Source: Candidatus Latescibacterota bacterium (lineage in GTDB: Bacteria; Latescibacterota; UBA2968; GCA-2709665). From it: a stretch of 64,000 bases of DNA. The stretch lies in assembly GCA_965116875.1 (NCBI GenBank), contig OZ220733.1, forward strand, positions 3,281,803 through 3,345,802, given 5' to 3'. Both the position numbers and the translations under genes were made by a program. Within the stretch, counting starts at the first letter, position 1, and each line of letters opens with the position of its first letter. Below the pieces are notes generated by a model. It ran no database searches. It was not told the origin of the DNA and was given only the letters and a program-made list of their open reading frames with translations. Shown here one piece after another: positions 1 through 64,000 of the stretch.

Positions 1-486
1 CTCACGGTACCGCCGTCCGTTCCACCGGACAGGAGCACCATGTCGGGACGCAAATGGCGGATGCGCTCGATCTTCTGGTGGGGCAGGCGCCCGTCGTTGG
101 AAGCGAGCACGTCCATGACGATGGCGCCGGCGCCCAGGGCCGCGCGCTGGGCGCTCTCGCCCGTCATCGCCTGGACTACGCCGCCCACCATCATCTGAAG
201 GCCGCCCCCGGCGCTGCTGGTGGACACATAAATGTCAACGCCCCGGCCGTCTGCCGCGGGCGTGATGATGCGTTCGCCGTCCAGGATGGCGCGCCCGGAG
301 AGTTCCTCGACTTCCTGGATGGCGTTGAGTACGCCACGGGTGACGTCTTCAAACGGAGCTTCGACCGTGGTGGGCGCCTCACCGCGAAAGGTCTGCCGGT
401 AGCATTCCTCCTTTTTCTCGATAAGAATGGCCTTGGTGGTCGTGCTGCCGCAGTCCGTGGCGATGATAACGTCCGGTCTATCCATT
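1..486 (-). CDS. GlmL/MutL-family protein (glutamate-mutase-associated, ASKHA ATPase fold). First 162 codons only; the gene runs off the window start.
   Basis: My reverse translation from ATG 486..484 gives MDRPDVIIATDCGSTTTKAILIEKKEECYRQTFRGEAPTTVEAPFEDVTRGVLNAIQEVEE...MVLLSGGTDGGTV. The DCGSTTTKA and SGGTDGG motifs fit this family. Track ORF 54..590(+) is its antisense shadow. Confidence 0.6.
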
Positions 487-804
487 CATTCGGTTTTCCG
501 TCTCCACAAGGGTATCGATCAGTGTCTGGACGCTCTGCCGTTTCTCCAGAAAACGCACGAATCGACCGTATTCCGCGCCTGAGAAGATAAGGGTGACAAA
601 GGGAGAAAGAAAAGCCAAAAACTGACTGCCTATAAAGTTGAACGGCCGTCCGGCCTCCAGAACCATCAACGCGGGAGTGGTCATCTGCCTGCGAACCACG
701 AATTCCGCCATTTTGGCCGCCAGAGCGCGCTCTTCCTCCGTGATTCGGCTTTCCGGAGGGTTGACGGCGAAAGCGTGTTCGCACCAGGTTCTAAGGCGTT
801 GCAT
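478..804 (-). CDS. Small hypothetical protein with one hydrophobic segment
   Basis: Track ORF 478..981(-). The C-terminal ~108 aa (MQRLRTW...FNFIGSQFLAFLSPFVTLIFSG...ETENRMNG) look protein-like. Its stop overlaps the ATG of the GlmL-like gene (ATGGATAG). Start uncertain (804 or 711). Confidence 0.35.
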   Translation of the reverse strand: MQRLRTWCEHAFAVNPPESRITEEERALAAKMAEFVVRRQMTTPALMVLEAGRPFNFIGSQFLAFLSPFVTLIFSGAEYGRFVRFLEKRQSVQTLIDTLVETENRMNG

Positions 805-1231
805 CCGCGAGGCGGGTCTGGACGTACTCAATGATTTCCTCCCGATTGTCACGAACGCGCAGGAAACAGCCTCGAAACGGATCGAGTCTGTGAGGTTGAA
901 CGAACGGGCTGAGATGGACGCCGTCTCGGACGACGGTATGCCGGCGAATCCGGTTCCACGGAATGGTCCGCCTTGCGCCAAGGTGCGCTATGAGGATGTG
1001 ACTTTCCAGGAGTGCGTATCTTGTGGGGAGGAAGTAACGGGACATGGATGCCATGAGCAGCGCCGCCGCCAGAAAACCGTATGACGGCGCACCGAATTCA
1101 AGGGCAATCAGAACCGACAACCCCAGGATAACCAGGATGAGCAAGCCGGTCTTCGCCGGCGGTTCTTCCAGGAGGGGATGGACCGTCCAGCGGAGGTCGG
1201 CTGCCGGTTCGGTCGTCTTCGGTGTATGCAT
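791..1231 (-). CDS. Hypothetical membrane protein
   Basis: Track ORF, 146 aa. Long hydrophobic stretch GLLILVILGLSVLIALEFGAPSYGFLAAALLMASM followed by a soluble C-terminal part. Same strand as its neighbours and tightly spaced. Confidence 0.5.
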   Translation of the reverse strand: MHTPKTTEPAADLRWTVHPLLEEPPAKTGLLILVILGLSVLIALEFGAPSYGFLAAALLMASMSRYFLPTRYALLESHILIAHLGARRTIPWNRIRRHTVVRDGVHLSPFVQPHRLDPFRGCFLRVRDNREEIIEYVQTRLADATP

Positions 1232-1282
1232 GCTTTCATGGTGCCGGCAAGGAGTCAGTTGGTTGGGTTTATCGAATTGAGA

Positions 1283-2158
1283 TTAAATGATGCGGCGGAC
1301 GATGCGGGGTTGGCGCAGGCCGTCTCCCATGTTCCAGGATTCGGTGCCGTACCTGGTTTCAACGAGAAGTTCGGCGTCGGCCGTTTCCTCGGGAGACAAC
1401 GCGGATTCGCTCAGGGTGACGTCCAGGGTCTCTTCAAAACCGCCTCGAAGGGCGTGCGCCACCCTGTTGAAGTCAGCCGGGCGGCCCGCTTCCGAAAGGG
1501 AGACGGTGTGCCGGTCCAGTTCCCGCCGAAATCTCTCCTTCAGAGGCTTGCGGCGGTCCGGCATGAGATCGATGAGACGTTTGTGTTCCGGGCCCAGAAG
1601 AAGGGAGCCGTGTTGAAGCAGTACGCCGCCCAGACGCCGCTGTGCGCTGCCGATGATTTTCCTGTCGTTGAGCGTCACTTCATACTGTGTGGTACTCGAA
1701 AAGCAGGGTGAGGTGAGGCCCTCTCCACGAGGAGACGAGACCGGAGTACGCCGCGGCTCGAACCGGGCGTCCACGCCGAGGAGTCGCAGGCTTGCAACCA
1801 GGCAGGCGCTGATTTTCCGGTAGGACTCCTGAATGGAGCCGCCCAGCAGCGGGTCGTCGGCGCGGCAGGTGACGCTGTACGTGAGTTCGTTCCAATGAAG
1901 GACGGCGCGCCCGCCGCTCGGCCGGCGGACAAGCTGGATACCGCGCTGCCGGCATCGGTCCGCGTCGACTTCACGGCCGATCCTCTGGGCGTAGCCGAAA
2001 GAGACGGCGGGCGGCGTCCAGCCGAACGTCCGGACCGTGGGTGGCGACGTATCCCCCTCAACGCCGCGCACAATGGCTTCGTCCACGGCCATATTGAAGA
2101 AGGCGTTTCCCGACCCGGTGTTCAGGAAACGCCACGGACGCGATCCGGTTTTCCGCAT
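1283..2158 (-). CDS. Lipoate-protein ligase / octanoyltransferase family protein (BPL/LplA/LipB catalytic domain)
   Basis: 291 aa. FNMAVDEAI, VRTFGWTPPAVSFGYAQ, GIQLVRRPSGGRAVLH and KIIGSAQRR match the LplA/LipM-type catalytic domain from memory. Confidence 0.7.
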   Translation of the reverse strand: MRKTGSRPWRFLNTGSGNAFFNMAVDEAIVRGVEGDTSPPTVRTFGWTPPAVSFGYAQRIGREVDADRCRQRGIQLVRRPSGGRAVLHWNELTYSVTCRADDPLLGGSIQESYRKISACLVASLRLLGVDARFEPRRTPVSSPRGEGLTSPCFSSTTQYEVTLNDRKIIGSAQRRLGGVLLQHGSLLLGPEHKRLIDLMPDRRKPLKERFRRELDRHTVSLSEAGRPADFNRVAHALRGGFEETLDVTLSESALSPEETADAELLVETRYGTESWNMGDGLRQPRIVRRII

Positions 2159-2161
2159 GAA

Positions 2162-2791
2162 TCAGGAGACTCCCAGCTTCTGCAACGCCTCTTTCGCGGC
2201 CATCTGTTGTGCCTCTTTCTTGCTTCGCCCCTTTCCGAAGCCCATTCGTTCGCCGGCGATCAACACCTCGACACTGAACGTCTTGTGGTGGTCCGGCCCC
2301 TCTTCGGAACTGACCAGGTAGCGGGGGTGTCCCCGGCCTTCGCCCTGCGTATGCTCCAGAAGGACGCTCTTGAAGTTGAGATAGCTGCTATTGGCGACAA
2401 TTGGATCGATATTGCTCAGGAGGTGGCTCTGAACGACAGTGTCCGCGGCCTTGAGCCCGCCGTCGAGATAGACGGCGCCCAGAATTGCCTCGAAAGTATC
2501 TCCGATGATCGACGTCCGGTCTCTCCCTCCCGCCAGATCCTCTTCCTTGCTGAGCAGGACGTGGTGGCCGAGTCCGATCGCGCGGCCCCGTTGTGCGAGA
2601 ATGACTTTGCTGACGAGGACCGACTTGATCTGCGTGAGGTCGCCTTCACGTTTGTTTTGAAACTTCCGATACAGGTTCTCCGTGACCAGCAGGTCCAGTA
2701 CGGCGTCGCCGAGAAACTCGAGCCGTTCGTTCGACGCGATGCTTCCTTCGCCAACGGCGTAGGCGTAGGAGCGGTGTTTGATCGCCTGCAC
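2162..2791 (-). CDS. rnc: Ribonuclease III
   Basis: RNase III signature ERLEFLGDAVLDL, GDTFEAILGAVYLDGG, and a C-terminal dsRBD (GPDHHKTFSVEV...GKGRSKKEAQQMAAKEAL). Coordinates use the first canonical start (GTG 2791). In-frame upstream codons encode ESLQEKLGYRFSDPDLL, so the true start is probably upstream, up to about 2911 (see findings). Confidence 0.9.
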   Translation of the reverse strand: MQAIKHRSYAYAVGEGSIASNERLEFLGDAVLDLLVTENLYRKFQNKREGDLTQIKSVLVSKVILAQRGRAIGLGHHVLLSKEEDLAGGRDRTSIIGDTFEAILGAVYLDGGLKAADTVVQSHLLSNIDPIVANSSYLNFKSVLLEHTQGEGRGHPRYLVSSEEGPDHHKTFSVEVLIAGERMGFGKGRSKKEAQQMAAKEALQKLGVS

Positions 2792-2930
2792 AAGGAGATC
2801 GGGATCCGAAAAACGATAGCCGAGTTTTTCCTGGAGACTTTCCGGGGTATGCGCTGCCCGGTCGCGCCCGAGCCAGCGTGCAACCGTATGTCTGATTCTG
2901 ACAAGTCCGATGAGCTTTACCCTGCGGGAG

Positions 2931-4190
2931 TTATCGGCCGTCGTACCTGCGCATCGCGAGCACCGCGTTGTGCCCGCCGAACCCGAAGGAGTTGTTTATT
3001 GCCGCACGGACCGGCATTTCCCGTGCCGTATTGGGCACGTAGTCGAGGTCGCACTCCGGATCGGGATGTTCGTAGTTGATGGTGGGTGGCACGCGGCCGT
3101 GATGGATGGCCAGGAGGCAGGCGATGCTCTCGATTGCGCCGGAGGCGCCCAGAAGATGGCCCGTCATGGATTTGGTGGAGCTGACCGCGGTTTTTTCCGC
3201 GTGATCACCCAGGACGGATTTAATGGCCGCGGTTTCGGTCCGGTCGCCTATCGGAGTCGACGTGCCGTGGGCATTGATGTAGTCCACGTCCTCCGGGTTC
3301 AATCCTGCCTGATTCAGGGCGATTCTCATCGCGCGGGCGCCGCCCTCGCCGCCCGGGGCCATGTCGGTAACGTGATATGCGTCTGCAGTGAAGCCTGCGC
3401 CGGCGATCTCGGCGTAAATCCGTGCGCCCCGCCGCCGCGCGTGTTCCAGTTCTTCGAGGATGAGCGCGCCGCACCCCTCGCCCAGCACGAATCCGTCACG
3501 CTCCAGGTCGAATGGACGGCTGGCCCCCTGCGGGTCGTCGTTGCGCGTGGAAAGCGCCTTCATGGAAGCGAAACCCCCCAGCGACATGGCGCTGACGGCC
3601 GCTTCGGCGCCACCCGTAACCATGACGTCGGCTTCGTCGTGGCGGATCTCCCTGAAAGCGCACCCGATGGCGTGCGCGGCGGAGGAACAGGCGGACACGG
3701 TGGTGTAGTTCGGCCCTCTGGCGCCGAGCAGGATGGAGACCTGCCCCGACGTCATGTCCGGGATCATCATGGGGATGAAGAACGGGCTGATCCGCCGTGC
3801 GCCCTTCTCGAGGAGGACGGTGTGTTGATCTTCGAACGTCCAGATACCGCCGATGCCCGAGCCGAAAATTACGCCCATCCGGTCGGAGTCTCCGGCGTCC
3901 ACGTCCAGGTCGGCGTCCGTTACAGCCGTCCGCGCGCAACAGATGGCATACTGGGTGCACAGATCGTTGCGCCTGGCCAGTCTGCGGTCGAGACCGAACC
4001 GCTCGGCGTCGAAATCCTTCAGTTCGGCTCCGAATGTAACCCGGAATCCTGTCGTATCGAATCTGCGGATGTGATCGACGCCGCTCTCTCCATTGAGCAA
4101 CGCCTCCCAGTAGGCTTCGGTGTTCATTCCATTCGGCGCAAGGACGCCGAGGCCTGTGACCACAACCCTTCGGTTTCCGTTCAAGGGCAC
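2931..4190 (-). CDS. fabF: Beta-ketoacyl-ACP synthase II
   Basis: 419 aa. RVVVTGLGVLAPNG, active-site Cys context VSACSSAAHAIG, HGTSTPIGD, GHLLGASG, SFGFGGHN. Sits directly downstream of acpP. Confidence 0.95.
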   Translation of the reverse strand: MPLNGNRRVVVTGLGVLAPNGMNTEAYWEALLNGESGVDHIRRFDTTGFRVTFGAELKDFDAERFGLDRRLARRNDLCTQYAICCARTAVTDADLDVDAGDSDRMGVIFGSGIGGIWTFEDQHTVLLEKGARRISPFFIPMMIPDMTSGQVSILLGARGPNYTTVSACSSAAHAIGCAFREIRHDEADVMVTGGAEAAVSAMSLGGFASMKALSTRNDDPQGASRPFDLERDGFVLGEGCGALILEELEHARRRGARIYAEIAGAGFTADAYHVTDMAPGGEGGARAMRIALNQAGLNPEDVDYINAHGTSTPIGDRTETAAIKSVLGDHAEKTAVSSTKSMTGHLLGASGAIESIACLLAIHHGRVPPTINYEHPDPECDLDYVPNTAREMPVRAAINNSFGFGGHNAVLAMRRYDGR

Positions 4191-4227
4191 CTTCTCCTGA
4201 TTGTCGTGTCTGCGCAGGCGCGGCCGT

Positions 4228-4470
4228 CTATTCGTTCAGGCGTTTCTTGAGATAATCCGTGACGTCGCTCACGGTCTCCAGCTTCTCGGCGTCTTCATCG
4301 GGAACTTCCATGTCAAATTCCTCTTCGAAGGCCATCACCAGTTCGACCGTGTCGAGGGAATCCGCGCCAAGATCATCTATGAAATGGGCCTCCGGAGTTA
4401 CGCTGTCGGCATCCACACCCAGCTGATCAACGATGAGATCGACGACTTTCTGCTGAATATTTTCAGCCAT
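4228..4470 (-). CDS. acpP: Acyl carrier protein
   Basis: 80 aa. [20 protein letters not shown] with the phosphopantetheine Ser in DSLD. Located between fabG and fabF. Confidence 0.95.
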
Positions 4471-4733
4471 GGCAACTGTCTCCCTTTTTATGAAGTTGTT
4501 TTAAAATTACCGGTGAGTTCCCGAGCGCGAGCGAAAAAGTGGCGGTCAAGGCGGGAAAACCCGCCCATATTTGTCTATACGGGTGGGTTTGACCAACGCT
4601 GACCGGCGCTTTTGCAGCCGTGCGAAGACCGCTGGGAATTTTAAGACAGCTTCTTATTGCAAACGACGGGTCACGCCGTACGGCCCGGCGCAACTCTCCG
4701 TTCGCGTCTGGCGTCAGATTTTTCACGATTGGC

Positions 4734-5480
4734 TTACATGACCATCCCGCCGTCCACAACCAGGACCTGCCCGGTGATATACGCGGCGTCGGCGGAGGCC
4801 AGAAACGCGACCGCCGCCGCGATATCTTCGGGAGTTCCCGGCGTGCCCAGGGGGACCTGTTCAAGAATCTTCTCTTTGAGTTGTTCCGGGAGTTTTTCCG
4901 TCATTTCGGTGGGAATATATCCAGGCGCGACTACGTTGGCAGTGATGCCCCTGCTCGCCATTTCTTTGGCGGCGGTCTTTGTGAGCCCGATAAGCCCGGA
5001 TTTTGCGGCGGTGTACCCGGCCTGTCCGGGGTTTCCCATCAGTCCCGTTACGGATGAGATATTGATGATCCGCCCGGACCGCGCTCTCATCATCGGTCGC
5101 ACGGCGGCCTGCATACACAAAAATGCGCCCTTGAGGTTGACGTTGAGAACAGCGTCCCAGTCACCCGGTTTCAGTCGCATCAGCAAACCGTCGCGCGCAA
5201 TTCCGGCATTGTTGACCAGAATGTCCAACCCGCCCCAGCGGTCCAGGACGGCCTTGAAGAGCCCGACTACGTCGGTGGCGTTCGAAACGTCCGCCTTCAG
5301 TGCAAGCGCGCTCCCGCCGCGGTTCTCGATGGCTTCGGCCACCGCCTGTGCGCTGTCGAGGCTCCGGCTGGAGCACACCGCCACTCTTGCGCCTTCTTCG
5401 GCCAGGCGGTTGGCGATGGCCTCGCCGATGCCGCGGGATCCGCCCGTAACGATCGCGGTCCTGTCCTTTAGTCGATTCAT
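4734..5480 (-). CDS. fabG: 3-oxoacyl-ACP reductase
   Basis: SDR motifs AIVTGGSRGIG, NNAG, YTAAKSG. I trimmed track ORF 4734..5636 to the ATG giving MNRLKDRTAIVTGG. There is a 4-nt overlap with the fabD stop. Confidence 0.9.
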   Translation of the reverse strand: MNRLKDRTAIVTGGSRGIGEAIANRLAEEGARVAVCSSRSLDSAQAVAEAIENRGGSALALKADVSNATDVVGLFKAVLDRWGGLDILVNNAGIARDGLLMRLKPGDWDAVLNVNLKGAFLCMQAAVRPMMRARSGRIINISSVTGLMGNPGQAGYTAAKSGLIGLTKTAAKEMASRGITANVVAPGYIPTEMTEKLPEQLKEKILEQVPLGTPGTPEDIAAAVAFLASADAAYITGQVLVVDGGMVM

Positions 5481-6397
5481 ACCGTAAGACTGTCCAGGTC
5501 CTCGAGGGTTCCGACGGATGATACGGCGACCCCCTTTTCGATGCGCCGCATCAGGGCTTTCAACGTACTTCCCGGTCCGGCTTCGATGGCGCGGTCGACG
5601 CCTTCGGCAACCAGCCGCGTCATCGAAGCCGTCCATCGGACGGGAGAGACGACCTGCCTGATGAGAAGGTCTTTGAGCAAATGCGGATCGGTCGTGGGTT
5701 CCGCCGTCGTGTTCGGCACAACCGGAACACGCGCCGCCGAGAACGGAACGTTTGCAAGGGCGCCTTCAAGCGTGCCAAGGGCGGATTGCATGAGACCCGA
5801 GTGAAAGGCGCCGCTGACCTGGAGTTCCACAACCCTCCTGGCGCCTTCGGCCGATGCCTTCTTCATGGCCCGTTTCGCGGAGGTCGGCTCGCCTGAGATG
5901 ACGACCTGACCGGGGCAGTTGAAGTTTGCGGGCACGACCACGACGCCGGGCCCCAGCGATTCGCAAATGTTCACGACCGCACCGTCCTCCAGGCCTATGA
6001 TGGCCGCCATCGTACCAGGGTGCATTTTCCCCGCCGCGTGCATGGCTCGCCCGCGGATACCCACGATCCGGACACCGTCTTCCAGGGACATGACCCCGGC
6101 GGCGACAAGGGCCGCCAGCTCTCCCACGCTGTGTCCTGCCACGAAATCCGGGTGGATGCCCCTGTCTTTCAGGATTTCGAAAACCGAGATGCTGTGCGCG
6201 AAGATGGCCGGCTGCGTGATGGCCGTCTGTTTCAGGGTTTCTTCAGGGCCGTCGAAACAGAACGTCTTCAGTCCTGTCTCGGAGATGCGGTCGGTCAGAT
6301 TGAATACGTACTGGGCGATCGGTGAGGCGCTGTAAAGATCGCTGGCCATCCCAACGTATTGCGAACCCTGGCCGGGGAATAGGAATGCTAGGGACAT
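5477..6397 (-). CDS. fabD: Malonyl-CoA-ACP transacylase
   Basis: FLFPGQGSQYVGM and the GHSVGE nucleophile elbow. Track ORF trimmed to ATG 6397 (MSLAFLFPGQGSQ). Confidence 0.9.
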   Translation of the reverse strand: MSLAFLFPGQGSQYVGMASDLYSASPIAQYVFNLTDRISETGLKTFCFDGPEETLKQTAITQPAIFAHSISVFEILKDRGIHPDFVAGHSVGELAALVAAGVMSLEDGVRIVGIRGRAMHAAGKMHPGTMAAIIGLEDGAVVNICESLGPGVVVVPANFNCPGQVVISGEPTSAKRAMKKASAEGARRVVELQVSGAFHSGLMQSALGTLEGALANVPFSAARVPVVPNTTAEPTTDPHLLKDLLIRQVVSPVRWTASMTRLVAEGVDRAIEAGPGSTLKALMRRIEKGVAVSSVGTLEDLDSLTV

Positions 6398-6455
6398 GAC
6401 GGTCCAGATACGTTTCTGCTTGTGGATTCCAACCACCGGCTCCCAGATGAGTGCA

Positions 6456-7457
6456 TCAGTACGCCCACTTCAACAGGGCGCTTCCCCACGTATAGCCGGC
6501 CCCGGCGCTTGCCAGTACAATATAGTCACCCTGCTTCACCCGGTCCTGTTCAACCGCTTCGGAAAGGGCGATGGGGATTGTGCCGCATGTCGTGTTCGCA
6601 TATTTATCGATGTTGACCAGTACGCGTTCGGGAGCCAGCTTCATCCGGCGTGCCGTTGCGTCGATGATGCGCTTATTCGCCTGGTGTGGTACCAGCAGGG
6701 CGATATCGTTGCCGCTGAGGCCGTTTCGTTCCAGCAAATCCGCCGAAACCGCCGCCATGCTGCTGCTGGCGAACTTGAGCACGCGAGGCCCGTCCTGGTG
6801 AACGAAATGCATTTTCCTGTCGATCGTCTCGTGGCTTGCGGGATGCAGGCTGCCGCCGGCCGGCTGGCATAGATACTGGCCGCCGGATCCGTCCACGTTG
6901 AGGATAAAGTCCAGGACGCCGGCACCGGTCTCGTCGGGTTCCAGAAGGACTGCCCCCGCGCCGTCCCCGAACAGGACGCAGGTTTCCCGGTTGGTGTAGT
7001 CGACGACGGAACTCATTTTGTCGGAGCCGATGACCACCACTTTCCTGTGGGCTCCGCTTTCGATAAACTGGCCGCCTACGACCAGGGCGTAGAGGAACCC
7101 GCAGCAGGCTGCGGAAAGGTCGAACCCCCACGCGTTGTCGGCCCCCACGTCGTTCTGAACCAGGCAGGCGGTAGCCGGATACACCATGTCCGGCGTCACC
7201 GTTGCAACGATAATCAGGTCGATTTCACTGGCGTCCAGACCCTTTTGTTCGAGCAGGGATTCCATCGCGCCGGTAGCCATGTGAGAGGCACCCAGGCCGT
7301 CATCGAGGATGCGGCGTTCTGCAATACCCGTTCGTGATCGAATCCATTCGTCCGAGGTATCCACGATCTTTTCAAGGTCGGCATTCGTCAGCCGGCGTTC
7401 GGGGAGAAAGCGGGAGACACCGGTGACGGAAGCATGGACTTTTTTGTTCATAGGCAA
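6456..7457 (-). CDS. fabH: Beta-ketoacyl-ACP synthase III
   Basis: 333 aa. DTSDEWIRSRTGIAERR, active Cys context AACCGF, VPHQANKRI, GNTTCGTIP. Confidence 0.9.
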   Translation of the reverse strand: MPMNKKVHASVTGVSRFLPERRLTNADLEKIVDTSDEWIRSRTGIAERRILDDGLGASHMATGAMESLLEQKGLDASEIDLIIVATVTPDMVYPATACLVQNDVGADNAWGFDLSAACCGFLYALVVGGQFIESGAHRKVVVIGSDKMSSVVDYTNRETCVLFGDGAGAVLLEPDETGAGVLDFILNVDGSGGQYLCQPAGGSLHPASHETIDRKMHFVHQDGPRVLKFASSSMAAVSADLLERNGLSGNDIALLVPHQANKRIIDATARRMKLAPERVLVNIDKYANTTCGTIPIALSEAVEQDRVKQGDYIVLASAGAGYTWGSALLKWAY

Positions 7458-7506
7458 GAATTGGGATTCAGGAAACGACGAACAGAAAATCTGCCGGCTA
7501 CGGCAA

Positions 7507-7689
7507 TCAGACGCTTTCGCCTTCGGTTACCTCGCGGCCGTTGTATTGTCCGCAGTTGGAGCAGACCCGGTGAGGCCTGCGCGGCTGGCCGCAGTTCGGA
7601 CAGTCGGAGAAAGCGGGTCTCGAAAGCTTCCAGTGGGTACGTCGCTTGCCGGTTCTGGAATTGGAGCTTCTGCGTTTCGGGTGCGCCAT
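7507..7689 (-). CDS. rpmF: 50S ribosomal protein L32
   Basis: 60 aa. [21 protein letters not shown] plus a CPNCG...CSNCG zinc ribbon. Confidence 0.9.
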
Positions 7690-7703
7690 TTTGAAATGCT
7701 CCT

Positions 7704-8216
7704 TCAGGACTCGTCTTTAAATGCTCTCAGGGCTTCCCAACGGGGGTCGGTTTCTGATGACGAACAGTTGCACTGTGTCTGGTTGAGGTTCTCTCCGCAG
7801 ATTGGGCAAAGCCCCTCGCAGGACGTCTTGCACAGGGGGTTCAACGGCATTTCCAACAGGATATAGTCCTTTATTTCTTCGCCAAGGTCCACCTTGTCTC
7901 CGGATTCATCCAGCCATATCATCGTTTCGTCTTCATCATCCCTCATGGACTCGGGACGATTTTTCTGAAAGACGAACTTGAAATCGGAGGAGAGGGAGAA
8001 CGATACGGGTTCCAGGCAGCGAACGCACTCGAGCCGAAGGTCGGCATTCGTCCGGCCGCTTGCCGATATGGACTCGCCGATCTTGACGAACTCGATTCGC
8101 GTCCTTATTGGACCCGCGAATTGCAGGTCCTCATCCTGGATATGCAACTCTTCCGGGGTTTCCTCCCAGTCCAGGCTGGCCTTGCCTTCTTCGAGTTCGT
8201 TGAGCGCAATAATCAT
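7704..8216 (-). CDS. yceD: YceD/DUF177 family protein
   Basis: 170 aa, acidic, with LECVRCLEP and CPICGENL...CNC cysteine pairs. Sits in the classical position immediately upstream of rpmF. Confidence 0.8.
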
Positions 8217-8249
8217 CGATATTTCCGACGTGGACGACTTGCGTCTGTT

Positions 8250-8666
8250 CTATACGCGTTCGCCGAAGAAAAAGGCGATCTCCCAGGTCGCGGTTTCAAG
8301 CGAGTCTGACGCGTGTACGGCGTTACGCTGGACGGTCGTGCCGAAATCTCTGCGAATGGTGCCTTCTGCCGCTTTCGCTGAATCGGTGACGCCTATGATT
8401 TCGCGAAGCACCGACACCGCGTCTTCCCGTTCCAGCGCGAGCGGGACAACGGGACCCGAAGACATGAAGTCGATCAGGCCGTCAAAAAAAGGTTGTCCCT
8501 CGTGTACAGCGTAGAACCGGGTGGCCTCCTCACGCGTGAACCGCGTCATTCTCATCCGTCGAACCTTGAACCCCTTGCCTTCCACACGTTTCAGTATGGC
8601 GCCGATGACATTCCGGGAAACCGCGTCCGGCTTGATGATCAACAATGTTCGTTCCTGCATCGACAC
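8250..8666 (-). CDS. ndk: Nucleoside diphosphate kinase
   Basis: 138 aa. ERTLLIIKPDAV, FYAVHEGQPFF, NAVHASDS (catalytic His). Confidence 0.95.
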   Translation of the reverse strand: MSMQERTLLIIKPDAVSRNVIGAILKRVEGKGFKVRRMRMTRFTREEATRFYAVHEGQPFFDGLIDFMSSGPVVPLALEREDAVSVLREIIGVTDSAKAAEGTIRRDFGTTVQRNAVHASDSLETATWEIAFFFGERV

Positions 8667-8723
8667 CCGCGCTTTCCGTCCGGCTCCTGGAGGGCGATTT
8701 CGCGTATCACGCTGAAGATGAAG

Positions 8724-8752
8724 AAGATAGATTTTCTCCGGGGATTTGTCAA
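8724..8752 (-). promoter_or_regulatory. Candidate sigma70-type promoter for ndk
   Basis: On the minus strand, TTGACA (8752..8747), a 17-nt spacer, then TATCTT (8729..8724). This lies about 55 nt upstream of the ndk ATG. Sequence pattern only. Confidence 0.3.
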
Positions 8753-8773
8753 TATCAAACTTCGATTTTGCGC

Positions 8774-9000
8774 AGTCAGCCGTCAGCCATCAGCGGTCGG
8801 GAAACAAGCTATCAGCAGTCAGCCGTCAGCTAAAGACGAAAAGCAAAACCAAGATCCACCGCTCCTCACCGCCCAGACCTCTCTCCCCGGCCCTCTTGGA
8901 AGCAGCTATCAGCCGTCAGCGGTCAGCAGTCAGCTAAAGGCGAAAGTCAAGGTCCAAAGCAAACCATCCGCCCGGCCCCGCAGACCTCTCTCCCCGGCCC
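8774..9000. repeat. Mosaic repeat: two tracts of TCAGC-containing heptamers (8774..8834, 8903..8935), each followed by a ~70-bp module ending in AGACCTCTCTCCCCGGCCCT
   Basis: Read directly: cagtcagccgtcagccatcagcggtcggg...atcagcagtcagccgtcagctaaag. The module gtcagctaaaggcgaaagtcaaggtccaaagcaaaccatccgcccggccccgcagacctctctccccggccct recurs at 9990..10066, and in diverged form at 8826..8897. Confidence 0.85.
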
Positions 9001-9009
9001 TTCAGAAAC

Positions 9010-9138
9010 GGGGAGACGGGAGAGGGGAGAGGGGAGAGATTGCCTGCCTCGTGAGGCTTCTTCTCGTGCCGGAGGCAAGAAGATTAACCTACCGGGCAAG
9101 GATTTCTTCTAACGTCTTCCGTCTACCCTCTACCCGCC
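9010..9138. repeat. MITE/REP-like hairpin element, copy E1
   Basis: Left arm ggggagacgggagagg...gagagattgcctgcc, core gtgaggcttcttctcgtgccggaggcaag...cgggcaaggatttcttct, right arm ccgtctaccctctaccc. Same architecture as the elements at 12798..12925 and 44927..45052. Confidence 0.7.
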
Positions 9139-9145
9139 TTTATGC

Positions 9146-9471
9146 GACCTCTCTCCCCGGCCCTCTCTCCTAAAGGAAAGAGGGAGAAAGGAAAGGCGTC
9201 GCGTGCCTGTCATCCATAGATACTCTGATTTTCAAGGAAACGCCGCCGGTTTTCCGCTCTCCTCAGCAATCCGCTTCCATTCGATTCTTGCGAGAGTCCG
9301 ATTGCAGAAGTGACAGACGTCAAAGTTACCGCTACTTCTTCCTTTTTCTCCCTTCCTCCAGGAAGGGGGTCAGGAGGTAGGTCCAGTGAGGTTTCCTCTC
9401 ATGCCGCAGGCAAGGGGGAATAAGATGTCCGGCAAGGATAACTTCTGCCGTCTCACCTCTCCCGTCTCACC
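9146..9471. repeat. 326-bp direct repeat, copy 1. Its last ~100 bp is a hairpin element of the E family.
   Basis: Aligns without indels to 10046..10371 (offset exactly 900 bp), with about 19 mismatches by my manual count. Abuts or overlaps the stop codon of the minus-strand gene 9453..9821. Confidence 0.9.
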
Positions 9472-9821
9472 GCCTTTTGGGTTTTCTTCAACGCCGATCT
9501 GAGATGGTAACCCGCCGCCGCGGCCAGCGCCCCGACAAGGCCTCCGATCAACGCCGTGAGTACAACGAGCAGAGATGGATCCGAAAGGTCGGCAATGCCG
9601 GCAATCTTCGCGGTGAGAATGCCGCCGGATTTCAGATGGATATAGCTGGCGGCGGCCGCCCACAGGATCCCTGCGCCGCTGAAACCCGCGCCCAGCGCTT
9701 TCCACGCTGTGGGCGCCTTCCAGAGACCGGCCGCGAATCCCGCCGCGCCGATTCCCCACCACGGCAGCGCCATGCCGGCGATCAGCCCGAATATGAGGAC
9801 GTATATAGCGGTTGAAATCAT
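9453..9821 (-). CDS. Small hypothetical integral membrane protein
   Basis: 122 aa, Gly/Ala-rich hydrophobic segments (IYVLIFGLIAGMALPWWGIGAAGFAAGLW..., VVLTALIGGLVGALAAAAG). The last codons and stop lie inside repeat copy 1. Confidence 0.5.
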   Translation of the reverse strand: MISTAIYVLIFGLIAGMALPWWGIGAAGFAAGLWKAPTAWKALGAGFSGAGILWAAAASYIHLKSGGILTAKIAGIADLSDPSLLVVLTALIGGLVGALAAAAGYHLRSALKKTQKAVRRER

Positions 9822-9827
9822 AAAGAA

Positions 9828-9950
9828 GCTGTCAGCGGTCAGCCATCAGCCGTCAGCTAAACCGGCTAGCGATACGGATCGGCAATATTCATGGGCGATA
9901 CCCGCGCCCGTATTGGATCTGTAGGGGCGACCGGCCGGTCGTCCGCCGTT
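9828..9950. repeat. Composite repeat, copy A: TCAGC heptamers, then accgg..gcgatacggatcggcaatat, then a near-palindrome gggcgaccggccggtcgtcc
   Basis: Shares its blocks with 15468..15585 (agct.tcagc.gtcagc.atcagc, gcgatacggatcggcaatat, tgtaggggcgaccggccggtcg.ccgcc). Followed at 9955..10045 by another heptamer tract plus the ~70-bp module. Confidence 0.8.
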
Positions 9951-10045
9951 CTACCATCAGCGGTCGGGAAACCAGCGATCAGCCATCAGCCGTCAGCTAA
10001 AGGCGAAAGTCAAGGTCCAAAGCAAACCATCCGCCCGGCCCCGCA

Positions 10046-10371
10046 GACCTCTCTCCCCGGCCCTCTCTCCTAAAGGAAAGAGGGAGAAAGGAAAGGCGTC
10101 GCGTGCCGGTCATCGAAAGACACTCTGATTTTCAAGGAAACGCCGCCGGTTTTTCGCTCTCCTCAGCAATCCGCTTCCATTCGATTCTTGCGAGAGTCCG
10201 ATTGCAGAAGTGACAGACGTCAAAGTTACCGCTACTTCTTCCTTTTTCTCCCTTCCTTCAGGAAGGGGGTCAGGGGGTAGGTCCAGTGAGGTTTCCTCTC
10301 TTGCCGCAGGCAAGGAGGGATAGAATATCGGGCAAGGATATCTTCTCCCGTCTGCCCTCTCCCCTCTCACT
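10046..10371. repeat. 326-bp direct repeat, copy 2
   Basis: See copy 1. Its end supplies the stop codon (10367..10369) of the acylase gene. Confidence 0.9.
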
Positions 10372-12784
10372 GCTTCTTGACCATCGTCAACCGTTCCCCG
10401 ATACGCCCACGGCCGTCTTCCGGTGTTTTCATGAAAAGCAGTTCGTCGAGTTCCCCTCCGACCCATGTGTCGACAAAGTCGTCGTAATGACGGCTGCCGG
10501 GGTTGCCCGATTGGCCGCCCGGATAGACACCCCAGGCCTTTACATCAGGACCGAGGGATACGACCATTCGCCAGCAGGGTCCGTGGCCCCGGTTCGTCGC
10601 ATTGACGATGTCGCGGCCGCCGCCAACGAACAGATCCATACGCGAGAGTTCGGGAATCCTCAACAGATGCCTGATATCCGCGCCTTTGTAGCGTCCCCAT
10701 TTCCATGAATCCCCCATCGGTCCCAGTCTGACGGTCAGTTCCGTGCAGGCGGACTCAAACGTACTGCGGACGAGGTCCGCCAGCGTCTCGACGGGTTCCG
10801 TCGTCGTGTTGTCGTACCACAGCGCGTCTGGCTCGTCGAGGATCAGCCTCGCCGTTCGATCCGCGGAAGGACGTTGCAGACCGGGGCCCGATCCGCTGAA
10901 TTCATCGTCCCAGATTGCCCGGTAGAGTTTTCCCCACCACGTCTGGAAAACGGTTGGGGCGATCTCTTCGGCATTCGCGAAACAGTCCCAGTCCCTCAGC
11001 GTCCGGAGGACTGCCGCGTGATCGGTACTGAGTGACTGTAGATCCAGATACGCCGTCAGTACGGGCAGCAGGGCCCGGGCGCGGGTGTGCTTTGTGTCGA
11101 GCTGCAGTTTTCGGAAGTCGTCCGGTGTGACGTCCTTCATTTCGGCCAGGCGTTCGTTGATTCGACGCGCACGCAAAGGCGACGAATAGCCGTTGGCCAG
11201 CCAATACGGATAGGATTCATCCGCGGGGCGCTGGTTGGCGGAACTGACGAAGCCGCGGTCCGGATTCTTGACGTGCGGTTTGTGGGCGTGGGGTATCCAG
11301 TCCTGCCAATCATGGAGGGGGTCCGATCCGTCTGCGATGAAGGCGCCCTGGCCTTCCCATCTTACCGGGAATCGGCCGTTGTGCCAGATTGCAATATTGC
11401 CCTGTTTGTCGGCGTAGGCGAAATTCTGCCCGGGAGCGGTGAGGTGCGGGAGCGCCGCGACGAAATCGGCGTAGCCGCGCGCGGAATTGAGGCGGTGGCA
11501 TGCCAGCCACTCGTTTCCACCGTCGTGAGCCGTCCAGCGGAACGCATGAAGTTCCGGCACCCGCGAATCGGATGGCCTGTAGCTGGAGTCCCATACAACC
11601 GGTCCGTGATGTGTGTAGCGCACGGTATCGCGAAAGGTCTCGCCGCCACGAACGCTGAATTCTTCGACGACGGTTTCCACCGGAAGCCACCTGCCGCCGT
11701 GGCGATATTCCTGAAGCGTGTCGTCCTTGAACGTGATCTTGTACCAGTCGGTTACGTCCGTTCCCGCGTTCGTGAACCCCCAGGCGATATGCCGGTTGAA
11801 TCCGATAACCACGCCCGGCCCGCCAGGAAGGGATACGCCATACACGTTGACGGTGGGTCCGGCGAGTTGAATCTCGTACCACAGCGACGGCAGAGAAAGG
11901 CCAAGGTGCGGATCGTTCGCCAATATGGGATACCCGCTGGCGGTCCTGGTTCCGGAGACGGCCCAGTTGTTGCTTCCAATCCCGCTGCCTGTTCCCGTGC
12001 CGATCGACCCCCGGATGAGTGACGTATCCGGCCGGATGACTCTTCGGGGCTCGAAGTCCCACGAAGTTTCCCGGGGGATTATTGTGTTGTCGCCGGGTGG
12101 ATACGAAAACAGGTCCCGCACAACCTCCTTGCCGAACCGGTCGAGCGTGTTGTTCATCCTCAGGTCCGAATTCCGGCCGCTCAGTATCCAGGCCATGGAC
12201 TTGATCAGGATCGCGCATTTCAATGGCGTCCAGGGCTCGGGGGCGTAGCCCAGCAGTTTGTACTCAATGGGGAAATCTCTCTTGCGCAGGCTGCTGATGT
12301 AAGCATTGACCCCGCTTGTGTACGCGGTGACGGAAAGCCGGGTTTCCGGCTCGGCCATGATTTCCCTGAGCGTATTCCGTGCGCCGTAAACCAGGCCGAC
12401 CCGCCGCTGGTACCGGTCGCGATCGAGTGCGCCGGCTCCAAGGATCTCCGCAAGGCGCCCGCCCGCCGCGGCAGTCTGAAATTCCATCTGCCAGAGACGA
12501 TCTTTTGCCGTAATGTACCCCTGGGCGAAAAACAGGTCCCGGTCGTTCTTTGCGAAGATATGCGGCACCCGGCGTTCGTCATAGAGGACCGTGACGGGTT
12601 CGAGCAGTCCCTCGAGCCGCAGTTCGCCGTCCGCCGGCGGGTCGTGCGTTTCGGTATTCTGCCAGAAACCGTGGAATGGACTCAGGAATCTACCCGCGGC
12701 GGGAAACCCGCCCATTCGGGCATCCAGAGCCAGAACGACGATCACGGTTATGCCGGCCGAAGCGATGAATTTGATTAAAGGCAT
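10367..12784 (-). CDS. Penicillin amidase / acyl-homoserine-lactone acylase family Ntn-hydrolase
   Basis: 805 aa. Hydrophobic N-terminus (signal or anchor). GSNNWAVSGTRTASGYPILANDPHL is the typical beta-subunit start with the Ser nucleophile. Confidence 0.85.
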   Translation of the reverse strand: MPLIKFIASAGITVIVVLALDARMGGFPAAGRFLSPFHGFWQNTETHDPPADGELRLEGLLEPVTVLYDERRVPHIFAKNDRDLFFAQGYITAKDRLWQMEFQTAAAGGRLAEILGAGALDRDRYQRRVGLVYGARNTLREIMAEPETRLSVTAYTSGVNAYISSLRKRDFPIEYKLLGYAPEPWTPLKCAILIKSMAWILSGRNSDLRMNNTLDRFGKEVVRDLFSYPPGDNTIIPRETSWDFEPRRVIRPDTSLIRGSIGTGTGSGIGSNNWAVSGTRTASGYPILANDPHLGLSLPSLWYEIQLAGPTVNVYGVSLPGGPGVVIGFNRHIAWGFTNAGTDVTDWYKITFKDDTLQEYRHGGRWLPVETVVEEFSVRGGETFRDTVRYTHHGPVVWDSSYRPSDSRVPELHAFRWTAHDGGNEWLACHRLNSARGYADFVAALPHLTAPGQNFAYADKQGNIAIWHNGRFPVRWEGQGAFIADGSDPLHDWQDWIPHAHKPHVKNPDRGFVSSANQRPADESYPYWLANGYSSPLRARRINERLAEMKDVTPDDFRKLQLDTKHTRARALLPVLTAYLDLQSLSTDHAAVLRTLRDWDCFANAEEIAPTVFQTWWGKLYRAIWDDEFSGSGPGLQRPSADRTARLILDEPDALWYDNTTTEPVETLADLVRSTFESACTELTVRLGPMGDSWKWGRYKGADIRHLLRIPELSRMDLFVGGGRDIVNATNRGHGPCWRMVVSLGPDVKAWGVYPGGQSGNPGSRHYDDFVDTWVGGELDELLFMKTPEDGRGRIGERLTMVKKQ

Positions 12785-12797
12785 AAGGCTGAAAACC

Positions 12798-12925
12798 GGT
12801 GAGACGTGAGCCGGGAGACGGGAGAGATTACCTGCCTTGTGAGGTTTCTTCTCGTGCCGGAGGCAAGGATTGATAAGATGTCGGGCAAGGATTTCTTCTC
12901 CCGTCTAACCTCTACCTTCTCACCG
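12798..12925. repeat. MITE/REP-like hairpin element, copy E4, followed by the 16-bp palindrome gcgaccggccggtcgc (12933..12948)
   Basis: Ends are inverted: ggtgagacgtgagccgggagacgggagag ... cttctcccgtctaacctctaccttctcacc. The core gtgaggtttcttctcgtgccggaggcaag...tcgggcaaggatttcttct is shared with E1 and the E2/E3 copies. Confidence 0.75.
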
Positions 12926-12985
12926 CCTTTTGGCGACCGGCCGGTCGCACGACCGTCAGATACTTCCTTCGCGCAGGTTGGTGGC

Positions 12986-13441
12986 TTACCCGGATCGACC
13001 GTCCTGTACCGGAATCCCCTTTGACTCCGCGAATGCCGTGACCGCCTCGATAATCTGCGGTTTGATGATCTGGTTGTCGCTATAACTCATTCCACCGAAG
13101 TTTATATCCACGCGTTTACCGTTGGCGAGGATGAATTCGGCCTTCTTCGCCTTGAGATGAATCTCCTCGATGGAAGCCGAGGGGAGGTTGTGGTGCCGAA
13201 ATAAGCCTCTTTCGATTTCCAGACTTGCACCCTTAAATGCTATGACATGCTTGTCCATCCGTTGTACGAGGCCGACAGAAATCAAGATAATCAGACCCCC
13301 AACAGATTGAATGGCGCCTAATGTGGTGCTATTTTCGAAACTGAAGAGGCCCATAACGATGAATATTACGCCCATTGCTGTCTGGACCACGAGAAATGCG
13401 CGCGTCACGGGTACGGTAAGGTCAAACGTCCGCTCTTCCAT
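12986..13441 (-). CDS. Hypothetical small membrane protein, paralogue 1 (two TM helices plus a PH-like soluble domain?)
   Basis: Track ORF 12986..13633 trimmed to MEERTFDLTVPVTRAFLVV.... It aligns with the 15523..15936 product (MESRTFDLSVPVSRLLL..., HVIAFKGASLEIERGL vs YVIAFDVSHLTLDRAL, SIEEIHL vs SISEIEIHL). The start could be further upstream. Confidence 0.5.
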   Translation of the reverse strand: MEERTFDLTVPVTRAFLVVQTAMGVIFIVMGLFSFENSTTLGAIQSVGGLIILISVGLVQRMDKHVIAFKGASLEIERGLFRHHNLPSASIEEIHLKAKKAEFILANGKRVDINFGGMSYSDNQIIKPQIIEAVTAFAESKGIPVQDGRSG

Positions 13442-13742
13442 GGAGTCGTCCTCCTTTTCGGTACGAACTGTGGGGAACTGATCATGTGGGTCCAGGCGCG
13501 ATACGATGTCGATCCACTCGTTGTCCGGAGCCAGGGCTGCTTCAGCCCGGACACATCGGATGCGATCTACCGGATAATATAAGCCCGTAGTCCACAAAGC
13601 GAGAACCAAAGATTCAGCGGCTGTCGCACTCAAATGGCCCGTGTAAGGTAAGTTATCTTTCTCGATCCACGCTTCGTACCTATATTGTGGGATCGTAAGG
13701 CGACGCTCGGGCTCAGATCACGAACTTTCTGAAAAGACACCC

Positions 13743-14648
13743 ATGAAATACCGGTTTTACATCCTGGATGTTTTCACCCGGACGGCATTCGGGGGAAATC
13801 AACTCGCGGTTTTGCCGGACGCGAGGAGTCTCAGCGCGGACGGCATGCAGAAGGTCGCTCGCGAGTTCAATTTTTCGGAAACCACGTTCGTATTTCCGCC
13901 CGAAAGCGATTCCGCGACAGCCCGGGTGCGAATTTTTACGCCTGCGGCCGAGGTGGATTTTGCAGGCCATCCCACCGTCGGAACGGCATGCGCCCTCCGC
14001 TATGGGGGCCATACGGATTCGGATCTCATTGTTCTGGAAGAAAACGTCGGTTGCATTCCCGTGAGGATCTCGAATGAGGACGGCGTATTGTACGGCACCC
14101 TGACCAGCGATGCGCCCCTCGATTACTCAGCGGAAGGAACCTCGACCGCGACCCTTGCGGAAATCCTTTCCCTCGACAGGGACGACGTCCTCGACGGGTT
14201 CTTCGCGGGCGTTGGACTGGACTTCTGTTTTGCGTACCTGGTGTCGAAAGTGGCCGTTGACCGCGCATCGTTGGACAAACAGGCGTGGGGCAGACTGCTT
14301 TCCGATGCACGGTCTTCGGATATCTATTTCTTCGCGGGTGAACTGGAATCCGGAGCGGAGATCTACGCGAGAATGTCTGCGCCCTCACATGGGATTGACG
14401 AGGACCCGGCCACGGGCAGCGCGGTTGCGGCACTGGTGGGCGTTGCGGGACTGAGAAGCGGGATCCAATCGGGCGCGGTGGAATTGTCGGTAACGCAGGG
14501 CGTGAAGATGGGCCGCCCCAGCAGGATGGACGCGGCAGCCCGGCTGCGTAACGGAAACGTTGTTTCCGTCGACGTGGGCGGTTCTGCCGTATTGACCGCT
14601 GCGGGTGAGATCGAGGTCGGTGACGAATGGCTTCAGGACGAGAGGTGA
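13743..14648 (+). CDS. PhzF-family isomerase-like protein
   Basis: 301 aa. [27 protein letters not shown] and [19 protein letters not shown] are typical PhzF-family motifs. Confidence 0.85.
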
Positions 14649-14655
14649 TTGGGTG

Positions 14656-15414
14656 ATGCGGATCCTGATCGTCGACGGATGGACCCAGGAAGGAAACCTG
14701 TCCCATGCACACGCCGGGGTGGAGGAGCAGGCTCGTGTCTTCGAGGCGCTGGTTCGGGAATGCCGGCCAGAAGCGGAGATTCGGATCGTCGATACGCACG
14801 TTGACTCAGAACAGTCGGACCAGGATTTCAGTGGGTTCGACGCGGCGATCTGGACGGGCGGGGGCGGCAATATCTACGAAAACGTTCCGTTCAATCGCCG
14901 CCAGCTCGCGTTGGGCGAACGTGTGCTGGCTGACGTGCCCCACGTCTGGGGAAGCTGCTGGGGGTTTCAGGTCATCACAACCGTCTGCGGCGGGGAGGTG
15001 GCGCCCGCCCGGACACCGGAGATCGGCATCGCAAGAGGTATCTCAACTCGATCGCTGGATTTCGCCGAGACCATGTATCGCGGCAAGCCGCGGCCATTCG
15101 ATGCGCCAGCCCATCATTTCGACGAAACCGCCCGGCTGCCGCGGGAGTTCGAGATTGTCGCTGAAAATGCGACAACGCTGCAGGCCGTCGTATCAAAGGA
15201 CCGTCGCATCACATGCACGCAATACCATCCCGAACTGCCCTATGACTACATTGGCAAGCTCATGCTGCACTGGGCGCCGAATTACACGTCGATGTTCGCG
15301 GAGGATGACTTCCGGAACCTGCTGGCGGGTTTGAAGAAGAAAGAGAAGGAAGAAAAAAGCTTCAGGAAGATCGAATTCAGAAACTGGCTTGAATACGTGA
15401 GGAGGAGCAGGTAA
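14656..15414 (+). CDS. Class I glutamine amidotransferase-like protein
   Basis: Track ORF 14605..15414 trimmed to ATG 14656 (MRILIVDG...). GSCWGFQVI looks like the nucleophile-Cys elbow. Weakly supported beyond fold level. Confidence 0.6.
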   Translation: MRILIVDGWTQEGNLSHAHAGVEEQARVFEALVRECRPEAEIRIVDTHVDSEQSDQDFSGFDAAIWTGGGGNIYENVPFNRRQLALGERVLADVPHVWGSCWGFQVITTVCGGEVAPARTPEIGIARGISTRSLDFAETMYRGKPRPFDAPAHHFDETARLPREFEIVAENATTLQAVVSKDRRITCTQYHPELPYDYIGKLMLHWAPNYTSMFAEDDFRNLLAGLKKKEKEEKSFRKIEFRNWLEYVRRSR

Positions 15415-15467
15415 GGTCGCTTGATTCAGAAACCGGAAAAGGACCTCTCTCGTAGCCCCATTGAGGG

Positions 15468-15585
15468 AGCTATCAGCTGTCAGCAATCAGCTTGAACCGG
15501 TCTGCGATACGGATCGGCAATATCAATCACCGAAATTCTGTCCCTGTGTGGGAATTGTAGGGGCGACCGGCCGGTCGCCCGCCTT
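15468..15585. repeat. Composite repeat, copy B, containing the perfect 20-bp palindrome gggcgaccggccggtcgccc (15561..15580)
   Basis: Block-wise identity to 9828..9950 (see that entry). Overlaps the 3' end of CDS 15523..15936. Confidence 0.8.
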
Positions 15586-15936
15586 GTAGCACGATCGTTT
15601 CACGTTCTTCCCATCCTTGAGCACAATCTCCAATTTCATCAGATGTATTTCTATTTCAGAAATTGACGCCCAGGGGATTTTTCGCGTCCTGACGAGCGCT
15701 CTGTCCAAAGTCAAATGCGAAACGTCAAACGCAATCACATACCGGTTCAGGCGAGGCAATACGAAAAACGAAGAGCAAAAAAACAAACCGAAGGCGATCT
15801 GTACGACGCCCAGCACGCCGTCACCCCGCTCAATGCTGAAGGCGCCACTGGCAACCTGGATTGCGCTAAAAACGCTCCAACATGCTAATAATAATCGGGA
15901 TACGGGTACGGAAAGATCGAAGGTTCGTGATTCCAT
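15523..15936 (-). CDS. Hypothetical small membrane protein, paralogue 2. Its C-terminus is encoded by the repeat element.
   Basis: Track ORF 15523..15996 trimmed to MESRTFDL. The last ~20 residues (CYKAGDRPVAPTIPTQGQNFGD) are the translation of repeat copy B, including the palindrome. Confidence 0.5.
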   Translation of the reverse strand: MESRTFDLSVPVSRLLLACWSVFSAIQVASGAFSIERGDGVLGVVQIAFGLFFCSSFFVLPRLNRYVIAFDVSHLTLDRALVRTRKIPWASISEIEIHLMKLEIVLKDGKNVKRSCYKAGDRPVAPTIPTQGQNFGD

Positions 15937-16475
15937 GACTATGTAGTCCTCTTCCGCGCGGTGATTCAGCCAGATGCGACCACGGCTGGTCGCCAAGCGA
16001 ATTTCTTGGCCGGGATTGAACTGAGTCGTGCCCTATGAGAGTCCATAGACTCGGCCGATACCAAAATAAGTGGAAGAGATCGAACTGAGAGCCAGATATT
16101 GTGTGGTCGGCTTCGGGCAAGAGCTGATTCGTGAAAACGCTACAATGGGATAAGAAAGAAAACGGTCCGGAGGACTCGCATTGAGTTTTGGATCGTTTGA
16201 TAGAGTGACAAACGCCTTCGAATCATTTCGACAGCTGGGTCTATACCTACTGCGCTACTATGGTAGTGTGCTCCGCTCTCAAGGGTCAATTGGGTTGAAA
16301 TCTTCGTGCTGTGTGCGAAAACTTGACAACCGCTGGTCGGCATCATATCTTCAGTTAAATTACAACAGATAACGGAACTTACAAGCATGCAACAGGCCTA
16401 GTTCGGAAAAATCTAAGGCTTGTGCGTTACGATTGGTATGCAGATGTCCCGATTTGCATTGGATGGAGGATTAGT

Positions 16476-17567
16476 ATGAGCGACCAAGATGAACAACTAA
16501 TCCAACACATCGTGGATATTCGCAATAGACTTAGTCAGGGCGAATACGACAGTGAGGCGGCCGTTAGTAACGGTGTTGTCAAGCGGCTGCTCGAGGCGGT
16601 CGGTTGGCCACGGTATGATCAGCAGGTCGTGCGCCATGAGTTCCCGATTGAAACCAGAAAGGTCGACTTCGCGCTCTGTGACCCACCCGGTGAGCCTCGT
16701 GTCTTGATAGAAGTGAAGGCAGTGGGTTCGGCCGATCAGAAAGGAGAAGACCAACTCTTCCAATATTGCTTTCGTAGAGGTGTAAAACTAGCAATCCTCA
16801 CGGACGGACGCACCTGGAAGTTCTATTTTCCGTACGGCGGAGGAGAATATAGTGATAGGCTGTTTCGCAGTTTGGACATTGCTGCCGAGGACGATACCAC
16901 AACTGCTGAGACGTTTATGTGGTTTCTCGCCATCGATGCTGTCAAGTCGGGTGTCACATTTGATAGATGTGAGGAGGCGTATGCAGAATGCCAGTCTCAG
17001 CGCAGAGCGGCCGAAGCATTTGGTTCTGTATGGAATTCCCTGCTTTGTGGATCCGATAAAGGACTCGTGGACATATTTGCCAGAAAAGTCGAAGAAGACA
17101 CTGGAATTCGACCGAAACAACAAACGGTTGTCGAGTTTATAAGGAGGCAAGCCACACAACGATCTGCGGAAACGCACGAATTGACGGGCGGCCCTTCCCA
17201 AAGTGAAACCAGCACAATCCCCTCCTCTCCGTTTTATCGTCTGAACGGTATCACGGTAAATGGTCGGACTGCAAGGGATGTCTATGTCGGAATCTTTCGG
17301 AAATTTGCAGAACAAGACACCAACTTCTGCCAGCGTTATGATAGCACTCAAAAAAAGGGTGGCAAGCGTCTCCAACTTGCGAGGCGCGCGGAGGACCTGT
17401 ATCCTGCGGGTTCTAAGTTAGCCCAAAAGGAAGCCTGCGAATTGCCAGGCGGATGGTGGCTGGCGACCAATCTCGATAACGATCAGAAGAAGAAGCGAAT
17501 TCAACGTGCATGCGACGTGATGGGAATTAAGTACGGACGCGAATTAATCGTTTCCCTATCCAAATAG
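16476..17567 (+). CDS. PD-(D/E)xK nuclease-fold protein (type I restriction R-subunit N-terminal-like domain) with an uncharacterised C-terminal half
   Basis: Track ORF 16422..17567; likely ATG at 16476 (MSDQDEQ). SEAAVSNGVVKRLLEAVGW...RKVDFAL...PRVLIEVKAVG...GEDQLFQY...LAILTDGRTWKFY matches the HSDR_N-type D...ExK pattern from memory. Confidence 0.6.
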   Translation: MSDQDEQLIQHIVDIRNRLSQGEYDSEAAVSNGVVKRLLEAVGWPRYDQQVVRHEFPIETRKVDFALCDPPGEPRVLIEVKAVGSADQKGEDQLFQYCFRRGVKLAILTDGRTWKFYFPYGGGEYSDRLFRSLDIAAEDDTTTAETFMWFLAIDAVKSGVTFDRCEEAYAECQSQRRAAEAFGSVWNSLLCGSDKGLVDIFARKVEEDTGIRPKQQTVVEFIRRQATQRSAETHELTGGPSQSETSTIPSSPFYRLNGITVNGRTARDVYVGIFRKFAEQDTNFCQRYDSTQKKGGKRLQLARRAEDLYPAGSKLAQKEACELPGGWWLATNLDNDQKKKRIQRACDVMGIKYGRELIVSLSK

Positions 17568-17665
17568 CTTCTGAGCAGATCTGTGCGCCTGGCAAACGGT
17601 TCTTGCTAAAGGACCATTCTGATTCACTTTACTCAGGTCACGACTCGTGCAGCGAATCGTCAACG

Positions 17666-18130
17666 ATGAATCTCAGATTCTATGTGGACCCTGAAACAGG
17701 TTCCATTCACATTTACAGACATGGTGTCGAGGAACGTGAAGTCGAAGACGCAATTAGGGTGCGGGGCGAAGTCCGACCTAGAGGGGAGGGATCGCGCGTT
17801 GCAATTGGACGGACTCGCGGAGTCGATATCTCCGACCGATCGATGCGCCGGGACCCCGAACCAAACTGTGCTTATGTCATTACCGCCTACGAGTTGATAG
17901 GTAAACGGCTAATTGCTCTATCGCAGGCGGATGAGAAGGCGAGAAAGATGAGGAACGCCAACAGGTTTCCGGATCGTTGGGACGAGGACCGTGTCCGACG
18001 CCTTCTGGATCATTACGAATCACAGACAGAAGACGAGACAGCGGCGGAAGATGAAGCGGTATTGGAGGATCCAGACAAGACGCTGATGGAAATACCCAAG
18101 AAAATCAGCAAGAATCCAAAAATGACTTAA
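17666..18130 (+). CDS. Degenerate toxin-antitoxin fusion ORF (small toxin-like N-half, antitoxin-like C-half with a replaced C-terminus)
   Basis: MNLRFYVDPETGSIHIYRHGVEEREVEDA...CAYVITAYELIGK resembles a small TA toxin family; I cannot name the family securely. It continues in frame into MRNANRFPDRWDEDRVRRLLDHYESQTEDETAAEDEAVLEDP..., which is homologous to the 26068..26268 product. Confidence 0.45.
   Translation: MNLRFYVDPETGSIHIYRHGVEEREVEDAIRVRGEVRPRGEGSRVAIGRTRGVDISDRSMRRDPEPNCAYVITAYELIGKRLIALSQADEKARKMRNANRFPDRWDEDRVRRLLDHYESQTEDETAAEDEAVLEDPDKTLMEIPKKISKNPKMT
17978..18100. repeat. 123-bp imperfect direct repeat, left copy (inside the antitoxin-like coding sequence)
   Basis: Manual alignment to 26098..26220 gives 109/123 identical, no indels, including a 32-bp identical run cattacgaatcacagacagaagacgagacagc. 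Confidence 0.9.
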
Positions 18131-18177
18131 AAATCCCGGCACCTTGCATTGCGAAATGAACTCCCCGATCAGTAAGG

Positions 18178-18220
18178 CAAACCGCTCAGTCACAATTAAG
18201 TGACTGAGCGGTTTGTTTTT
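18178..18220 (+). terminator. Rho-independent terminator
   Basis: Perfect 16-bp stem caaaccgctcagtcac / gtgactgagcggtttg, 6-nt loop aattaa, then TTTTT. Lies 48 nt downstream of the 17666..18130 stop. Confidence 0.75.
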
Positions 18221-18490
18221 CCAGACTGTTTAAAACCCACTGGAAAAAATTTCTATTTAGTGGCTTTGATAGAGTCTAATTATCGTCAGTTGCAATTGAA
18301 GCCGACGAAACTCCAATATGCCTCTTAATGGCTGAAAGATCATTTTTCAACGCTGAGAGATCTCTTTTAATGACCAGAACATTCTTTTCTATGGCATCAA
18401 GTCGTCCATCTATGCTTAAAGCATAACCGGCTGATCAACCTACCTTGGAGGAACAAGCATTCTGCTTTGCTTTACAATGAAAGAAACTGT

Positions 18491-20215
18491 CTATTTCGCC
18501 TTTAGCCGTAACCATTCGGACTCAGTTAGTCCAACGCGCGATAATTCCCTTCCGAATTGCTCAGCGGCACGTTGCGCATGTTCCGTTTTCAGCTCGGCTA
18601 TCCACTCATAGCCCCTCTCTTCATCATCCCAAAAGACAAATCGATTTCTGTCGTCCTTCGTGGCGCAAAGCGCGTCGTCGTGAGACTTGAAGTGCGAAAC
18701 GAAAACACACGACACCTTGGGACTATGCAATAGTCGGATAAATTCGCCCATGGAGTCGTTGACGCAATGTGTAATTTTACGACCGTCTTCGGCTACACTT
18801 AAGACATTAAATGCAAACGGTTGGCTCTTGCCTTCAATTCTTACACTGTCACACACTGGTTGGAGGCAAAGCAAGTAACGGTTATCGCCGGCCAACTCCC
18901 TAACAATCACGCCCAAATGCAATAATCTCGGAGAATCTCCATATTGTATTCTTTGACTCATTAAGGATGCGAGTTTCTCATTGCATTGAGCTGTTTGACC
19001 ATTGCCCAATAGGTACTCGACTAACTTTATGCGTCCATTTCTGTCATCCTTCCAGATGGGATTGCCGGATTCACCTTGTTCAACTAGACGCCCTACGCGG
19101 CTCCCTCTGAAACTAGAATACTCATACTGAAGATTGGGCCCGTTGCAGAACACATCTTTGACAAAATTGAGACCGTTAGCTCCTTCGCCGATCTTCAATT
19201 CGGCATTTGTGTTTTCTTCCCAGGTTTTCTCGCACCAATCTTCAAGGATTTTTCTTACGCAAACAGCTGATCCTAGAGGCAAATCCCCCAATGTGTCAAT
19301 TAACACGGAATTGAGTTCATCGGTCAATAGGGTTACGATCTGCCGGAAAGCTTCGTCAGGAAGCAGAAGGGCACGGTGAGCCAGAAAGGGTGCATCCAAT
19401 TCTTGGTTGAATCGTGTTAGAATGCGGCGACTATTGTCGCGAATATTCGCGATCCCTCGTAGCACGATTCCCTGCAAGATACCGTTGGTAAGCTGGGAGA
19501 ACTCGCGTATTGTACGCTCAGCCAATTCTGCCTCCGGCACTCGTTCATTTGAAAAATTCGGTTGAGTCACACTTCGAGGTTTTCCGAGTACAACGACCCT
19601 GGCACACTCGGTCGTAAGCACAGGTTGCTCGGATTCACAATCTACACACAGCTGGTGACGATTGAACAAGGCATCGGATATCTCTTTCGCGATTTTCTGG
19701 AGTTCTCTTTCCAGAGTGTAGACAAGCACGAGGCGCAATTGATTCGGTAAATCTGCCTGACTTAGCTTAATGAGGCTTCCAATGAGCTTGATGGCCTTAC
19801 TACCAGATGCATCTCCGAGATCCCAGTCAACAATTGTAACGTCAGCACTCGAGCATAAACCATAGACTTCTGACTCTTCATCGAAAGATGCATTTGCTGG
19901 AGGCTGATACAGCGAACAGATAATCCGCCTCTCGGCGAAACTATTCTGTACATCACGAAATGACGCCTCTTCAAGCTCCTCAGGCATTTGCCCGGCTTCA
20001 TCTTCATTGCCACTCGCTTCGAATGAAGATGTTGGGCTTTTCACCGCTGGCAGGCGTCCCGCTTCCTTTGGATCATCCAGTGGCGTGGGCGGACCCCCAA
20101 TCGCGTCGTCGTATATTCGATCATCAACCAAAACTACAGTCTGGAGATATTGCTCGGCAGAATCATAAACAAACTGTTTGAATGCGGAATTCTTGCTTTC
20201 AGTCATTTTCTTCAT
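18491..20215 (-). CDS. Receiver (REC)-like domain protein with a ~350-aa C-terminal region of unknown function
   Basis: Track ORF 18491..20242. Likely start is ATG 20215 or 20206, overlapping the upstream stop. REC landmarks in track numbering: VVLVDD (36-41), TIVDWDL (Asp139, codon 19828..19826), LVLVYT (Thr176), VVLGKP (Lys221). There is an acidic/Pro-rich insert between beta1 and beta2. I recognise no motif after about aa 230. Confidence 0.7.
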   Translation of the reverse strand: MKKMTESKNSAFKQFVYDSAEQYLQTVVLVDDRIYDDAIGGPPTPLDDPKEAGRLPAVKSPTSSFEASGNEDEAGQMPEELEEASFRDVQNSFAERRIICSLYQPPANASFDEESEVYGLCSSADVTIVDWDLGDASGSKAIKLIGSLIKLSQADLPNQLRLVLVYTLERELQKIAKEISDALFNRHQLCVDCESEQPVLTTECARVVVLGKPRSVTQPNFSNERVPEAELAERTIREFSQLTNGILQGIVLRGIANIRDNSRRILTRFNQELDAPFLAHRALLLPDEAFRQIVTLLTDELNSVLIDTLGDLPLGSAVCVRKILEDWCEKTWEENTNAELKIGEGANGLNFVKDVFCNGPNLQYEYSSFRGSRVGRLVEQGESGNPIWKDDRNGRIKLVEYLLGNGQTAQCNEKLASLMSQRIQYGDSPRLLHLGVIVRELAGDNRYLLCLQPVCDSVRIEGKSQPFAFNVLSVAEDGRKITHCVNDSMGEFIRLLHSPKVSCVFVSHFKSHDDALCATKDDRNRFVFWDDEERGYEWIAELKTEHAQRAAEQFGRELSRVGLTESEWLRLKAK

Positions 20216-23159
20216 TCCAATACAAATAGAATAGAACCCCATCGTCAGGACTTCTATTCAGGTCTAGAGTAAGGGTCATCCCTTCCTTATTTAATACCCT
20301 TTTTGAGATGTAAAGGCCCAGGCCTCGGCCTCGTGGTTTGCGCGAGAATCCCTTTTCAAAAATGGACTCAGCATCTCGACGTGGGATTGGCGGACCGTTG
20401 TTCCCAATGCAATAGGCACTGTCGGTGCAATCTAACTGAATCAGACGTTCACCGGGCTTGTCCTTAAGCCAGAAAATGAAGTTATCCAAAAGATTGACAA
20501 ATACCGGATAAATTGTTGATGGGTACGTGCGAACTATACTATCAACGAAATTCTGTGTCGCATCCAGCTGGATTCTATGACGTTCAAGCCGTACACCGAA
20601 TAGCGCACGAACATAGTAGACGACTTCCTTTCCAGTTATGTCGATTTGTTGACGATATAGTCGCCGCTGTAGAGGCGTAAATAGATTCAAATGAGCATCT
20701 AGATGTTCAAAATTCGTCCTGATTCCGCGGTAGATGGGCTGCAGCCCGTCATTGGCCTTGGCCCACGTTCCGAGTTCTCTCAGATCTCTGCGTATCATCT
20801 TGATTACAGCCTCGAATTCATGGTTTATTACCGCAATCGCAAGTCCCATTTGGACTAGCTCTTCATCCGTATCAGCCTTTTCTTGTAGGGCGTAAAGTTC
20901 AGTTTCCAGGGCTTCTGCGATGTCGAGTTGGCTAATGTCCGTTCCTTCATTAATCCCGTCAGCAATACCTGTCAACATTTCGCGAACACCTTCAAGTCTG
21001 CCAGTGTTCCTTAAGGCTACAGCATCGATTCGTTGTTGGTAGTCTGACCTTATGTCCTCGATCTGCTTTGGCTGTAGATCGCTGAGGTCGCTGTGAGCAA
21101 GATTTAACTCGATTTCTGCAATTACGTTACGCAATTCCCGCAGGGATGCATTAGTCGCACTAATAGAAGCGCGTCGTGCATCTCCTGCTGCTTGCCGTAA
21201 CGCGCTCGATTCAATGCGTAAAGCTGTGTTCTGCGTATCGGCGGCATTTTGAATGAGCTCTTGAATGCGTCGACGTTGGTCAATATGGATATTCGCTATT
21301 TCCGCCGTTGATACAAGTGATTCCCCCACTTGCTTTGCAAAAGGAGCAAAGACATCAGCTTCAAGTCTGTCGCGTTCCCTCTGATACGCTTCCCAATCGC
21401 CGGTAAGCCTCTTGGTCAAACCGACGCCTCGGGGCCGAGTTATTGAATACTTCGCCCGCATCTCTTCGAGCTCCCGATTGGCTTCCCGTTCTGTGTCAAG
21501 AAGCTCGGCGGATGCAATGTCAGGATCACCATTCTCAGATGCTGTTTTCATCCTATCTTGTATATGTTGCAGAAGTTCCGCGATTTCGAATTCGGGTAAA
21601 GCATCTTGTGTTTTGGCAAAAAACATTTCAAGTGCAGTGGCAAGCCTGGCTCGCTTTGCAGTTGTCTGTTTTTCTCTATTCCTGCGGGCACGTTCCAACC
21701 GATCGAGTTCGTCCTTGCGTTCGTGAAAATAGTCTCCTTGGGGCGCTTCTTTGCGAAAAAAATCGGCCGCCAACTGAATGAATACGTTTTCCAACACGCT
21801 TTTGAACTGCTTGTAAGCCTTGTTTTTTTGGAAACCTTCACGCCCCGCTTTTTCTTTTAGTGCCGCGTTGTTCTCTTTCGTGAGGCACACCGCACCATAT
21901 ATCCGCCTATACGAAAAGAAGTAGTAACCCATACCTTTGTTTCGGCGCAACTCGATATCGAGCCAATCTATATCCGAATTGCCGTAAGGGAGGATTCGAA
22001 TCATATCCCGGTAAACGTAGAGCCCGCCGATCCTGTCTAGTTTTTCATTCAGCCTAGTCCAGTCTTCAGGATCCGCCATGCTTTCCCGTTGAATACCTTG
22101 CAAATAGCCAAATTCCAGCTGGAATGGGCCACATGCCGTCGGCTTGCCGCCGCCATCCTTCCATGAGACAATATGATCAGGGAATTCTTGGTCATAAACC
22201 CTTACCTTTCCCCTAAATTGGCCGTATTCATCAATATTGCCACTGACGAACTGATCGGACAGAGCTAAGTCTTCGTTGGTAAAAAACTCATTTGGACCGA
22301 TCAGATCCTCATGCGATGTATCTGTAGGCCAAAAACGGAATGCTGTTTCTAAAGGCAGAGGGTTATCCACCCCAAACGTCCGATTGCAGAAACCTAGAAG
22401 ACACTTGCTGAATTCGTTGGTTCCGTCCGATTGCTCTGACTTGATGTCCGCAAGAATAGTTTCGTCAGCAGGTGCAATATAAAAATGTGTGCCGCTCTCA
22501 CAATTAGCGAGCGAGAGACCCTCAATAGTTCGCTCAAAATTTCGCGGATCGACCTGAAAGCCGGCAATATCCGAAAGAATGCTCGAAAGGTCACACCATG
22601 GGAAATCTCTTTGAAGTTGATTGACATTGGTAGCGTTCTCGTTCAATAAATCGACGATATCCTCATTTGCCGGGAGATTGCCTTCTGGAACGCATCTGAT
22701 AGGGATTTCAATATCCTCTAAATTAACGGATGGTTGTCCGAATAGCCCCCAATGAACATAACACATGACGAGATTGCCGCGATGCCCTTCTCGTGCGGAC
22801 CTCGTTAGCACAAGAACTTGCCGCCCAAGGAATGCGATCGCAAGTCGCCCGATTCCCTTCTCTCCCATGATAGCGCGCTCTGGCTTGTCAGCCGGCCGGA
22901 ACTCCGTACCCTGCGGCGATCTGACCTTACTATCCGTACCAAGGACCAACCATTTCGACTCGAATTCCTCACGCGACATTCCAACCCCATCATCACGAAT
23001 GACTAGGAGCGAATCAGAACCGAAGAAGTCCACTTCAACATGATCTGCATAGGCATCGTGAGCATTCTTAAATAGCTCATTAATGGCGGTGGAGGCGTCG
23101 GCGATTTGCTGCCTTCCCAGCATATCAACCGCTCGCGCTTTTGTTCGGAATCTAGCCAT
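20199..23159 (-). CDS. Hybrid GHKL protein: N-terminal MutL/MORC/Hsp90-type ATPase module, coiled coil, then histidine-kinase DHp + CA core
   Basis: 986 aa. N-terminal Bergerat motifs NELFKNAHDA (27-36), DDGVGM (56-61), GEKGIGRL (99-106). Charged heptad-like region at about 480-770. H-box GLAIAVINHEFEAVI (His780, codon 20822..20820). N-box VFVNLLDNFIFW, GNNGPPI, IFEKGFS, GRGLGLYIS at 886-951. No TM segment seen. Confidence 0.8.
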   Translation of the reverse strand: MARFRTKARAVDMLGRQQIADASTAINELFKNAHDAYADHVEVDFFGSDSLLVIRDDGVGMSREEFESKWLVLGTDSKVRSPQGTEFRPADKPERAIMGEKGIGRLAIAFLGRQVLVLTRSAREGHRGNLVMCYVHWGLFGQPSVNLEDIEIPIRCVPEGNLPANEDIVDLLNENATNVNQLQRDFPWCDLSSILSDIAGFQVDPRNFERTIEGLSLANCESGTHFYIAPADETILADIKSEQSDGTNEFSKCLLGFCNRTFGVDNPLPLETAFRFWPTDTSHEDLIGPNEFFTNEDLALSDQFVSGNIDEYGQFRGKVRVYDQEFPDHIVSWKDGGGKPTACGPFQLEFGYLQGIQRESMADPEDWTRLNEKLDRIGGLYVYRDMIRILPYGNSDIDWLDIELRRNKGMGYYFFSYRRIYGAVCLTKENNAALKEKAGREGFQKNKAYKQFKSVLENVFIQLAADFFRKEAPQGDYFHERKDELDRLERARRNREKQTTAKRARLATALEMFFAKTQDALPEFEIAELLQHIQDRMKTASENGDPDIASAELLDTEREANRELEEMRAKYSITRPRGVGLTKRLTGDWEAYQRERDRLEADVFAPFAKQVGESLVSTAEIANIHIDQRRRIQELIQNAADTQNTALRIESSALRQAAGDARRASISATNASLRELRNVIAEIELNLAHSDLSDLQPKQIEDIRSDYQQRIDAVALRNTGRLEGVREMLTGIADGINEGTDISQLDIAEALETELYALQEKADTDEELVQMGLAIAVINHEFEAVIKMIRRDLRELGTWAKANDGLQPIYRGIRTNFEHLDAHLNLFTPLQRRLYRQQIDITGKEVVYYVRALFGVRLERHRIQLDATQNFVDSIVRTYPSTIYPVFVNLLDNFIFWLKDKPGERLIQLDCTDSAYCIGNNGPPIPRRDAESIFEKGFSRKPRGRGLGLYISKRVLNKEGMTLTLDLNRSPDDGVLFYLYWNEEND

Positions 23160-24267
23160 TTTTTAGATCCGCTGTCTTGACGTGGTCGTTGAAATGTAGA
23201 CCGAATGCTTTTGCAACAGGTACTGGAACCGCATTACCTATCTGACGCGCCATGGATGCCAGTGAACCTGTAAACTCGAAACTATCTGGAAATCCCTGAA
23301 GGCGGGCTGCCTCGCGTACTGATATGGCACGGTCTTGCTTTGGGTGGCCGAATCTTCCGTTTGAATAACTGATGCAGCGCGTCGTTAAACCGGGTGCAGG
23401 CTCGTCCCACGCAAGTCGTGTGTAACAGTCCGAATGGCCATTGTAGCGTTTTCCGTTTTCCTTCAAGGTATAGCATTTCGGCAGGAGCGACTCGGGCCAG
23501 TCCCGACGCCCGTTTTCGTGGGTCTTCCTGATCCGCTTTAGATTCAGATCGGAAAGTGCAGCAGCGCGGTGATTCGGGTATTTTTGTTCATCTGGATGCT
23601 CTGTGCCTTGCTTAATAGTTGGAAGATCTTCTATCGCATCCCTAACCGTTCTATACGCTACGTTTCGATCTCGTCCGTGAGTTGGCTCAGGAAGTGCGAT
23701 CTTACCAAGAAGACTTGCCACTAGAACTAGCCTTCTGCGAACCTGCGGCACTCCATAGTCCTGCGCGAAGATTATACCGTAATCGATATTGTAACCGTCT
23801 CTATCCAATTGATCGACCAAATGTGAAAACGGGTTGTGATTCTCGACGGACACACTTCGAAAACCAGGGACATTTTCAACGAATACCAATTCTGGCAAAC
23901 AATCATGGACAATCGACGAGAAATGTCCCAAAAGACCATGACGATTGTCTTCGGATAACTCCTGCTTAGAATTCGTTTTTTGTTTAGTGAAGGGCTGACA
24001 AGGAGGACAGCCACAGAACAATTTCACCTCGGATTCGCAGCTATAGTAGGCATTTATCCGTTCTGCACTTACTACTTCAATCGGCTCGTTGATCACCGAA
24101 GCACCTTTAAAATTCTTCTTGAATGTACCGACAGCATCAGGACACGAATCAACTGCAAGCGCGTGTTCAATTCCGGATTCGTGAAAACCTAAGCTGGTTC
24201 CGCCGCAACCGGAAAAGAAGTCGAATACTCGAATGGGTATATTAGGGGGCATTTTCGAGCTTGTCAC
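23152..24267 (-). CDS. dcm: DNA (cytosine-5)-methyltransferase
   Basis: 371 aa. Motif I FDFFSGCGGTSLGF, motif IV GCPPCQPFT, motif VI FVENVPGF, motif VIII QDYGVPQVRRRLVLV, motif X GNAVPVPVA. Confidence 0.95.
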   Translation of the reverse strand: MTSSKMPPNIPIRVFDFFSGCGGTSLGFHESGIEHALAVDSCPDAVGTFKKNFKGASVINEPIEVVSAERINAYYSCESEVKLFCGCPPCQPFTKQKTNSKQELSEDNRHGLLGHFSSIVHDCLPELVFVENVPGFRSVSVENHNPFSHLVDQLDRDGYNIDYGIIFAQDYGVPQVRRRLVLVASLLGKIALPEPTHGRDRNVAYRTVRDAIEDLPTIKQGTEHPDEQKYPNHRAAALSDLNLKRIRKTHENGRRDWPESLLPKCYTLKENGKRYNGHSDCYTRLAWDEPAPGLTTRCISYSNGRFGHPKQDRAISVREAARLQGFPDSFEFTGSLASMARQIGNAVPVPVAKAFGLHFNDHVKTADLKNG

Positions 24268-24281
24268 ACTGATTCCTGCCT

Positions 24282-24761
24282 TTAGGGCAGTTGAGCGGGC
24301 ATCGGACCAGAGATTTCAATTGTTTCACGGGCCGACATTAGGAATCGACCAAGCCGAATGCACACTCGACCGAGTGCCTCGTGTCGGTCGATGCCTGGTC
24401 TGCGCACAGAACATTCCCAGATGATAGCAACTCGCCAGCCAAGGCATCGTAGTTCGCAAATAGATTTCAAATCTCGCGCTCTATTGTCTTCTAGTTTCTT
24501 GCGCCACCAGTTTGCTCGTGTATGCGGTATCTTGGATCTCGCGCATCCATGATTGTGCCAGAAGCAGCCGTTAACGAATATGACCACCGAGTATTTTGGC
24601 AGCACTATGTCCGGCTTTCCAGGCAAATCTTTGCGATGCAGCCGGTAGCGAAAGCCTTGGGCGAAGAGACTCCGCCGTACTTCAGTTTCAAGCTTGCTAT
24701 TCTTGCCACCAACCGCCGACATCATCCTGCTTCGAGTTTGTTTGTCAACGAAGTCAGTCAA
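24282..24761 (-). CDS. vsr: Very-short-patch repair endonuclease
   Basis: 159 aa. SRMMSAVGGKNSKLETEVRRSLFAQGFRYRLH..LPGKPDIVLPKY.VVIFVNGCFWHNHGC...NWWRKKLEDNRARD...GWRVAIIWEC is the classical Vsr pattern. Sits 14 nt upstream of dcm. Confidence 0.9.
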   Translation of the reverse strand: MTDFVDKQTRSRMMSAVGGKNSKLETEVRRSLFAQGFRYRLHRKDLPGKPDIVLPKYSVVIFVNGCFWHNHGCARSKIPHTRANWWRKKLEDNRARDLKSICELRCLGWRVAIIWECSVRRPGIDRHEALGRVCIRLGRFLMSARETIEISGPMPAQLP

Positions 24762-24982
24762 TTAGCCGGCCCTACAATTCTTGTACTTTGATTGTCGAAT
24801 GACCCATAATTAATGCGAATATAGGAATGTTAATCAGTTGGACCAATCGTGTTTGTCCAGATTTCCTGAACGGTACACCTTACCCCGCGGAAGTCCACAC
24901 TACTTAAGTGTCAACACTATCACCTTTTCTACGCCGAAATACTCGAATCGAAGTTTCAAACCATCGAACTCTTCTTTGCCCT

Positions 24983-25906
24983 TTATTTTATCCTTAATTC
25001 GAATGCCAGCGGTTCCAATTTGTCTGGCTGGATTGTCCACGGACTTACTAACACGAGGTTTCCGCCCCTTCCGATCGGTGGATCAGTACTTCGCGTTAGT
25101 TTAATGTCCGACACGACTGCAAGTAGTGTATTCGGCGATTTCGCACGAGCGAGAGCGACCTCGTTTCTGGTAACGATGATCTTTTCGCCTTTGCCGGTCG
25201 TCCCTTTAACTTCAACAAACAGCTCGTCACCATTCGAATAGCAGATAAAGTCACAAGATTCCGTTGCCGAAACGTCTTTTACGTTGGGCCAATCGATCGA
25301 CAGGTGATCTTGAACAACGTGCATTGCTCGCAGCTCGATCGCCCGACGTTCTTGCGCATTGAGATGTCGGCCCTGTCCTTGGCTCTTGCGAAGTGGGCGC
25401 ACGATTGGGCTAATCTCCTCATCAGAAACAGAGATGATTGGATGTTGGGCTAACATCGATGCCGCCTCATGGACATTAGTCGGGAGACCGGAGACATAGA
25501 ACCTCATACGCTTATTGTTATTGCCGGGAAATCTTGCGCTTGGTTTTTGACCAATTGAACGTTGTGACCTGCACAGAGCCCTTCGTAACGCTTGAGAATC
25601 AATTGAGCGAATGTCAATTGGGAATGAATCGACCGCTAACCTCCGGTTTTCTCTCGATAAACCCATTCGTTGTGTGGTCTTTGTATCGACCACGGCATCC
25701 TCGAGGAAACAGCCGCTTCGCGCTAGGCGGCTTAAGAGCAACTCAACCCCTTGGTTATATTCGGCATTTCTCTCGTTCGGTCCACCGATCGAACCCCCTC
25801 GTGATTCTACCACAACGGAAGTCTCTCCGTCTGCAAACTCAACCGAAAACTGCGCCTTTATCGGATTTCCGATTCTGTCGCAGACCGTCTGGAGGCCGCT
25901 TGTCAT
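24983..25906 (-). CDS. DUF3883-like (PD-(D/E)xK-type) nuclease-domain protein with an uncharacterised N-terminal domain; candidate restriction or effector nuclease
   Basis: 307 aa. C-terminal ERRAIELRAMHVVQDHL...SCDFICYSNGDELFVEVKGTTGKGEKIIVTRNEVALARAKSPNTLLAVVSDI matches the D...EVK...T.NE pattern of DUF3883-type domains from memory. I do not recognise the N-terminal ~190 aa. Confidence 0.55.
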   Translation of the reverse strand: MTSGLQTVCDRIGNPIKAQFSVEFADGETSVVVESRGGSIGGPNERNAEYNQGVELLLSRLARSGCFLEDAVVDTKTTQRMGLSRENRRLAVDSFPIDIRSIDSQALRRALCRSQRSIGQKPSARFPGNNNKRMRFYVSGLPTNVHEAASMLAQHPIISVSDEEISPIVRPLRKSQGQGRHLNAQERRAIELRAMHVVQDHLSIDWPNVKDVSATESCDFICYSNGDELFVEVKGTTGKGEKIIVTRNEVALARAKSPNTLLAVVSDIKLTRSTDPPIGRGGNLVLVSPWTIQPDKLEPLAFELRIK

Positions 25907-26067
25907 AGTTGTCTTCCTCAGCTAACATTACAATCCAAATGTTCCGCCCAAAGCTAGGCGTTTGTGACGATCCTGATGTAATCAAAAAGGGTACGATCTG
26001 CTGAGTTCTTGGTGAGCCGTCTTTCTCTTCGTGATACCAAATATATCCTATAGATAGGAGATTATGG

Positions 26068-26268
26068 GTGAAATATGCGTCCAGATTTCCGAAAGGCTGG
26101 GACGAGGACCGCGTCCGACGCCTCCTGAAACATTACGAATCACAGACAGAAGACGAGACAGCTGCGGAGGATGAAGCGGTAATAGAGGATCCAAGCCAGA
26201 CACTTATGGCAATACCCAAGGCTCTGGTTCCTTCAGTACAAGCGCTTCTGGCGCAACGCGACGAGTGA
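26068..26268 (+). CDS. Small antitoxin-like protein (orphan; no toxin gene adjacent)
   Basis: 66 aa, GTG start with AGGAG 8 nt upstream. RFPKGWDEDRVRRLLKHYESQTEDETAAEDEAVIEDPSQTLMAIPKALVPSVQALL is homologous to the C-half of 17666..18130. Confidence 0.5.
   Translation: MKYASRFPKGWDEDRVRRLLKHYESQTEDETAAEDEAVIEDPSQTLMAIPKALVPSVQALLAQRDE
26098..26220. repeat. 123-bp imperfect direct repeat, right copy
   Basis: See 17978..18100. Confidence 0.9.
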
Positions 26269-26305
26269 ACTCAAGTTACTTTCTCGATCCCGTCTTTCCC
26301 GCCCA

Positions 26306-26965
26306 TCAACCTCCCGTGCCGTCAGACAATCGCTGTCTGTATCTGATTAAATCCTCGCGGGTTATGGCGTCCGGCGGGACCAATTGATACTGTTTCTCCG
26401 CGACGATTCGTATTTCGTCACCGTCCTCCTCAAATTCCATCAGTGCAATAACATCCTGCTGCATGAATTGCGCGCCGATGGGCCGGCAGATCAGGTCTGG
26501 TAATTTGTCCGCACAAAGCGCGATGTCCTGCTCAATCTGAATCCTGCTGAGTCTATCGTTACCACCTTTGGCCTGGACGGGTATCACGTAATGCGAACCA
26601 CTCTTGTCAACACCCACGTAGATTTCGTCGGTTTCGACCTGACCCAACTTCTGCACGGTCGTACGGAGATGGTTTTGCAGTGAGTAACACGCGATACCAA
26701 GGAAGATGTCGATAAGGCGATTGTATCGCACCCGGGCCAGTACAGCCTGTTCATCACCAAACGCATATTTCGCGATGATTCCCGGTGTGGAGTCCGGCAC
26801 TTTGGTCACCGAGAGATTCGGATTCGGCGTGAGCGGATTATCGGTGGCGAGTTCAAACCTGTATTTGCCTCTGCCCGCGCCCCGGATGATCCACGTTTCT
26901 TTGTCCGGTGCCGTACTCCGAATACTGTCGGGGAGTTGTGTCCTGTAGCGGAAACTGTAGACCAC
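26306..26965 (-). CDS. Candidate type II restriction endonuclease (partner of the adjacent methyltransferase)
   Basis: Track ORF (GTG 26965). Possible PD-(D/E)xK-like core ETDEIYVGVD...VIPVQAKGG. The frame stays open and protein-like for 50 more codons upstream (ISTTNRYSAIIEAIFQARYQPGQREVDFVREDIETTASELNIDLPKNLGDV), back to TGA 27121..27119, so the real start is probably near 27115 (see findings). Confidence 0.5.
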   Translation of the reverse strand: MVYSFRYRTQLPDSIRSTAPDKETWIIRGAGRGKYRFELATDNPLTPNPNLSVTKVPDSTPGIIAKYAFGDEQAVLARVRYNRLIDIFLGIACYSLQNHLRTTVQKLGQVETDEIYVGVDKSGSHYVIPVQAKGGNDRLSRIQIEQDIALCADKLPDLICRPIGAQFMQQDVIALMEFEEDGDEIRIVAEKQYQLVPPDAITREDLIRYRQRLSDGTGG

Positions 26966-27132
26966 GTCGCCAAGGTTCTTCGGTAAGTCAATGTTGAGTT
27001 CGGAGGCAGTCGTTTCAATGTCTTCTCGTACAAAATCGACTTCACGTTGTCCCGGCTGATACCTGGCTTGAAAAATGGCTTCGATGATCGCTGAATAGCG
27101 GTTTGTGGTGGAGATAAATCACTCCTCTCTTT

Positions 27133-28425
27133 TCAATCGCCCGGCCATTCCAGCGTCACAACCTCTTCTCTGAGCTGTTCGCCCGTTACCGTTGAAGGCC
27201 TGGTTCGAAACAGATCGATCCCGGTGACATTGTAGCCCTGCGATTTGGCGATGCCGGCCAGGAGTTCGCCCGTTCTGATCATCACCCGAAGATAGGATGC
27301 CTGGTCACCCACCACGTAAGCGAGCTTTGCACCCGGTCTCAATGCCGGCCTGAGAGATGCGAAATGCTTCGCCATCCCCCCGAAATATAGCAGAGTGACC
27401 CGGGAGTACTGGCGCTCGAAACCTGATGTCTTGCCCAGAGAGACTCGGCGTCTTTCAATTTCATCCGCCAGATTTCGTATTGCGAGATTGTCCGCGATCT
27501 CCAGGTCGTCTGTGTCGGCTTTGTATACACCGCGAGTGTTGGACCTGACCAGGTTTTGTTTCAACATCCTCAATTCTTGCCTGTTCCTGATCATGCCAAG
27601 GATGACCGACTCCAGACGGGTCGTCCTGGTGTAATCCTTCTCGTTGGGATATGGCGGGGAAGTAATTACGAAATCTACCGAACCCGGTTTCAGGATGTTT
27701 TCGACGCTCCGAGCGTCTGCATTGAAAATCCGGCTGTCGACTCGTGCCCTGTCACCATATTGCCGAATGTCTCGGGCAGTCGCCCGGATGCATTCGAGCC
27801 ACGCGTCCACGACCGGTGCATCATATTTGATTTTCCCGACCCCGACTTCCGGCCCGAATTTGAGATTGCTGATGCGGTTCACGAGCGCGTTGGCGAGACA
27901 GAGGCGTCCGTAGCGCTGAAAATGATGATCCCCCAACCTGTCGATTGCATTCAGAAGAACGAGTGCCTTGTGCAGGGGACGGGGGCTGATGGAGTCCTTC
28001 AACAGGATTTTCGTCCTTTCATCAGGAAGTTGTTTCAGTACTGTTTTCGAATTTCCATTTTCGGCGAATAGCGGAAGATCTTCCCATTCACCAAAGCCGT
28101 TATTGTCCAGCGTTTTCTTCGTGGACATCGCTACTTCTTCCGCGTACTCGAGCAACTCCCTGTGATTCACAGTCCAGTCCACCTTTACCGAACTTGCGAA
28201 ATACGCCATCGGATTCGGCTCGATTCCGATGCTGCCGATTCCGAGCTTTTTGCACTCAACGGCCGTGGTCCCCGTCCCGCAAAACGGATCAAGGACGGTG
28301 TGGGATGTTCCAACTTCGAACCTTTCGAGATACTCACGGACCAGATGAGGCGGAAATGACAGCACGAACCGGTACCAGTCATGAACTGCTCTGTCTTCGG
28401 TTCTGAGTTTGTTTAAATCCTTCAT
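27133..28425 (-). CDS. Site-specific DNA methyltransferase (N4-cytosine or N6-adenine), SPPY motif
   Basis: 430 aa. AdoMet motif VLDPFCGTGTTAVE near the N-terminus and catalytic VDFVITSPPYPNEKDY about 210 aa later (alpha-type order, target-recognition region between them). Confidence 0.85.
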   Translation of the reverse strand: MKDLNKLRTEDRAVHDWYRFVLSFPPHLVREYLERFEVGTSHTVLDPFCGTGTTAVECKKLGIGSIGIEPNPMAYFASSVKVDWTVNHRELLEYAEEVAMSTKKTLDNNGFGEWEDLPLFAENGNSKTVLKQLPDERTKILLKDSISPRPLHKALVLLNAIDRLGDHHFQRYGRLCLANALVNRISNLKFGPEVGVGKIKYDAPVVDAWLECIRATARDIRQYGDRARVDSRIFNADARSVENILKPGSVDFVITSPPYPNEKDYTRTTRLESVILGMIRNRQELRMLKQNLVRSNTRGVYKADTDDLEIADNLAIRNLADEIERRRVSLGKTSGFERQYSRVTLLYFGGMAKHFASLRPALRPGAKLAYVVGDQASYLRVMIRTGELLAGIAKSQGYNVTGIDLFRTRPSTVTGEQLREEVVTLEWPGD

Positions 28426-28870
28426 TGTCTTACGCCGCTGTCACTGCTTACTTGGATATAAAATATTATATTTAATCAATATATACGGACTGAATACCGG
28501 CAGGGCCCTATCGTGGATCAGCGTTGATTTCTCCTTCTGATGCTAATATAGTCAGTATCAATCACGATTGCAAGATCGCGACGTGCGCGTTTGGAGGTTT
28601 CAGGCTGTCATCTGCAGCCGGCGCCCTGTACGTGCGGTAGATTTCCCTTGACTCGAAGCGGATCTTGGATTTCCTTCTTTGTCTGGCAAACGAAGTCCGG
28701 CCGTGCGGGTTACGGTTGGCATCGAGCATTGTGAATCAACGAAATCGGGTCGTCCCGTTGCCTCGACCTCCCGGCGTGAGGGTGGAATCCTGGAGCAATG
28801 GCTCCTCACGTACTCACGCGTTTGAAATTCGAGGTCGGGGAAACGGGTTTTTTGTCCACTTCGGGATGTT

Positions 28871-30505
28871 ATGCAGTCCATTGCAAAGTTTCTGAGCGGC
28901 AAGACGCTTTTTGTTACCGGCGCGACGGGATTCCTGGCGAAGGGGTTCGTGGAGAAGGTCCTGTTTTCCGCGCCCGACGTGGCGCGGATCTTTATCCTGA
29001 TCCGTCCGCGGTCACGTTCCAACGGCCAGATCGTTTCCGAAACGGAACGCCTGGAATCTGAAATCCTTCAGTCCCGTGCGTTTGAGAGGTTGCGAGGGAA
29101 GTGGGGCGCCGCTTTTCCGTCGGTGATGTCCGAGAAGGTCGCGGCGGTGGCCGGCGATCTGACCGAAGACGGACTGGGGATTTCCACCGAACAACGCGAG
29201 CGACTTGTCGAAGAAGTCGATTTTGTCGTCAATTTCGCCGGGACCGTGGTCTTCGACGAGCCCATCGACAGCGCCCTCGAACAGAATACGATGGGCGCCG
29301 CCCGCGTCGTCGGCTTCGCGAACGCCTGCCGGAAAGCCGCGCTCGTTCATGTATCAACCGCGTACGTGAGCGGAAAGCGCACCGGCCGGATATCCGAAGC
29401 GCCGCTTCCCCAGGACAAGAGCGTTTCGGACCTCATCAACGGAAGCGCCGCCGGGTTCGACCTGCAGGGTGAGATTGACGCCATTCGGGCCTTCACGCGG
29501 GAAGTCGAGGAGGCATCCAGGGAACCCGGCCTCGAGGCGGCGTTCCTGAAGCAGCTCCGGCGGCAGGACCGCGGAAAACGCGTGACCGACTACCGGAAGG
29601 CCCACCAGATGGAAGCCCTTCGCCAGCGCTGGATTCGAAAACAACTTGTAGAAGAAGGCATGCGGCGTGCGAGGCGCCACGGCTGGAACGACAGCTACAC
29701 CCTCACCAAGGCGATGGGCGAACAGTTGGTCGTGAAACTGCGGGGAGACCTTCCAACGGCCATCGTACGGCCGTCAATCGTAGAGAGCAGCCTCGAGGAC
29801 CCGGAACCCGGCTGGGTGGAGGATCTGAAAGTCGCCGATCCGCTGATCGTCCACTACGGCAAGGGCCGTCTTTCAAATTTCCCGATCGATCCCGGGATTG
29901 TGCTGGATATCATACCGGTGGACGTCCTGAACAACGCCGTCACCGCGGTTCTTCCGCAGGTGCGCGGGTCCGGGGAGATGAAGGTCTACCACGTGGCCTC
30001 GGGCTCACGGAACCCGGTTCGAGCCAGAGAAATGGTCGAACTGGTTTACGGGTATTTCAAATCTTCGCCCATGCAGGACCGAGCCGGGCGGCCCATCGAC
30101 GTCAGGCCCTGGCAGTTCATCAGCCAGCGGCGGTTCCGTTGTCTGGTCGCACTGAAATACAAGCTTCCTCTGGGTCTGTTGAAGGCGGCTGTGGACTATC
30201 TGCCCGCCCGATGGGTTTCGCGCTACAGGCGTCGGGTTTCCGGTATGGAAGCCGTGCTGGAGCGGCTCGAGTCCCTGGTCGATACCTATTGCGGATACAC
30301 CCATCTCGATTGCGAGTTCGAAACGGAGAATACCCGCCGGCTTTTCGAGGCGCTGAACCCCGATGATCAGAAGGAGTTCAACTTCGACGTGACGCGCATC
30401 AACTGGCGGGAATATATCCAGGAGATCCACATTCCTGGATTGAAACACCATGTGTTGAAAGAGGGAGACGGGGCGGTTTCCACGATGACAGCCGAGGCCG
30501 ATTGA
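28871..30505 (+). CDS. Fatty acyl-CoA/ACP reductase (alcohol-forming FAR family)
   Basis: 544 aa. Rossmann VTGATGFLAKGF, VHVSTAYV, YTLTKAMGE (YxxxK), plus a long C-terminal FAR-type domain. Confidence 0.8.
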   Translation: MQSIAKFLSGKTLFVTGATGFLAKGFVEKVLFSAPDVARIFILIRPRSRSNGQIVSETERLESEILQSRAFERLRGKWGAAFPSVMSEKVAAVAGDLTEDGLGISTEQRERLVEEVDFVVNFAGTVVFDEPIDSALEQNTMGAARVVGFANACRKAALVHVSTAYVSGKRTGRISEAPLPQDKSVSDLINGSAAGFDLQGEIDAIRAFTREVEEASREPGLEAAFLKQLRRQDRGKRVTDYRKAHQMEALRQRWIRKQLVEEGMRRARRHGWNDSYTLTKAMGEQLVVKLRGDLPTAIVRPSIVESSLEDPEPGWVEDLKVADPLIVHYGKGRLSNFPIDPGIVLDIIPVDVLNNAVTAVLPQVRGSGEMKVYHVASGSRNPVRAREMVELVYGYFKSSPMQDRAGRPIDVRPWQFISQRRFRCLVALKYKLPLGLLKAAVDYLPARWVSRYRRRVSGMEAVLERLESLVDTYCGYTHLDCEFETENTRRLFEALNPDDQKEFNFDVTRINWREYIQEIHIPGLKHHVLKEGDGAVSTMTAEAD

Positions 30506-30630
30506 CCGCCATCGGGAGGTTCGAGATTCAGGATCGCCATCGGTCGTACGTTCACGCGATGGGGTTTCGAACGGTGCGAATCCGAATCAGGTATTGACGG
30601 TCTGTCGGCTTTTTTCAGAAGTGACAACAA

Positions 30631-32571
30631 ATGGATCGAAACAGGACAGTCCCCGTACACCAGGTGCTGTTGCAGGATCCGGACAGGCTGCGTGCAGCGT
30701 ACGACCAGGCCGCCTCGGAGTTGATCGAGGCGGTCCGGCCCGAGGGCTATTTCGAGGGCTGGACGGCCGGGGAGCTGACATGGCCGGCCGGCGGGGTGGA
30801 TCGGGTCGGCCTGGAAGGCCTGCGTAGACGCGCGCGAATCGTGGACGCGATTTATAGCGGTGTTCCGGCGCTGAGGGATCGGAGACTGAAAGAGGCGCAC
30901 GACCACTTCGTCGAACTGACGCCGGCCTACCACGAGGGGAACCGGATTTACCTGCGGCTGCGGGACGAGTTTGTAGGCGGCGGCGCCGGAACGGGGCAGG
31001 ATTTCCTGAAACTGTACCAGTCCCTGTACGTGGAGGCGCTTGCAAAAGGGGACGATTTCTCGCCCGATCCGGCCGAGACGGCGCTGGCGCAAGCCAGGAT
31101 ATCGAGGGTACCGCTGTCCCATGCCAGTGCCGTTGCTGAAGCCCTGCCCAGCGTTGCCACGGACGAGGATCCCCGTTGGAGGCTCGAATACGCCTGCGAG
31201 GTGAATGGCAATACATGGAACGGATCCCTCCGTGAACTCCTGGAAGACGTGGCGCAGCGGACCTTGCACCTGATTGCCGCCGGAGAGCTTCTCGCCACGC
31301 GCTACAACACGTACAATAACCTGGGATGGTTCGGCAGTTCGGTGTGGAAGGTGGTCGCGGACGCGGACGTGCGGCTGTATGGGATGGATGACTCGGACGC
31401 CGAGCGCATGGCGGCCCTGAAGGCGGACGTGGATTTGTGCCGGAGTATGCTCGTGGAGTTTCTCGCGGCCCACCGGGAGGACCCCGCCCGGCTGCGGCCG
31501 GAGAACTACTGGTACGGGCAGCCGTACAGCTATCTGACGCGGGATATGATCGATCTGAGCGTCCGGATTGTGGATGCGGTGAATTCGGCGGCTCGGGACG
31601 AAGACGGATTGACCGAAACGGCGCTCCCTCCGCTGCTGGCCGGCGCCCATTCGGGTCGATTTCTGGACTACGCTCACGTGGGGGTTACGAAGGAATTGAC
31701 GTCCCTCCAGCGCAAAATGAGGATGTTGCGGTGGGCGAAGCGCTGCTGGCGGGTTGGACGGCGACGGAAACGCATCGCGGAGGAGGATCTCGCGCCGTCG
31801 CAAAGGCACGAGCGCGCGTGGGAGGTCTGGCTGGATTGGTCCCGCGACACGATGAATGCATTCGGCATCCGTCTGGACGTGACGATAGACCCGATGTTCC
31901 GGACCATGGTCCGGGAGATGGAACTCTCCCGCGGAGGCCAGCGGATTCTGTTTCTGCCTTCGCATCAGAGCATGCTGGAGCACTTCGTGGTGTTTTCGGT
32001 TTTCAATCACCCGGTGTTTCTGGATGCAATGGGGTGGGATCGTTCCCGGCCGGTCGTTCAACTGGCCCGCACGGGACTGGCGAAGTCCACGTCGGTGAAG
32101 ATCGGATCCCGCGAGATCAGCATCTTCGGGATGTCTCCGGACAAATTCGACAGGATGTTCGAAACCGTCGACGGCTTCATCACCAGGGACAGCGTCGACA
32201 TCTCGTCCCATACGATTCCACGCATCCTGCAGGAGATGGAACGCCGCCCCGGTGTGATCTATCCGATGGGCACAACGGCTTCGTTCGACGTACAGCTGTT
32301 CCCGCTCCAGCACGCGCTGTTCGCGAAACTCCCCGCGGACGTGGTGATGATTCCCATCGTCTTTCGCGGCAGCCATGCGCTCTGGCCCAAGTGCCCGGCG
32401 CGCAATCTGAATATTAATCCGGGTGTGATCGAGGCGGTAATCCTGCCCCCTATGCCGGGCGAGACCACGTTGCTGCCCCGCCGCCGCTCGCTGCGAATCC
32501 AGCTGGAAGCCGCCAATCTGCTCCAGGCGGTGCATATTTCCAATCTGCTGAATCCGGAGCCATCGCAGTGA
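30631..32571 (+). CDS. Divergent glycerolipid acyltransferase-like protein (GNPAT/PlsB/PlsC superfamily C-terminal domain) with a ~420-aa unknown N-terminal region
   Basis: 646 aa. LFLPSHQSMLEH occupies the position of the HX4D block (Glu replaces Asp). YPMGTTAS sits in place of the (F/Y)PEGTRS block. VVMIPIVFRG resembles block IV. Confidence 0.55.
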   Translation: MDRNRTVPVHQVLLQDPDRLRAAYDQAASELIEAVRPEGYFEGWTAGELTWPAGGVDRVGLEGLRRRARIVDAIYSGVPALRDRRLKEAHDHFVELTPAYHEGNRIYLRLRDEFVGGGAGTGQDFLKLYQSLYVEALAKGDDFSPDPAETALAQARISRVPLSHASAVAEALPSVATDEDPRWRLEYACEVNGNTWNGSLRELLEDVAQRTLHLIAAGELLATRYNTYNNLGWFGSSVWKVVADADVRLYGMDDSDAERMAALKADVDLCRSMLVEFLAAHREDPARLRPENYWYGQPYSYLTRDMIDLSVRIVDAVNSAARDEDGLTETALPPLLAGAHSGRFLDYAHVGVTKELTSLQRKMRMLRWAKRCWRVGRRRKRIAEEDLAPSQRHERAWEVWLDWSRDTMNAFGIRLDVTIDPMFRTMVREMELSRGGQRILFLPSHQSMLEHFVVFSVFNHPVFLDAMGWDRSRPVVQLARTGLAKSTSVKIGSREISIFGMSPDKFDRMFETVDGFITRDSVDISSHTIPRILQEMERRPGVIYPMGTTASFDVQLFPLQHALFAKLPADVVMIPIVFRGSHALWPKCPARNLNINPGVIEAVILPPMPGETTLLPRRRSLRIQLEAANLLQAVHISNLLNPEPSQ

Positions 32572-32624
32572 CGCGGGGCCCCTGGACGTCCCGGACCATC
32601 TCTCATTGAATTGCGCGGCCGCAT

Positions 32625-34511
32625 TTGTATGGTACGGCCGGCTGTGGAAATCTGGAGTCCGTTATGCCTGACTGGGGAGTAGCAGCGGTTGCCGTAGCGG
32701 CCGTCGTGCTGTTCGCGCATCTGTCCAGCCGGAGGCGATCCGGAAACGAACCGGACGATTTCTTCGATCATTCGGAAGGAGAACGGTTTCCCCACAAGTG
32801 GGGATATACGGATACGCGTTTCGAGTTTGTGGATGAACGGACGGTGAAGGTGACCGGGAACCGGTACCCGATATCGGGGTACCGGATGCCGTTTCTGGTC
32901 GCCTTTGTCGAAGACGTGCTGGGGGTGCCAATCCGACGTCAGGACTCGTACGCGGAACGCGGGGACGTCGAGGCGTCCGAGCCGAATCTGGACGGGGAAT
33001 TCGGCAACGCGGTGAAAGAACGGTTCGGCGCGGGGCAGATTTCGTTCGATCCCAAAACGAGGCTGGTACACAGTCATGGACAACTGAGCGTTGAGGAAGT
33101 GTATCGCGTGATGTACGGGGATTCGCTGCCGCGTCTGGTCGATATGGTGTTCTATCCGAAGGAAGCGGCCGACGTCAAGGACATCATCGACCTGGCCAAT
33201 GCGCACGACGTCTGCCTGGTGCCCTATGGCGGAGGGACGAACGTGAGCGGGGCGCTGGCGTGTCCGCCCGACGAGCGGCGCACGATCGTTTCCGTGGATA
33301 TGCGGCGAATGGACCGGGTGCTGTGGATCGACGAGGACAATCTCCAGGCCTGCGTCGAATCCGGCATTTCGGGGAAGGCGATGGAGCAGGCGCTGGGGGA
33401 GCGGGGGTATACGTCCGGGCACGATCCCGACAGCGTGGAACTCTCCACCATGGGCGGGTGGATCTCCACCAACGCGAGCGGGATGAAGAAGAACCGTTAC
33501 GGGAATATCGAAGACATCGTACTCGAGGCGACGCTGGTGACGCCCACCGGGGAGATCGCCACACGAGCTGTGACGCCCAGGAATTCCACGGGCGTTCAGC
33601 CGAGGGGCCTGTTGTTCGGCAGCGAAGGCAATTTCGGAATCATCACCACGGCGGTGATCAAAATCCATCCGATCCCGGAGACTCGCAGGTACGGCGCGCT
33701 TGTGTTTCCGGCTTTCGAGAAGGGCGTCGCGTACCTGAAGGCGCTCCGGCAGACCGGAATGCTGCCCGCCAGTATCCGCCTGGTCAACAACAACGAATTC
33801 CGGTTCGGCCAGGCCCTGAAACCGGCGCCGACGTTTCTGAAGGGCGTCAAGGACCGGATTCAGAAGTTCGTCCTGCTGAAGCTGATGGGTTTCGATCCGA
33901 TGAAGATGGCGGCGTGTACCATCGTGATGGAGGGCACGCACGACGAGGTCGGTCAGCAGGAACGCACGATCTTCAGCCTGGCGAAAAAATACGGCGCAAA
34001 GAGCGCGGGCGCGAGCAACGGCAAGAGAGGATACTCGCTGACGTTCGGCATCGCCTATATCCGGGACTTCCTGAACCAGTACGGAATTCTGGGGGAAACC
34101 TTCGAGACGTCGGTGCCCTGGGACCGGATCCACCATGTGTGCGATGCGGTATCCGGCGAACTGGTCGCCCAGGCAGACAAGCACGACGTCCCCGGCAAAC
34201 CCTATCTCTCGTACAGGGTAACGCAGACCTACCATACGGGCGTTTGCATCTATTTTACCATGGGTATCTACGGCAAGGGCCTGGAACAGCCCGGCCGGAC
34301 GTTTCACGCGATCGAACACCAGTTGCGCCAGGTCATACTGGATAACGGAGGGTCGTTGTCCCATCACCATGGCGTTGGCAAGGTGCGACGGGACTTCCTG
34401 CCTCAGGTCCAGAGCGAGAACAGCATTCAGGTGATGCGCCAGGCGAAGAACGCGATGGATCCGAAAAATATCTTCGGAATCCGGAATGGGGTGTTTGGGG
34501 AGACGGACTGA
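32625..34511 (+). CDS. Alkyl-dihydroxyacetonephosphate synthase (FAD-linked oxidase family)
   Basis: 628 aa. HKWGYTDTRFEF N-terminal region, FAD-binding VCLVPYGGGTNVSGAL, and the C-terminal SLSHHHGVGKVRRDF (HHH loop characteristic of AGPS). The start may instead be ATG 32664. Confidence 0.8.
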   Translation: MYGTAGCGNLESVMPDWGVAAVAVAAVVLFAHLSSRRRSGNEPDDFFDHSEGERFPHKWGYTDTRFEFVDERTVKVTGNRYPISGYRMPFLVAFVEDVLGVPIRRQDSYAERGDVEASEPNLDGEFGNAVKERFGAGQISFDPKTRLVHSHGQLSVEEVYRVMYGDSLPRLVDMVFYPKEAADVKDIIDLANAHDVCLVPYGGGTNVSGALACPPDERRTIVSVDMRRMDRVLWIDEDNLQACVESGISGKAMEQALGERGYTSGHDPDSVELSTMGGWISTNASGMKKNRYGNIEDIVLEATLVTPTGEIATRAVTPRNSTGVQPRGLLFGSEGNFGIITTAVIKIHPIPETRRYGALVFPAFEKGVAYLKALRQTGMLPASIRLVNNNEFRFGQALKPAPTFLKGVKDRIQKFVLLKLMGFDPMKMAACTIVMEGTHDEVGQQERTIFSLAKKYGAKSAGASNGKRGYSLTFGIAYIRDFLNQYGILGETFETSVPWDRIHHVCDAVSGELVAQADKHDVPGKPYLSYRVTQTYHTGVCIYFTMGIYGKGLEQPGRTFHAIEHQLRQVILDNGGSLSHHHGVGKVRRDFLPQVQSENSIQVMRQAKNAMDPKNIFGIRNGVFGETD

Positions 34512-34681
34512 CGAGAATATCGAGAAAAACCCCCACGCCACCACCGTGCGCGCCGAGGTCGCAGTGGTAGGGGCATCCGTTGTGGGTGCCCTCGTCATGG
34601 CGCGGACATTGCGATTTGATATCGCCAGGCCATATTTCCAACCGGTTTCATCTGATGGCTGTCTGTAGATCGGGTTTTCCT

Positions 34682-35488
34682 ATGTTCAACGAAAAAGTCG
34701 TTGCGATAACGGGAGCGTCGTCGGGTCTGGGCGCGACGCTGGCGCTGGCGTTCGCCGACGAGGGCGCGGACCTGGCCCTGTTCGCCCTGGACGAGGGTGT
34801 GCAGGACACCGCGGAAGCGTGTCGAGCGCGGGGCAGACGCGCGATTACGGCCACGGGGGACGTGGGAAAACCGGAGGACTGCGAGGCATGGATCAACTCG
34901 GCGGTTGCCGGGTTCGGGGGCGTGGATTATCTGATCGCGTGTGCAGGGATCAGCATGTGGGCGCGGTTTGACGAGGTGGAAGACCTGGCGATTTTTCGCA
35001 AGTTGATGGAAACGAACTACCTGGGCATCGTACATTGCGTCTATTACGCGCTGCCCCATCTGAAGGCGCGCGACGGTATGGTCGTGGCGATCTCTTCCAT
35101 CCAGGGAAAGATCGGCGTTCCCCTGCATACCGGGTACGTAGCGTCCAAGCACGCCGTACAGGGGTTCTTCGAGTCTCTGAGGGCAGAGTTGAGCGACACC
35201 GGCGTGGACGTGCTGACGGTGCTGCCACACTGGCTGCGGGGCACGAATCTGCGCAAAGCGGCCTTCGGGCGGGATGGCGGTTCTCTTGGCGCGTCCAGCC
35301 GCAAGCACAGCAGGGAGTCCATTTCTCTGGACGACGCCAGCGAAGCCATCATCGAAGCCATGAAGAAGAGGAAGCGGGAACTGATCATTCCGTTCAAGCT
35401 CAGATTTCTGCCCTGGCTGCATCTGATCAACCCGAAGATTGTCGAATACCTGGTAACGCGCGGGGTGTCGAAGCAGGAGAAGGGGTAG
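34682..35488 (+). CDS. Short-chain dehydrogenase/reductase; inferred acyl/alkyl-DHAP reductase
   Basis: Track ORF 34580..35488 trimmed to MFNEKVVAITGASSGLG. Also has YVASKHAV (YxxxK). The specific function is inferred only from the neighbouring genes. Confidence 0.75.
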   Translation: MFNEKVVAITGASSGLGATLALAFADEGADLALFALDEGVQDTAEACRARGRRAITATGDVGKPEDCEAWINSAVAGFGGVDYLIACAGISMWARFDEVEDLAIFRKLMETNYLGIVHCVYYALPHLKARDGMVVAISSIQGKIGVPLHTGYVASKHAVQGFFESLRAELSDTGVDVLTVLPHWLRGTNLRKAAFGRDGGSLGASSRKHSRESISLDDASEAIIEAMKKRKRELIIPFKLRFLPWLHLINPKIVEYLVTRGVSKQEKG

Positions 35489-35522
35489 ACCGGCGGGCTG
35501 AAGGCGGAAGACAGGGAGGTCC

Positions 35523-36212
35523 TCAGAAAAAGACGCCATCCAGGTCTACGTGCTGCTCGATGAGGTCGGTCAGGCAACCCGGGTTTCCGGCATCCACGTC
35601 CACGCCGGCATCATGCGGGACGATGCCCAGGGAGCGGACGCCGGACAGGCGGTGGATCACGTCCGGGCTTGTGCGTGCGGCGCGCGGGTCGCCTGGACTC
35701 GTGGTGTTGTAGACGACGCCGATCACCTTCTGATTGCGCCGTTGGGCGGCCTCGAGCGTCAGCAATGTGTGGTTGATCGTACCCAGCGCGGCGCGGGCGA
35801 CCACGAGCACGGGCAGGTCCAGACGGCGGGCGAGGTCCGCGACCAGGAAGTCGTCCCGGATGGGAACCAGCAGGCCGCCCACGCCCTCCACCAGGATGAT
35901 ATCGTGAAGGCGTGTCAGGCGGCTGTAGGCATCGTCGATGGGTTCCAGCGGGACCTGGCGGCCTTCCAGTTCGGCCGCTACGTTGGGCGACAGCGGCGCC
36001 GCGAGGCGGACGGGATTGACGAGTTCGAGTGCATCGGTAACGCCCGCGGCCGCAGCAAGGAATCGCGCATCGGCCGTTCCGCCCGAAGAGACGGGCTTGA
36101 ATACGCCCACGTCGACGCCGCGCCTGCGCAACAACGCCGCGATTCCGGCGGTTACGGCTGTCTTGCCCGCGCCGGTGTCGGTGGCGGTAACGAAGACTCC
36201 CCTGAATTCCAT
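35523..36212 (-). CDS. bioD: Dethiobiotin synthetase
   Basis: 229 aa. FVTATDTGAGKTAVTAG, VFKPVSSG, LVEGVGGLLVP. Confidence 0.85.
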   Translation of the reverse strand: MEFRGVFVTATDTGAGKTAVTAGIAALLRRRGVDVGVFKPVSSGGTADARFLAAAAGVTDALELVNPVRLAAPLSPNVAAELEGRQVPLEPIDDAYSRLTRLHDIILVEGVGGLLVPIRDDFLVADLARRLDLPVLVVARAALGTINHTLLTLEAAQRRNQKVIGVVYNTTSPGDPRAARTSPDVIHRLSGVRSLGIVPHDAGVDVDAGNPGCLTDLIEQHVDLDGVFF

Positions 36213-36280
36213 GATCGTGTTTATCCCGCAGATTCGGACGAGCCCGCCCGGGTACGTCGTGAATACGCGTCGGATTGCCG

Positions 36281-37648
36281 TCAGGCCGGGTTCGTCGCGA
36301 CCCTGATGGATTCGTAGACGATATCCAGCAGCGTTTCAAGATCGGGGTCGGGAATGGCAAGCGGCGGCATGAGGACGATGGTGTCGCCCAGCGGGCGGAT
36401 GAGAAGACCCCGTTTTCTGGCTTCGCCGCAGACGCGGGCGCCGATCCTCTCCGCGGGGGGATACGGCCGGCCGCCGGATCTGTCGGCAACCAGTTCGACG
36501 CCTGCGATGAAGCCGCACTGGCGAACGTCCCCCACGTGGGCAAGGGTCCTGAAGCGGCCGAGCCCGCGCGTGAGCAGTTCGATTTTCGGACGCAGCGACG
36601 CCAGCACGTCGTGGGTTTCAAAGTGTTCGATGGCGGCCAGCGCCGCCGCGCAGCCGAGCGGATTTCCTGTATACGTGTGGCCGTGAAAAAACGTCCGGCC
36701 TTCGCTGTCTTCGCCCAGAAACGCATCGAAGATCTCGCTGGTGGTGAGTGTGGCGGCCACGGGCAGGTATCCGCCCGTGATGCCCTTGCCCAGGCAGAGA
36801 ATGTCCGGCGCGACACCTTCTTTCCCGCATGCGAACATCGCGCCGGTGCGGCCGAAGCCGGTGGCGATTTCATCGGCGATCAGCAGGACGTGATGGGCCC
36901 TGCACAGTTCGGCGATGCCCTTCAGGTATCCTTCAGGATGGACCCGCATCCCGCCCGCGCCCTGGACAAGCGGTTCGACAACGAATGCGGCGATGCGGTG
37001 GGCGTCCCGTTCCAGGATTTCCTCGACCGCCCGCAGACAACCCTGGTTGCACCCGCTGTGACCGGCGCAGAACGCGCAGCGGTACGGGTGGGGCGACGGC
37101 GCATTCTGCGTGGCAAAGAGGAGCGGCCCGTACGCCTCGTGGAAGAGGTCGATATTCCCCACGCTCATGGCGCCGATGGTGTCGCCGTGATAGCTCTTCT
37201 CAAGGCTGAGAAAGCCGGTCTTCTCCGGTTTCGGATCCGGTTTCTGCCGCCAATACTGGAAGGCGATTTTGAGCGCGATTTCCACGGCGCACGCGCCGGT
37301 ATCCGAGTAGAACACGTGGTTGAGGCCGCCAGGCGTGATTTCCACGAGTTTCTCGGCCAGCCGGATCGCGGGGACGTTGGAAAGACCCAACAGGGTGCTG
37401 TGCGCGACCCGGTCGAGTTGTCCGCGTACGGCATCGTCGATTTCCCTGACGCGGTGACCGTGTACGTTGCACCACATGGAGGAGTAGCCGTCGAGGTACC
37501 GGTTTCCGTCGATATCCTCCAGGTGGACGCCGTCCGCGCGCGCGATGATGACGGGGTTCTCGCTCGCGTAGGATCGCATCTGGGTGAACGGATGCCAGAC
37601 CAGGCGGCGGTCGAGGTCTTTCAGGCGTGCCTTTTCGTCCGGAGACAT
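36281..37648 (-). CDS. bioA: Adenosylmethionine-8-amino-7-oxononanoate aminotransferase
   Basis: Track ORF 36281..37777 trimmed to MSPDEKARLKDLDRRLVWHPFTQM. Also has SYHGDT, LIADEIATGFGRTG, CLGKGITGGY (PLP Lys). Adjacent to bioD. Confidence 0.9.
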   Translation of the reverse strand: MSPDEKARLKDLDRRLVWHPFTQMRSYASENPVIIARADGVHLEDIDGNRYLDGYSSMWCNVHGHRVREIDDAVRGQLDRVAHSTLLGLSNVPAIRLAEKLVEITPGGLNHVFYSDTGACAVEIALKIAFQYWRQKPDPKPEKTGFLSLEKSYHGDTIGAMSVGNIDLFHEAYGPLLFATQNAPSPHPYRCAFCAGHSGCNQGCLRAVEEILERDAHRIAAFVVEPLVQGAGGMRVHPEGYLKGIAELCRAHHVLLIADEIATGFGRTGAMFACGKEGVAPDILCLGKGITGGYLPVAATLTTSEIFDAFLGEDSEGRTFFHGHTYTGNPLGCAAALAAIEHFETHDVLASLRPKIELLTRGLGRFRTLAHVGDVRQCGFIAGVELVADRSGGRPYPPAERIGARVCGEARKRGLLIRPLGDTIVLMPPLAIPDPDLETLLDIVYESIRVATNPA

Positions 37649-37841
37649 GATACCTGTTGTGGGGGGTTGGGACGGGAAGCGGCGGGTGAAGGCGGATTGC
37701 CGGAGTTCGTCCATGGCTGCGGACGCCGGACGACCGCCGCACCCGTCTCGATGGCAGCAGGCGCCGGGGGTCTGCAAGGTTGGTACCCGAGGTGCTGCGC
37801 CGGGATCGTCCGCCGGGCGGGATTCCCACGGAGCTTTTCGA

Positions 37842-38777
37842 TCATTGCCTGCTTGCGCCGATGCTCTCCAGGATGTCGACGGGCATCTTGCAGACCATCG
37901 TGTACGCGGGGTCGTAGACGTTGCCCACGTCGTATTCCACGGCTTGGCCCATCAGGATATGAATCGACCGGGCATCCAGGCCGTAATCTTCCTGGAGGAA
38001 CCGGATCAGCTCGGTGGTGGCGTGCTGCGTCGCCTGGTCCAGTGGGCGGGCGTTGCCCACGGCCATCACGTGTGTGTCGCTGATTGCGCGGGGCCACTGA
38101 ATGGTCTTGCCCTTGATGAGGCGCAGCGTGAAGGTCACGTCGAAGGAAATCTCGATGCCCGTACCCGCGATCTCGCCGTCGCCCTGCACGGCATGGCCGT
38201 CGCCGATGTGGAACAGGCCGCCGTCGACGAATACGGGGAAGTACACGGTTACGCCCTGGACAAACTCCCTGTAGTCCATATTGCCGCCGTGCGTGTCGGA
38301 CGTGGCGGTGGAAATGGCCTGGCCGCGGGGCGGCGCCACCCCGAAGCAGCCAACCATGGGCTTCAGGGGGATCCGGAGCCTGCCGATGGGGAGGTCATCG
38401 AAGCCGACGGGCGTGGCCGTGTTGTTTTCGAAGTCGATTTCCCAATCCAGGAGCCGGCCGCGGTTATCATCGAATTCCGGCGTGTATCCGAAGTCCAGGA
38501 CGTTGGCGGCGACAACGCCCGACGTGTACCCGATCTTTCGGTTGGGCGCCAGTTTGTCGAAGGAAACGGCCAGCGTGTCGCCGGGCTCGGCGCCTTCCAG
38601 GTAGAAGGGACCCGTCTGGGGATTGCCGGCGGGTGTGACCGGATTGCCCGTGGCATCGCTACCGCCCGCGTCAACCGTGGTGGTTGAGATGGTGTCTCCG
38701 CTGGCGACGCTCAGCACGGGGTCGTGCGCGCCGATAGCCGTGTGGTAGGTTTCCGGGACGAATTGATGGTGAGCCAT
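37842..38777 (-). CDS. Acetamidase/formamidase family protein
   Basis: 311 aa. GPFYLEGAEPGDTLAV, HGGNMDY and GDGHAVQGDGEI are typical of the FmdA/AmdA family. Confidence 0.75.
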   Translation of the reverse strand: MAHHQFVPETYHTAIGAHDPVLSVASGDTISTTTVDAGGSDATGNPVTPAGNPQTGPFYLEGAEPGDTLAVSFDKLAPNRKIGYTSGVVAANVLDFGYTPEFDDNRGRLLDWEIDFENNTATPVGFDDLPIGRLRIPLKPMVGCFGVAPPRGQAISTATSDTHGGNMDYREFVQGVTVYFPVFVDGGLFHIGDGHAVQGDGEIAGTGIEISFDVTFTLRLIKGKTIQWPRAISDTHVMAVGNARPLDQATQHATTELIRFLQEDYGLDARSIHILMGQAVEYDVGNVYDPAYTMVCKMPVDILESIGASRQ

Positions 38778-38867
38778 GGATGCTCCTTCTGGAGAGGGTG
38801 CGGGGGACGGCCGGGCGATCGGCTGAAGAAGTGACCCTCCCGCTGACGCCCGTTTACAGCCGATTCG

Positions 38868-39806
38868 TTACTGTTGCACCGCAATCATGCGGATTTTCGA
38901 GGGCGCCTTCCACGCGGAGACCCACGTTTGGCCCCGGTCCCGGCTGCCGTAGAGGGAGTCGTCTGCGACCGACCAGGCGCGGCCGTCGGGCGTAAAGCCA
39001 ATGTGAAAGGTGTCGATGTTGCCTGCCGTGGTGCCGGGGAAACCGTCTGCGACGTGCGACCAGGCCCGGCCGCCGTTTTCGGTCCGGTAGAGCTGTCCCT
39101 GAGCGTCTCCGTGTGGCCCGGTGCTGACCGAGGCGAGCAGGCAGTCCGGTTCTTCCGGATGCACGGCAATGGCCCGGCCGTAATAGTAGGGAAAGCCGTC
39201 TGAGCGGTGATGCCAGGATGCGCCGCGGTCGTGGCTGAGGTAAACGGCGTGTGCCGTGTTCGCGTAGACCCGGTCGTCTTCCCGGGGTGACGTGGCCACC
39301 TGGTGGACGTCCTGGTGCAGGTCCGGTGTGACGGGCTCCCAGCTTCGGCCCCGGTCGGGCGACCGCATGATGCTGCCCACGTGGATGTCGGCATAAACCC
39401 AGCCGTCGCCCGTGCGCGCCATGCTCCGGACTGCCGCGGGTCCTCCCCAGGGTGTATACCAGTCCCCGCGGCATTCCAGCGCGTCGAAAGAGTCCAGGCG
39501 ATCGGCGCCGCCGTCCGTTACGGCGTAAACGTGCGGGGCTTCCACACCCACGAGGAAATGCAGCGGATCTTCATCCAGGATAAGAAGGCACTCTATGGGT
39601 TCTGCGATGCCGGTGTCGAGCCTCCGCCTACCGTTTTGCGACAGTACGGCGACGTCGCCGCCTTGGAGCGCGGCGAGGCCGATGGACCGGCCTTCCGCGA
39701 TCGCCTGGACTTCACCGTCTGCGAGGACGTTTCGCGGTGCGGTCGGGTCGCCATTCAGGGCGTATACCGTGTCTCGGGTGGCAATCAGCATAATGACTCC
39801 TCTCAT
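38868..39806 (-). CDS. BNR/Asp-box repeat beta-propeller protein
   Basis: 312 aa with repeated SxDxGxxW boxes: SPDRGRSW, SHDRGASW, TENGGRAW, SRDRGQTW. Confidence 0.6.
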   Translation of the reverse strand: MRGVIMLIATRDTVYALNGDPTAPRNVLADGEVQAIAEGRSIGLAALQGGDVAVLSQNGRRRLDTGIAEPIECLLILDEDPLHFLVGVEAPHVYAVTDGGADRLDSFDALECRGDWYTPWGGPAAVRSMARTGDGWVYADIHVGSIMRSPDRGRSWEPVTPDLHQDVHQVATSPREDDRVYANTAHAVYLSHDRGASWHHRSDGFPYYYGRAIAVHPEEPDCLLASVSTGPHGDAQGQLYRTENGGRAWSHVADGFPGTTAGNIDTFHIGFTPDGRAWSVADDSLYGSRDRGQTWVSAWKAPSKIRMIAVQQ

Positions 39807-39871
39807 GGAACGGGTCGCAGGGCCGGATGCGGACCGCGGCGAAACCCGAAGATCGGCGACGAGTCAGGGCC

Positions 39872-40936
39872 TCAAAAATAGCGAACATTCAGTCCGCCGT
39901 CCGGCAATGGGAGATCGACAGCGCGGTGTTCGTCCGCGGCGCGGTTCCAGGCCAGGCAGAGCTCCAGCACGTTTCGCGCGTGCTCCGGCGTGACGTCGAG
40001 CGGATGGCCGTCCCGGACGCTGCGGACAAAACGTCCCACCGCGGCGTCGATCGTATCGTTCTGCGCCCGGTAGAAAACGCGGGGTGCGCCCTCGTCGTCC
40101 TTGCGCCACACGATGCCTTCCATGACGTCCAGGTGCGCCCGGGCAATACCTTCGGTGCCCACGACTTCCATCTCCCAGGCCGGGGCGCCGCAACTGACGT
40201 TGAAGATGATGTCCATGGACCCCATGCGGCCGTCTTCGAACCGGACGGTGCCCTTGCCGGAATCCATCCAGATGCTGTGTGGCGTGGCCAGGTTGTCGTA
40301 TTCGGCAAATGCGCGGACCGCGGGTGAATCGATGAGCCAGAGAAGTAAATCTGCTGCGTAGACGCCCAGCGAGAGTCCGATGCCGCCCTGCCCCGGGCCG
40401 AATTCACCGCTGCCGTCGAAGACGGTTCCAGGGCCGAAACAGCCGTGTTGAATCCACGCCCGTGACGTGATGACGCGCCCCACCGCCCCGTTCTGCACCC
40501 GTGTTCCCATCGCGCGGATGGCGCCGTCTTCCCGTCCGGGCAGCAGGGCGGACAGCAGTACGTGATTGCGACGGGACGCGTCGATCATTTCATCCGCGCC
40601 CGCCAGGGTCATACACATGGGTTTGCTGATATAGGCGTGAGCGCCCGCGTCCATCGCGCAGGCGGCCTGCCGCGGTTTCAGGTCGTCCGCACAGGTGACG
40701 AAAACAACGTCGAGGGACTCGGCGCGGACCATCTCCGGCACCGCGGCATACGCACGGATTCCGTATTGGGCGCCGAACGCCTCCCGGGACGTCATGCCGA
40801 GTCTGCCCAGCGTTTCGTCGCTCTGATCCAGATGCGCGTACGCGGTCAGTTCGACGTCCGGATTACGAATTGCGGATCGGGCAAACGCATTGGAATAGTA
40901 CGATCCGATGCCGCAAACGCCCGCTCTCAGCGCCAT
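39872..40936 (-). CDS. Gfo/Idh/MocA family oxidoreductase
   Basis: 354 aa. N-terminal Rossmann AGVCGIGSYYSNAF and the family-typical AHAYISKPM. Confidence 0.7.
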   Translation of the reverse strand: MALRAGVCGIGSYYSNAFARSAIRNPDVELTAYAHLDQSDETLGRLGMTSREAFGAQYGIRAYAAVPEMVRAESLDVVFVTCADDLKPRQAACAMDAGAHAYISKPMCMTLAGADEMIDASRRNHVLLSALLPGREDGAIRAMGTRVQNGAVGRVITSRAWIQHGCFGPGTVFDGSGEFGPGQGGIGLSLGVYAADLLLWLIDSPAVRAFAEYDNLATPHSIWMDSGKGTVRFEDGRMGSMDIIFNVSCGAPAWEMEVVGTEGIARAHLDVMEGIVWRKDDEGAPRVFYRAQNDTIDAAVGRFVRSVRDGHPLDVTPEHARNVLELCLAWNRAADEHRAVDLPLPDGGLNVRYF

Positions 40937-41187
40937 GGCTTCAGTTCCTTATTGACTGGCAACGAACGAAATCGGTCCTCGGGATCGTCGCGCCGCATAT
41001 CCAGTTTGCGGCCCACACCCCGCACGGTGTCTGCGAGTGGGTATTTATGGCAATATCGGTGGCATTGTCAAGCGCAATCGTTCGCGAAGGCGGTTTGGCA
41101 GGGGCGCCTTCCGGGCTTGCCTCGCAGGGTACGGTCACCTGCAAATCGAAGGAAATTCGTTCGAATCGATCGTGATCGGGAGGCTGA

Positions 41188-42630
41188 ATGAACGACGGTG
41201 AAAACGGGATCCGGCTGGAGTTGGCGGATGAGACGCTGCCGCCGACCGTCCAGTCGTCAGACATTCGGAATATCGACGACAGTCTGGGCGAGATCCACGA
41301 TCTGTTCGCGAAGGAGGCGTCGATTGCGGCGGATACCCTGGCGCGGTACGGCCGGGCCTGGACGCGCAGCCATCTGCAGGTTGGGGATATCAGACGGACG
41401 GTGGAGTTGGCGAATCGCGCGCGGGACGAATTCGCGGCGCTCGTCACTCTGGGGATCGGGGGGTCCGACCTGAGCGCGCGGGTCTTTCACGATGTGCTGA
41501 ATCCCGCGTACCACAACCTGCTGCCGGCGGACGAACGGGGCGGGGCGCCCGAAGTCTATTTCGCGGGGGATACGTTCGACCCCCGCCGGCTGGTGGCCTT
41601 GCTGGACATGCTGACCCGGCGCGGATTGCTGGACCGCACCCTGTTTAACGTGATCAGCAAATCCGGGCGCACGGTCGAGACCGGCAGCGCGTTGATGGTG
41701 GTGCGGGACTGGATCTCACGTCACACGCCAGGGGCCGCGAATGGCTGGAGCAGGCAGATTGTAGCTACAACCGGCCGGGACGCCGGAAGCGCGCTGTCTG
41801 AATTGCACCGGAAGCGTCCATTTTACGGCGACGCGCTGTTGCCCGTACCGGAGGGCGTGGGCGGCAGGTTTTCGGCATTTTCACCCGTGGGGACGTTTTT
41901 TCTGGCGATGACGGCCGCAACGGGGATTTCTCCCGGTTCGCGCGTTCGGGAATTGCTGGACGGGGTGGGTTGGGCCGATGCCCACTGGCGCCTGCCCTGG
42001 CGGGACGAGCGAAACATCGCCTGCCGCCTCGCCCGGTGGCTGCATCTCCAAGAGGTGTACGGCGGGAAGCGGGCGCTCGTATTCTACAATTACGCGGACG
42101 ACCGCCGACTCGGAGACTGGTTTCAGCAGCTCTATGACGAATCGCTGCAGGAGCGGGAAGACGGCCTGCACGTCGTACCCGCCGTCGGGCCGGCGGCCAA
42201 CCACTCCATCCTGAACGGCATCGTGGGCGGGCGTTCGGACCGGGCCGTTCTATTCGTGCACTGGGAGGATCTGGGGCCCGATATTGACATACCGGAGGGT
42301 GCGGATATCGGCGGTGAGACGGCCGTGCTCGGCGGGCTTCGGATGGGCGAGGCGCAGTCAGCCTCGTACCGGGGCACGGCCGCGGATTTTTCCGGGCGCG
42401 GGATTCCGAGCGCAACGCTGCACGCGGCACGGCGGGACGAAAGACACCTTGGCGCATTGATGCGGGTCCTGATGGATACCGTTGCGGTGAAGGGACGGCT
42501 GCAGGGCCTCCACGTCAACGATGCGGGAGAAGTGGATCCGTCCGCAGATCTCACCTACTCGCAGGCCGGGGTTGAAGGGTCCAAACGGCGCACCCGCGAT
42601 CTGGCGCTTCAGATGAAATCCCCGAGCTGA
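41188..42630 (+). CDS. pgi: Glucose-6-phosphate isomerase
   Basis: 480 aa. LVTLGIGGSDLSARV, VISKSGRTVET, GGRFSAFSPVG. GGGAGG lies 6 nt before the ATG. Confidence 0.75.
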   Translation: MNDGENGIRLELADETLPPTVQSSDIRNIDDSLGEIHDLFAKEASIAADTLARYGRAWTRSHLQVGDIRRTVELANRARDEFAALVTLGIGGSDLSARVFHDVLNPAYHNLLPADERGGAPEVYFAGDTFDPRRLVALLDMLTRRGLLDRTLFNVISKSGRTVETGSALMVVRDWISRHTPGAANGWSRQIVATTGRDAGSALSELHRKRPFYGDALLPVPEGVGGRFSAFSPVGTFFLAMTAATGISPGSRVRELLDGVGWADAHWRLPWRDERNIACRLARWLHLQEVYGGKRALVFYNYADDRRLGDWFQQLYDESLQEREDGLHVVPAVGPAANHSILNGIVGGRSDRAVLFVHWEDLGPDIDIPEGADIGGETAVLGGLRMGEAQSASYRGTAADFSGRGIPSATLHAARRDERHLGALMRVLMDTVAVKGRLQGLHVNDAGEVDPSADLTYSQAGVEGSKRRTRDLALQMKSPS

Positions 42631-42759
42631 GACAGCGGAGCCGGTCCGGAATCAGTTCGCCGGGGGACCGGGCCGGGGTTTCTTTTTGTGCCGCCATTTT
42701 GTTCTGGTTATCTTGACGGCGGGAACCGATTCTCCAAAAGAGAGCAAAGGAGCGGAACG

Positions 42760-44952
42760 ATGGCGGTTGAAATTGGCGGCTTGAGGGTTGAAGAAGTCCT
42801 TTACGATCTGGTCAGGAACGAGATCGCACCGGGCACGGACGTGGACCCGGATGCATTCTGGACGGCGCTGGGAGAGATCGTCCGGGACCTCGGTCCGGGA
42901 AACCGGGAATTGTTGGACATGCGGGACAGGATCCAGGAGAAGATGGACGGGTGGTACCGCGAGAGGAAGGGCCGGCCGATTGACGCGGAGGAGTACCGAA
43001 GTTTTCTGACCGATATCGGCTACCTGGCGCCGGAGGGCGACCATTTCGAGTTGACCACCGCCCGGGTAGACCCCGAAATCGCAACGGTGGCCGGCCCCCA
43101 GTTGGTGGTTCCCGTGGACAATGCCCGGTATGCGCTGAATGCGGCCAATGCGCGCTGGGGGAGTCTCTACGACGCGCTGTACGGAACCAACGTGATTCCG
43201 GAGGAACCCGGGGCGGAGAAGGGCGAAGCCTACAACCCGGTCCGAGGCGCGAAGGTGATCGACGCGGCAGAGGCGTTTCTGGACGACGCGGCGGGTCTGG
43301 CATCCGGGCGTTACTCGGAGGTCACGCGATTTGCGATTGTGGAAGAGGACGGTGTCGGTCGACTCGTGGCGACGCTCCGGGACGGCAGGGACATCGGCCT
43401 GGCGAATCCGGATCAGTTCCGCGGATATCGAAGAGACGGCGGCGATCTCTCGGCGGTGCTGCTGGTGAACAACGGGCTGCACATCGAGATCCGGATCGAC
43501 CGGAGCCATCCGGTGGGCGCCGCGCATCCGGCGGGCGTCAGGGACGTACTTCTGGAGGCGGCGGTGACGACGATCCAGGATTGCGAGGATTCGGTGTCGG
43601 CCGTGGACGCGGAGGACAAGGCGCTGGTATACGGAAACTGGAACGGCATCATGCGGGGTACGCTGGAGACGACCTTCGAAAAGGGCGGCCGGCAAATGAC
43701 GCGGCGGCTGAGCCCGGACCGGAAGTTTACGGCGCCTGACGGCGGGAAACTCACGCTGCCGTGCCGCAGCCTTCTGCTGGTACGGAACGTCGGCATCCAT
43801 ATGTACACCGACAGCGTGACGACTGCCGGCAGGGAGGAAATCCCCGAGGGATTCCTGGATGCGATGGTGACCGCGCTCGCGGCAAAACACGATCTGAAGC
43901 GGCAGGGGGAATTCGTCAACAGCGGCGCGGGCAGCATCTACATCGTGAAACCCAAGCTGCACGGCCCGGAAGAGGTGGCGGCCACGATCGATCTGTTCGA
44001 ACGCGTGGAGGCGGCGCTGGGTCTGGAGCGCAACACGATCAAGATCGGCATTATGGATGAAGAGCGACGGACGACCGTGAATCTGAAGGCGGCGATCCGC
44101 CAGGCGAGGGATCGGGTGGTGTTCATCAACACAGGTTTTCTGGACCGTACCGGCGACGAGATCCACACGAGCATGGAGGCCGGTCCGATGCATCCGAAGG
44201 CCGACATCAGGGCGCAGCCGTGGCTCGCGGCGTACGAGGACTGGAACGTGGACGTGGGGGTGGAGACCGGTTTCAGCGGCCGCGGACAGATCGGGAAAGG
44301 GATGTGGACGATGCCGGACGAGATGCGCGATATGGTGGAGACCAAGATCGGACATCCGGAATCGGGGGCCAGCACCGCATGGGTGCCGTCTCCCACCGCG
44401 GCGGTGCTGCACGCCATGCACTATCACCGGGTGGACGTGGCGGCGAGGCAGGCGGAACTTGCCCGGCGCGAGCGGGCGAGTCTGGACGAAATCCTGACGC
44501 CGCCGCTGTTGGACCGGGATCTGACGGAGGACGAGATCCAGCGGGAGCTGGACAACAATGCACAGGGTATTCTGGGTTACGTGGTGCGGTGGGTGGACCA
44601 GGGCGTGGGATGCTCGAAGGTACCGGATATCCACGACGTGGGACTGATGGAGGACCGTGCGACGCTGCGGATTTCCAGCCAGCATATCGCCAACTGGCTG
44701 CATCACGGAATCGTGAGCCGGGCGCAGGTGCGAGCGACGTTCGAGAAGATGGCGGCACTTGTGGACGAGCAGAACAGCGGAGATCCGGACTATCGGAATA
44801 TGGCGCCGGACTTCGAGCAGAGCATCGCGTTTCAGGCCGCGCTGGACCTGGTGTTCGAGGGCGTGGCGGAGCCGAACGGCTACACCGAACGGGTGCTGCA
44901 TCAGCGGCGGAGGGAAGTGAAGGAGCGGGTAGACGTAAGACGTGAGACGTGA
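42760..44952 (+). CDS. glcB: Malate synthase G
   Basis: Track ORF 42688..44952 trimmed to ATG 42760 (AAGGAG upstream). [67 protein letters not shown]. The last codons and the stop lie in repeat element E5. Confidence 0.9.
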
Positions 44953-45052
44953 GAGATTGTCTGCCCTGTACGGTGACATCGCTTGCCGCAGGCATAAAGG
45001 AGAACCAATCGGGCAAGGACGTCTTCTACCGTCTACCGTCTAACGTCTCACC
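44927..45052. repeat. MITE/REP-like hairpin element, copy E5
   Basis: gtagacgtaagacgtgagacgtgagagattgtctgcc...cttgccgcaggca...cgggcaaggacgtcttctaccgtctaccgtctaacgtctcacc. The arms are inverted repeats. Same family as E1 and E4. Confidence 0.7.
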
Positions 45053-45145
45053 GTTTCATGTTGTCCATTGACTTTTCCCGGGTGGATATTAACTTAAGCA
45101 CAGATTTTTCTGCAGTACTACAAGCGCAATAAAGGAGAACGGGAT

Positions 45146-47332
45146 ATGCAGGCCGCAGGCGAGTTGAAATCCGTGGGAAAACCGGTGGCCAGGCTGAACG
45201 GCCCGGATATCGTGACGGGAAGGATTCAGTACGCCGACGATATCCAGCTACCCGGCATGTTATACGGCCGTATTCTGCGCAGCCCGCACGGTCACGCGCG
45301 CATTCGGAAGATCGATACGTCCAGAGCCAAAGCGCTGCCCGGGGTGGTGGACGTGGTGTGCGGCCTGGATGTGCCGAACCTGACGATTTTCGAGTCCAGG
45401 GAGGTCTGCTACCAGGGTCAGAAGGTGGCGGCGGTGGCTGCCGTGGATCCGGATATCGCGGAGGACGCCCTGGCGCTGATCGAGGTGGACTATGAGGTAT
45501 TGCCCGCGGTCGTGGATCCCGTGGACGCCCTGGATCCCGACGCCCCGGAGGCCGTTCTGGGGGCGCCGACGGAGGACGTAAAGGCGCCGGACGGACGCAA
45601 ATTGCAGAACGTGACGGCCTATAATGTCCTGGAAGAGGGGGACGTCGAGCGGGGACTCGCGGATGCGGACGCGATCGTCGAGGCAGAATACCAGGTGCCC
45701 TTTTTCAACCAGACGTACATGGAGCCGAACGCGGCCACGGCGCGCGTGGAGGCGGACGGGCGGCTGACCGTCTGGGCCGCCGGTCAGGGTACGTTCACCA
45801 AGCGGGAAGGCCTCGCGGAGGCGCTGAACATCCCCGAGGGACGCATACGGGTGATCATGACCGAAACCGGCGGCAGCTTCGGCGGAAAGAACCGGATCAA
45901 TATCGAAGCGCATACGGCGCTGCTGGCCATGCGTACGGGCCGCCCCGTGAGGCTGACGATAAACCGCGGGGAGGACTTTCGCGACAGCCGCCCGGGGCCG
46001 GGATGCTGGGTGCGGTTGAAAACAGGGGCACGCAAGGACGGGACGCTAACGGCCGTTGAGGGGCGGATCGTGTGGGACGGCGGCGTAATGGGTAGCGGCG
46101 GCGCCGCCAACCGGCTGCTGGGACCGTACAGGATTCCGAATTTCAGGCTGGAAGGCATGGCCGTGCGAACGAACAAGCCGGGACCGGGGGCGTATCGGGC
46201 GCCCGGAGGACCGCAGACGGCGCTTGCCAGGGAGTCCAACCTGGACATGGTCGCCCACAAGCTGGGGATCGACCCGGTGGAGATCCGTTTGAAGAACGGG
46301 CTTGGCAAGGGCGATCAGCCGCTCATACAGCACGACTGGTTGATAGACACCATCCGGAAAACCGCGGAAGCCGCAGAATGGGGCCGCCGGGAACTGAAAC
46401 CCAACCAGGGCATGGGTATCGCCGTGGGGGACTGGCACAACGCCGCTGGCCCAACCAACGCGTTCGTGACGATGTCGGCGGATGGATCTGTGGCCCTCGT
46501 GACCGGGCAGGTGGACATCACCGGCCTGCATACGGTGATGGCGCAGGTTGCGGCCGAGGAACTGGGCGTGCCCGTGGAACAGGTGACGGTGCGGCTGGGA
46601 GATACGGACACGGCGCCCTATGCGTCGTTGAGCGCGGGAAGCAAGGCGGCCTATTCCGCCGGTACGGCTGCTCGCGAGGCTGCCCGCGAGGCCAGGGATC
46701 AGCTGTTGCGGATGGCATCGGAAAAGCTGGAAGCCGCCGTGGACGACCTGGTCATCGCCGACCGGCAGGTGCAAATCGTGGGTTCTCCGGACCATGCCAT
46801 CGGCCTGGGCGAACTGGCCGCCGAGGCGATCGAGTCCAGCGGCGCCGTCAACGGCCGGTGCGTCCTGAGCAGCATACCCACCTATCCCTCCTATTCGGTG
46901 AACGTCGCCACCGTCGAGGTGGACCCGGGCACGGGGCAGGTGAGGCTGCTCGATCTGGTCGCAGGCCAGGACGTGGGCCGCGCGCTCAATCCCCTGCTCG
47001 TGGAGGGCCAGATGCAGGGCGGCGCCATTCAGTCGATCGGATTCGGCCTGATGGAAGGGTACCGGTACGACGAGAAAGGCGGGATGCTGAATCCCAATCT
47101 GCTGGACTACGCGATCCCCACGGCGCTGGACGTGCCGAACATCCGGACGGTGATGGTCGAGGACCCGTGCGAGCACGGACCGTACGGGGGCAAGGGCGTG
47201 GGTGAGCCGCCCATCATTCCGGGCGGCGCGGCGGTGGCAAACGCGATCTACGATGCGGTGGGCGCCCGGGTCCGGGAACTGCCCATGACGCCGGAGCGGG
47301 TGGCTGCGGCGTTGCGTGAAGCCGACAATTGA
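45146..47332 (+). CDS. Xanthine dehydrogenase/aldehyde oxidase family, molybdopterin-binding large subunit
   Basis: 728 aa. GRIQYADDIQLPGMLYGRILRSPHAHARI-type N-terminus, GGSFGGK, and GEPPIIPGGAAVANAI near the C-terminus. I did not see a CO-dehydrogenase-specific active-site loop. Confidence 0.85.
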   Translation: MQAAGELKSVGKPVARLNGPDIVTGRIQYADDIQLPGMLYGRILRSPHGHARIRKIDTSRAKALPGVVDVVCGLDVPNLTIFESREVCYQGQKVAAVAAVDPDIAEDALALIEVDYEVLPAVVDPVDALDPDAPEAVLGAPTEDVKAPDGRKLQNVTAYNVLEEGDVERGLADADAIVEAEYQVPFFNQTYMEPNAATARVEADGRLTVWAAGQGTFTKREGLAEALNIPEGRIRVIMTETGGSFGGKNRINIEAHTALLAMRTGRPVRLTINRGEDFRDSRPGPGCWVRLKTGARKDGTLTAVEGRIVWDGGVMGSGGAANRLLGPYRIPNFRLEGMAVRTNKPGPGAYRAPGGPQTALARESNLDMVAHKLGIDPVEIRLKNGLGKGDQPLIQHDWLIDTIRKTAEAAEWGRRELKPNQGMGIAVGDWHNAAGPTNAFVTMSADGSVALVTGQVDITGLHTVMAQVAAEELGVPVEQVTVRLGDTDTAPYASLSAGSKAAYSAGTAAREAAREARDQLLRMASEKLEAAVDDLVIADRQVQIVGSPDHAIGLGELAAEAIESSGAVNGRCVLSSIPTYPSYSVNVATVEVDPGTGQVRLLDLVAGQDVGRALNPLLVEGQMQGGAIQSIGFGLMEGYRYDEKGGMLNPNLLDYAIPTALDVPNIRTVMVEDPCEHGPYGGKGVGEPPIIPGGAAVANAIYDAVGARVRELPMTPERVAAALREADN

Positions 47333-47356
47333 CCGGTCGTTAAGGAGGTTTGGGTT

Positions 47357-48253
47357 GTGAATCGTTTCGAGTATTTCGCGCCTGAAACCGTCCGGGAGGC
47401 GGCGGAGGTGCTGCAGGCCCACCCCCGGGCGAGGGTGCTGGCCGGAGGGACCGACCTGCTCGTACAGATGAAGGAACGGGCGCGGACTCCCGACACGCTG
47501 GTGGACGTCAGAAGGATTCCGGGCGTGGATGAACTCCGCTTCGACCGAAAGACCGGGCTGACGATCGGGGCGGCCGTGACCATGCGCCAGGTGGAACTCA
47601 TGCCGGCCGCGCAGTCGCACTATCCGGGACTGGCCGATGGCGCCCGCGTGGTGGGTTCCTTCCAGATCAGAAACCTCGCCACGATCGTTGGCAATATCTG
47701 CAATGCGGCGCCATCCGCGGATGCGGCGCCGGGATTGATCGTGCATGGCGCGAAGGTGAAAATCGCCGGTCCGAACGGACGGCGGACGATGCTCGTGGAG
47801 AATTTCATGACCGGTCCCGGCAGGACCGTGCTCGAGGTGGGCGAGTTCGTGACCGGCATTCAGGTTCCCATCCCGCCTCCGCGAACCGGGTCCGCCTATG
47901 TTCGGCATACGCCCCGGGGCGCGATGGATATCGCGATGGTGGGTGTGGGCGCTGCCGTGACGCTGGCGCCGCGTACTCGCGCCTGTCAGGACGCACGTAT
48001 CGTCCTGGGCGCCGTGGCGCCAACACCTCTGCGGGCGAAGGCTGCAGAGCGAATGCTGAAGGGACAGCGGCTCACCGAGGGGCTGGTCGCGGACGCAGCG
48101 GACGTGGCCGCGACGGAAGCCCGGCCGATCAGCGACGTTCGCGGCTCGGCGGATTTCCGGCGCGAGATGGTGCGGGTGATGACGGGGCGGATGGTGAGTG
48201 CGGCGTTCGGGAACGCGCAGGAACGGTCGAGCAACAAAAGGAGGGCGGCGTGA
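47357..48253 (+). CDS. Xanthine dehydrogenase family, FAD-binding medium subunit
   Basis: 298 aa. GTG start with AAGGAGG upstream. FEYFAPETVREAAEVL...VLAGGTDLLVQMK. Confidence 0.85.
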   Translation: MNRFEYFAPETVREAAEVLQAHPRARVLAGGTDLLVQMKERARTPDTLVDVRRIPGVDELRFDRKTGLTIGAAVTMRQVELMPAAQSHYPGLADGARVVGSFQIRNLATIVGNICNAAPSADAAPGLIVHGAKVKIAGPNGRRTMLVENFMTGPGRTVLEVGEFVTGIQVPIPPPRTGSAYVRHTPRGAMDIAMVGVGAAVTLAPRTRACQDARIVLGAVAPTPLRAKAAERMLKGQRLTEGLVADAADVAATEARPISDVRGSADFRREMVRVMTGRMVSAAFGNAQERSSNKRRAA

Positions 48254-48747
48254 ACCACCAGATCAAACTGAACGTAAACGGCACGGTTCATGACCTTTCT
48301 CTCGAACCGCGCAAGACGCTGCTGGCCGTATTGAGGGATCGACTTGGACTGACCGGCACCAAGGAGGGATGCTCCACCGGCGATTGCGGCGCATGCACGG
48401 TGCTGATTGACGGCGAGCCCGTCACGTCCTGCCTGGTGCTTGCCGTTGCCGCCGCGGGACGCGAAGTAACGACCGTGGAGGGCGTGGCGGACGTTGACGC
48501 GCTTCATCCGGTTCAGGAGGCCATGGTCAGTATGGGTGGGCTGCAGTGCGGTTTCTGCACGCCGGGATTCATCGTCTCCTCCTACGGCCTTCTCCAGAAG
48601 AACGCCGCGCCTTCGGAGGACGAAATCCGGCGCGCGCTTGCCGGCAATCTCTGTCGCTGCACGGGGTATACGAAGATCGTGGAGGCCGTACAGGAGGCCG
48701 CGAGGCGAATGGATGGAAAGAAGGGCGGAAAACGGGCGGCCGCGTAA
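48250..48747 (+). CDS. Xanthine dehydrogenase family, (2Fe-2S)-binding small subunit
   Basis: 165 aa. GCSTGDCGACTV, QCGFCTPGF, LCRCTGY. 4-nt overlap with the preceding gene. Confidence 0.9.
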   Translation: MNHQIKLNVNGTVHDLSLEPRKTLLAVLRDRLGLTGTKEGCSTGDCGACTVLIDGEPVTSCLVLAVAAAGREVTTVEGVADVDALHPVQEAMVSMGGLQCGFCTPGFIVSSYGLLQKNAAPSEDEIRRALAGNLCRCTGYTKIVEAVQEAARRMDGKKGGKRAAA

Positions 48748-48930
48748 ATCGGCGGATTCAACAGATGAATTGAGTTTCACCGAATACGCCGTGTCGAATG
48801 ACGCGGCGTTGTTCGGTTTCGGGAGGAGAACGGAGCGCGAGGCATATCGGCAAGATATCCATTTCCCAGATATGTCGATCATGCGGAACGGCTCTTCAAG
48901 CTGAATCGAAACAGGAGGGTTGAAAGTACA

Positions 48931-49950
48931 ATGGCGAGGTTCAAGGCAGGCATCATCGGATGCGGGGGCAGGGGCCGTGGGCATGCGCAGGGGTATGCCG
49001 CATCGTCCGAAGTCGAAATCGCAGCGTGTGCGGATCCGGTGGAGGAGGCACGGGCGAACCTGGCGGAACAGTTCGAGGTTTCGCGGACGTACGGGGACTA
49101 CCGGGAGATGTTGGACCGGGAGGACCTTGATTTCGTCAGTGTGTGTACCTGGATCGGGATGCATCGGGAGATGGTCGTGGCGGCGGCCGAGAGCGGCGCG
49201 CGGGCCATCCATGCGGAGAAGCCCATGGCGCCCACGTGGGGCGATGCAAAGGCGATGTACCGGGCGTGCGTCGACCGCGACGTCACAATCACGTTCTGTC
49301 ACCAGAGGCGATTCGAGGAACCGTTCAAAATGGCAAGATCCCTCGCGCGGGACGGGGCGATCGGCCGGCTGGTGCGTGTTGAGGGCGCGTGTCCCAATCT
49401 GCTGGACTGGGGCACGCACTGGTTTGACATGTTTTTCTTCTACAATGACGACGCGCCCGCCGAGTGGGTGTTGGGACAGATCGACGCGTCGGAAGAGCGG
49501 GAAGTCTTCGGTGTTGAGGTTGAGGCGGGCGGTCTTGCGTGGGTGCGCTGGCGCAATGGGCTGGAAGGCTTGCTCGCCACGGGCGACGCGGCCCTGAGCG
49601 GTGTCGCGAACCGGCTGATCGGCACGGACGGAGTCATCGAGGTGATTGGAGGGCGAGACAACGTCCCGATCCGGGTTATGCGCTCCGGCTCGAACTGGGA
49701 GGTGCCTGAACTGCCGGGGCCCCAGGTGAATCCGACCGTTCTCTCCGTGCTGGATCTCATCGATTGCGTCAAAACGGGGCGCGAACCGGTGTTGAGCGGC
49801 CGGAAGGCGCTGCAGGCGACGGAGCTGATCTTTGCGACCTACGAGTCCAGCCGCCGCCGAGGCAGGGTGGACCTGCCCCTGGACGTCGACGATTCGGCGC
49901 TGTTGACGATGTTGCATGACGGGGCGATCGGTCCGGACAGAACCGGGTGA
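48931..49950 (+). CDS. Gfo/Idh/MocA family oxidoreductase
   Basis: 339 aa. KAGIIGCGGRGRGHA Rossmann and AIHAEKPMA. Confidence 0.75.
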   Translation: MARFKAGIIGCGGRGRGHAQGYAASSEVEIAACADPVEEARANLAEQFEVSRTYGDYREMLDREDLDFVSVCTWIGMHREMVVAAAESGARAIHAEKPMAPTWGDAKAMYRACVDRDVTITFCHQRRFEEPFKMARSLARDGAIGRLVRVEGACPNLLDWGTHWFDMFFFYNDDAPAEWVLGQIDASEEREVFGVEVEAGGLAWVRWRNGLEGLLATGDAALSGVANRLIGTDGVIEVIGGRDNVPIRVMRSGSNWEVPELPGPQVNPTVLSVLDLIDCVKTGREPVLSGRKALQATELIFATYESSRRRGRVDLPLDVDDSALLTMLHDGAIGPDRTG

Positions 49951-50021
49951 CTTGACATGGGCGGGGCGGGTTGGCGGTTCCTGATGACATTTAATCGACG
50001 CCATCAGACAGAAAGGCAATC

Positions 50022-50309
50022 ATGCTACCGGAAAATCGCATCCCAACGCATCCAGGGGAGGTTCTCCTTGAAGAATTCCTTAAACCCATGGATATGACCC
50101 AGGTGGCGTTCGCAAGTCACATCCAGGTTCCGCTTCAGAGGGTTAATGAAATCGTGAATGGAAAGCGCGGAATAACACCGGAGACCGCGTGGCTGTTTTC
50201 ACAAGCGCTGGGAACAACGCCGGAGTTATGGCTGAACCTTCAACGAAATCATGATCTGGCCAGAAGCCGGCCCAACCGGAAGATCCGGAAGCTTCGCGCG
50301 ACGGGATAA
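50022..50309 (+). CDS. higA: HigA-family antitoxin (XRE-type HTH)
   Basis: 95 aa. IPTHPGEVLLEEFLKPMDMTQVAFASHIQVPLQRVNEIVNGKRGITPETAWLFSQALGTTPELWLNLQ is the classical HigA pattern. No higB is adjacent. Confidence 0.8.
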   Translation: MLPENRIPTHPGEVLLEEFLKPMDMTQVAFASHIQVPLQRVNEIVNGKRGITPETAWLFSQALGTTPELWLNLQRNHDLARSRPNRKIRKLRATG

Positions 50310-50975
50310 ATGCAGGTTCACAAGGAGGATGTCGTGAGTTTTCAGGTGTATGACTATCGCAACGACATAGGTAACATGCTCGTCACGCCCTGGATCCGGT
50401 CCCGTTTCCTGCGGATGGAGCCGGGAGCGTCCGCGGACCTGCACAGCCACGACCTGGGCCACGAGATCTTTCTCGTACTCGCCGGCCGGGCCGAGTTTAC
50501 GATCGACGGCGGTATTCGGGAGGTGGGTCCCGGGCAACTGTGCATCGCGCTGGCGGATGAGATCCACTCGGTGCGGACCGTGGGCGTTGAACCGATGACG
50601 ATGTACCTGTCCGTCACGCCGCACATCCAGCCCACGCATACCGGGAGGACCGCGGACGGCGAACGGATGCCCACACGCTTCGCGCCGTCGCGTTCGTACG
50701 ACGTGGCGCCGGATGACGCGACATCGATGGCGGAGGTCGTCGGCGCCTGCCTCGAAACCTCCCGGGCCCTTGCGCGCGACACGGCGGCGCTCGCGAGTAT
50801 ACATGAGGAAACCGCGGATCGACTTCTGGGTCGCAGCAGGGAGGACGCCGTCGAGGCCCGCAAGGCCGTGTGGGATGCGCTTTGCAGGGTGTACCGGCGG
50901 GCCTACGACCTTGCGGACGGATGGAACGCGCTGGCGGACCGGGTTGAACGGTTGCCGGAAGGCAGGGAAGGATAA
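50310..50975 (+). CDS. Cupin-domain protein
   Basis: 221 aa. ADLHSHDLGHEIFLVLAGRAEF...GPGQ...DEIHSV fits the two cupin motifs. Starts immediately after the higA stop. Confidence 0.6.
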   Translation: MQVHKEDVVSFQVYDYRNDIGNMLVTPWIRSRFLRMEPGASADLHSHDLGHEIFLVLAGRAEFTIDGGIREVGPGQLCIALADEIHSVRTVGVEPMTMYLSVTPHIQPTHTGRTADGERMPTRFAPSRSYDVAPDDATSMAEVVGACLETSRALARDTAALASIHEETADRLLGRSREDAVEARKAVWDALCRVYRRAYDLADGWNALADRVERLPEGREG

Positions 50976-50980
50976 ACCCG

Positions 50981-52072
50981 ATGGCTCCCGTCAAGTTGGG
51001 CGTGGTGGGATGCGGAGCAATTGCACAGGTACAGCACCTGCCGAATCTGGCCGGACTGACCGAAGAGTTCGAGGTCACGGCCGTCTGCGATCTGTCGCCC
51101 GGACTGGCTCGCTGGGCCGCGAAGACGTTCCACGTACCCGCACGGTTTACGGATTTTCGCCGGCTCGTCAGATCGGACGACGTGGAGGCGGTGCTCCTCT
51201 GCCACTCAGACCCGAAGACAGATGCTGCCGTGGCCGCACTGGGCGCGGGAAAGCACGTGCTCATCGAAAAGCCGGTCTGCTTTTCGCTACGTGAGGCGGA
51301 TGCGATCGCCGGCGCCGCCGGGCGGGCCGGTGTGGTTGCCCAGGCAGGTTACATGAAAGTGTACGATCCGGCGTTCGAGACCGCAAAAGCCGAAGTGGAC
51401 GAAATGGACGACATTCGCTTCGTTCAGGTGAATCATCTGCATCCGGACAACCGGCTTCATCTGCGCCAGTTCAGGTTGAAACGGTTCGACGATCTGCCGT
51501 CGGGTCCCGTGTCAGAGACGCATGCAGCCAGGAAAGCGGCGGTACTGGAAGCGATCGGCGAAGCGCCCGATGACGCGGTCCGCACGTTTCATACGCTGTC
51601 GGGAAGCATGATCCACGATCTCTACTGTCTTCGCACGATGCTGGGGATGCCCGAGTCGGTTGTCAGTACGGAGGTGTGGAACGAGGGACGTTCGATTTCG
51701 ACCGTATTGTCATACAGCAACGGCGCGCGTTGCGTCGCGTCCTGGGTCGACCTGCCCGATCTCTGGGACTTTAAGGAGACGCTGGAAGTGTACGGCTGCG
51801 ACCGGCGGGTACTGGTTTCGTATCCTACCGGATTCGCGCGCGGCATTCTGTCCACCGTTGTCCTTCATGAGATCCATGAAACCGGGGAGACGTCAACCCG
51901 GCGGCCGGCGGTGGCGTGGGAGAGCCCCTTTGTGCGAGAACTGCGTCACTTTCACGCGTGCATTACAGGACAGGAAGCATGTCGGACACCCGTAGTGGAC
52001 GCGCGGGAGGATATCAGGTTGATTATCGACGTTACACGTTCCTATATGGAGCGCGGGCCGAAATCAGTTTAG
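50981..52072 (+). CDS. Gfo/Idh/MocA family oxidoreductase
   Basis: 363 aa. KLGVVGCGAIAQVQHLP and HVLIEKPV. Confidence 0.75.
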   Translation: MAPVKLGVVGCGAIAQVQHLPNLAGLTEEFEVTAVCDLSPGLARWAAKTFHVPARFTDFRRLVRSDDVEAVLLCHSDPKTDAAVAALGAGKHVLIEKPVCFSLREADAIAGAAGRAGVVAQAGYMKVYDPAFETAKAEVDEMDDIRFVQVNHLHPDNRLHLRQFRLKRFDDLPSGPVSETHAARKAAVLEAIGEAPDDAVRTFHTLSGSMIHDLYCLRTMLGMPESVVSTEVWNEGRSISTVLSYSNGARCVASWVDLPDLWDFKETLEVYGCDRRVLVSYPTGFARGILSTVVLHEIHETGETSTRRPAVAWESPFVRELRHFHACITGQEACRTPVVDAREDIRLIIDVTRSYMERGPKSV

Positions 52073-52100
52073 CAGAAAGATGACAGCGAAAAAATGAAAC

Positions 52101-52133
52101 AGCCCGGGATGTTCTCCGGGCTTTCCTTTTTTT
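52101..52133. terminator. Candidate bidirectional intrinsic terminator between convergent genes
   Basis: Stem agcccgg / ccgggct with an 8-nt loop, followed by ttcctttttttac on the plus strand. An A-run (gcgaaaaaatg) lies on the other side. Confidence 0.5.
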
Positions 52134-52162
52134 ACGAAACTTCAAATCGGACAAATCTCCTG

Positions 52163-53134
52163 CTAATTCGAACGGTCCGAAACCGGGTAAAGGGTCAGCC
52201 TGCCCTTCCTCCCCGCGCCTTCATCGGCGACGATCAGCGTGCCGTCCGCGGCAAAGGCAATGCCTTCCACCTGTCGATGCCATTTTGCCGGAAACTTCCT
52301 GACCGCAACGACCCGCCCGGTCGGCGTCATTTCCGCGATAGCCGCCTGGCGGGCTGCTACGACGTAATAATTCCCCGACACCGGATGCCGCTCGATTCCT
52401 GACGGCTGAAATTTCTTTCCTTTGATGTGCCGGGAGAATCGTTTGACCGGTATGACGATTCGTGCATCTTCATTCATCTGTTTTTTGTCTATTGACCAAT
52501 GATATAGCGCCAGTTGTCCCTGCAACTCCAGGCTGCGCGCTTCCTTGCACATCAGTACGAGTTCCCGCCGGGAATGGTCATACGCAAGACCCTCGATTTC
52601 GCAATCTCTGCCCACCCCCGTGGCGTAGACATTGAAGAGTACGGACTCCCCGCCATCTCCCTCTCGGCACTCGAACAGCCGTCCGTTGCTTGTGACCAGG
52701 AAGATCCTGTCGTCAGTTGCGGCGATGCCCTCGAAATCGCCGGGAGCCGGGTATTCTGTGTCTGAGAGCTGAAATGTCTTTACAATCGATCCTTCTCGAT
52801 AATCGATCTCGTAAATGATCGCCCGTTCGTCGTTGTGCGCGAGGAGACGATTGTCTCCCGTCATCGCCAATCCGGAGACCTCTTCGAGTTCCCTGGGAAG
52901 CTTCCAGTGCGTCGCGTGCTTCGGGTCCAGAGTAAAGTTCTCGAGAGAGATTCCCTGTTCCGATGCCGCAACCGCGCCCGCCGGAAACTGGCTGCCGGTT
53001 ATACCAGAATCTGCGCCGGCAGGTCCGCCGACAAATTGAGCGGATGCATCCTCGCCCGATCCCATCGTCAACATGCAGAGAAGGACGCCGGGACCAAGAC
53101 GGTTGAGCCGAGATCTGGTGCTTATGGAATTCAT
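52163..53134 (-). CDS. Secreted beta-propeller protein, SdiA-regulated/YjiK-like (tentative)
   Basis: 323 aa. Signal-like N-terminus. LEEVSGLAMTGDNRLLAHNDE...IYEID and GDFEGIAATDDRIFLV resemble the YjiK-family pattern from memory. Confidence 0.45.
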   Translation of the reverse strand: MNSISTRSRLNRLGPGVLLCMLTMGSGEDASAQFVGGPAGADSGITGSQFPAGAVAASEQGISLENFTLDPKHATHWKLPRELEEVSGLAMTGDNRLLAHNDERAIIYEIDYREGSIVKTFQLSDTEYPAPGDFEGIAATDDRIFLVTSNGRLFECREGDGGESVLFNVYATGVGRDCEIEGLAYDHSRRELVLMCKEARSLELQGQLALYHWSIDKKQMNEDARIVIPVKRFSRHIKGKKFQPSGIERHPVSGNYYVVAARQAAIAEMTPTGRVVAVRKFPAKWHRQVEGIAFAADGTLIVADEGAGRKGRLTLYPVSDRSN

Positions 53135-53160
53135 TTCAGAGTTTGGCGATTCGATCGGGC

Positions 53161-53325
53161 CGCGAACTACCAGTTCGCGTTACGGGAATCAGCGCGTCAG
53201 GCGGCCATGTCGTCGCGCGAACTACCAGTTCGCGTTACGGGAATCAGCGCGTCAGGCGGCCTTGTCGCGGCGTGAACTACCAGTTCGCGTTACGGGAACG
53301 TGCGCCTGCCAGGACGGGCACCGCA
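53161..53325. repeat. 3 x 55-bp tandem repeat, each unit starting with a 19-bp palindrome CGCGAACT-ACC-AGTTCGCG
   Basis: Units start at 53161, 53216 and 53271. The first two are near identical. The third has cgtg for cgcg and diverges after about 30 bp. Confidence 0.9.
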
Positions 53326-53418
53326 ATAGAGGGGAGCCTGGTCGCAGGTGCCGGCGGTGATCCTCCGTAGCTCTTTGCGGCGCGGGGTCATTTGTATTAT
53401 CTGAATCAAGATCAGTGG

Positions 53419-54357
53419 TTACAAGCTCTGGTCTGTCTCATCTTCCATTAATTCTACGTCCTTTATCTGCTTTTTCCCTCTCTTGCCCAGGTCCCTGATA
53501 AGTGAGGAAAGGTCGACGGATTGACTTGAAGTAACCTCGTACACAACGACGACGGTCCCATCTTCATTCTCGATTATCTCGGACAAATTCCACTTGATCG
53601 CGCTGTAATCAAGGGTAGGGGCTGCTGCCTTTTGCGCCGCATTGACGTTCGTTGCGTGCACGGCAATTCGGGATTCACGGGTATCTCCACTGGCCGTGTC
53701 CCCGGTTGCGGAGGACTCCGCGGGCTTTGTGGGTGAAACGATTCTCCAGCCGGAAAGGACTGGAGGGCGTGCTGCATAGTTGGTCTTCCACACGCTCAGT
53801 GTAATGGTTACGAAAGCCAACGATGCGATGTAAGCGACTGTTGTGAGCTGGGTGCCGGCGGCCAGCCCGATTCCTATAACCATAAACATGTAGACGGCGT
53901 CCATCGTTTCCTTGAGCGAGATCCGGAAACTGACGGCGGCCACGATGCCCGCCAGGCTGAACGCAAGCGCGAGGCTGCCCTTGACCAGGAAAACTACCAG
54001 CGAGATGGCGACGGGCATCACGAGCAGCGTGTGCGCAAAGGATTGGCTGTATTTCTTCAGTGGCCGCGTCCAGGCATAAACCCATGTGATCGGGAGCGTC
54101 ACCGCGAAGGCAAGTACCAGAGCGACCACCACAGGAATTGTGTGCGCGGGATCGAGCAGGCGGTTGACGCCTTCCTTGATGTTTCCCAGTGGAATCGCTG
54201 AATCGGCGCCCGACCCGAGCGATTTTCCCACGAATATGCGTTCACGCTCCTGGGCGACGTAATAGAGGATTTCGGGGAAAATATGAAAAACCGTATTGAG
54301 AACCACTATCCAAGTAATATAGTAAATGGCCAGCCGTACGATGATGTTGTTAGACAC
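53419..54357 (-). CDS. Integral membrane protein, DUF4956-like (tentative)
   Basis: 312 aa. Several TM helices. LAGIVAAVSFRISLKETMDAVYMFMVIGIGLAAG resembles the conserved DUF4956 core from memory. Confidence 0.45.
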   Translation of the reverse strand: MSNNIIVRLAIYYITWIVVLNTVFHIFPEILYYVAQERERIFVGKSLGSGADSAIPLGNIKEGVNRLLDPAHTIPVVVALVLAFAVTLPITWVYAWTRPLKKYSQSFAHTLLVMPVAISLVVFLVKGSLALAFSLAGIVAAVSFRISLKETMDAVYMFMVIGIGLAAGTQLTTVAYIASLAFVTITLSVWKTNYAARPPVLSGWRIVSPTKPAESSATGDTASGDTRESRIAVHATNVNAAQKAAAPTLDYSAIKWNLSEIIENEDGTVVVVYEVTSSQSVDLSSLIRDLGKRGKKQIKDVELMEDETDQSL

Positions 54358-54817
54358 AGCATCCTCCTGCGTCAGCGTGCGTTGCGTCCCACTCCAGGAA
54401 ATCGCAGAATTAACCTTGATTCCTCATTTTTCGAGGACGTTAATTCGAATATGTGTCAGTAAAAAAGGCGATTTAATTGCTGATTACCAGGATACACCAG
54501 GACACTGTACGTGAACGGAAAAAATGTCCTTCATGACGACCATTTCGGCCCGTTTCGAAAGGTTTCGTCGCGGTGCCGCGTTGCGGCTTTCGCGGAATTG
54601 AGGTTAACCGCCGCTCTGGAGGATCAATCTCCAGGTTGTGGCGCGGCCGATCGATTCGTACTTCTCGCAGTGGTTGTCAGAATCCGTTTGGATACTGACG
54701 ATGAGATTCGGCACGAACCCGGATAGACCGCTTGAGGACAATATACATTGATCTCAGTGAATCGTTACGGTTAAATTGCGTGGCGTTAGGGCCGTACCAA
54801 TGTTACCGGGGATGCTT

Positions 54818-57538
54818 CTAGAACATGAAACCGCCACGCAGATAGACTCCCGTCAAGTCGTCGCCTTTTACGACAGCCGCGCTCAACGTGTGCCTGCGCT
54901 GGAGGAAGGACACCCAGATTCCACCCCCGATACTTGTGTGCCATTTGTCCGCACTTGCGGGGTCTCCGTTATAATACACCCGTCCAGCATCCGCGGTGCC
55001 GAAGAGTCCCAGTTCTCCCTCCACGAACAGTTCAATCTTCGTGAGAACAAGCCGAAGCTCCGAATTTCCGTACAGCGACGTGTCACCCGCGAACCGGTTC
55101 TTCTGGAATCCTCGCAGATTGCCGCCGGAGATACCGGTGCCGACAAAGCCGGTCCCGCCCAGAAAGGCGCTCTCGAAAAATGGAAAGGACCCCCAGACCT
55201 TCTCGGCGCCGCCTCTCAGGGCGAGCGTGGGATGGGTTGGAATTCGCGCCGTGAGGTACGTGCTGGCCTCTCCCTTTAATCTTGCAAGTGCGGAATCCAT
55301 GCTCCAGAATTCGGGGTAGACCGCCCCGCCAACCCTGACCCGGAACCCGCGAGTTGTATACCCTGGATTGTCTCTCGTATCGAATGTGATATCGCCCTGC
55401 GCGCCGATCTGAACGAATGCGCCCGCGCCGTACAGTTCGTCATCGAGCGAACCGACAAGTGTCCCTTCGTTGGAACCGGATGGCGTATTGGAATACTTGA
55501 TGATCGGCCCGAAGTGGATGTTCAGTCTCGACCGGAGCGCGGCCAGGGTGAAACCGGACATTTCTTCCCTGTAGTCGGTGCCGCGATACTCCAGAGCCGG
55601 TGCGAAAACGAGCGAATATCTCGTCACCTTATAAAATGAAGATGGTCGCGAAACTCTCGTTTCGTTGCCGAAGCCGTAGAACCGTACGGACCGGATTCCG
55701 GAAAAATCGAATTGGACGTTTGCGTCGAAGTCACGCAAGGGTCGGCGAAAATGGCCGGTGTAGGAAATAAAGGGTCTGAGACTTTCGAAACCGTTCACGC
55801 CGGCAAGTCCGGCGGTATAGGTGTGTTGTGAAGAGAAAGGGTCTTTCCGAAAACCGAAATACTGCCGGCTGTGTATTGCCCCCACGTATACGGTCAGGTC
55901 GGAATCGATCACAAATATCGGCAGACTTCCGGTTCGTTCGCCCCAGTCCAGTGCGTACCTGGCATTCGGTGTATGGTTTCCATGAGGTCGTTTGTACGAA
56001 CGCTCTTCGATCCCCGCCCCCTCGCCCTTAACGAACCGGTTCTTTCCACGAGAGTCGTAAAACCGGGTCTTTGACGCTCCGGCGCCGGACAGATTCTCCA
56101 GCGTGTCGTCCCCGCCGCCGCCGTTGATGTGAACGGCAATCCGCCCCCTGGTTCCCGAAATCTCCGCGCGGTCGTCTCCCCCCCGCATGTATACCCGTAT
56201 TTCCCGGGTTTCTTCGTGACGGTAGGTGCGTTGGAAATAGGGTGTGTTCCTTTCTTCGCCGCCACCTCCCGACAGACCGATACGTACCCGGAGATCACCG
56301 CCAGGCAGGTGTTCGCAGTGGACGTACTCGTCCTTGTCCGTTGTCTTGATTTCGGCCTCGCGGTTTATCAGCCGATAGTATCTGCCGGCGAATTCAGGAA
56401 GTGCGTCGCGCCTTAGTTTGAGCGCCCTGGTCAGGTTTTCGCCAACCAGCGCGTAATACGGCGGCGGAAGCCTGCGCACGGCGTCCTCGATGACCGGGTC
56501 CGGCAACTCCTTGCGAAAGGCCGACACCACTTCATCCCACGCCGACTTATCCAGTTCGGCCAGGATTTCACGATCAATTTCCCATCCGGTCATGGTCAGG
56601 CCGATCAGGCTGGGATAGGTCTCCCTGAACTTGATCTGAATGGGAAAGCGCCGCCTCGCGATCGCCATGGCGGTCCCTTCGAAATGGATGAAGGCCTGGT
56701 CGCGATCCTCCGGAATCGGAAGCCAGGTGTAGCAGTCGCCATCGGGAAACCGCGCCCATCGCCACTGGCCGTAATGGCGGTCCTTGTCGTTGACGAGGAA
56801 ATCCATCAGTCTCGCCTTCAGAAAGGCACGGGCATCCACGCGGTCGCAGGGGCTTTTTTCCAGGTGTTTCAGCAGTTTATCCGTACCACTGACCTTACGG
56901 GAGCCCGCGAACCCGGGCGTGTCGTCCTTGCCTTCGGACGGATGCTCCTGCAGCATGCCGATGAGGCCGGCGAAACGTCCGCGGTACTCCTTCAGTCCCG
57001 GGTCATCCGGAATGACCACGAGCGTGTGCCTGGAGTGCAGGATTCCGGTGGCCTCCATCAGCGGATCGACCACGAGTGCTCCCGTTGGCAGCATCGCACA
57101 GATCAGATCCTGAAGGACGTCGCCCACGACCGTATTCGCGATTTCGTCGGGTACTCTTCTGGTGGCGTCCTTATCCAGCGAACGCACGGTATATCTGCGG
57201 CCGTCCTTGCCCGTAAAGTGCAGGGAAATGGATTGTCCGAATCCGCCGGTGCGAAGGGGCGTCAGGCCTCCCCCGACGCCGTCCAGGTCAAGCACCTCGA
57301 CCTCGACGGGGGTATTCCAGAGGTCCCGGTAGTTTTCGCCGTAGAACCAGCGTTTGAATCCACCGGCGCGAAATCGCTCGCCCGGAATCACCGTATGGGT
57401 TTTTGCTCCAGGCGGAGGAACGGACCTGTGAATCCTGGACCCCGGAGCCGGTGAATCCTTTTGAGACGCGGATGCTCCCGGAACGGAAAGGGCGAGTGCG
57501 AGCAGGATATAAAGGGGATTCCACCTGGGAAGTTCCAT
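54818..57538 (-). CDS. Outer-membrane protein with a C-terminal Omp85/surface-antigen-like beta-barrel
   Basis: 906 aa. Signal peptide MELPRWNPLYILLALALSVPGASA. Alternating beta-strand pattern in the C-terminal third and a terminal ...YLRGGFMF (C-terminal Phe). Confidence 0.6.
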   Translation of the reverse strand: MELPRWNPLYILLALALSVPGASASQKDSPAPGSRIHRSVPPPGAKTHTVIPGERFRAGGFKRWFYGENYRDLWNTPVEVEVLDLDGVGGGLTPLRTGGFGQSISLHFTGKDGRRYTVRSLDKDATRRVPDEIANTVVGDVLQDLICAMLPTGALVVDPLMEATGILHSRHTLVVIPDDPGLKEYRGRFAGLIGMLQEHPSEGKDDTPGFAGSRKVSGTDKLLKHLEKSPCDRVDARAFLKARLMDFLVNDKDRHYGQWRWARFPDGDCYTWLPIPEDRDQAFIHFEGTAMAIARRRFPIQIKFRETYPSLIGLTMTGWEIDREILAELDKSAWDEVVSAFRKELPDPVIEDAVRRLPPPYYALVGENLTRALKLRRDALPEFAGRYYRLINREAEIKTTDKDEYVHCEHLPGGDLRVRIGLSGGGGEERNTPYFQRTYRHEETREIRVYMRGGDDRAEISGTRGRIAVHINGGGGDDTLENLSGAGASKTRFYDSRGKNRFVKGEGAGIEERSYKRPHGNHTPNARYALDWGERTGSLPIFVIDSDLTVYVGAIHSRQYFGFRKDPFSSQHTYTAGLAGVNGFESLRPFISYTGHFRRPLRDFDANVQFDFSGIRSVRFYGFGNETRVSRPSSFYKVTRYSLVFAPALEYRGTDYREEMSGFTLAALRSRLNIHFGPIIKYSNTPSGSNEGTLVGSLDDELYGAGAFVQIGAQGDITFDTRDNPGYTTRGFRVRVGGAVYPEFWSMDSALARLKGEASTYLTARIPTHPTLALRGGAEKVWGSFPFFESAFLGGTGFVGTGISGGNLRGFQKNRFAGDTSLYGNSELRLVLTKIELFVEGELGLFGTADAGRVYYNGDPASADKWHTSIGGGIWVSFLQRRHTLSAAVVKGDDLTGVYLRGGFMF

Positions 57539-57634
57539 TGTTGTCCTTTGCGTTTCAGGGTGGTTCGGTCAAACTGATGTTGTCTGAAGGTGTCTCGACA
57601 GCCGTCCGTTCACGGATAGTGGTGATCCCGCATA

Positions 57635-59884
57635 TCAGAACCCGAATCCGATCGAGGCATTCATCTTGATGTCCTTTTCCTGGGTGCTCACGATATCGAC
57701 GCGAATGGGTCCCAATAGCGCTGTGTTGACGTAGCCCCCGACTCCGAACCCGTGTATCGGGGTATAATCCTGCTCCGGATTTGAACTCATATCATAGAGT
57801 CCGCCCTGATAGTAAATTCCAATACCACTGCGCGGCACCGACTCCCAGAATTTAATCTGTCTCCATATGGATACGCCTACCGATGCGAACCTGACAGCCC
57901 TCAGTTCATCCCGCTTGAGACCGACCACCGGCAATGCCGCGCTGCTGAAGTGTCCCGCACCGCCCAATGGGAAGAATTCGAATACAGGCGCTGGCTGTGT
58001 CACGTAGCCCCCGATGGACGAGAAGCCCACACTCCATCTCGATCGGGGACTGGCGAAACACGCAAGTTGCGCCTGAATTCGTCTATGCGAAAACGTCCTG
58101 TGAATCCATTTTGCACCGGTCTGAAAAAAGACGCCCTTCGTTGGCACCATCGAGTCGTCGCGCGTGTCGACCCCCGCGGACATCCAGAAGCCGGGTAGAA
58201 ATTCGGATGCATCGCCTATCGAACGGGCCGCATAGCGGATGCGGGCATGCTCCACCTGGTACCCAACCTGGAAATTACCCCAGCTGTGGAACAATGTCTG
58301 CAATCCAAGTCGCGCGCGAAATCGCCTTTCCTCGTACCCGCCCTCACGCTGCCGGTTTCGAAAATACAAACGGTTCTGGTCCCAGGCCTGAACGTCCCCG
58401 AGCAGACCTAGGCGTCCGGAGGTCCGGAAAATCATGACCAGTTCAGCAAAGTTTAAATTGCCCAGCAGGCCGCGAAGATGGAGTTCCGATATGCGGCCCA
58501 GTGTACTTTGATGGGCAATCTCGCCCAGGACAGAGACCCGATAATCATTGTTGTAATGAATCCCCACTTTCAACTCGCTGGGGGGGTTTTCGAGCACGTG
58601 AAAAACCAGCTCAGTCTGTCCTTCATGCCAGGTCACATGGAAATCCACGGTCTGAAACAGTCCGGTCGCGTGCAACCGGCCGCACTCACGTTCCAGTTCA
58701 CGAAACGATATTGGTTTATTGACGAACTTCTCCAGCCGCACCTTGAACTGACCCTCCGAGTAACGCTTTACACCTTCTATCCGGACCCTGTCGATCACGA
58801 CGTCCGGCGGAATATCCGCCCACGTATTGACGTCGAACTCAACAGGCAGTCTGGACGTCCGCGGTTTTCCGACGCGTTTTGGGACACCAAGCTTCTGCAA
58901 CGCATTGCGTATTGCATCCATCTGGTCTTCGGCTGCTGATTCACCAATTGGAATCAGTGTGTACGACCGATTGAAATCGCCTCCGTCGAAGTTATCCAGT
59001 TTGGGCAATATCAACACATGGGAGCGTTTCCGGTTTTCGATCTTTCTTTCTTCTATTCGAAAACTGACGGCCTGATCGATGACGTCGATAATGTCCTGGA
59101 TTTCCTCTTTCAGAGTACGCAGGGGCGTGGCGCAATCCACCGCAATGACAAAATCGGCCCCGGCGTCCAGTGCGACGTCCACCGGCAGATTGTTGACGAT
59201 GCCGCCATCTACGAGATGCGTGTGTTCCGTACTCAACGGCGCGAATACCCCTGGAACCGATATGCTCGCCCGGATGGCCGCGCCGAGAGAACCGTTGTCG
59301 ATTACGACCTGTTCTCCGGACAGAATGTCGGTTGCGATTGCCCGAAACGGCGTTGGAAGCTGATTGAAGTCGTTGCGCGCCCGGTAGGTTGCGCCGAGGG
59401 TCAGCTGATTGAGGAACTGATGGATCTTTTGTCCTGCAAAAATGCCGTACGGTAATTTCAGTTTCAACTCCTCAAGGTGCAACGCGAGCATCTGACGGTC
59501 GGCCATCGGTTTACGGTTCATGTTCGACATACGACGGTCCGGGCTGTTGCTGGTGATCTCCCACCAGTCGGTTTCCAGGATCACCCGCTGGAGATCGTCA
59601 ACGGAATATCCCGCGGCGTACAGTCCCCCGACCAGAGCGCCATAACTCACCCCCACAATCATGTCTATGGGCACGCCTTCGCGCTCCAGTACGCGCAGCA
59701 CGCCGATATGGGCGCCACCCCGAGCGCCGCCTCCACTGAGTACAAGCGCGACCTTTGGCCTCTGCTCCGCGAACGAGGGACGTGTGCTGAAAAGGGCAAA
59801 CCCGATACACAGGAATAACACGCGCCAGGTAAATGGGCGCCGAACTATCCGCCACTCTTTCGCGCGTATTTTCTTGACCGTCAT
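57635..59884 (-). CDS. Patatin-like phospholipase fused to a POTRA/Omp85-type barrel (PlpD-like, type Vd secretion architecture)
   Basis: 749 aa. VALVLSGGGARGGAHIGVL (oxyanion GGGxRG), GVSYGALVG (GxSxG), DGGIVNNLP (catalytic Asp), barrel-like C-terminus ending ...ASIGFGF. Confidence 0.75.
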   Translation of the reverse strand: MTVKKIRAKEWRIVRRPFTWRVLFLCIGFALFSTRPSFAEQRPKVALVLSGGGARGGAHIGVLRVLEREGVPIDMIVGVSYGALVGGLYAAGYSVDDLQRVILETDWWEITSNSPDRRMSNMNRKPMADRQMLALHLEELKLKLPYGIFAGQKIHQFLNQLTLGATYRARNDFNQLPTPFRAIATDILSGEQVVIDNGSLGAAIRASISVPGVFAPLSTEHTHLVDGGIVNNLPVDVALDAGADFVIAVDCATPLRTLKEEIQDIIDVIDQAVSFRIEERKIENRKRSHVLILPKLDNFDGGDFNRSYTLIPIGESAAEDQMDAIRNALQKLGVPKRVGKPRTSRLPVEFDVNTWADIPPDVVIDRVRIEGVKRYSEGQFKVRLEKFVNKPISFRELERECGRLHATGLFQTVDFHVTWHEGQTELVFHVLENPPSELKVGIHYNNDYRVSVLGEIAHQSTLGRISELHLRGLLGNLNFAELVMIFRTSGRLGLLGDVQAWDQNRLYFRNRQREGGYEERRFRARLGLQTLFHSWGNFQVGYQVEHARIRYAARSIGDASEFLPGFWMSAGVDTRDDSMVPTKGVFFQTGAKWIHRTFSHRRIQAQLACFASPRSRWSVGFSSIGGYVTQPAPVFEFFPLGGAGHFSSAALPVVGLKRDELRAVRFASVGVSIWRQIKFWESVPRSGIGIYYQGGLYDMSSNPEQDYTPIHGFGVGGYVNTALLGPIRVDIVSTQEKDIKMNASIGFGF

Positions 59885-60000
59885 CCGGTTACCTGAATAA
59901 TAAGTACTCTGCCGATTTCTAAGTCACACGTTACAACAACAAACTGGGTTCTTCAACGTACGGGGACGCGGCGACCGATCAGCCCGGAATTCACAACTCG

Positions 60001-62223
60001 TCAAAACGCAAATCCGATCGCCGCATAAATCTCGACATCCTTTCTTTGCGTACTTACAATGTCAATGCGGATAGGGCCGAAAATCTTCGTGTTGATATAA
60101 CCCCCGATACCAAACCCGTGGATGTGGTCATACTGCTGATCCGTATAGGCTGGGAAATAGTACCTGCCTCCCTGATAGAAGACTCCGACAGCGCTGCGCT
60201 GTATGGATTCCCAGAATCTCAGGTGGCTCCACAAAGAAACGCGCGCCGATACGAACTTGAAAGCTGACAGTTCATCCCGCCGGAGGCCGACTACGGGCAA
60301 TGCTGCGTTGCTCAAGTGTCCCGCACCTCCCAACAGAAAATTCTCATCGATCGGTGCAGGCTGTGTCACATAGCCTCCGTGAGACCAAAGGCCCACACTC
60401 AGTTGCGGATGGGGGCTGGCGAAGTACGCGAGCCACGTCTGTGCCTGCCTGTGTGAAAATGTCCGATGGACCCATTTTGCCTGGGTATGAAAATAGAAGC
60501 CTTGTCGTGGAACAAACACGTCGTCTCGCGTGTCGATGCCTGCAGATAACCAAAAGGCGGGCAGATAGTCAGACTCATATTCCTCGCGCTCATCGCGAAT
60601 GAGCATATGCTCGAGTTGATACCCCAGGTTGAATCCTCCCCAGCTATGGGACAGAATCTGCATGCCCAACCTCCCGCGCAAACGCCTCTCGTAATACGTT
60701 AGCTGGGGTTCTCCTTCAAAATAGGCCACCCGTTCCTGTTTCCAGCCTTGAATCTCCCCGAGGAGACTCAATCCCTTGAAGGATCGAAAAACCAGCTCCA
60801 TTTCACCGAACTTCATAGATGTGCCCAACAAACCGCGCGAATAAAACTCGACTACGCGGCCATAGACATTCTGATGTGCAAGTTCGGCCAGTGCCGAAAC
60901 CCCAAAGTCGTTGTCGTAACGAAGTCCCATTCTCAACTCGCTCGGGGGGTTTTCAAGCACCTGAAAAACCAGTTCGGTATAGTCGTCATGGTAAATAATC
61001 TGGTAATCGACCGTTTGGAACAATCCGGTCGCATATAACCGCCCGGATTCACTTTCCAGTTCTCGAAACGACGTCGGCTTATTAACGAATTTTTCCAACC
61101 GTTCGATGGAAATACCCCTCGTGTAGCGTTCCAAACCCTCAATGCGCACCCGGTCGATGACAATATCCGATGGTATATCCGCCCAGGTCCTGAAATCGAA
61201 ATCATCCGGTAATATCGACGCTCTTGGCTCCCCAGCGCGTTTTGAAATGCCGAGCTCTTGCAGCGCATTCCGGATCGCATCCAGATGTTTTTCGGCCTCT
61301 TCTTCTCCAATCGGGATCACTGTATGGGACCGTTCGAAATTACCGCTGCCAAAACCCTTTAAGTCGGGCACCATCAACACATGGGCAAGTTTTCGATTCG
61401 CCATTTTCTTTTCTTCGATTCGGAAACTGACAGCCTGATCGATGACGTCGATAAAATCCTCGAATTCGTGCATTCGAGTGCGCAACGGGGTGGCACAATC
61501 CACGGCAATAACCAGATCAGCACCAGCTTCTAATGCGACGTCCACAGGCAGATTGTTGACGATGCCGCCATCTACGAGAAGGGTTTTTCCTGTACTCACG
61601 GGCACAAATATCCCGGGGATGGAAATACTCGCCCTGATTGCCGCGCCCAGCGAGCCGCCTTTTATAACGACCTGTTCGCCAGCTACGATATCTGTTGCAA
61701 TTGCGCGAAAAGGCGTCGGAAGGCGATCGAAATCGTTTCGTGCACGGTAGGTTGCGCCAATTGTCAATTGATAGAGAAAATGCTGGATTTTCTTGCCGGC
61801 AAAGATCCCAAAGGGCAACTTCAGAGCCAATTTATCGAGGCGCAATGCAAGCATCTGACGATCAACTATGGGTTTGCGATGCAGATTCAACAAACGGCGG
61901 TCAGGGTTGTTGCTGGTCATTTCCCACCAGTCGGTTTCCGCAACAATGCGTTCGAGATCATCGACAGAATATCCTGCAGCATACAATCCGCCCACCAGCG
62001 CGCCATAACTCGAGCCTACGATCAAGTCAACGGGTATGCCTTCGCGTTCGAGCACGCGCAACACCCCGATATGCACCCCGCCGCGCGCGCCGCCTCCACT
62101 GAGTACAAGCGCGACCTTTGGCCTCTGCTCCGCGAACGAAGGAAGCGCGTCGAACATGGGAAGCGCGCAACACAAGATTAAAAGGCGATTGAAAAACGGA
62201 CCCCTGGTCACTCTGCAATTCAT
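60001..62223 (-). CDS. Patatin-like phospholipase fused to an Omp85-type barrel, tandem paralogue
   Basis: Track ORF 60001..62445 trimmed to MNCRVTRGPFFNRLLILCCALPMF... Colinear with the 57635..59884 product (VALVLSGGGARGGVHIGVL, GSSYGALVG, DGGIVNNLP, ...AAIGFAF). Confidence 0.75.
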   Translation of the reverse strand: MNCRVTRGPFFNRLLILCCALPMFDALPSFAEQRPKVALVLSGGGARGGVHIGVLRVLEREGIPVDLIVGSSYGALVGGLYAAGYSVDDLERIVAETDWWEMTSNNPDRRLLNLHRKPIVDRQMLALRLDKLALKLPFGIFAGKKIQHFLYQLTIGATYRARNDFDRLPTPFRAIATDIVAGEQVVIKGGSLGAAIRASISIPGIFVPVSTGKTLLVDGGIVNNLPVDVALEAGADLVIAVDCATPLRTRMHEFEDFIDVIDQAVSFRIEEKKMANRKLAHVLMVPDLKGFGSGNFERSHTVIPIGEEEAEKHLDAIRNALQELGISKRAGEPRASILPDDFDFRTWADIPSDIVIDRVRIEGLERYTRGISIERLEKFVNKPTSFRELESESGRLYATGLFQTVDYQIIYHDDYTELVFQVLENPPSELRMGLRYDNDFGVSALAELAHQNVYGRVVEFYSRGLLGTSMKFGEMELVFRSFKGLSLLGEIQGWKQERVAYFEGEPQLTYYERRLRGRLGMQILSHSWGGFNLGYQLEHMLIRDEREEYESDYLPAFWLSAGIDTRDDVFVPRQGFYFHTQAKWVHRTFSHRQAQTWLAYFASPHPQLSVGLWSHGGYVTQPAPIDENFLLGGAGHLSNAALPVVGLRRDELSAFKFVSARVSLWSHLRFWESIQRSAVGVFYQGGRYYFPAYTDQQYDHIHGFGIGGYINTKIFGPIRIDIVSTQRKDVEIYAAIGFAF

Positions 62224-62636
62224 CTCGTGCGATTTCCCTCGCCTGCAAATGAATCCATGCAGCAGATCGTTTCGGTTGCAGTATCGTTTACACATCGCAA
62301 TACCGAATGGACGAACGACAGCGCTGTCATGTCGCCCTGCGAACGTGAAGGATGAATCGTGATTGAACGACAGGCAGGCCACAACAGAAAAACGCTTGCG
62401 TCCGGACGAAACGATGAACGATATATTTATCTGTAATAGAATCATATAAAAACGTCTGAAATGTCAAGTCAGAAGGCTTGTCGTCAGGTACAAAACTTGG
62501 TCTGGAGTCCACTTTCCTGCGATTTTTCGCCGATTGGTTCGACATTTCTCAGTTTCTGCGGCGACTCGTAAGGAGAAGAATCCATATCCGATTAATAGCA
62601 ACGCCGGACATCAAAGATGCCGAAAGGAGTCAAGGC

Positions 62637-64000
62637 ATGTTCAATCTGGCACTGTTGAGCAATGGCAGCAGGCCGTACGTGAGCAGTATCGCGTACAACA
62701 ACCACGCCTCCCGGATCAACGACGGAATCAGGCCGGGCGAAGCAGCCTCCACGAGCGACACGGCCTGGGTCTCGGCGGCGGAATGCCTGCCGCAGTGGGC
62801 GGCGGTCGTGTTTCCCAGGGTCGGCCGCGTTGAGCGTGTTGAGATCCACTGGGGGAGGGGGCGTATGCCCGAGTCCTCCCGCGCGTTCGTCGTTCAAGGG
62901 AGGATTGACGGCGCCTGGTTCGCCATCGCTGCGGCGCAGGTTCCCAATCCGGAATCCAGGACCGTGCTGTCATTCGAATCCGTTCAGGTGGAGGCGGTAC
63001 GCATATGGCAGGACGTCGATGGAGGACCGGAATCCACGCCGGGCCGGATGCACGTGGCGCAGCTTGAAGCATACGGCGAATTCGTGGAAGGTGAGGCAGT
63101 GGATTTTCTGAAGATCCGTGATGCGCTCCGGGAGGAATGGGAGGATCATTTTCGAAGGTCAAGGCGTGAGATCACCCGGGAGGTACTGGATCGAATCGAT
63201 CGGTCGCCCGTCGAGCGTCCGTCAGCCGGGCTCGCAGGAGCTGAAGAAATCGCGCGTGCCCGCAGGAACCGTGCCGCGACGGGATGGGGCAGCGCCCAGG
63301 CGGAGGAAATCCTGAAGGACGCCTCGTGGTGGCTGGACAAGGACGATGCGTTCATCTACCGGATGATACCCACGCAGAATCCGCGCGCCATCTCGCCCAG
63401 CTACGAACGGGGCTGTCCGATCCACGGAGGCGGACGCAAGTGCATGCGGACGAATACGGCGCTGGAGTACCGCTGGCAGTGCGCAATCGGCGGAGAGTGG
63501 TGGTACAACGGGGCGGTCGTACGCAATCCGGCCACGGGTAAGCCCGTGGAGGTTTGGGACGACGATGACGGATGGATCGCGCCGGAGGGTTTCGCCAATC
63601 CCGGGACCATCTACCACTTCAATTCCGCGTGGCGATACTACGTTCTCTCGAAGCTGTTCTTCCATCCCTACGAGTTGACGATCGCATCTCCCGATGCTTA
63701 TACCGGCGGCACGGCTTTGCTTCAGTTGTCGCGCGCTTTCGCGATCACCGGCGACCAACGGTATGCGCATAGAGCCGGCGTCATGCTGAACCGGCTGGCG
63801 GAGGTCTACCGGTCCTACAATGGCACGGTTGACGAACAACGTCCGCTCACGCGCGGCTACCTGGTGCAGGTGAGCTGGGAGGAAATGCCGATATACAATT
63901 GTATGACGGCTTACGGCCTGGTGATGGATTCGATGCGGCAGGACGAAGCGCTCCTGGAATTCTTCAAGTCGAAGGGTGACTGCGACTACAACGGGGACGG
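62637..64000 (+). CDS. Hypothetical protein, 5' part (open to the window end); possible N-terminal galactose-binding/discoidin-like domain
   Basis: Not in the track because there is no stop in the window. My translation from ATG 62637 (AAAGGAG 8 nt upstream) gives MFNLALLSNGSRPYVSSIAYNNHASRINDGIRPGEAASTSDTAWVSAAECLPQWAAVVFPRVGRVERVEIHWGRG...YERGCPIHGGGRKCMRT...AFAITGDQRYAHRAGVMLNRLAEVY. It stays open for 454 codons. Confidence 0.6.
   Translation, partial: MFNLALLSNGSRPYVSSIAYNNHASRINDGIRPGEAASTSDTAWVSAAECLPQWAAVVFPRVGRVERVEIHWGRGRMPESSRAFVVQGRIDGAWFAIAAAQVPNPESRTVLSFESVQVEAVRIWQDVDGGPESTPGRMHVAQLEAYGEFVEGEAVDFLKIRDALREEWEDHFRRSRREITREVLDRIDRSPVERPSAGLAGAEEIARARRNRAATGWGSAQAEEILKDASWWLDKDDAFIYRMIPTQNPRAISPSYERGCPIHGGGRKCMRTNTALEYRWQCAIGGEWWYNGAVVRNPATGKPVEVWDDDDGWIAPEGFANPGTIYHFNSAWRYYVLSKLFFHPYELTIASPDAYTGGTALLQLSRAFAITGDQRYAHRAGVMLNRLAEVYRSYNGTVDEQRPLTRGYLVQVSWEEMPIYNCMTAYGLVMDSMRQDEALLEFFKSKGDCDYNGD

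Follow-up and report, generated by a model that had tools for sequence, protein, structure and literature searches.

What does a complete histidine kinase, with a receiver protein behind it, do in an operon of cytosine methylation? In the window, which is the whole 64,000-nucleotide stretch of Candidatus Latescibacterota DNA that was analysed, four genes are tightly packed on the minus strand: vsr, dcm, a gene for a 986-aa kinase and one for a 571-aa receiver protein. A preliminary description had taken them for an undescribed methylation-linked defence system.

Operon structure and genomic setting

The open reading frames lie on the minus strand at the positions first reported, and all motif strings quoted at that time were found in the translations. 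The exception is the start of the receiver gene, which had been placed at 20215 (about 574 aa) and is corrected here to 20206 (571 aa) on the basis of homologues (consensus MTE...) and public gene calls. The receiver ORF covers 18491-20242 of the minus strand (583 aa), and its numbering is used where indicated.

24282..24761, minus strand: vsr, very-short-patch repair endonuclease, 159 aa, TTG start
23152..24267, minus strand: dcm, C5-cytosine DNA methyltransferase, 371 aa, GTG start
20199..23159, minus strand: paraMORC-type histidine kinase, 986 aa; HATPase_c_3, middle domain, charged coiled-coil-like region, HEF_HK, HATPase_c
22794..23093, minus strand: kinase N-terminal Bergerat (GHKL) ATPase, aa 23-122, HATPase_c_3
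21750..22784, minus strand: kinase middle domain, aa 126-470, invariant motifs, no Pfam match
20652..20852, minus strand: kinase HEF_HK dimerisation/phosphotransfer domain (PF19191), aa 770-836, with His780
20217..20519, minus strand: kinase catalytic ATP-binding domain, aa 881-981, HATPase_c
18491..20206, minus strand: receiver protein, 571 aa, Response_reg_2 family; receiver domain and an uncharacterised C-terminal half of about 350 aa
19574..20149, minus strand: receiver (REC) domain, aa 32-223 of the 583-aa ORF, phospho-acceptor Asp139
18983..19294, minus strand: hypervariable segment 1, about aa 317-420 of the 583-aa ORF, helical with a small beta-hairpin
18839..18868, minus strand: conserved core motif of the receiver tail, C-x-Q-P-x-C-D-S-x-R
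18593..18817, minus strand: hypervariable segment 2, about aa 476-550 of the 583-aa ORF, beta-rich
18494..18592, minus strand: conserved receiver C-terminus, ...SRVGLTESEWLRLKAK

Direct reading of the sequence showed 8-nt overlaps both between the dcm stop and the kinase start (common letters ATGGCTAG) and between the kinase stop and the receiver start (common letters ATGACTGA), and 14 nt (AGGCAGGA...) between the vsr stop and the GTG of dcm. The proposal of a single translationally coupled operon of four genes stands. The long kinase start is backed by near-invariant residues 1-12 among 48 homologues. Public gene callers overlooked vsr and called an antisense 80-aa ORF in its place. Scans for promoters and terminators gave no signal above shuffled controls.

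Both enzymes have established roles: Dcm methylates cytosines to 5mC, and Vsr mends the T:G mismatches left by 5mC deamination. In profile searches the first gene product matched Pfam Vsr from aa 2 (2.6e-30) and TIGR00632 over aa 1-117 (1.3e-40), and the second matched Pfam DNA_methylase over aa 12-355 (1.5e-57) and TIGR00675 (2.6e-47). The catalytic motifs PPCQPF and ENVPG are visible in the Dcm translation, and the locus thus holds a 5mC modification and repair pair, that is, a C5-methylase with its catalytic motifs and an adjoining Vsr endonuclease.

The GC content drops to 0.45-0.52 at 16-29 kb, against 0.60-0.66 across most of the flanking sequence, and the lower-GC island that had been pointed out is real. 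It also holds two other restriction-type elements. The neighbouring second restriction-modification (RM) pair that had been described is real and consists of a restriction enzyme (PADLOC REase_II, 8.5e-96) and an N6/N4 methylase. The upstream gene called DUF3883-like is present and encodes a NOV_C protein, but it is not part of the conserved unit: apart from this genome, just one of the comparable loci has a NOV_C/DUF3883 gene beside the cassette, and there the match is weak.

Domains of the kinase

The preliminary domain assignments were right for all four proteins by Pfam and NCBIfam profiles, and the matches it had predicted were obtained, with the kinase and receiver calls passing curated Pfam cut-offs. 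In the kinase these are HATPase_c_3 at aa 23-122 (1.1e-13), the DHp-type HEF_HK domain at aa 770-836 (2.7e-27; 95.5 bits against a cut-off of 24.1; 67/67 positions) and HATPase_c at aa 881-981 (5.7e-14). A profile of 48 sequences aligned aa 754-983 with the whole kinase core of ThkA (PDB 3a0r; E=7e-11) and, weakly, aa 16-127 with Hsp90/HtpG. Neither Pfam nor this profile run against the PDB detected a nuclease domain in the kinase.

The catalytic residues are intact throughout the 48 homologues. E28, N32, D35, D56, G58, G60 and G99-G104 are invariant in the N-terminal GHKL domain, H780 and E781 in HEF_HK (F782 nearly so), and N889, D892, N893, N920, G922 and G944-L949 in the C-terminal ATPase. 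The middle domain (aa 126-470) carries the invariant motifs CGP, YRD..R.LPYG..D.DWL and EKxGREGFQ and matched nothing in Pfam or the PDB; by analogy with the proteins of Iyer et al. 2008 (PMC2292703) it is probably an S5-like transducer. No hydrophobic segment was evident on reading the translation, and the kinase is taken as soluble. Together with the conserved receiver site described below, this agrees with the cytoplasmic His-Asp pair that had been postulated.

The receiver protein and its C-terminal half

Response_reg_2 (PF19192) covers aa 32-223 of the 583-aa ORF at E=5e-32 (111.9 bits against a cut-off of 27; 177/180 profile positions). Asp139 in this numbering is D127 of the 571-aa protein, and D28, D29, D127, T164 and K209 of the latter are at least 90% conserved among 112 relatives with a median identity of 26%. 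An AlphaFold2 model of the protein (pLDDT 75.9) shows aa 34-81 as a disordered insert. About 1,490 receiver clusters at 50% identity were found at E<=1e-3; among the best 150 of them the architecture is common to nearly all, and the tail is fused to the receiver domain throughout.

The tail alternates between conserved and variable parts. Polar residues kept among the 112 relatives are R256, D271, H277, E297, C447, C452, D453 and R456; in divergent alignments C447, P450, C452, D453 and R456 of the core motif (571-aa numbering) are at least 90% conserved, and the same holds for R557, G559, E562, E564, W565 and R567 at the C-terminus. This C-terminus, modelled at low confidence, may be a docking peptide. 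Conservation across the family is lowest in hypervariable segment 1.

Searches with the tail gave no match to Pfam in 86 members, none to PDB sequences and, for the predicted structure, nothing below E=1e-3 in Foldseek; no nuclease, toxin or other enzyme signature was recognised by these three routes. In three Foldseek searches the C-terminal beta domain, which includes hypervariable segment 2, resembled a MazF/PemK-like fold (E about 0.08-0.5, probability up to 0.94, TM-score 0.5-0.6 across about 130 columns). Membership of the CcdB/MazF superfamily was not supported by hhalign against 111 MazF sequences (0.2% probability), and we treat the modelled MazF-like fold as a weak lead only.

A conserved and mobile unit

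To judge from 50 genome loci of many phyla, the cassette is no chance arrangement, because the kinase gene lies directly upstream of the receiver gene in 49 of them and dcm directly upstream of the kinase gene in 41. The order dcm-kinase-receiver is kept in 41-49 of the 50 loci, across more than 10 phyla, and the close genetic link of the pair to a 5mC methylase is supported. A vsr gene was detectable in 32 loci (6 upstream of dcm, 18 directly after the receiver gene, 8 elsewhere in the locus); in the other 18 none was detected within 10 kb. When all neighbouring ORFs were clustered, the only recurrent partners were dcm, in 51 loci, and vsr, in 39; the next cluster comprised 7 loci. The 137 nearest flank genes contained no recurrent restriction enzyme, and the cassette is autonomous in this sense; they include integrases, a resolvase, a transposase, TraG and other methylases.

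Comparison of close cassettes revealed a mosaic. Two of them, L012 and L020, are about 80-97% identical in dcm, the kinase gene and the N-terminal half of the receiver, while their hypervariable segments 1 and 2 are identical at only 0.12-0.32, which amounts to an internal replacement of about 850 bp in the receiver tail. Dcm genes about 53% identical stand beside kinases about 90% identical, the target-recognition regions of the two Dcm types are about 50% identical, and all four combinations of Dcm type and tail type occur on one kinase backbone. The hypervariable segments are swapped independently of Dcm type. Kinase and receiver tail alike vary without regard to Dcm type, so that sequence specificity, if there is any, more probably comes from Dcm than from a restriction domain matched to it; this argument would weaken if the two Dcm types shared one specificity.

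Proposed function and alternatives

We put at about 0.5 the probability of the leading reading, in which this self-contained, horizontally mobile dcm-kinase-receiver unit, usually with vsr, acts as a methylation-linked, phosphorelay-gated defence module and is a sister of Ambrosia. In such a module Dcm would mark resident DNA with 5mC and Vsr would repair the resulting mismatches. The kinase would be a constitutive dimer held by its HEF_HK helices, and its N-terminal MORC/MutL-like GHKL ATPase and middle domain would form an ATP-driven gate reporting DNA or invader state. The signal would run along the charged region of about 300 aa to His780, and from there the phosphoryl group would pass to Asp139 (D127) of the receiver, the residues needed for this being conserved. 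Phosphorylation would turn on the C-terminal half of about 350 aa, through which the system would act and which is probably an enzyme or toxin with variable surfaces under arms-race selection. The earlier suggestion of DNA sensing by the GHKL module, drawn by analogy to MORC and MutL, and of the receiver as effector plausibly fits the evidence. It is possible, although we hold it only tentatively, that the tail represents a new effector fold activated by phosphorylation and built of a helical domain and a small barrel with C-x-Q-P-x-C-D, with two hypervariable surfaces exchanged as cassettes under phage pressure and Dcm as the sequence reader. This would define a widespread class of "phosphorelay-gated restriction", of about 1,500 clusters at 50% identity, that works without a conventional restriction enzyme.

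The pair may instead be a regulatory two-component system without effector activity of its own, the kinase sensing infection or nucleotide state and the phosphorylated receiver, as a transcription factor, activating dcm and perhaps vsr or neighbouring restriction genes. A regulatory model was proposed by Bellieny-Rabelo et al. (PMC8011034) and again by the authors of Ambrosia, who saw reporter induction on infection (bioRxiv 10.1101/2025.09.30.679545); transcription of the Pectobacterium homologues is induced in planta, and aa 314-385 or so of the modelled tail form a helical region and a beta-hairpin, so that segment 1 could be a winged-helix DNA binder. We nevertheless consider the regulatory reading unlikely. 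HTH families matched none of the 86 tails, the tail is far larger and richer in conserved polar residues than a DNA-binding output needs, and close cassettes have unrelated sequences in the 300 nt ahead of dcm, which do not sort by tail type. The conserved unit offers only a methylase and a repair nickase to regulate, and a three-gene mobile unit needs an output of its own, which makes a purely regulatory pair less likely.

Two further readings assign the kinase to Dcm or to Vsr. In an ordinary Type II RM system it would be the cognate endonuclease of Dcm, a GHKL restriction enzyme like BbrUII/HgiDII, with the receiver as an accessory. Its N-terminal 115 aa or so do match NCBIfam BbrUII/HgiDII (5.8e-17) and PADLOC REase_II PDLC03419 (7.9e-11). 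AbrB of Ambrosia is likewise flagged by a Type II restriction-enzyme profile of DefenseFinder (Table S1, bioRxiv 10.1101/2025.09.30.679545), and automatic tools may therefore label dcm and the kinase as Type II RM. This is very unlikely to be correct, as the match is limited to the GHKL fold (61 bits against a cut-off of 550), the protein lacks a detectable nuclease domain and it ends in a complete histidine-kinase core; moreover, the divergent Dcm proteins found beside kinases of about 90% identity would be lethal with a sequence-matched restriction enzyme, unless both methylases share specificity. Most improbable of all is that the MutL-like GHKL protein serves as a dedicated stimulator of Vsr when Dcm-induced mismatches undergo very-short-patch repair, the part that MutL plays in E. 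coli. The frequency of Vsr in the cassette and the established MutL-Vsr interaction (cited in PMC2292703) speak for it, but more than a third of the loci (18/50) have no detectable vsr, and the kinase core, the receiver protein and the hypervariable tail are left unexplained.

Comparison with known systems

The claim that no named system has this gene set fails. HEF_HK (PF19191) and Response_reg_2 (PF19192) were defined by Bellieny-Rabelo, Pretorius and Moleleki (Genome Biol Evol 2021; PMC8011034) for the same association; in 644 regions they found 91.6% kinase-receiver linkage, a C5-methylase upstream of the pair, Vsr in the neighbourhood and an enrichment of RM genes, and they suggested RM regulation without settling on a function. 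By its sequence, our locus is a member of this RM-associated cassette family and differs from it in no defining feature: it carries both signature domains, its kinase follows the predominant group 1 order HATPase_c_3, HEF_HK, HATPase_c and is taken as soluble, and the genes adjoin with the C5-methylase immediately upstream and Vsr nearby. The 2021 study did not cover the receiver C-terminal half, three-gene autonomy or mosaic swapping (PMC8011034). The authors of both relevant papers prefer a regulatory role for the kinase/receiver pair (PMC8011034; bioRxiv 10.1101/2025.09.30.679545). With the gene set described in 2021 by comparative genomics and a sister system shown in 2025 to stop phages, the locus is a new member of a known, mechanistically unsolved family.

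The sister is Ambrosia (AbrR-AbrA-AbrB-AbrC-AbrD), for which phage defence was validated in a 2025 preprint; defence needs all genes, the Asn of the GHKL domain and the Asp of the receiver among their essential residues, and is abolished by AbrB N40A (bioRxiv 10.1101/2025.09.30.679545). N32 of our kinase aligns with this residue, and homology to AbrB extends through the GHKL and middle domains, over aa 4-443 (E=4e-26; the Ambrosia authors' AbrB model has a cut-off of 500 bits, bioRxiv 10.1101/2025.09.30.679545). These two domains are also homologous to the kinase of a complete Ambrosia-type cluster on plasmid P2 of Deinococcus gobiensis (E=4e-19 and 4e-11). The gene order of methylase, dual-GHKL kinase, receiver protein and small endonuclease is alike. 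However, AbrA is an N6-adenine (Eco57I-type) methylase and ours a C5-cytosine one, AbrB has about 750 aa and no HEF_HK match while our kinase is 240 aa longer, AbrC has about 210 aa without the 350-aa tail and is not Response_reg_2, and AbrD is an HNH endonuclease in place of Vsr. Assignment to Ambrosia by AbrA, AbrD and AbrR was rejected, since profile searches found no HNH or HTH gene in or adjoining the cassette and no XRE gene of the AbrR kind was seen next to it. An AbrC-type identity of the receiver was rejected as well (hhalign probability 0.1%); AbrC and its Deinococcus counterpart match Response_reg weakly and PF19192 not at all.

Detocs reportedly consists of the kinase DtcA, the buffer receiver DtcB and the receiver-effector DtcC, and it is not known to have a methylase, MORC-like sensor or Vsr. 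By analogy it would share the logic proposed here, a defensive phosphorelay whose output is a receiver domain fused to an effector. If PADLOC 2.0.0 includes Detocs models, none was among the PADLOC matches of the kinase or receiver, and PADLOC has no model for the receiver protein.

The paraMORC/MORC GHKL ATPases of RM operons (Iyer, Abhiman and Aravind 2008, PMC2292703), which include paraMORC3, that is, GHKL-Shedu (VcSduA), share the N-terminal GHKL and middle domains and the Dcm/Vsr association; they end in nuclease, TIR or unknown domains or pair with helicases, and none has a histidine-kinase core with a cognate receiver. BbrUII/HgiDII enzymes have a similar N-terminal GHKL domain and the same kind of 5mC methylase and Vsr neighbours, but the likeness is confined to about 115 aa and the rest of our kinase is unrelated. 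This identity (NF050001) was rejected at 61.5 bits against the cut-off of 550, with only aa 9-125 matched.

Beyond the literature, we add the autonomy of the cassette, the homology of its kinase to Ambrosia and the free assortment of Dcm type and hypervariable tail; these are leads for experiments and do not make a new kind of system. The methylase-kinase-receiver unit is carried by thousands of bacteria. If its tail is a phospho-switched effector, His-Asp signalling would have a second way, besides that of Detocs, to drive immunity directly, it would become clear what MORC-like ATPases detect in RM-like operons, and Ambrosia would gain a much larger and older relative.

Gene organization of the cassette

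The four minus-strand open reading frames named in the preliminary description, vsr, dcm, a kinase gene and a receiver gene, were all found in the window:

24282-24761, minus strand: vsr, 159 aa, TTG start
23152-24267, minus strand: dcm, 371 aa, GTG start
20199-23159, minus strand: kinase gene, 986 aa
18491-20242, minus strand: receiver ORF, 583 aa at maximum

Reading the junctions directly, we found the genes to be closely coupled: the dcm stop and the kinase start overlap by 8 nt (ATGGCTAG), the kinase stop and the receiver start likewise overlap by 8 nt (ATGACTGA), and the 14-nt spacer between vsr and dcm contains a AGGCAGGA stretch. The first 12 residues encoded by the long kinase ORF scarcely vary among 48 homologues, and the overlapping kinase start is therefore the real one. 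The receiver gene had been recognized correctly, but its start had been placed at 20215; homologues and public gene calls give 20206 (MTESK...) and a protein of 571 aa. The cassette lies in a GC trough (0.45-0.52 vs. 0.60-0.66 in most flanking sequence), and promoter and terminator scans at the cassette gave no signal exceeding shuffled controls. In public gene calls for this contig (ENA, Logan) the window vsr (24282-24761, minus strand; L001 5416-5658), with its TTG start, is overlooked and an antisense ORF of 80 aa is called instead.

Domains and conserved residues

Dcm and Vsr are both standard members of their families in Pfam and other profile searches. Pfam matches in the kinase were HATPase_c_3 (aa 23-122), HEF_HK (PF19191; aa 770-836, 2.7e-27) and HATPase_c (aa 881-981), and the receiver protein matched Response_reg_2 (PF19192, 5e-32). 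The kinase and receiver domains predicted earlier thus correspond to Pfam profiles, and the architecture and logic first proposed for the cassette proved right. A profile of 48 kinases aligned with the whole kinase core of ThkA (PDB 3a0r, 7e-11) and gave a weak N-terminal match to Hsp90/HtpG; aa 127-750 had no match in the same search. Invariant or near-invariant residues are E28, N32, D35, D56, G58, G60 and G99-G104 in the GHKL part, and H780, E781, N889, D892, N893, N920, G922 and G944-L949 in the kinase core. In the receiver protein, for which PADLOC has no model, D28, D29, D127, T164 and K209 (571-aa numbering) are invariant or near-invariant even at a median identity of 26%.

In an AlphaFold2 model of the receiver protein (pLDDT 75.9), the receiver domain contains a disordered insert and is followed by two further domains, one helical (aa 225-420) and one beta-rich (aa 430-540), and by a terminal helix. 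A second run on the tail alone, the C-terminal half of about 350 aa, with 19 sequences, was poorer than the full-length model (pLDDT 58.6) and added nothing. No Pfam family matched the tail in 86 divergent members, no PDB sequence matched it, and its model had no Foldseek match under E=1e-3. Conserved polar residues of the tail are R256, D271, H277, E297, C447, P450, C452, D453 and R456, and the C-terminal peptide ...RVGLTESEWLR is likewise conserved. Three Foldseek searches most consistently gave MazF/PemK as the local match (probability ≤0.94, TM-score 0.5-0.6, E about 0.1), though never at significance; a MazF/CcdB-like toxin was rejected and the resemblance retained as a lead only, because an hhalign-type profile-profile comparison with 111 MazF sequences gave 0.2%. 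HEPN and PD-(D/E)xK folds were rejected as well: D271-x5-H277 and P-x-C-D453 match neither Rx4-6H nor D...(D/E)xK, and neither fold had structural support. An exhaustive profile search for tails fused to other sensors returned the same architecture and fragments only. Sequence analysis narrows the question of the family's output to the receiver tail.

Distribution and gene order

The HEF_HK/Response_reg_2 family is widespread. A genome-wide scan yielded 69 loci in many phyla, including Desulfobacterota, Gemmatimonadota, Nitrospirota, Acidobacteriota, Verrucomicrobiota, Planctomycetota, Bacteroidota, Actinomycetota, Chloroflexota, Spirochaetota and several classes of Pseudomonadota. The receiver family comprises about 1,490 clusters at 50% identity, and among the best 150 of these nearly all members have 520-600 aa and the same layout. 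The receiver protein had no matches in the phage collection and one in the plasmid collection.

Gene order was counted at the 50 loci that have both a complete receiver gene and sufficient upstream DNA. The kinase gene lies directly upstream of the receiver gene at 49 of the 50, and dcm directly upstream of the kinase gene at 41; at some Streptomyces loci dcm, followed by a Vsr-containing gene, lies slightly farther upstream. At these 50 loci vsr was found upstream of dcm (6), directly after the receiver gene (18) or elsewhere (8), and was undetected at 18. All-against-all clustering of neighbouring ORFs revealed no other recurrent partner gene, and no restriction enzyme recurs among the 137 nearest flank genes, which form a heterogeneous set. 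Linkage of the window's upstream NOV_C gene to the cassette is not conserved, and the cassette is autonomous. In actinobacterial versions (Streptomyces; L046, 5787-6575; L067, 2673-3485) the gene after dcm encodes a protein of 260-270 aa whose C-terminal half contains the Vsr domain; the protein also has a weak REase_MTES_1575 match and about 120 N-terminal aa without assignment.

Mosaic evolution of the cassette

Kinase identity within a Geobacter-like clade is 83-93%. Two Dcm types (identity 74-94% inside each type, about 53% across types) and two tail types (22-28% identical over aa 313-412) occur there in all four combinations, a factorial pattern that argues against specificity matching. 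Comparison loci L012 and L020 share about 0.75-0.97 of their DNA across dcm, the kinase gene and the receiver gene up to ~900 nt from its start; identity then drops to 0.39-0.53 over ~850 nt and is 0.81 again in vsr. In the protein, the stretch of low identity consists of two hypervariable segments flanking a conserved C-x-Q-P-x-C-D core, before the conserved tail peptide.

Partial correlation of the tail with the Dcm recognition region was weak (r = 0.13, p = 0.04). That of the kinase coiled-coil region was modest (r = 0.29) and could be explained by physical linkage. On these correlations and the factorial pattern, a tail or kinase matched to the Dcm recognition region was rejected; we read the data as meaning that neither needs to match the methylase, with the caveat that both Dcm types might share one specificity. 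An operator tracking tail type was also rejected, the upstream regions being unrelated and not sorting by tail type. We take these data to mean that diversifying or recombinational pressure acts on the tail, which is expected of a sensor or effector surface in a conflict system.

Neighbouring genes in the window

The DUF3883-like gene reported 221 nt upstream of vsr is present (24983-25906, minus strand) and encodes a 307-aa fusion. Its N-terminal domain gave a full-length alignment with the N-terminal, 5mC-reading domain of EcoKMcrA (PDB 6r64, E=4e-4) and a PADLOC match to mREase_IV (7e-4), and a NOV_C/DUF3883 PD-(D/E)xK domain makes up the C-terminal part of the protein. This fusion, adjoining a 5mC methylase, is a candidate Type IV (modification-dependent) restriction enzyme. 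The second RM pair was located at 26306-28425 (minus strand). Its 219-aa protein matched a PADLOC Type II restriction-enzyme model (8.5e-96) and no Pfam family; its N6/N4 methylase (430 aa) aligns by its N-terminus with the C-terminal part alone of the Pfam profile, which suggests that its motifs are permuted. A 66-aa ORF without Pfam match (26068-26268, plus strand) separates the NOV_C gene from this pair.

On the other side of the cassette, a solitary 381-aa protein with an HSDR_N_2 (PD-(D/E)xK) domain is encoded at 16422-17567 (plus strand) and has a sub-threshold C-terminal match to the SeqA C-terminal domain (E=0.005), which binds hemimethylated DNA; it may be another methylation-reading nuclease of the island. 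A 175-aa ORF without family match (17603-18130, plus strand) is convergent with the receiver gene, and its C-terminal 60 aa recur at 77% identity just downstream of a Gemmatimonadota cassette (L003, 6503-6685). No tRNA was found in the window. A second stretch of lowered GC (0.51-0.57), near the right end at 52000-63000, may be another island.

Proposed function and alternatives

The best-supported reading, to which we give a probability of about one half, is that the cassette is a self-contained, methylation-linked, phosphorelay-gated defence unit. The MORC-like N-terminal ATPase and the middle domain of the kinase would act as a DNA sensor, phosphate would pass from kinase His780 to receiver Asp139 (583-aa ORF; D127 in the 571-aa protein), and the receiver tail would be the output, with putative effector activity. 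Vsr would have a housekeeping role, repairing damage from 5mC deamination.

That the kinase and receiver form a purely regulatory pair is preferred in both papers on such systems (PMC8011034; 10.1101/2025.09.30.679545), and we regard it as possible, if rather unlikely. Automatic tools may well label the cassette a conventional Type II RM system with a GHKL restriction enzyme: PADLOC gave only partial GHKL matches for the kinase, to Type II restriction-enzyme models, and NCBIfam matched BbrUII/HgiDII restriction enzymes over aa 9-125 only, at 61 bits, far below the cut-off of 550. We find this reading highly improbable. More doubtful still is a kinase acting as a MutL-like helper of Vsr, which leaves the kinase core and the receiver unexplained.

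Relation to described systems

The families PF19191 and PF19192 were made for the study of Bellieny-Rabelo et al. 2021 (PMC8011034), where kinase/receiver linkage was 91.6% (644 regions, 628 strains), the pair usually had a C5-methylase upstream, Vsr occurred in 20 genera and RM domains were enriched in the neighbourhood. Descent of the pair from paraMORC ATPases was proposed there, and its function was left open, with signalling that controls RM as a suggestion. As both families and their linkage to C5-methylase, Vsr and RM were already in that paper, the system cannot be called undescribed, as it had been.

Ambrosia, validated in Pseudomonas aeruginosa, consists of an XRE regulator, an N6-methylase, a two-GHKL kinase, a 209-aa receiver protein and an HNH endonuclease; defence requires every gene, plus GHKL Asn40 and receiver Asp60, and AbrA methylation gives phage no protection (10.1101/2025.09.30.679545). 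Using the Table S1 sequences of that preprint, we found AbrB to be homologous to aa 4-443 of the window kinase (24% identity, E=4e-26), including the CGP, YRD..PYG..DWL and REG motifs. Profile comparison showed no relation between AbrC and Response_reg_2. The window's 307-aa candidate Type IV enzyme recalls the HNH enzyme of Ambrosia, also Type IV. The pattern is confirmed by Deinococcus gobiensis, whose plasmid P2 carries a complete Ambrosia-type cluster: its kinase matches that of the window in the GHKL (E=4e-19) and middle (4e-11) domains and has no HEF_HK match, and the cluster includes a 215-aa receiver and an HNH protein. Kinases of the Ambrosia type were found on 105 plasmids, of which 43 come from Campylobacter and most are predicted to be conjugative (e.g., L072, Deinococcus gobiensis P2 397192-402805), well beyond the Gammaproteobacteria-centred distribution of the preprint. 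These comparisons and the match to the 2021 family place the window cassette within the HEF_HK/Response_reg_2 family, as a sister of Ambrosia and not as one of its members.

What the first reader, a model, noticed from the sequence alone, without database searches (positions are those of the whole stretch)
20199..23159. Single 986-aa polypeptide carrying two different Bergerat-fold ATPase modules
Seen in sequence:
- Residues ~20-120 carry the N-box/G1/G2 pattern of MutL/MORC/Hsp90-type GHKL ATPases.
- Residues ~770-986 carry a canonical DHp His (His780, codon 20822..20820) and a kinase CA domain.
- No transmembrane or periplasmic sensor segment is present.
- A ~300-aa heptad-rich linker separates the two modules.

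Inference: the usual sensor domain of a histidine kinase is replaced by a second ATP-driven clamp-type module of the kind that acts on DNA in MutL/MORC proteins. That would couple a DNA- or nucleotide-dependent conformational cycle to autophosphorylation. I regard this domain combination as unusual.
Basis: partly seen in the sequence, partly recalled or inferred. Interest (0 to 1): 0.75.

Follow-up and report, generated by a model that had tools for sequence, protein, structure and literature searches.

The report
Known methylase-linked double-ATPase histidine kinase
The 986-residue protein really does join a MutL/MORC-type ATPase to a histidine-kinase core, but this architecture and its fixed partners (a cytosine methylase and an unusual response regulator) were noted in 2008 and described in 2021; what the system does is still untested.

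Summary
ORF 20199..23159(-) encodes a soluble 986-aa protein. It has an N-terminal GHKL ATPase plus transducer (residues 1-~470), a ~300-aa helical linker, a DHp domain with His780, and a C-terminal kinase CA domain. Every catalytic motif of both ATP sites is invariant across 87 homologues.

The combination is not new. It is Pfam HEF_HK (PF19191) "group 1" of Bellieny-Rabelo et al. 2021, and Orlowski & Bujnicki recorded it in 2008 as the putative restriction gene R.EcoUTORF4938P. I found the family in 544 of 185,579 species genomes, including archaea.

Here it sits in a translationally coupled operon, vsr-dcm-HK-RR, inside a low-GC defence island. In related loci a C5-methylase lies directly upstream in 74/74 cases, and a Response_reg_2 protein lies directly downstream in 73/73. 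No other gene is conserved.

The most likely reading is a self-contained restriction-modification-like conflict module. In it the DNA-clamp ATPase gates a His-Asp phosphorelay to an effector of unknown fold, whose beta domain is hypervariable. That mechanism is inferred, not shown. The effector domain could not be assigned.

Verdict: already known architecture, function open, moderate interest.

The parts
24282..24761 (-). vsr: very-short-patch-repair endonuclease, first gene of the operon (TTG start). It is an accessory gene, present in 51 of 79 related loci.
   Evidence: Pfam Vsr 2.6e-30. NCBIfam TIGR00632, 138 bits against a cut-off of 97.85. PADLOC Vsr 5e-34. Frequency and position in related loci. 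The gene was not called in the public record of this contig.
23152..24267 (-). dcm: C5-cytosine DNA methyltransferase. Its TAG stop overlaps the kinase start (ATGGCTAG).
   Evidence: Pfam DNA_methylase 1.5e-57. PADLOC MTase_II 1.2e-87. Junction sequence. A dcm lies directly upstream of the kinase, on the same strand, in 74/74 related loci that have enough flank.
20199..23159 (-). The finding: a 986-aa GHKL-HEF_HK-HATPase_c protein, i.e. a soluble 'double Bergerat' histidine kinase.
   Evidence: It is 100% identical to a database protein that was called from Met13 (P0121). Residues 1-12 are conserved in homologues, so ATG 23159 is the likelier start.
22380..23159 (-). GHKL ATP-binding domain (residues 1-260). 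Motif I is E28/N32/D35, motif II is D56-G58-G60, motif III is G99-G104 and motif IV is G223-T224. It also carries a conserved N-terminal strap.
   Evidence: Pfam PF13589. These residues are invariant in the 87-sequence alignment A4. Codons checked. Foldseek matches to SMCHD1, Hsp90, MORC3 and MutL.
21750..22379 (-). Transducer-like alpha/beta domain (residues 261-470), with invariant LPYGN (390-394) and the EKAGREGF loop (436-443, K437).
   Evidence: Foldseek alignments of about 500 columns to the GHKL+middle modules of Hsp90, SMCHD1, MORC3 and GyrB. Conservation. The role of K437 as a gamma-phosphate sensor is inference.
20925..21749 (-). Long helical linker (residues 471-745). It is the most variable part of the protein.
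   Evidence: AF2 helices 475-518, 521-541, 546-570, 583-621, 628-689 and 697-737. Heptad signal is patchy. Mean pairwise identity is 27-35%, against 50-58% for the other regions.
20652..20924 (-). DHp domain (residues 746-836) with phospho-acceptor His780 (codon 20822..20820), then Glu781 and Phe782. Position H+4 is Ala784, so the T/N phosphatase motif is absent.
   Evidence: Pfam HEF_HK 2.7e-27. Alignment to ThkA 3a0r places His780 on the phospho-His. Codon checked. This is the most conserved region of the protein. The absence of the phosphatase motif across PF19191 is also noted in bioRxiv 10.64898/2026.02.27.708494.
20202..20651 (-). Kinase catalytic (CA) domain (residues 837-986). N box is N889/N893, G1-like box is N920-N921-G922, F box is F934 and G2 box is G944-G946-G948.
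   Evidence: Pfam HATPase_c 5.7e-14. PDB sequence hits to ThkA, MprB, ZraS and WalK. These residues are invariant in A4.
18491..20206 (-). Partner response regulator (571 aa from ATG 20206; the mechanical ORF runs up to 20242). Its start overlaps the kinase stop (ATGACTGA). It has three parts: a REC domain (residues 1-215), a helical domain (222-420) and a beta-rich domain plus conserved tail (425-571).
   Evidence: Pfam Response_reg_2, 111.9 bits against a cut-off of 27. REC hallmarks D28, D29, D127 (codon 19828..19826), T164 and K209 are at least 92% conserved in 69 diverse homologues. AF2 model with pLDDT 77.8 and pTM 0.75. An RR gene lies directly downstream of the kinase in 73/73 related loci.
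18494..18934 (-). Response-regulator output beta domain and C-terminal tail (residues 425-571). C447, C452 and D453 are invariant; R456, W535, R557, W565 and R567 are nearly invariant. The rest is hypervariable. This is the candidate effector or recognition domain, and its fold is unassigned.
   Evidence: Conservation. Hypervariability: 37-50% identity where the kinases are 83-92% identical. No Pfam or PDB sequence match. Only weak MazF/PemK-like fold hits, which hhalign does not support.

Best explanation
The gene is a typical member of the published HEF_HK / Response_reg_2 'two-component-like' family. It works as the middle component of a self-contained, horizontally mobile module, dcm - GHKL-kinase - response regulator, with vsr as a frequent accessory.

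Proposed mechanism; every step is inferred:
1. The Dcm methylase marks host DNA.
2. The N-terminal MutL/MORC-like GHKL+transducer module dimerises in an ATP-dependent way as a clamp. It does so on DNA that is foreign or unmodified. Recognition may be supplied by the Dcm, to which the kinase is translationally coupled.
3. That conformational change is carried through the long helical linker into the DHp helix.
4. The C-terminal CA domain phosphorylates His780.
5. The phosphoryl group passes to Asp127 of the dedicated response regulator.
6. Phosphorylation releases the regulator's C-terminal output domains (helical plus hypervariable beta domain). These act on nucleic acid or otherwise arrest the invader or the cell.

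The lack of the H+4 phosphatase motif suggests a one-way trigger rather than a reversible signalling switch.

What is shown: the domain anatomy, the intact catalytic motifs, the strict gene linkage, the co-evolution of kinase and regulator, and the location in a defence island. What is inferred: DNA sensing, phosphotransfer, the nature of the effector, and the defence role.
For: Identity and anatomy:
- Pfam hits are far above their cut-offs.
- Structure matches to GHKL clamp ATPases and to histidine kinases.
- All motifs of both ATP sites and the HE(F) box are invariant in 87 sequences.
- The REC acidic pocket, Thr and Lys are conserved.

Module autonomy:
- dcm lies directly upstream in 74/74 related loci and the RR directly downstream in 73/73.
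- Clustering every ORF in 79 loci finds no other gene family in more than 6 loci, apart from vsr and antisense shadow ORFs.
- In a Pantoea plasmid the trio stands alone among housekeeping genes.
- In a Rhizobium plasmid the order is permuted but the set is kept: HK-RR-dcm-vsr.
- Both junctions are 8-nt start/stop overlaps.

Mobility and conflict signature:
- 544 species genomes across many phyla plus archaea.
- The module sits in a 46-53% GC island within a ~60% GC genome.
- That island also holds a complete Type II R-M system and nuclease-like genes.

Evolution:
- Kinase and RR co-evolve (Spearman 0.78).
- dcm is exchanged between near-identical kinases (rho 0.14; for example HK 92% against Dcm 53%). 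This fits recognition supplied by the methylase.
- The RR beta domain is hypervariable.

Precedents:
- GHKL domains occur in proven or putative restriction enzymes. NCBIfam BbrUII/HgiDII matches the N-terminus at 5.8e-17. R.HgiDII and R.EcoUTORF4938P are discussed in PMC2441816.
- paraMORC families are linked to R-M systems (PMC2292703).
- A GHKL-nuclease (VcSduA) is validated as anti-phage (PMC12137116).
Against: - No nuclease or other recognisable effector domain was found in either protein. The RR output region has no Pfam, NCBIfam, PADLOC or PDB sequence match and only weak fold hits.
- No experiment on this family was found in the literature searched.
- Exchange of dcm between near-identical kinases is hard to square with a classical Type II scheme, where R and M recognise the site independently.
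- About 10% of complete E. coli genomes keep an N-terminally truncated kinase plus RR without an adjacent dcm. The pair is therefore not always lethal without its methylase, although that copy lacks the GHKL module.
- The 80 loci compared are the best matches to this protein (at least 41% identity), so the strict gene order may hold only for this subfamily.
Confidence: 0.55

Rival explanations
1. It is an ordinary regulatory two-component system. The kinase senses an intracellular cue such as nucleotide level. The response regulator is then a transcription factor that tunes expression of dcm/vsr or of neighbouring restriction-modification genes. This is the speculation offered in the 2021 paper.
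For: - The kinase core and REC domain are canonical.
- The RR output region is unassigned, so it could bind DNA.
- The authors report up-regulation of the Pectobacterium homologues in planta, and they suggest control of R-M systems (PMC8011034).
Against: - No HTH, winged-helix or other DNA-binding family was detected in 67 diverse output regions.
- The output beta domain is hypervariable between close relatives. That is atypical of a regulator bound to a fixed operator.
- No target genes other than dcm are conserved next to it.
- The H+4 phosphatase motif needed for reversible signalling is absent.
- The module spreads by horizontal transfer as a fixed trio.
Confidence: 0.2
2. It is a specialised very-short-patch repair accessory. 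The MutL-like GHKL module would recruit or stimulate Vsr at T:G mismatches created by deamination of Dcm-methylated cytosines. The kinase and RR would add regulation.
For: - vsr is present in 51/79 related loci, usually on the same strand.
- E. coli MutL is known to interact functionally with Vsr (cited in PMC2292703).
- The N-terminus matches MutL structurally (1b62, TMt 0.52).
Against: - vsr is absent from about a third of loci, whereas dcm and the RR are always present.
- vsr commonly accompanies any dcm gene.
- The idea gives no role to the phosphorelay or to the hypervariable RR domain.
- The N-terminus matches SMCHD1, Hsp90 and MORC at least as well as it matches MutL.
Confidence: 0.08
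3. It is a selfish addiction module with no anti-phage role. The kinase-RR pair would be a toxin kept silent by Dcm methylation. Loss of the element would then kill the cell, which stabilises the island.
For: - The obligate methylase linkage and the mobile, patchy distribution fit this.
- The weak MazF/PemK-like fold hits for the RR C-terminal domain, found in two independent libraries, would also fit a toxin.
Against: - Genomic data cannot separate this from the defence reading. Many R-M systems do both.
- The MazF resemblance is weak (E 0.1-0.7) and hhalign does not support it.
- E. coli keeps a dcm-less truncated remnant.
Confidence: 0.12

Closest known systems
HEF_HK / Response_reg_2 'two-component-like' family (Pfam PF19191 and PF19192; Bellieny-Rabelo, Pretorius & Moleleki 2021, PMC8011034)
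   Same: - The architecture is identical: HATPase_c_3 + HEF_HK + HATPase_c, the paper's 'group 1', 174 of 222 sequences.
- The protein is soluble.
- A Response_reg_2 gene is adjacent, with C5-methylase and Vsr nearby.
- This protein scores 95.5 bits on HEF_HK and its partner 111.9 bits on Response_reg_2.
   Different: Nothing structural differs; it is a plain member.

This analysis adds four things to the paper:
- the strict trio without any other conserved gene;
- methylase exchange between near-identical kinases;
- hypervariability of the RR beta domain;
- the structure-level GHKL+transducer assignment.
R.EcoUTORF4938P subfamily of putative Type II restriction enzymes with an N-terminal GHKL domain (Orlowski & Bujnicki 2008, PMC2441816)
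   Same: It is described there as an N-terminal GHKL domain plus a C-terminal histidine-kinase-type GHKL domain with conserved N, D, F and G motifs, and an unassigned middle part. REBASE lists it as the putative R gene beside a methylase.
   Different: I did not compare the sequences directly. The identification rests on the matching description. The restriction activity was never demonstrated (the name carries REBASE's 'P', putative).
MORC / paraMORC GHKL+S5 ATPases of restriction-modification systems (Iyer, Abhiman & Aravind 2008, PMC2292703); MutL, Hsp90, SMCHD1
   Same: - An N-terminal Bergerat-fold ATPase with motifs I-IV followed by a transducer-like domain.
- Foldseek E of about 1e-8 over about 500 columns.
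- Linkage to cytosine methylases and Vsr.
   Different: - Sequence similarity is limited to the ATP-binding motifs.
- The MORC-specific signature was not tested.
- No helicase or recognisable nuclease partner is present.
- The C-terminus is a kinase core. The findings read from that paper include no paraMORC family with a kinase core.
BbrUII/HgiDII family restriction enzymes (NCBIfam NF050001)
   Same: The N-terminal ~120 residues match (5.8e-17; PADLOC REase_II 7.9e-11). Those enzymes also pair with C5-methylases.
   Different: The score is 61.5 bits against a cut-off of 550, so it is not a member. Only the GHKL head aligns. The rest of HgiDII is an unassigned domain, not a kinase.
Detocs defensive two-component system (Rousset et al. 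2023, bioRxiv 10.1101/2023.01.24.525353)
   Same: It is a precedent for a His-Asp phosphorelay used for anti-phage defence, with a response regulator carrying an enzymatic effector. The gene composition (DtcA/B/C, nucleosidase effector) is from my own knowledge; I did not read the paper.
   Different: - No PADLOC model other than REase_II and MzaB touches the kinase, and none touches the RR.
- There is no buffer receiver protein, no nucleosidase effector and a different sensor.
- Linkage to a methylase is unique to the present family.
VcSduA, a GHKL-Shedu (paraMORC3) nuclease (PMC12137116)
   Same: A GHKL ATPase controls a defence effector, and mutants of either site abolish protection.
   Different: In VcSduA the effector is a fused PD-(D/E)xK nuclease. 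Here the GHKL is fused to a kinase, and the presumed effector is a separate phospho-accepting protein.
Classical HisKA-type kinases such as ThkA (3a0r) and HK853
   Same: The DHp His-Glu box and the CA domain match. phmmer gives 4.8e-8 to ThkA, with His780 aligned to the phospho-His and the same NxGPPIP G1 variant. Foldseek TMt is 0.5-0.57.
   Different: - There is no PAS, HAMP or transmembrane sensor.
- The family has an HEF box.
- There is no T/N at position H+4.

Membership tests
HEF_HK / Response_reg_2 family (PF19191, PF19192) | HEF_HK DHp domain scoring above the Pfam gathering threshold, with conserved His-Glu-Phe | tested here: met
   95.5 bits against a cut-off of 24.1, covering profile positions 1-67 of 67. 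H780 and E781 are invariant and F782 is nearly invariant.
HEF_HK / Response_reg_2 family (PF19191, PF19192) | Group 1 architecture: HATPase_c_3 + HEF_HK + HATPase_c, no transmembrane region | tested here: met
   All three domains are above their cut-offs. Maximum hydropathy is 1.38. The architecture is defined in PMC8011034.
HEF_HK / Response_reg_2 family (PF19191, PF19192) | Adjacent Response_reg_2 gene and nearby C5-methylase | tested here: met
   The RR scores 111.9 bits against a cut-off of 27, and its start overlaps the kinase stop. The dcm stop overlaps the kinase start. The same arrangement holds in 73/73 and 74/74 related loci.
GHKL (Bergerat-fold) ATPases | Motifs I (ExxxNxxD), II (DxGxG), III (GxxGxG) and IV (GT) in the N-terminal module | tested here: met
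   E28/N32/D35, D56/G58/G60, G99-G104 and G223-T224 are invariant in 87 sequences. PF13589 scores 51.9 bits.
GHKL (Bergerat-fold) ATPases | Bergerat fold followed by a transducer domain, as in clamp-type members | tested here: met
   Foldseek alignments of about 500 columns to SMCHD1 (8e-9), Hsp90, MORC3, GyrB and MutL. These rest on a predicted model, not a solved structure.
GHKL (Bergerat-fold) ATPases | ATP-dependent N-terminal dimerisation and ATP hydrolysis | not testable with these tools
   Only indirect evidence: the 20-residue N-terminal strap is highly conserved.
MORC family sensu stricto (Iyer et al. 2008) | The MORC-specific sequence motif that unifies the family, plus an S5-fold domain | not tested
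   The paper states that paraMORCs lack this motif. I did not have the motif definition to test. MORC3 is only one of many equally good fold hits.
Histidine protein kinases (HisKA type) | H box His followed by an acidic residue on DHp helix 1; N, G1, F and G2 boxes in the CA domain | tested here: met
   H780-E781; N889/N893; N920-N921-G922 (the G1 Asp is replaced by Asn, as in ThkA in the alignment); F934; G944/G946/G948.
Histidine protein kinases (HisKA type) | Autophosphorylation on His and transfer to the Asp of a cognate receiver | not testable with these tools
   Supported only by kinase-RR co-evolution (rho 0.78) and conserved REC residues D28, D29, D127, T164 and K209.
Histidine protein kinases (HisKA type) | Phosphatase motif (T/N at position H+4) | tested here: not met
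   Position 784 is Ala, invariant in the 51-sequence alignment A3. The same is noted for PF19191 as a whole in bioRxiv 10.64898/2026.02.27.708494. This feature defines bifunctional kinases, not kinases as such.
Restriction-modification system | A DNA methyltransferase genetically linked to the restriction component | tested here: met
   A Dcm (1.5e-57) is translationally coupled to the kinase and is linked in 74/74 related loci.
Restriction-modification system | A recognisable endonuclease domain, or demonstrated cleavage of unmodified DNA | tested here: not met
   No nuclease family was found in the kinase or the RR by Pfam, NCBIfam, PADLOC, PDB profiles or Foldseek. No other gene is conserved nearby. 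Cleavage activity cannot be tested here.
BbrUII/HgiDII restriction enzyme family (NF050001) | Full-length match above the curated cut-off | tested here: not met
   61.5 bits against a cut-off of 550; only residues 9-125 align.
Detocs | DtcA/DtcB/DtcC gene set with a nucleosidase effector (composition from my own knowledge of the system) | tested here: not met
   No PADLOC hit to any Detocs model for the kinase or the RR, assuming PADLOC-DB 2.0.0 includes Detocs models, which I did not verify. No third receiver gene is conserved.

The most novel reading that the evidence does not exclude
The trio would be a distinct class of restriction-modification or defence system gated by a phosphorelay.
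- The Dcm supplies sequence recognition, as Mod does in Type III systems. This would explain why methylases can be swapped between near-identical kinases.
- The MORC/MutL-like clamp reports unmodified DNA.
- The answer is delivered by His-to-Asp phosphotransfer to an effector with a new fold. Its recognition or toxin surface would be under diversifying selection.
Probability: 0.3. Interest if true: 0.8.

Novelty: already known. Interest (0 to 1): 0.38.

Why it matters
The domain combination is not a discovery. It has Pfam entries and two papers, so the finding as written adds nothing new.

The open part is function. This is a very widespread, horizontally mobile three-gene module. It occurs in hundreds of species across bacteria and archaea, and a remnant is present in about 10% of complete E. 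coli genomes. It links DNA methylation, a chromatin-type clamp ATPase and a His-Asp phosphorelay, and I found no experiment on it.

If the defence reading holds, it would be a second example, after Detocs, of two-component signalling used for immunity. As far as I know it would be the first tied to epigenetic self-marking. Its response regulator would also carry an effector fold not yet in any database.

The mutants needed are obvious: E28, H780, N893, RR D127 and RR D453. The question is therefore directly testable.

Tried and rejected
- **PD-(D/E)xK reading of the RR C-terminus (D453 ... E538-L-K540).** Rejected. Position 538 is E in 34 and Q in 26 of 69 sequences, and the predicted domain is almost all beta.
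- **MazF/CcdB homology of the RR beta domain.** Foldseek gives weak hits in two libraries: 7bye_C with prob 0.96 and TMt 0.61, E. coli MazF with TMt 0.53-0.60, and a phage PemK/MazF with TMt 0.51. hhalign of the 66-sequence profile against MazF and CcdB found nothing (probability below 1%). I keep this only as a lead.
- **Sequence-profile assignment of the RR output region.** hmmscan of 67 diverse members against Pfam at E up to 1 gave no family shared by more than 2 members. Profile searches against PDB sequences gave nothing below E 0.1.
- **Dcm-kinase fusion protein P0294 (1365 aa) as Rosetta-stone evidence.** Rejected. Its methylase part is garbled and lacks a normal catalytic motif region, so it looks like a frameshift or assembly artefact.
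- **Promoter and terminator scan of the operon.** Counts are at the level of the shuffled control, so it is uninformative.
- **Search for a fourth conserved gene, such as a separate nuclease.** None was found. The recurrent small 'families' are antisense shadow ORFs inside the kinase gene.
- **Search for alternative effector fusions among distant RR relatives.** The best 150 of 1496 representatives are mostly ~520-600 aa, apart from apparent fragments, and none of the 150 listed is long enough to carry an added domain.
- **Organism identification.** This failed. The cluster look-up returned no names and the window has no tRNA.
- **Literature search for experiments on this family.** Six searches found none.
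Full report
**Observation**

The ORF at 20199..23159 on the minus strand is real and encodes 986 residues. Pfam finds three domains, all well above their gathering scores:
- HATPase_c_3, residues 23-122, 51.9 bits;
- HEF_HK, residues 770-836, 95.5 bits;
- HATPase_c, residues 881-981, 52.9 bits.

No 19-residue window exceeds a mean hydropathy of 1.38, so there is no membrane segment.

**Structure**

I built an AlphaFold2 model on 87 homologues (mean pLDDT 79.6). It shows:
- an alpha/beta N-terminal module to about residue 470;
- six long helices from 475 to 737;
- a 59-residue helix (744-802) that carries His780;
- a CA domain from 839 to 981.

Foldseek against the PDB aligns about 500 N-terminal columns to the ATPase modules of SMCHD1 (E 8e-9), many Hsp90s, MORC3 (TMt 0.52), GyrB and MutL (TMt 0.52). 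It aligns about 230 C-terminal columns to HK853, WalK and ZraS. The N-terminal unit is therefore a complete GHKL-plus-transducer clamp module, not only residues 20-120.

All motifs of both ATP sites are invariant in the 87-sequence alignment:
- N-terminal site: E28, N32, D35; D56, G58, G60; G99-G104; G223-T224.
- Kinase site: N889, N893, G922, G944, G946, G948, plus H780-E781.

The first 20 residues are almost invariant. That fits the exchanged N-terminal strap of clamp-type GHKL enzymes, and it argues for the ATG at 23159 rather than Met13 as the start. Heptad periodicity in the linker beats a shuffled control only in patches.

**Context in the window**

The gene is the third of four tightly packed minus-strand genes:
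- vsr, 24282..24761;
- a C5-cytosine methylase, 23152..24267;
- the kinase;
- a 571-aa protein starting at ATG 20206, which matches Pfam Response_reg_2 (111.9 bits).

The dcm stop overlaps the kinase start (ATGGCTAG), and the kinase stop overlaps the regulator start (ATGACTGA). The operon lies in a 46-53% GC stretch (about 16-28 kb) of a roughly 60% GC window. That stretch also holds a complete Type II R-M pair, a NOV_C/DUF3883 protein and an HSDR_N-like protein. It is a small defence island.

**It is already described**

The two Pfam families were created by Bellieny-Rabelo, Pretorius and Moleleki (2021, PMC8011034). They report the following:
- HATPase_c_3 + HEF_HK + HATPase_c is the predominant architecture, 174 of 222 sequences.
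- Linkage to the Response_reg_2 gene is 91.6%.
- None of the kinase-like (OG_5) sequences has a predicted membrane region.
- C5-methylases, Vsr and other R-M domains are enriched nearby.
- They suggest the HATPase_c_3 domain acts as the sensor and that the family branched from paraMORCs.

Earlier, Orlowski and Bujnicki (2008, PMC2441816) noted that the putative REBASE restriction gene R.EcoUTORF4938P has an N-terminal GHKL domain and a C-terminal histidine-kinase-type GHKL domain with intact N, D, F and G motifs. Iyer, Abhiman and Aravind (2008, PMC2292703) described the wider paraMORC radiation in R-M systems. I found no experimental study of this family. A 2026 paper lists a HATPase + REC system only among unvalidated predictions.

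**How common it is**

- Two word-indexed searches returned 4518 and 4767 clusters. The first search used E <= 1e-5 and the second E <= 1e-20. Nearly all of the 240 listed hits carry all three domains; the few exceptions are truncated or lack one.
- A scan of one genome per species found relatives in 544 stretches of 185,579 genomes. These span Proteobacteria, Acidobacteriota, Verrucomicrobiota, Bacteroidota, Chloroflexota, Nitrospira and Methanosarcina/Methanoperedens archaea.
- The partner regulator has 1496 representatives at 50% clustering. The best 150 are mostly ~520-600 aa, apart from apparent fragments.

**What the comparison adds**

*Gene set.* In 79 related loci, dcm is directly upstream on the same strand in 74/74 loci with enough flank. 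The regulator is directly downstream in 73/73. vsr is present in 51. Clustering all ORFs of at least 90 aa in these loci shows no other family in more than 6 loci, apart from antisense shadows of the kinase gene. Distant relatives on plasmids (26-28% identity) keep the same set:
- HK-RR-dcm-vsr in Rhizobium;
- dcm-HK-RR alone among transport genes in Pantoea.

The trio is therefore self-contained, and any effector must lie in the kinase or the regulator.

*Evolution.* Kinase and regulator co-evolve (Spearman 0.78). The methylase does not track them (0.14). For example, loci L006 and L013 have kinases 92% identical and methylases 53% identical. The regulator evolves much faster than the kinase. 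Its beta domain (425-540) is the fastest part:
- It falls to 37-50% identity where the kinases are 83-92% identical.
- It falls to 37% where the methylases are 98% identical (L023/L025).
- The last 30 residues and a few residues stay fixed: C447, C452, D453, R456, W535, R557, W565 and R567.

**The regulator**

Its REC domain keeps the acidic pair D28/D29, the acceptor D127, T164 and K209. It has a disordered, poorly conserved insertion at 34-80. The output part is a helical domain (222-420) and a beta-rich domain with a C-terminal helix (425-571).

I could not assign the output part:
- No Pfam, NCBIfam, PADLOC or PDB-sequence match was found.
- Foldseek gives only weak MazF/PemK-like hits for about 130 columns, in both the PDB and the viral library.
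- hhalign does not support those hits.
- A PD-(D/E)xK reading fails, because position 538 alternates between E and Q.

**Most likely mechanism (inferred)**

The module is a restriction-modification-like conflict system.
1. Dcm marks self DNA.
2. The clamp ATPase responds to unmarked or foreign DNA.
3. The signal passes through the helical linker to the DHp.
4. His780 is phosphorylated and passes the phosphoryl group to Asp127 of the regulator.
5. The regulator's output domains then act.

Three observations shape this reading:
- Methylases are interchangeable between near-identical kinases, and the genes are translationally coupled. This suggests the methylase may supply sequence recognition, as Mod does in Type III systems.
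- The missing T/N at H+4 (Ala784) suggests a kinase without phosphatase activity, that is, a trigger rather than a rheostat.
- Precedents exist for each half: GHKL heads on restriction enzymes, a GHKL-controlled defence nuclease, and a defensive two-component system, Detocs.

The main weakness is that no effector activity can be named.

**Rivals**

- An ordinary regulatory two-component system, which is the 2021 authors' suggestion.
- A Vsr-assisting repair module.
- A purely selfish addiction module.

The first is weakened by the hypervariable output domain, the lack of any DNA-binding family and the absence of conserved target genes. The second is weakened by the frequent absence of vsr. The third cannot be separated from defence by sequence alone.

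**Verdict**

The novelty claim fails: this is a typical member of a published family, and function remains open. Interest is moderate, because the system is widespread, mechanistically unusual and easy to test, but the finding itself adds no new fact.

Noticed in passing
window 26306..28425 (-): A second, independent and complete Type II R-M pair lies next to the operon. It consists of an N6/N4 methyltransferase (27133..28425) and a 219-aa restriction enzyme (26306..26965). The restriction enzyme matches PADLOC REase_II PDLC03404 at 8.5e-96 but has no Pfam family.
   Followed up: partly
window 24983..25906 (-): A 307-aa protein has a C-terminal NOV_C/DUF3883 domain (4e-10) and a weak N-terminal match to a Type IV methyl-directed restriction model (7e-4). 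It lies directly upstream of vsr. It is not conserved with the trio in other loci.
   Followed up: partly
window 16422..18130 (+): A 381-aa protein has an HSDR_N_2 nuclease-like N-terminus (3.4e-6) and a sub-threshold SeqA C-terminal match (0.005). This may be a methylation-reading nuclease. It is followed by a 175-aa ORF with no family. Both lie inside the low-GC island and neither is conserved with the trio.
   Followed up: no
window ~16000..28000: A low-GC island (46-53% GC against about 58-66% on either side) holds all the R-M-type genes. No tRNA or integrase was seen at its edges. A second dip in GC (51-56%) lies at 52-62 kb and was not examined.
   Followed up: partly
window 24282..24761 (-); L001 8333..8575: The vsr gene has a TTG start and a full-length Vsr match. 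It was not called in the public record of this contig, where an 80-aa antisense ORF was called instead.
   Followed up: yes
L086 6122..9590 (E. coli SCU-152); L085 2738..6332: 573 of 5426 complete E. coli genomes carry a remnant of a related module in an island at ssrA. It consists of a kinase truncated at its N-terminus (no GHKL head), in the one locus inspected next to an IS3 element, plus an intact Response_reg_2 gene. In that locus no dcm lies within the 6 kb flanks shown.
   Followed up: partly
RR residues 34-80 (window 19967..20107): A ~47-residue disordered, Ser/Glu/Pro-rich insertion follows the acidic pocket of the REC domain (pLDDT below 50). Its length is conserved but its sequence is not (13% mean identity).
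   Followed up: no
P0294 (ENA metagenome protein, 1365 aa): This is an apparent Dcm-kinase fusion. The methylase half is garbled, so it is probably a frameshift or assembly artefact rather than a true fusion.
   Followed up: yes
window 30367..32571: Two long ORFs overlap on opposite strands: 722 aa on the minus strand and 646 aa on the plus strand. The plus-strand one is the gene called in the public record, and it has no Pfam family.
   Followed up: no

Follow-up and report, generated by a model that had tools for sequence, protein, structure and literature searches.

A gene on the minus strand of the window (the whole stretch of 64,000 nucleotides of Candidatus Latescibacterota DNA that was analysed) encodes a response-regulator-like protein, whose partner combines a MORC-like ATPase and a histidine kinase in one chain. 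By its sequence, the gene is a member of the Response_reg_2/HEF_HK family. The best explanation we can offer, and one to which we give an even chance, is a mobile cassette of defence islands in which a two-component-like pair is firmly wired to a Dcm methylase and a phosphorelay drives the output of the C-terminal module of the receiver protein. The cassette consists of the following genes:

18491..20206, minus strand: response-regulator-like gene, 571 aa from the M13 start
20199..23159, minus strand: partner kinase, 986 aa, with PF13589, PF19191 and PF02518 (Pfam)
23152..24267, minus strand: C5 cytosine DNA methyltransferase (Dcm type), with PCQ and ENV motifs in the translation
24282..24761, minus strand: Vsr very-short-patch repair endonuclease, an accessory gene

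The order of the cassette is vsr, dcm, kinase, receiver, and its genes are translationally coupled, to judge from their arrangement in the sequence. The dcm stop overlaps the kinase start by 8 nt (in ATGGCTAG), and the M13 start of the receiver gene overlaps the TGA stop of the kinase by 8 nt (in ATGACTGA), as the original prediction had claimed for this second junction. The longest ORF of the receiver gene runs from 18491 to 20242 on the minus strand and encodes 583 aa from its first ATG; residue numbers refer to this 583-aa frame. Public gene calls and the family alignment make M13, at 20206, the likely start (571 aa). The end coordinate given earlier for the gene, 20215, corresponds to M10.

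Neighbour analysis found Dcm in 47 loci and Vsr in 29, with every other gene family in at most 5 loci, and the kinase adjoins the receiver gene in nearly all informative loci. The conserved core is therefore dcm, kinase and receiver, with or without vsr, which is a new result of this analysis. The cassette occurs in Proteobacteria, Bacteroidota, Actinomycetota, Acidobacteriota, Verrucomicrobiota and other phyla. A kinase-receiver linkage of 91.6%, with R-M domains enriched around the pair, had been reported previously (PMC8011034). The gene studied here lies in a low-GC island (46-50%, versus about 60% elsewhere) that also carries a second R-M pair and PD-(D/E)XK-like genes. The defence context supposed in the original prediction is supported by this island with its second R-M pair. 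The NOV_C gene next door, which is PD-(D/E)XK-like, was considered as a missing nuclease and rejected as a core component, since it accompanies the cassette in this genome alone. Of 5,426 complete E. coli genomes, 197 (about 3.6%) have a match to the partner kinase gene, and the full cassette is present in the uropathogenic E. coli strain NU14 (locus B0908_RS24885-24875). One distant hit was found in a plasmid collection and none in a phage collection.

The partner kinase can be divided into four parts:

21720-23159, minus strand: MORC-like GHKL plus transducer module (Pfam and Foldseek)
20865-21719, minus strand: predicted coiled coil, residues 481-765
20820-20822, minus strand: codon of H780 in the HEF_HK DHp domain (PF19191)
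20217-20519, minus strand: HATPase_c CA domain (PF02518)

The kinase matches PF19191 with an E-value of 2.7e-27 and, at its N-terminus, PF13589 (HATPase_c_3) with an E-value of 1.1e-13 (Pfam). The H780-E-F motif and the N and G boxes are conserved, and the ATPase motifs E28/N32, DDGxGM and GEKGIGRL are invariant. A model of residues 1-480 (pLDDT 87.5, pTM 0.88) was matched by Foldseek to the ATPase modules of SMCHD1, MORC2/3/4 and Hsp90 over about 490-540 columns (E 1e-11 to 1e-9, best 1.4e-11). On the evidence of this model, residues 1-480 are wholly explained as a MORC/SMCHD1/Hsp90-type GHKL-plus-transducer module, and the end-to-end alignment to the MORC, SMCHD1 and Hsp90 modules leaves no room for a nuclease hidden in this segment. 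The ATPase domain proper (residues 9-125) also matches NCBIfam NF050001 (E 5.8e-17) and PADLOC REase_II (E 7.9e-11), its other PADLOC match being MzaB. No recognisable endonuclease domain was found in the kinase by Foldseek with the model of residues 1-480, or in the receiver protein by Pfam, Foldseek or PDB profile searches. Because kinase residues 1-480 are of the MORC type and the rest consists of coiled coil, DHp and CA, the C-terminal module of the receiver protein is the only globular part of the system without an assignment.

The receiver protein itself has the following features:

19574..20149, minus strand: divergent receiver domain (PF19192 Response_reg_2), residues 32-223, from Pfam, conserved residues and hhalign
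20120-20125, minus strand: D40/D41, the acidic pair after strand 1
19964..20119, minus strand: strand-1/helix-1 insert, residues 42-93 (about 52 aa), Pro/Glu/Ser-rich
19826-19828, minus strand: D139, putative phospho-acceptor, at the position after strand 3
19715-19717, minus strand: T176, the Thr/Ser after strand 4
19580-19582, minus strand: K221, the Lys after strand 5
19268..19540, minus strand: conserved helical part, residues 235-325, with F248, G254, D283, H289 and E309 conserved
18959..19267, minus strand: hypervariable, indel-rich, mostly helical subdomain, residues 326-428 (pLDDT 86-95)
18542..18958, minus strand: conserved beta-barrel plus helix, residues 429-567, from the model and the alignment
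18839-18868, minus strand: invariant C459-x4-C464-D465-x2-R468 (CxxxxCDxxR) motif in the beta-barrel
18494..18541, minus strand: C-terminal tail SRVGLTESEWLRLKAK, residues 568-583, with R569, G571, E576 and R579 invariant

The original observation, a receiver domain with an insert followed by some 350 aa free of recognisable motifs, was confirmed as a whole. Residues 32-223 match PF19192 (Response_reg_2) in Pfam with an E-value of 5e-32 and 111.9 bits against a cut-off of 27, covering positions 1-177 of the 180 in the model. The expected landmarks are all in place, and in an alignment of 54 proteins (53 diverse relatives and the window protein) they are nearly always kept: D40 in 53/54, D41 in 52/54, D139 in 54/54, T or S at position 176 in 54/54, and K221 in 52/54. 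Profile-profile comparison with five canonical receivers (hhalign) gave an E-value of 1.1e-4 and a probability of 56%, and placed D139 on CheY D57 and T176 on CheY T87. The receiver-family profile retrieved no receiver among PDB sequences (hmmsearch), which argues that the domain is very divergent. Its sequence is nonetheless that of a receiver intact in the phosphorelay residues. The receiver fold in the 2021 paper on the family was represented by RaptorX models only (PMC8011034).

The Pro/Glu-rich insert that had been noticed after the first strand is real (residues 42-93) and is probably disordered, yet it is common to the family. Helix 1 (F102) follows the DD pair at a median distance of 59 residues in the family and at 60 in the window protein. 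Comparison of the sequences indicates that the insert is a family-wide trait, peculiar here only in its acidic composition; the relatives are Lys-rich.

The C-terminal module combines conserved and highly variable parts. The helical part (residues 235-325) has low model confidence when folded without the receiver domain. The hypervariable subdomain (326-428) folds confidently, and it is swapped among otherwise near-identical systems. Besides the CxxxxCDxxR motif, the beta-barrel part conserves W547, L551 and 'HAQR', and no segment of the protein is more conserved than the tail containing RVGLTESEW. This tail is unpacked in the model of the isolated module and is a candidate docking helix. Only about ten residues of the module are invariant in the wide family. 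The search for the function of the system is narrowed to this module and a few invariant residues: C459, C464, D465, R468 and the RVGLTESEW tail. The beta-barrel domain is represented by 1343 clusters at 50% identity, and the C-terminal domain is found solely behind a PF19192-type receiver (96/96 full-length representatives examined). Short matches to the C-terminal motif that suggested alternative architectures (L017, L058, L063 and L064) were rejected as truncated remnants beside integrase/IS genes.

The original claim that this output region of about 350 aa has no recognisable motif stands after searches of several kinds. Pfam gave no match for the window protein and none for the 53 relatives at E<=10; PADLOC and NCBIfam gave no match; and PDB sequences gave no significant match by phmmer or profile search. 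A structure search of the region had been proposed with the original prediction, and Foldseek with a model of the module returned no significant match (nothing at E<=1e-3 in PDB or BFVD). No catalytic motif was recognised in the module, nor any signature or fold match for PD-(D/E)XK, HNH, GIY-YIG, PLD or Toprim, and Pfam and Foldseek showed neither an HTH nor any other known DNA-binding fold in the receiver protein. The best PDB profile match was RAG1 (E 0.21), with CxxxxCDxxRLE aligned to RAG1 CTLCDTTRLE, whose Cys pair we take to be the zinc-binding C727 and C730. This likeness was rejected, being non-significant and unaccompanied by an RNase H-like fold match. A PD-(D/E)XK reading of D465 with E550-x-K552 was likewise discarded, for lack of conservation at E550 and because about 85 residues separate the two elements. 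The HEPN Rx4-6H motif is absent, and no m5C-reader fold (SRA, EVE or PUA-like) occurred among the Foldseek matches.

Co-variation among loci bears on what the module might recognise. The regions of the kinase and those of the receiver protein vary closely together (Spearman rho 0.66-0.88, 37 loci), versus a rho of 0.29-0.41 between these regions and the Dcm target-recognition region; the identity of the variable subdomain correlates least with the latter (rho 0.29). All four pairings of two receiver alleles with two Dcm types are found, with kinases 86-93% identical over residues 131-480. From these sequence comparisons, the variable part of the C-terminal module recombines independently of the kinase and the Dcm type. 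Dcm proteins 93% identical are accompanied by kinase-receiver pairs just 20-36% identical, and the occurrence of the same Dcm with diverged pairs argues that the pair is not matched to one methylase specificity, unlike a classical restriction enzyme. The idea that the variable subdomain is a target-recognition domain matched to the methylase was rejected on the low correlation and on the occurrence of every allele combination. Hypervariability and recombination in a subdomain are as compatible with recognition or the binding of a partner as with the work of an effector.

The suggestion that the region might be a new family was overtaken by the literature. PF19192 and the partner kinase domain PF19191 were defined, and a link to Dcm methylase reported, by Bellieny-Rabelo, Pretorius & Moleleki 2021 (PMC8011034), and the number of barrel clusters and the frequency of the kinase gene in complete E. 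coli genomes given above also speak against novelty. The window gene shares with other Response_reg_2/HEF_HK pairs both Pfam models, the adjacent genes, the upstream C5 methylase and vsr, the HATPase_c_3 domain of the kinase and the loop extensions of the receiver, and it shows no family-level difference. The 2021 paper left the C-terminal region of the receiver protein unanalysed and the N-terminus of the kinase structurally unresolved (PMC8011034). No experiments on any family member were found in the searchable literature, and PADLOC-DB contains no model for either protein.

Detocs is an earlier example of an immune effector, one that does not bind DNA, being switched on by a His-Asp phosphorelay (Rousset et al. 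2023, bioRxiv 10.1101/2023.01.24.525353). The logic of Detocs (DtcA/DtcB/DtcC) is the same, with a cytoplasmic sensor kinase and a receiver fused to a non-DNA-binding, exchangeable effector; here, defence is predicted only. However, the two systems are unrelated in sequence, and none of the Detocs models of PADLOC matched here. The Detocs sensor consists of TPR repeats instead of a MORC-like ATPase, Detocs has a third 'buffer' receiver gene and a PNP effector, neither of which is found here, and a DNA methylase is an obligatory companion of the present cassette. The paraMORC GHKL ATPases of R-M systems (PMC2292703) share the Dcm/Vsr association and the GHKL-plus-transducer module of the kinase; they carry or adjoin nucleases, helicases or TIR domains, whereas here the ATPase is joined by a coiled coil to the core of a histidine kinase and has a receiver protein as its signalling target. 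Among eukaryotic proteins, SMCHD1 and MORC2/3/4 are the closest solved relatives of kinase residues 1-480. The BbrUII/HgiDII Type II enzymes (NF050001) begin with a GHKL domain from the same subfamily and are partnered by an m5C methylase, but the likeness extends over about 115 kinase residues and the remainder of these enzymes matches neither protein here.

The proposed mechanism starts from the observed domain identities, phosphorelay residues, gene coupling and cassette conservation, and from the finding that no other module is without an assignment. What we infer is the nature of the signal, the transfer of the phosphoryl group and the activity of the effector. The MORC-like ATPase clamp would report the state of the DNA, most plausibly DNA without the m5C mark of the cassette or else an infection-associated DNA structure. 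This signal would switch on autophosphorylation of H780, and the phosphoryl group would pass from H780 to D139 of the receiver protein. The phosphorylated receiver would then change its oligomeric state or free the C-terminal module, which would deliver the output, either as a toxic or nucleic-acid-targeting effector or as a recruiter of one. The original prediction had named the C-terminal region as the best candidate for an effector or a partner-recruiting domain. Its status as best candidate is upheld by elimination, and an effector role is plausible on the same ground; an effector as such did not emerge, since no catalytic motif was recognised and the likeness to MazF/PemK falls below significance.

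It is possible, if unlikely, that the module cuts DNA as an endonuclease with a fold not described before and the pair is a phospho-regulated, ATP-dependent restriction enzyme, whose MORC-like motor finds unmethylated DNA and licenses its cutting in the manner of the GHKL-containing HgiDII/BbrUII-type enzymes with m5C methylases. The cassette has a methylase, often vsr, yet no recognisable restriction gene; the kinase N-terminus matches the GHKL part of the BbrUII/HgiDII family (NF050001, REase_II); invariant D465, R468, E576 and R579 could form a metal site with the two cysteines; and paraMORC ATPases have been proposed to work with nucleases in R-M systems (Iyer et al. 2008, PMC2292703). However, the REase-family matches are confined to residues 9-125 of the kinase ATPase, the module has none of the nuclease signatures or folds listed above, and the co-variation with the Dcm target-recognition region that a sequence-matched restriction enzyme should display is missing. 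On a slightly less probable reading, the module is no effector but a recognition domain or adaptor that binds DNA, a phage protein, the kinase or the methylase, with the pair regulating the linked Dcm/Vsr or another, unlinked system. A confidently folded hypervariable subdomain swapped between near-identical systems is typical of recognition surfaces, the unpacked invariant tail resembles a docking helix, and no catalytic signature was recognised. MutL, a relative in the GHKL group, stimulates Vsr. A regulatory role was suggested by Bellieny-Rabelo et al. 2021 (PMC8011034). Nevertheless, the searches revealed no HTH and no other fold known to bind DNA, Vsr is missing in many loci, the variable part does not follow the Dcm type, and a purely regulatory pair is unlikely to travel as a tight mobile methylase cassette across phyla.

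A further, rather improbable reading makes the beta-barrel a MazF/PemK-like endoribonuclease or CcdB-like poison, such that phosphorylation would dimerise the receiver and assemble the toxin dimer, giving methylation-referenced abortive infection with no cutting of DNA. MazF/PemK proteins were the only geometry-consistent Foldseek matches of the barrel, in two independent libraries and from several species. PDB 5cqy_B matched with an E-value of 0.068, a probability of 0.96 and a target-normalised TM of 0.58; MazF of Deinococcus, Klebsiella and S. aureus gave TM 0.54-0.58 (PDB), and a Lactobacillus-phage PemK/MazF toxin gave TM 0.55 and rmsd 4.6 (BFVD, best E 0.47). MazF/PemK/Kid (CcdB) toxins thus provide the best structural likeness of barrel plus helix (target-normalised TM 0.51-0.58), the order of strands followed by a C-terminal helix suits the fold, and the cassette lacks a conserved nuclease-type partner gene. 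But no match reaches E 1e-3, SH3-like barrels recur by convergence, and the fold likeness, which derives from the model, is a weak one, non-significant and unaccompanied by sequence similarity. The PF02452 (PemK) and CcdB Pfam models matched 0/53 members at E<=10, and hhalign of the barrel profile against EndoA/MazF/Kid and against CcdB gave a probability below 1%, the toxin profile being thin at three sequences; a database search with B. subtilis EndoA gave only sequences at least 94% identical, useless for building a MazF profile. No MazF homologues occur in the fetched loci, no antitoxin gene is present, the barrel lies within a multidomain protein of 570 aa, and C459, C464, D465 and R468 presumably have no counterpart among the known catalytic residues of MazF or Kid.

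The preferred reading, a methylase-linked phosphorelay with a C-terminal output, may be extended to an immune system in full: a MORC-like clamp, Dcm methylation as the self mark, and a His-Asp phosphorelay licensing a toxin joined to the receiver (either a barrel like that of MazF or a new enzyme centred on Cys, Asp and Arg), with the hypervariable subdomain diversifying under phage pressure. In this complete form it is a long shot, the least probable of the proposals made here. If it is true, MORC ATPases, DNA methylation and two-component signalling would be joined in one defence mechanism, and the cassette would provide a prokaryotic model for MORC-type ATPases reading epigenetic state.

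The family was described bioinformatically in 2021 and occurs in many phyla and within defence islands, though the PADLOC catalogue searched does not include it. It is a large family, with about 1,300 clusters of the output domain at 50% identity, and the homologue in E. coli NU14 offers a tractable system for the invariant residues of the C-terminal module. Should the cassette serve in immunity, it would represent the second, independent anti-phage use of two-component phosphotransfer, after Detocs, and the first in which the sensor is MORC-like and linked to DNA methylation; it would also bear on the bacterial origin of the eukaryotic MORC and SMCHD1 epigenetic silencers.

The receiver gene is the last of four minus-strand genes that occupy an island of 46-50% GC, the surrounding DNA having about 60% GC. 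A second restriction-modification (R-M) pair and two genes of PD-(D/E)XK-like type share the island. Coordinates of these and of neighbouring ORFs:

24282-24761, minus strand: vsr, first in minus-strand order
23152-24267, minus strand: dcm, second
20199-23159, minus strand: kinase, third
18491-20206, minus strand: receiver protein, fourth
26306-26965 and 27133-28425, minus strand: second Type II R-M pair, ordinary, adjoining the cassette
24983-25906, minus strand: NOV_C protein, 307 aa, with a NOV_C (PD-(D/E)XK-like) C-terminal domain
16422-17567, plus strand: 381-aa protein with an HSDR_N_2-type PD-(D/E)XK nuclease domain
26068-26268, plus strand: small ORF, 66 aa ('MKYASRFPKGWDEDRVRRLLKHYESQTEDETAAEDEAV...'), with a repeat in its 3' part
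17603-18130, plus strand: small ORF with the repeat as its C-terminal third

The receiver ORF runs from 20242 to 18491 on the minus strand and encodes 583 aa counted from the first ATG; the end coordinate of the original prediction, 20215, is M10 of this ORF. Public assemblies contain an identical 571-aa protein that starts at M13 (20206), and conservation across the aligned relatives begins at this residue. The predicted overlap with the kinase stop is real: it occurs under every candidate start of the receiver gene and is 8 nt (ATGACTGA) with M13. The dcm stop and kinase start overlap in the same manner (ATGGCTAG), and the genes are translationally coupled. Public gene calls put the kinase start at M13 (974 aa rather than 986 aa). 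Because residues 2-12 (ARFRTKARAVD; residues 1-12 are 23124-23159) are conserved in relatives, translation of the kinase probably begins at the 23159 ATG, which yields an 8-nt overlap with dcm.

The setting is a defence island. The restriction enzyme of the second R-M pair matches PADLOC REase_II PDLC03404 (E 8.5e-96), and its companion is an N4/N6 DNA methylase. The NOV_C protein is matched weakly by a model for Type IV methyl-directed restriction enzymes; its gene lies upstream of vsr in the window genome only and was rejected as part of the conserved unit, not being kept with the cassette elsewhere. The 381-aa protein, encoded at the edge of the island, has a weak SeqA C-terminal-like match. 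A 139-nt direct repeat (17962-18100 and 26082-26220, 86% identical) brackets the entire NOV_C, vsr, dcm, kinase and receiver block. It forms the 3' part of the two paralogous small ORFs, both on the plus strand, which look like antitoxin-type genes, and it may mark the insertion route or excisability of the block.

The receiver domain is Pfam PF19192 (Response_reg_2; residues 32-223, E 5e-32). Its five landmarks, D40, D41, D139, T176 and K221, are each kept in 52-54 of 54 aligned proteins (the window protein and 53 relatives of 24-61% identity). The domain has diverged far from textbook receivers: the family profile found no receiver among PDB sequences, and hhalign against five canonical receivers gave E 1.1e-4 and 56% probability, pairing D139 with CheY D57 and T176 with CheY T87. 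The Pro/Glu-rich insert noticed earlier spans residues 42-93 and is a family trait, ordinary for PF19192 proteins. The DD pair and helix 1 are 60 residues apart here, against a median of 59 across relatives, in which the region is Lys-rich rather than acidic. Loop extensions were already noted in the 2021 family description (PMC8011034).

That description (Bellieny-Rabelo, Pretorius and Moleleki, Genome Biol Evol 2021, PMC8011034) defined PF19192 together with the kinase family PF19191 (HEF_HK), and the suggestion of a new family therefore falls: the window gene adds a new member to a family that already has a bioinformatic description. Its authors reported that the two genes were adjacent at 91.6% across 644 regions, with a C5 methylase upstream and R-M domains enriched nearby, and that the kinase was related to paraMORC ATPases. 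To readers of that paper the present finding is neither new nor surprising. The paper left the C-terminal ~350 residues of the receiver protein unanalysed, the searchable literature yielded no experimental follow-up on the pair, and PADLOC-DB has no model for either protein.

A one-genome-per-species scan gave 69 loci in many phyla. By tblastn, the order dcm, kinase, receiver is retained in nearly all loci uncut by contig ends, and in about 30 loci Vsr directly follows the receiver gene or lies upstream of dcm. Linkage to Dcm is conserved: when all flanking ORFs were clustered, just two families recurred, Dcm in 47 loci and Vsr in 29; an uncharacterised protein of ~260 aa came next (5 loci). 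Neither approach revealed a separate nuclease accompanying the cassette across loci. Of 5,426 complete E. coli genomes, 197 have a match to kinase-gene DNA, chromosomal in almost every case. Uropathogenic E. coli NU14 carries the three-gene cassette (NZ_CP019777.1 4846874-4852566), flanked by a cdiA/cdiI locus and IS remnants; RefSeq labels its genes 'DNA cytosine methyltransferase', 'ATP-binding protein' and 'response regulator receiver domain'. The receiver protein of NU14 shares 25% identity with the window protein over its full length, with the same motifs retained.

Several loci depart from this plan. In Candidatus Methylobacter oryzae (L039, 7223-10891) the kinase and the C-terminal module are joined in frame within a single 1,214-aa ORF that lacks a receiver domain and is either a natural fusion bypassing the phosphorelay or a deletion pseudogene. 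In a Desulfomonilaceae MAG (L003 / L011, 3601-6124) the kinase has just 247 aa, comprising HEF_HK and HATPase_c but no MORC-like module, and is preceded by a Toprim/DnaG-zinc-ribbon gene, with no Dcm gene nearby. Truncated remnants of the C-terminal module at four loci (L017, L058, L063, L064), which adjoin integrase or IS-type genes or are interrupted by insertions of several kb, argue that the cassette often decays.

Kinase residues 1-480, modelled with 60 homologues (pLDDT 87.5, pTM 0.88), aligned by Foldseek to PDB structures over about 490-540 columns, gaps included. The matches comprise SMCHD1 (6mw7, E 1.4e-11), MORC2 (including its DNA complex), MORC3, MORC4 and the N-terminal plus middle domains of Hsp90. 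The region is thus a GHKL-plus-transducer ATPase, leaving no room there for a nuclease; residues 1-12 probably form the N-terminal strap of the GHKL dimer. In the alignments the ATP-binding motifs are intact, the H780-E-F phospho-acceptor motif is conserved along with the N and G boxes of the CA (HATPase_c) domain, and the coiled-coil region of 285 residues is variable. The phosphorelay residues of both proteins are intact.

The C-terminal module, residues 225-583, was modelled with 66 homologues (mean pLDDT 75); model and deep alignments divide it into four parts:

Residues 235-325: long helices, well conserved (F248, G254, D283, H289, E309)
Residues 326-428: mostly helical subdomain, pLDDT 86-95
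Residues 429-567: eight strands, then a helix, in the model
Residues 568-583: tail SRVGLTESEWLR, the most conserved segment overall

Folded in isolation, residues 235-325 have low model confidence. The second part is the protein's most variable, indel-rich stretch, with a mean pairwise identity of 0.18 against 0.40-0.46 for its neighbours. The third holds the invariant residues G444, C459, C464, D465, R468, F476, W547 and L551 in the motifs YLLCLQPxCDSVRL and WIAELKxxHAQR. In the tail, unpacked in the model, R569, G571, E576 and R579 are invariant. Of 1.84 billion cluster representatives, a profile of barrel plus tail matched 1,343, with 992 at E<=1e-10. The same receiver domain stands in front in all 96 full-length proteins among the top 150 matches; among these 96, no architecture other than the receiver-fused one has been seen to date.

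The original prediction that this half carries no recognisable signature held up. Foldseek gave no match reaching E 1e-3 in PDB or BFVD. The best PDB profile match, RAG1, was set aside as not significant (E 0.21; CxxxxCD aligned to the RAG1 Cys pair). The only Foldseek matches with sensible geometry were MazF/PemK toxins: those of E. coli, Deinococcus, Klebsiella and S. aureus in the PDB (target-normalised TM 0.51-0.58, probability up to 0.96) and a phage PemK/MazF toxin in BFVD (TM 0.55, rmsd 4.6). A MazF-like RNase might be read from this; however, the best E was 0.068, Pfam PemK and CcdB matched none of 53 members at E<=10, and hhalign against a thin EndoA/MazF/Kid profile gave a probability below 1%. 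Because sequence support is absent, the MazF-like barrel is a lead rather than an assignment, and an RNase of this kind is quite improbable.

Kinase and receiver co-evolve tightly. Across 37 complete cassettes their regional pairwise identities track each other (Spearman rho 0.66-0.88), whereas Dcm follows either more loosely (0.29-0.50). In eight loci the kinases are 83-93% mutually identical over residues 131-480 (68-71% for L018), and these loci have two output-module alleles: L013, L014, L015, L016 and L018 share one, and L019 and L022 have the other, to which L027 belongs more loosely. In the variable part, carriers of one allele are 0.46-0.82 identical to each other and 0.23-0.34 identical to carriers of the second. 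The group has at least two Dcm types, about 52% identical, and all four combinations of allele and Dcm type are present; in L059, a Dcm 93% identical to that of L013 lies beside a kinase-receiver pair only 20-36% identical. The variable subdomain is therefore not a methylase-matched specificity element, and whereas a classical restriction enzyme depends on one methylase sequence, this pair does not. Independent exchange of the module fits diversification under selection, whether the gain is escape from inhibitors or recognition of variable targets. An effector reading suits it no better and no worse than a recognition or adaptor reading; overall, a non-catalytic role of the latter kind is unlikely.

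Once the other parts are assigned, the C-terminal module is by elimination the only globular part of the cassette left over, which speaks weakly and indirectly for the predicted effector or partner-recruiting role. Defence-island context and elimination thus support part of the original interpretation; the claim of family novelty did not survive. We give about even chances that the region is the output module of a methylase-linked two-component defence cassette; that it is a DNase of new fold seems a minor possibility. As such a cassette might work, the MORC-like ATPase clamp would report DNA state, plausibly absence of the cassette's m5C mark, and turn on H780 autophosphorylation. Phosphotransfer to D139 would then alter the oligomeric state of the receiver or unmask the C-terminal module, which would deliver the output. 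Detocs, in which a phosphorelay activates a non-DNA-binding immune effector, is a precedent (bioRxiv 10.1101/2023.01.24.525353), although it is unrelated in sequence and differs in sensor, effector and gene set.

For the published family, this analysis describes the output module's anatomy and invariant residues, rules out a nuclease within the kinase ATPase module, shows that the output module is independent of methylase type, and supplies a tractable E. coli homologue. The cassette is a good, well-delimited candidate for experimental discovery.
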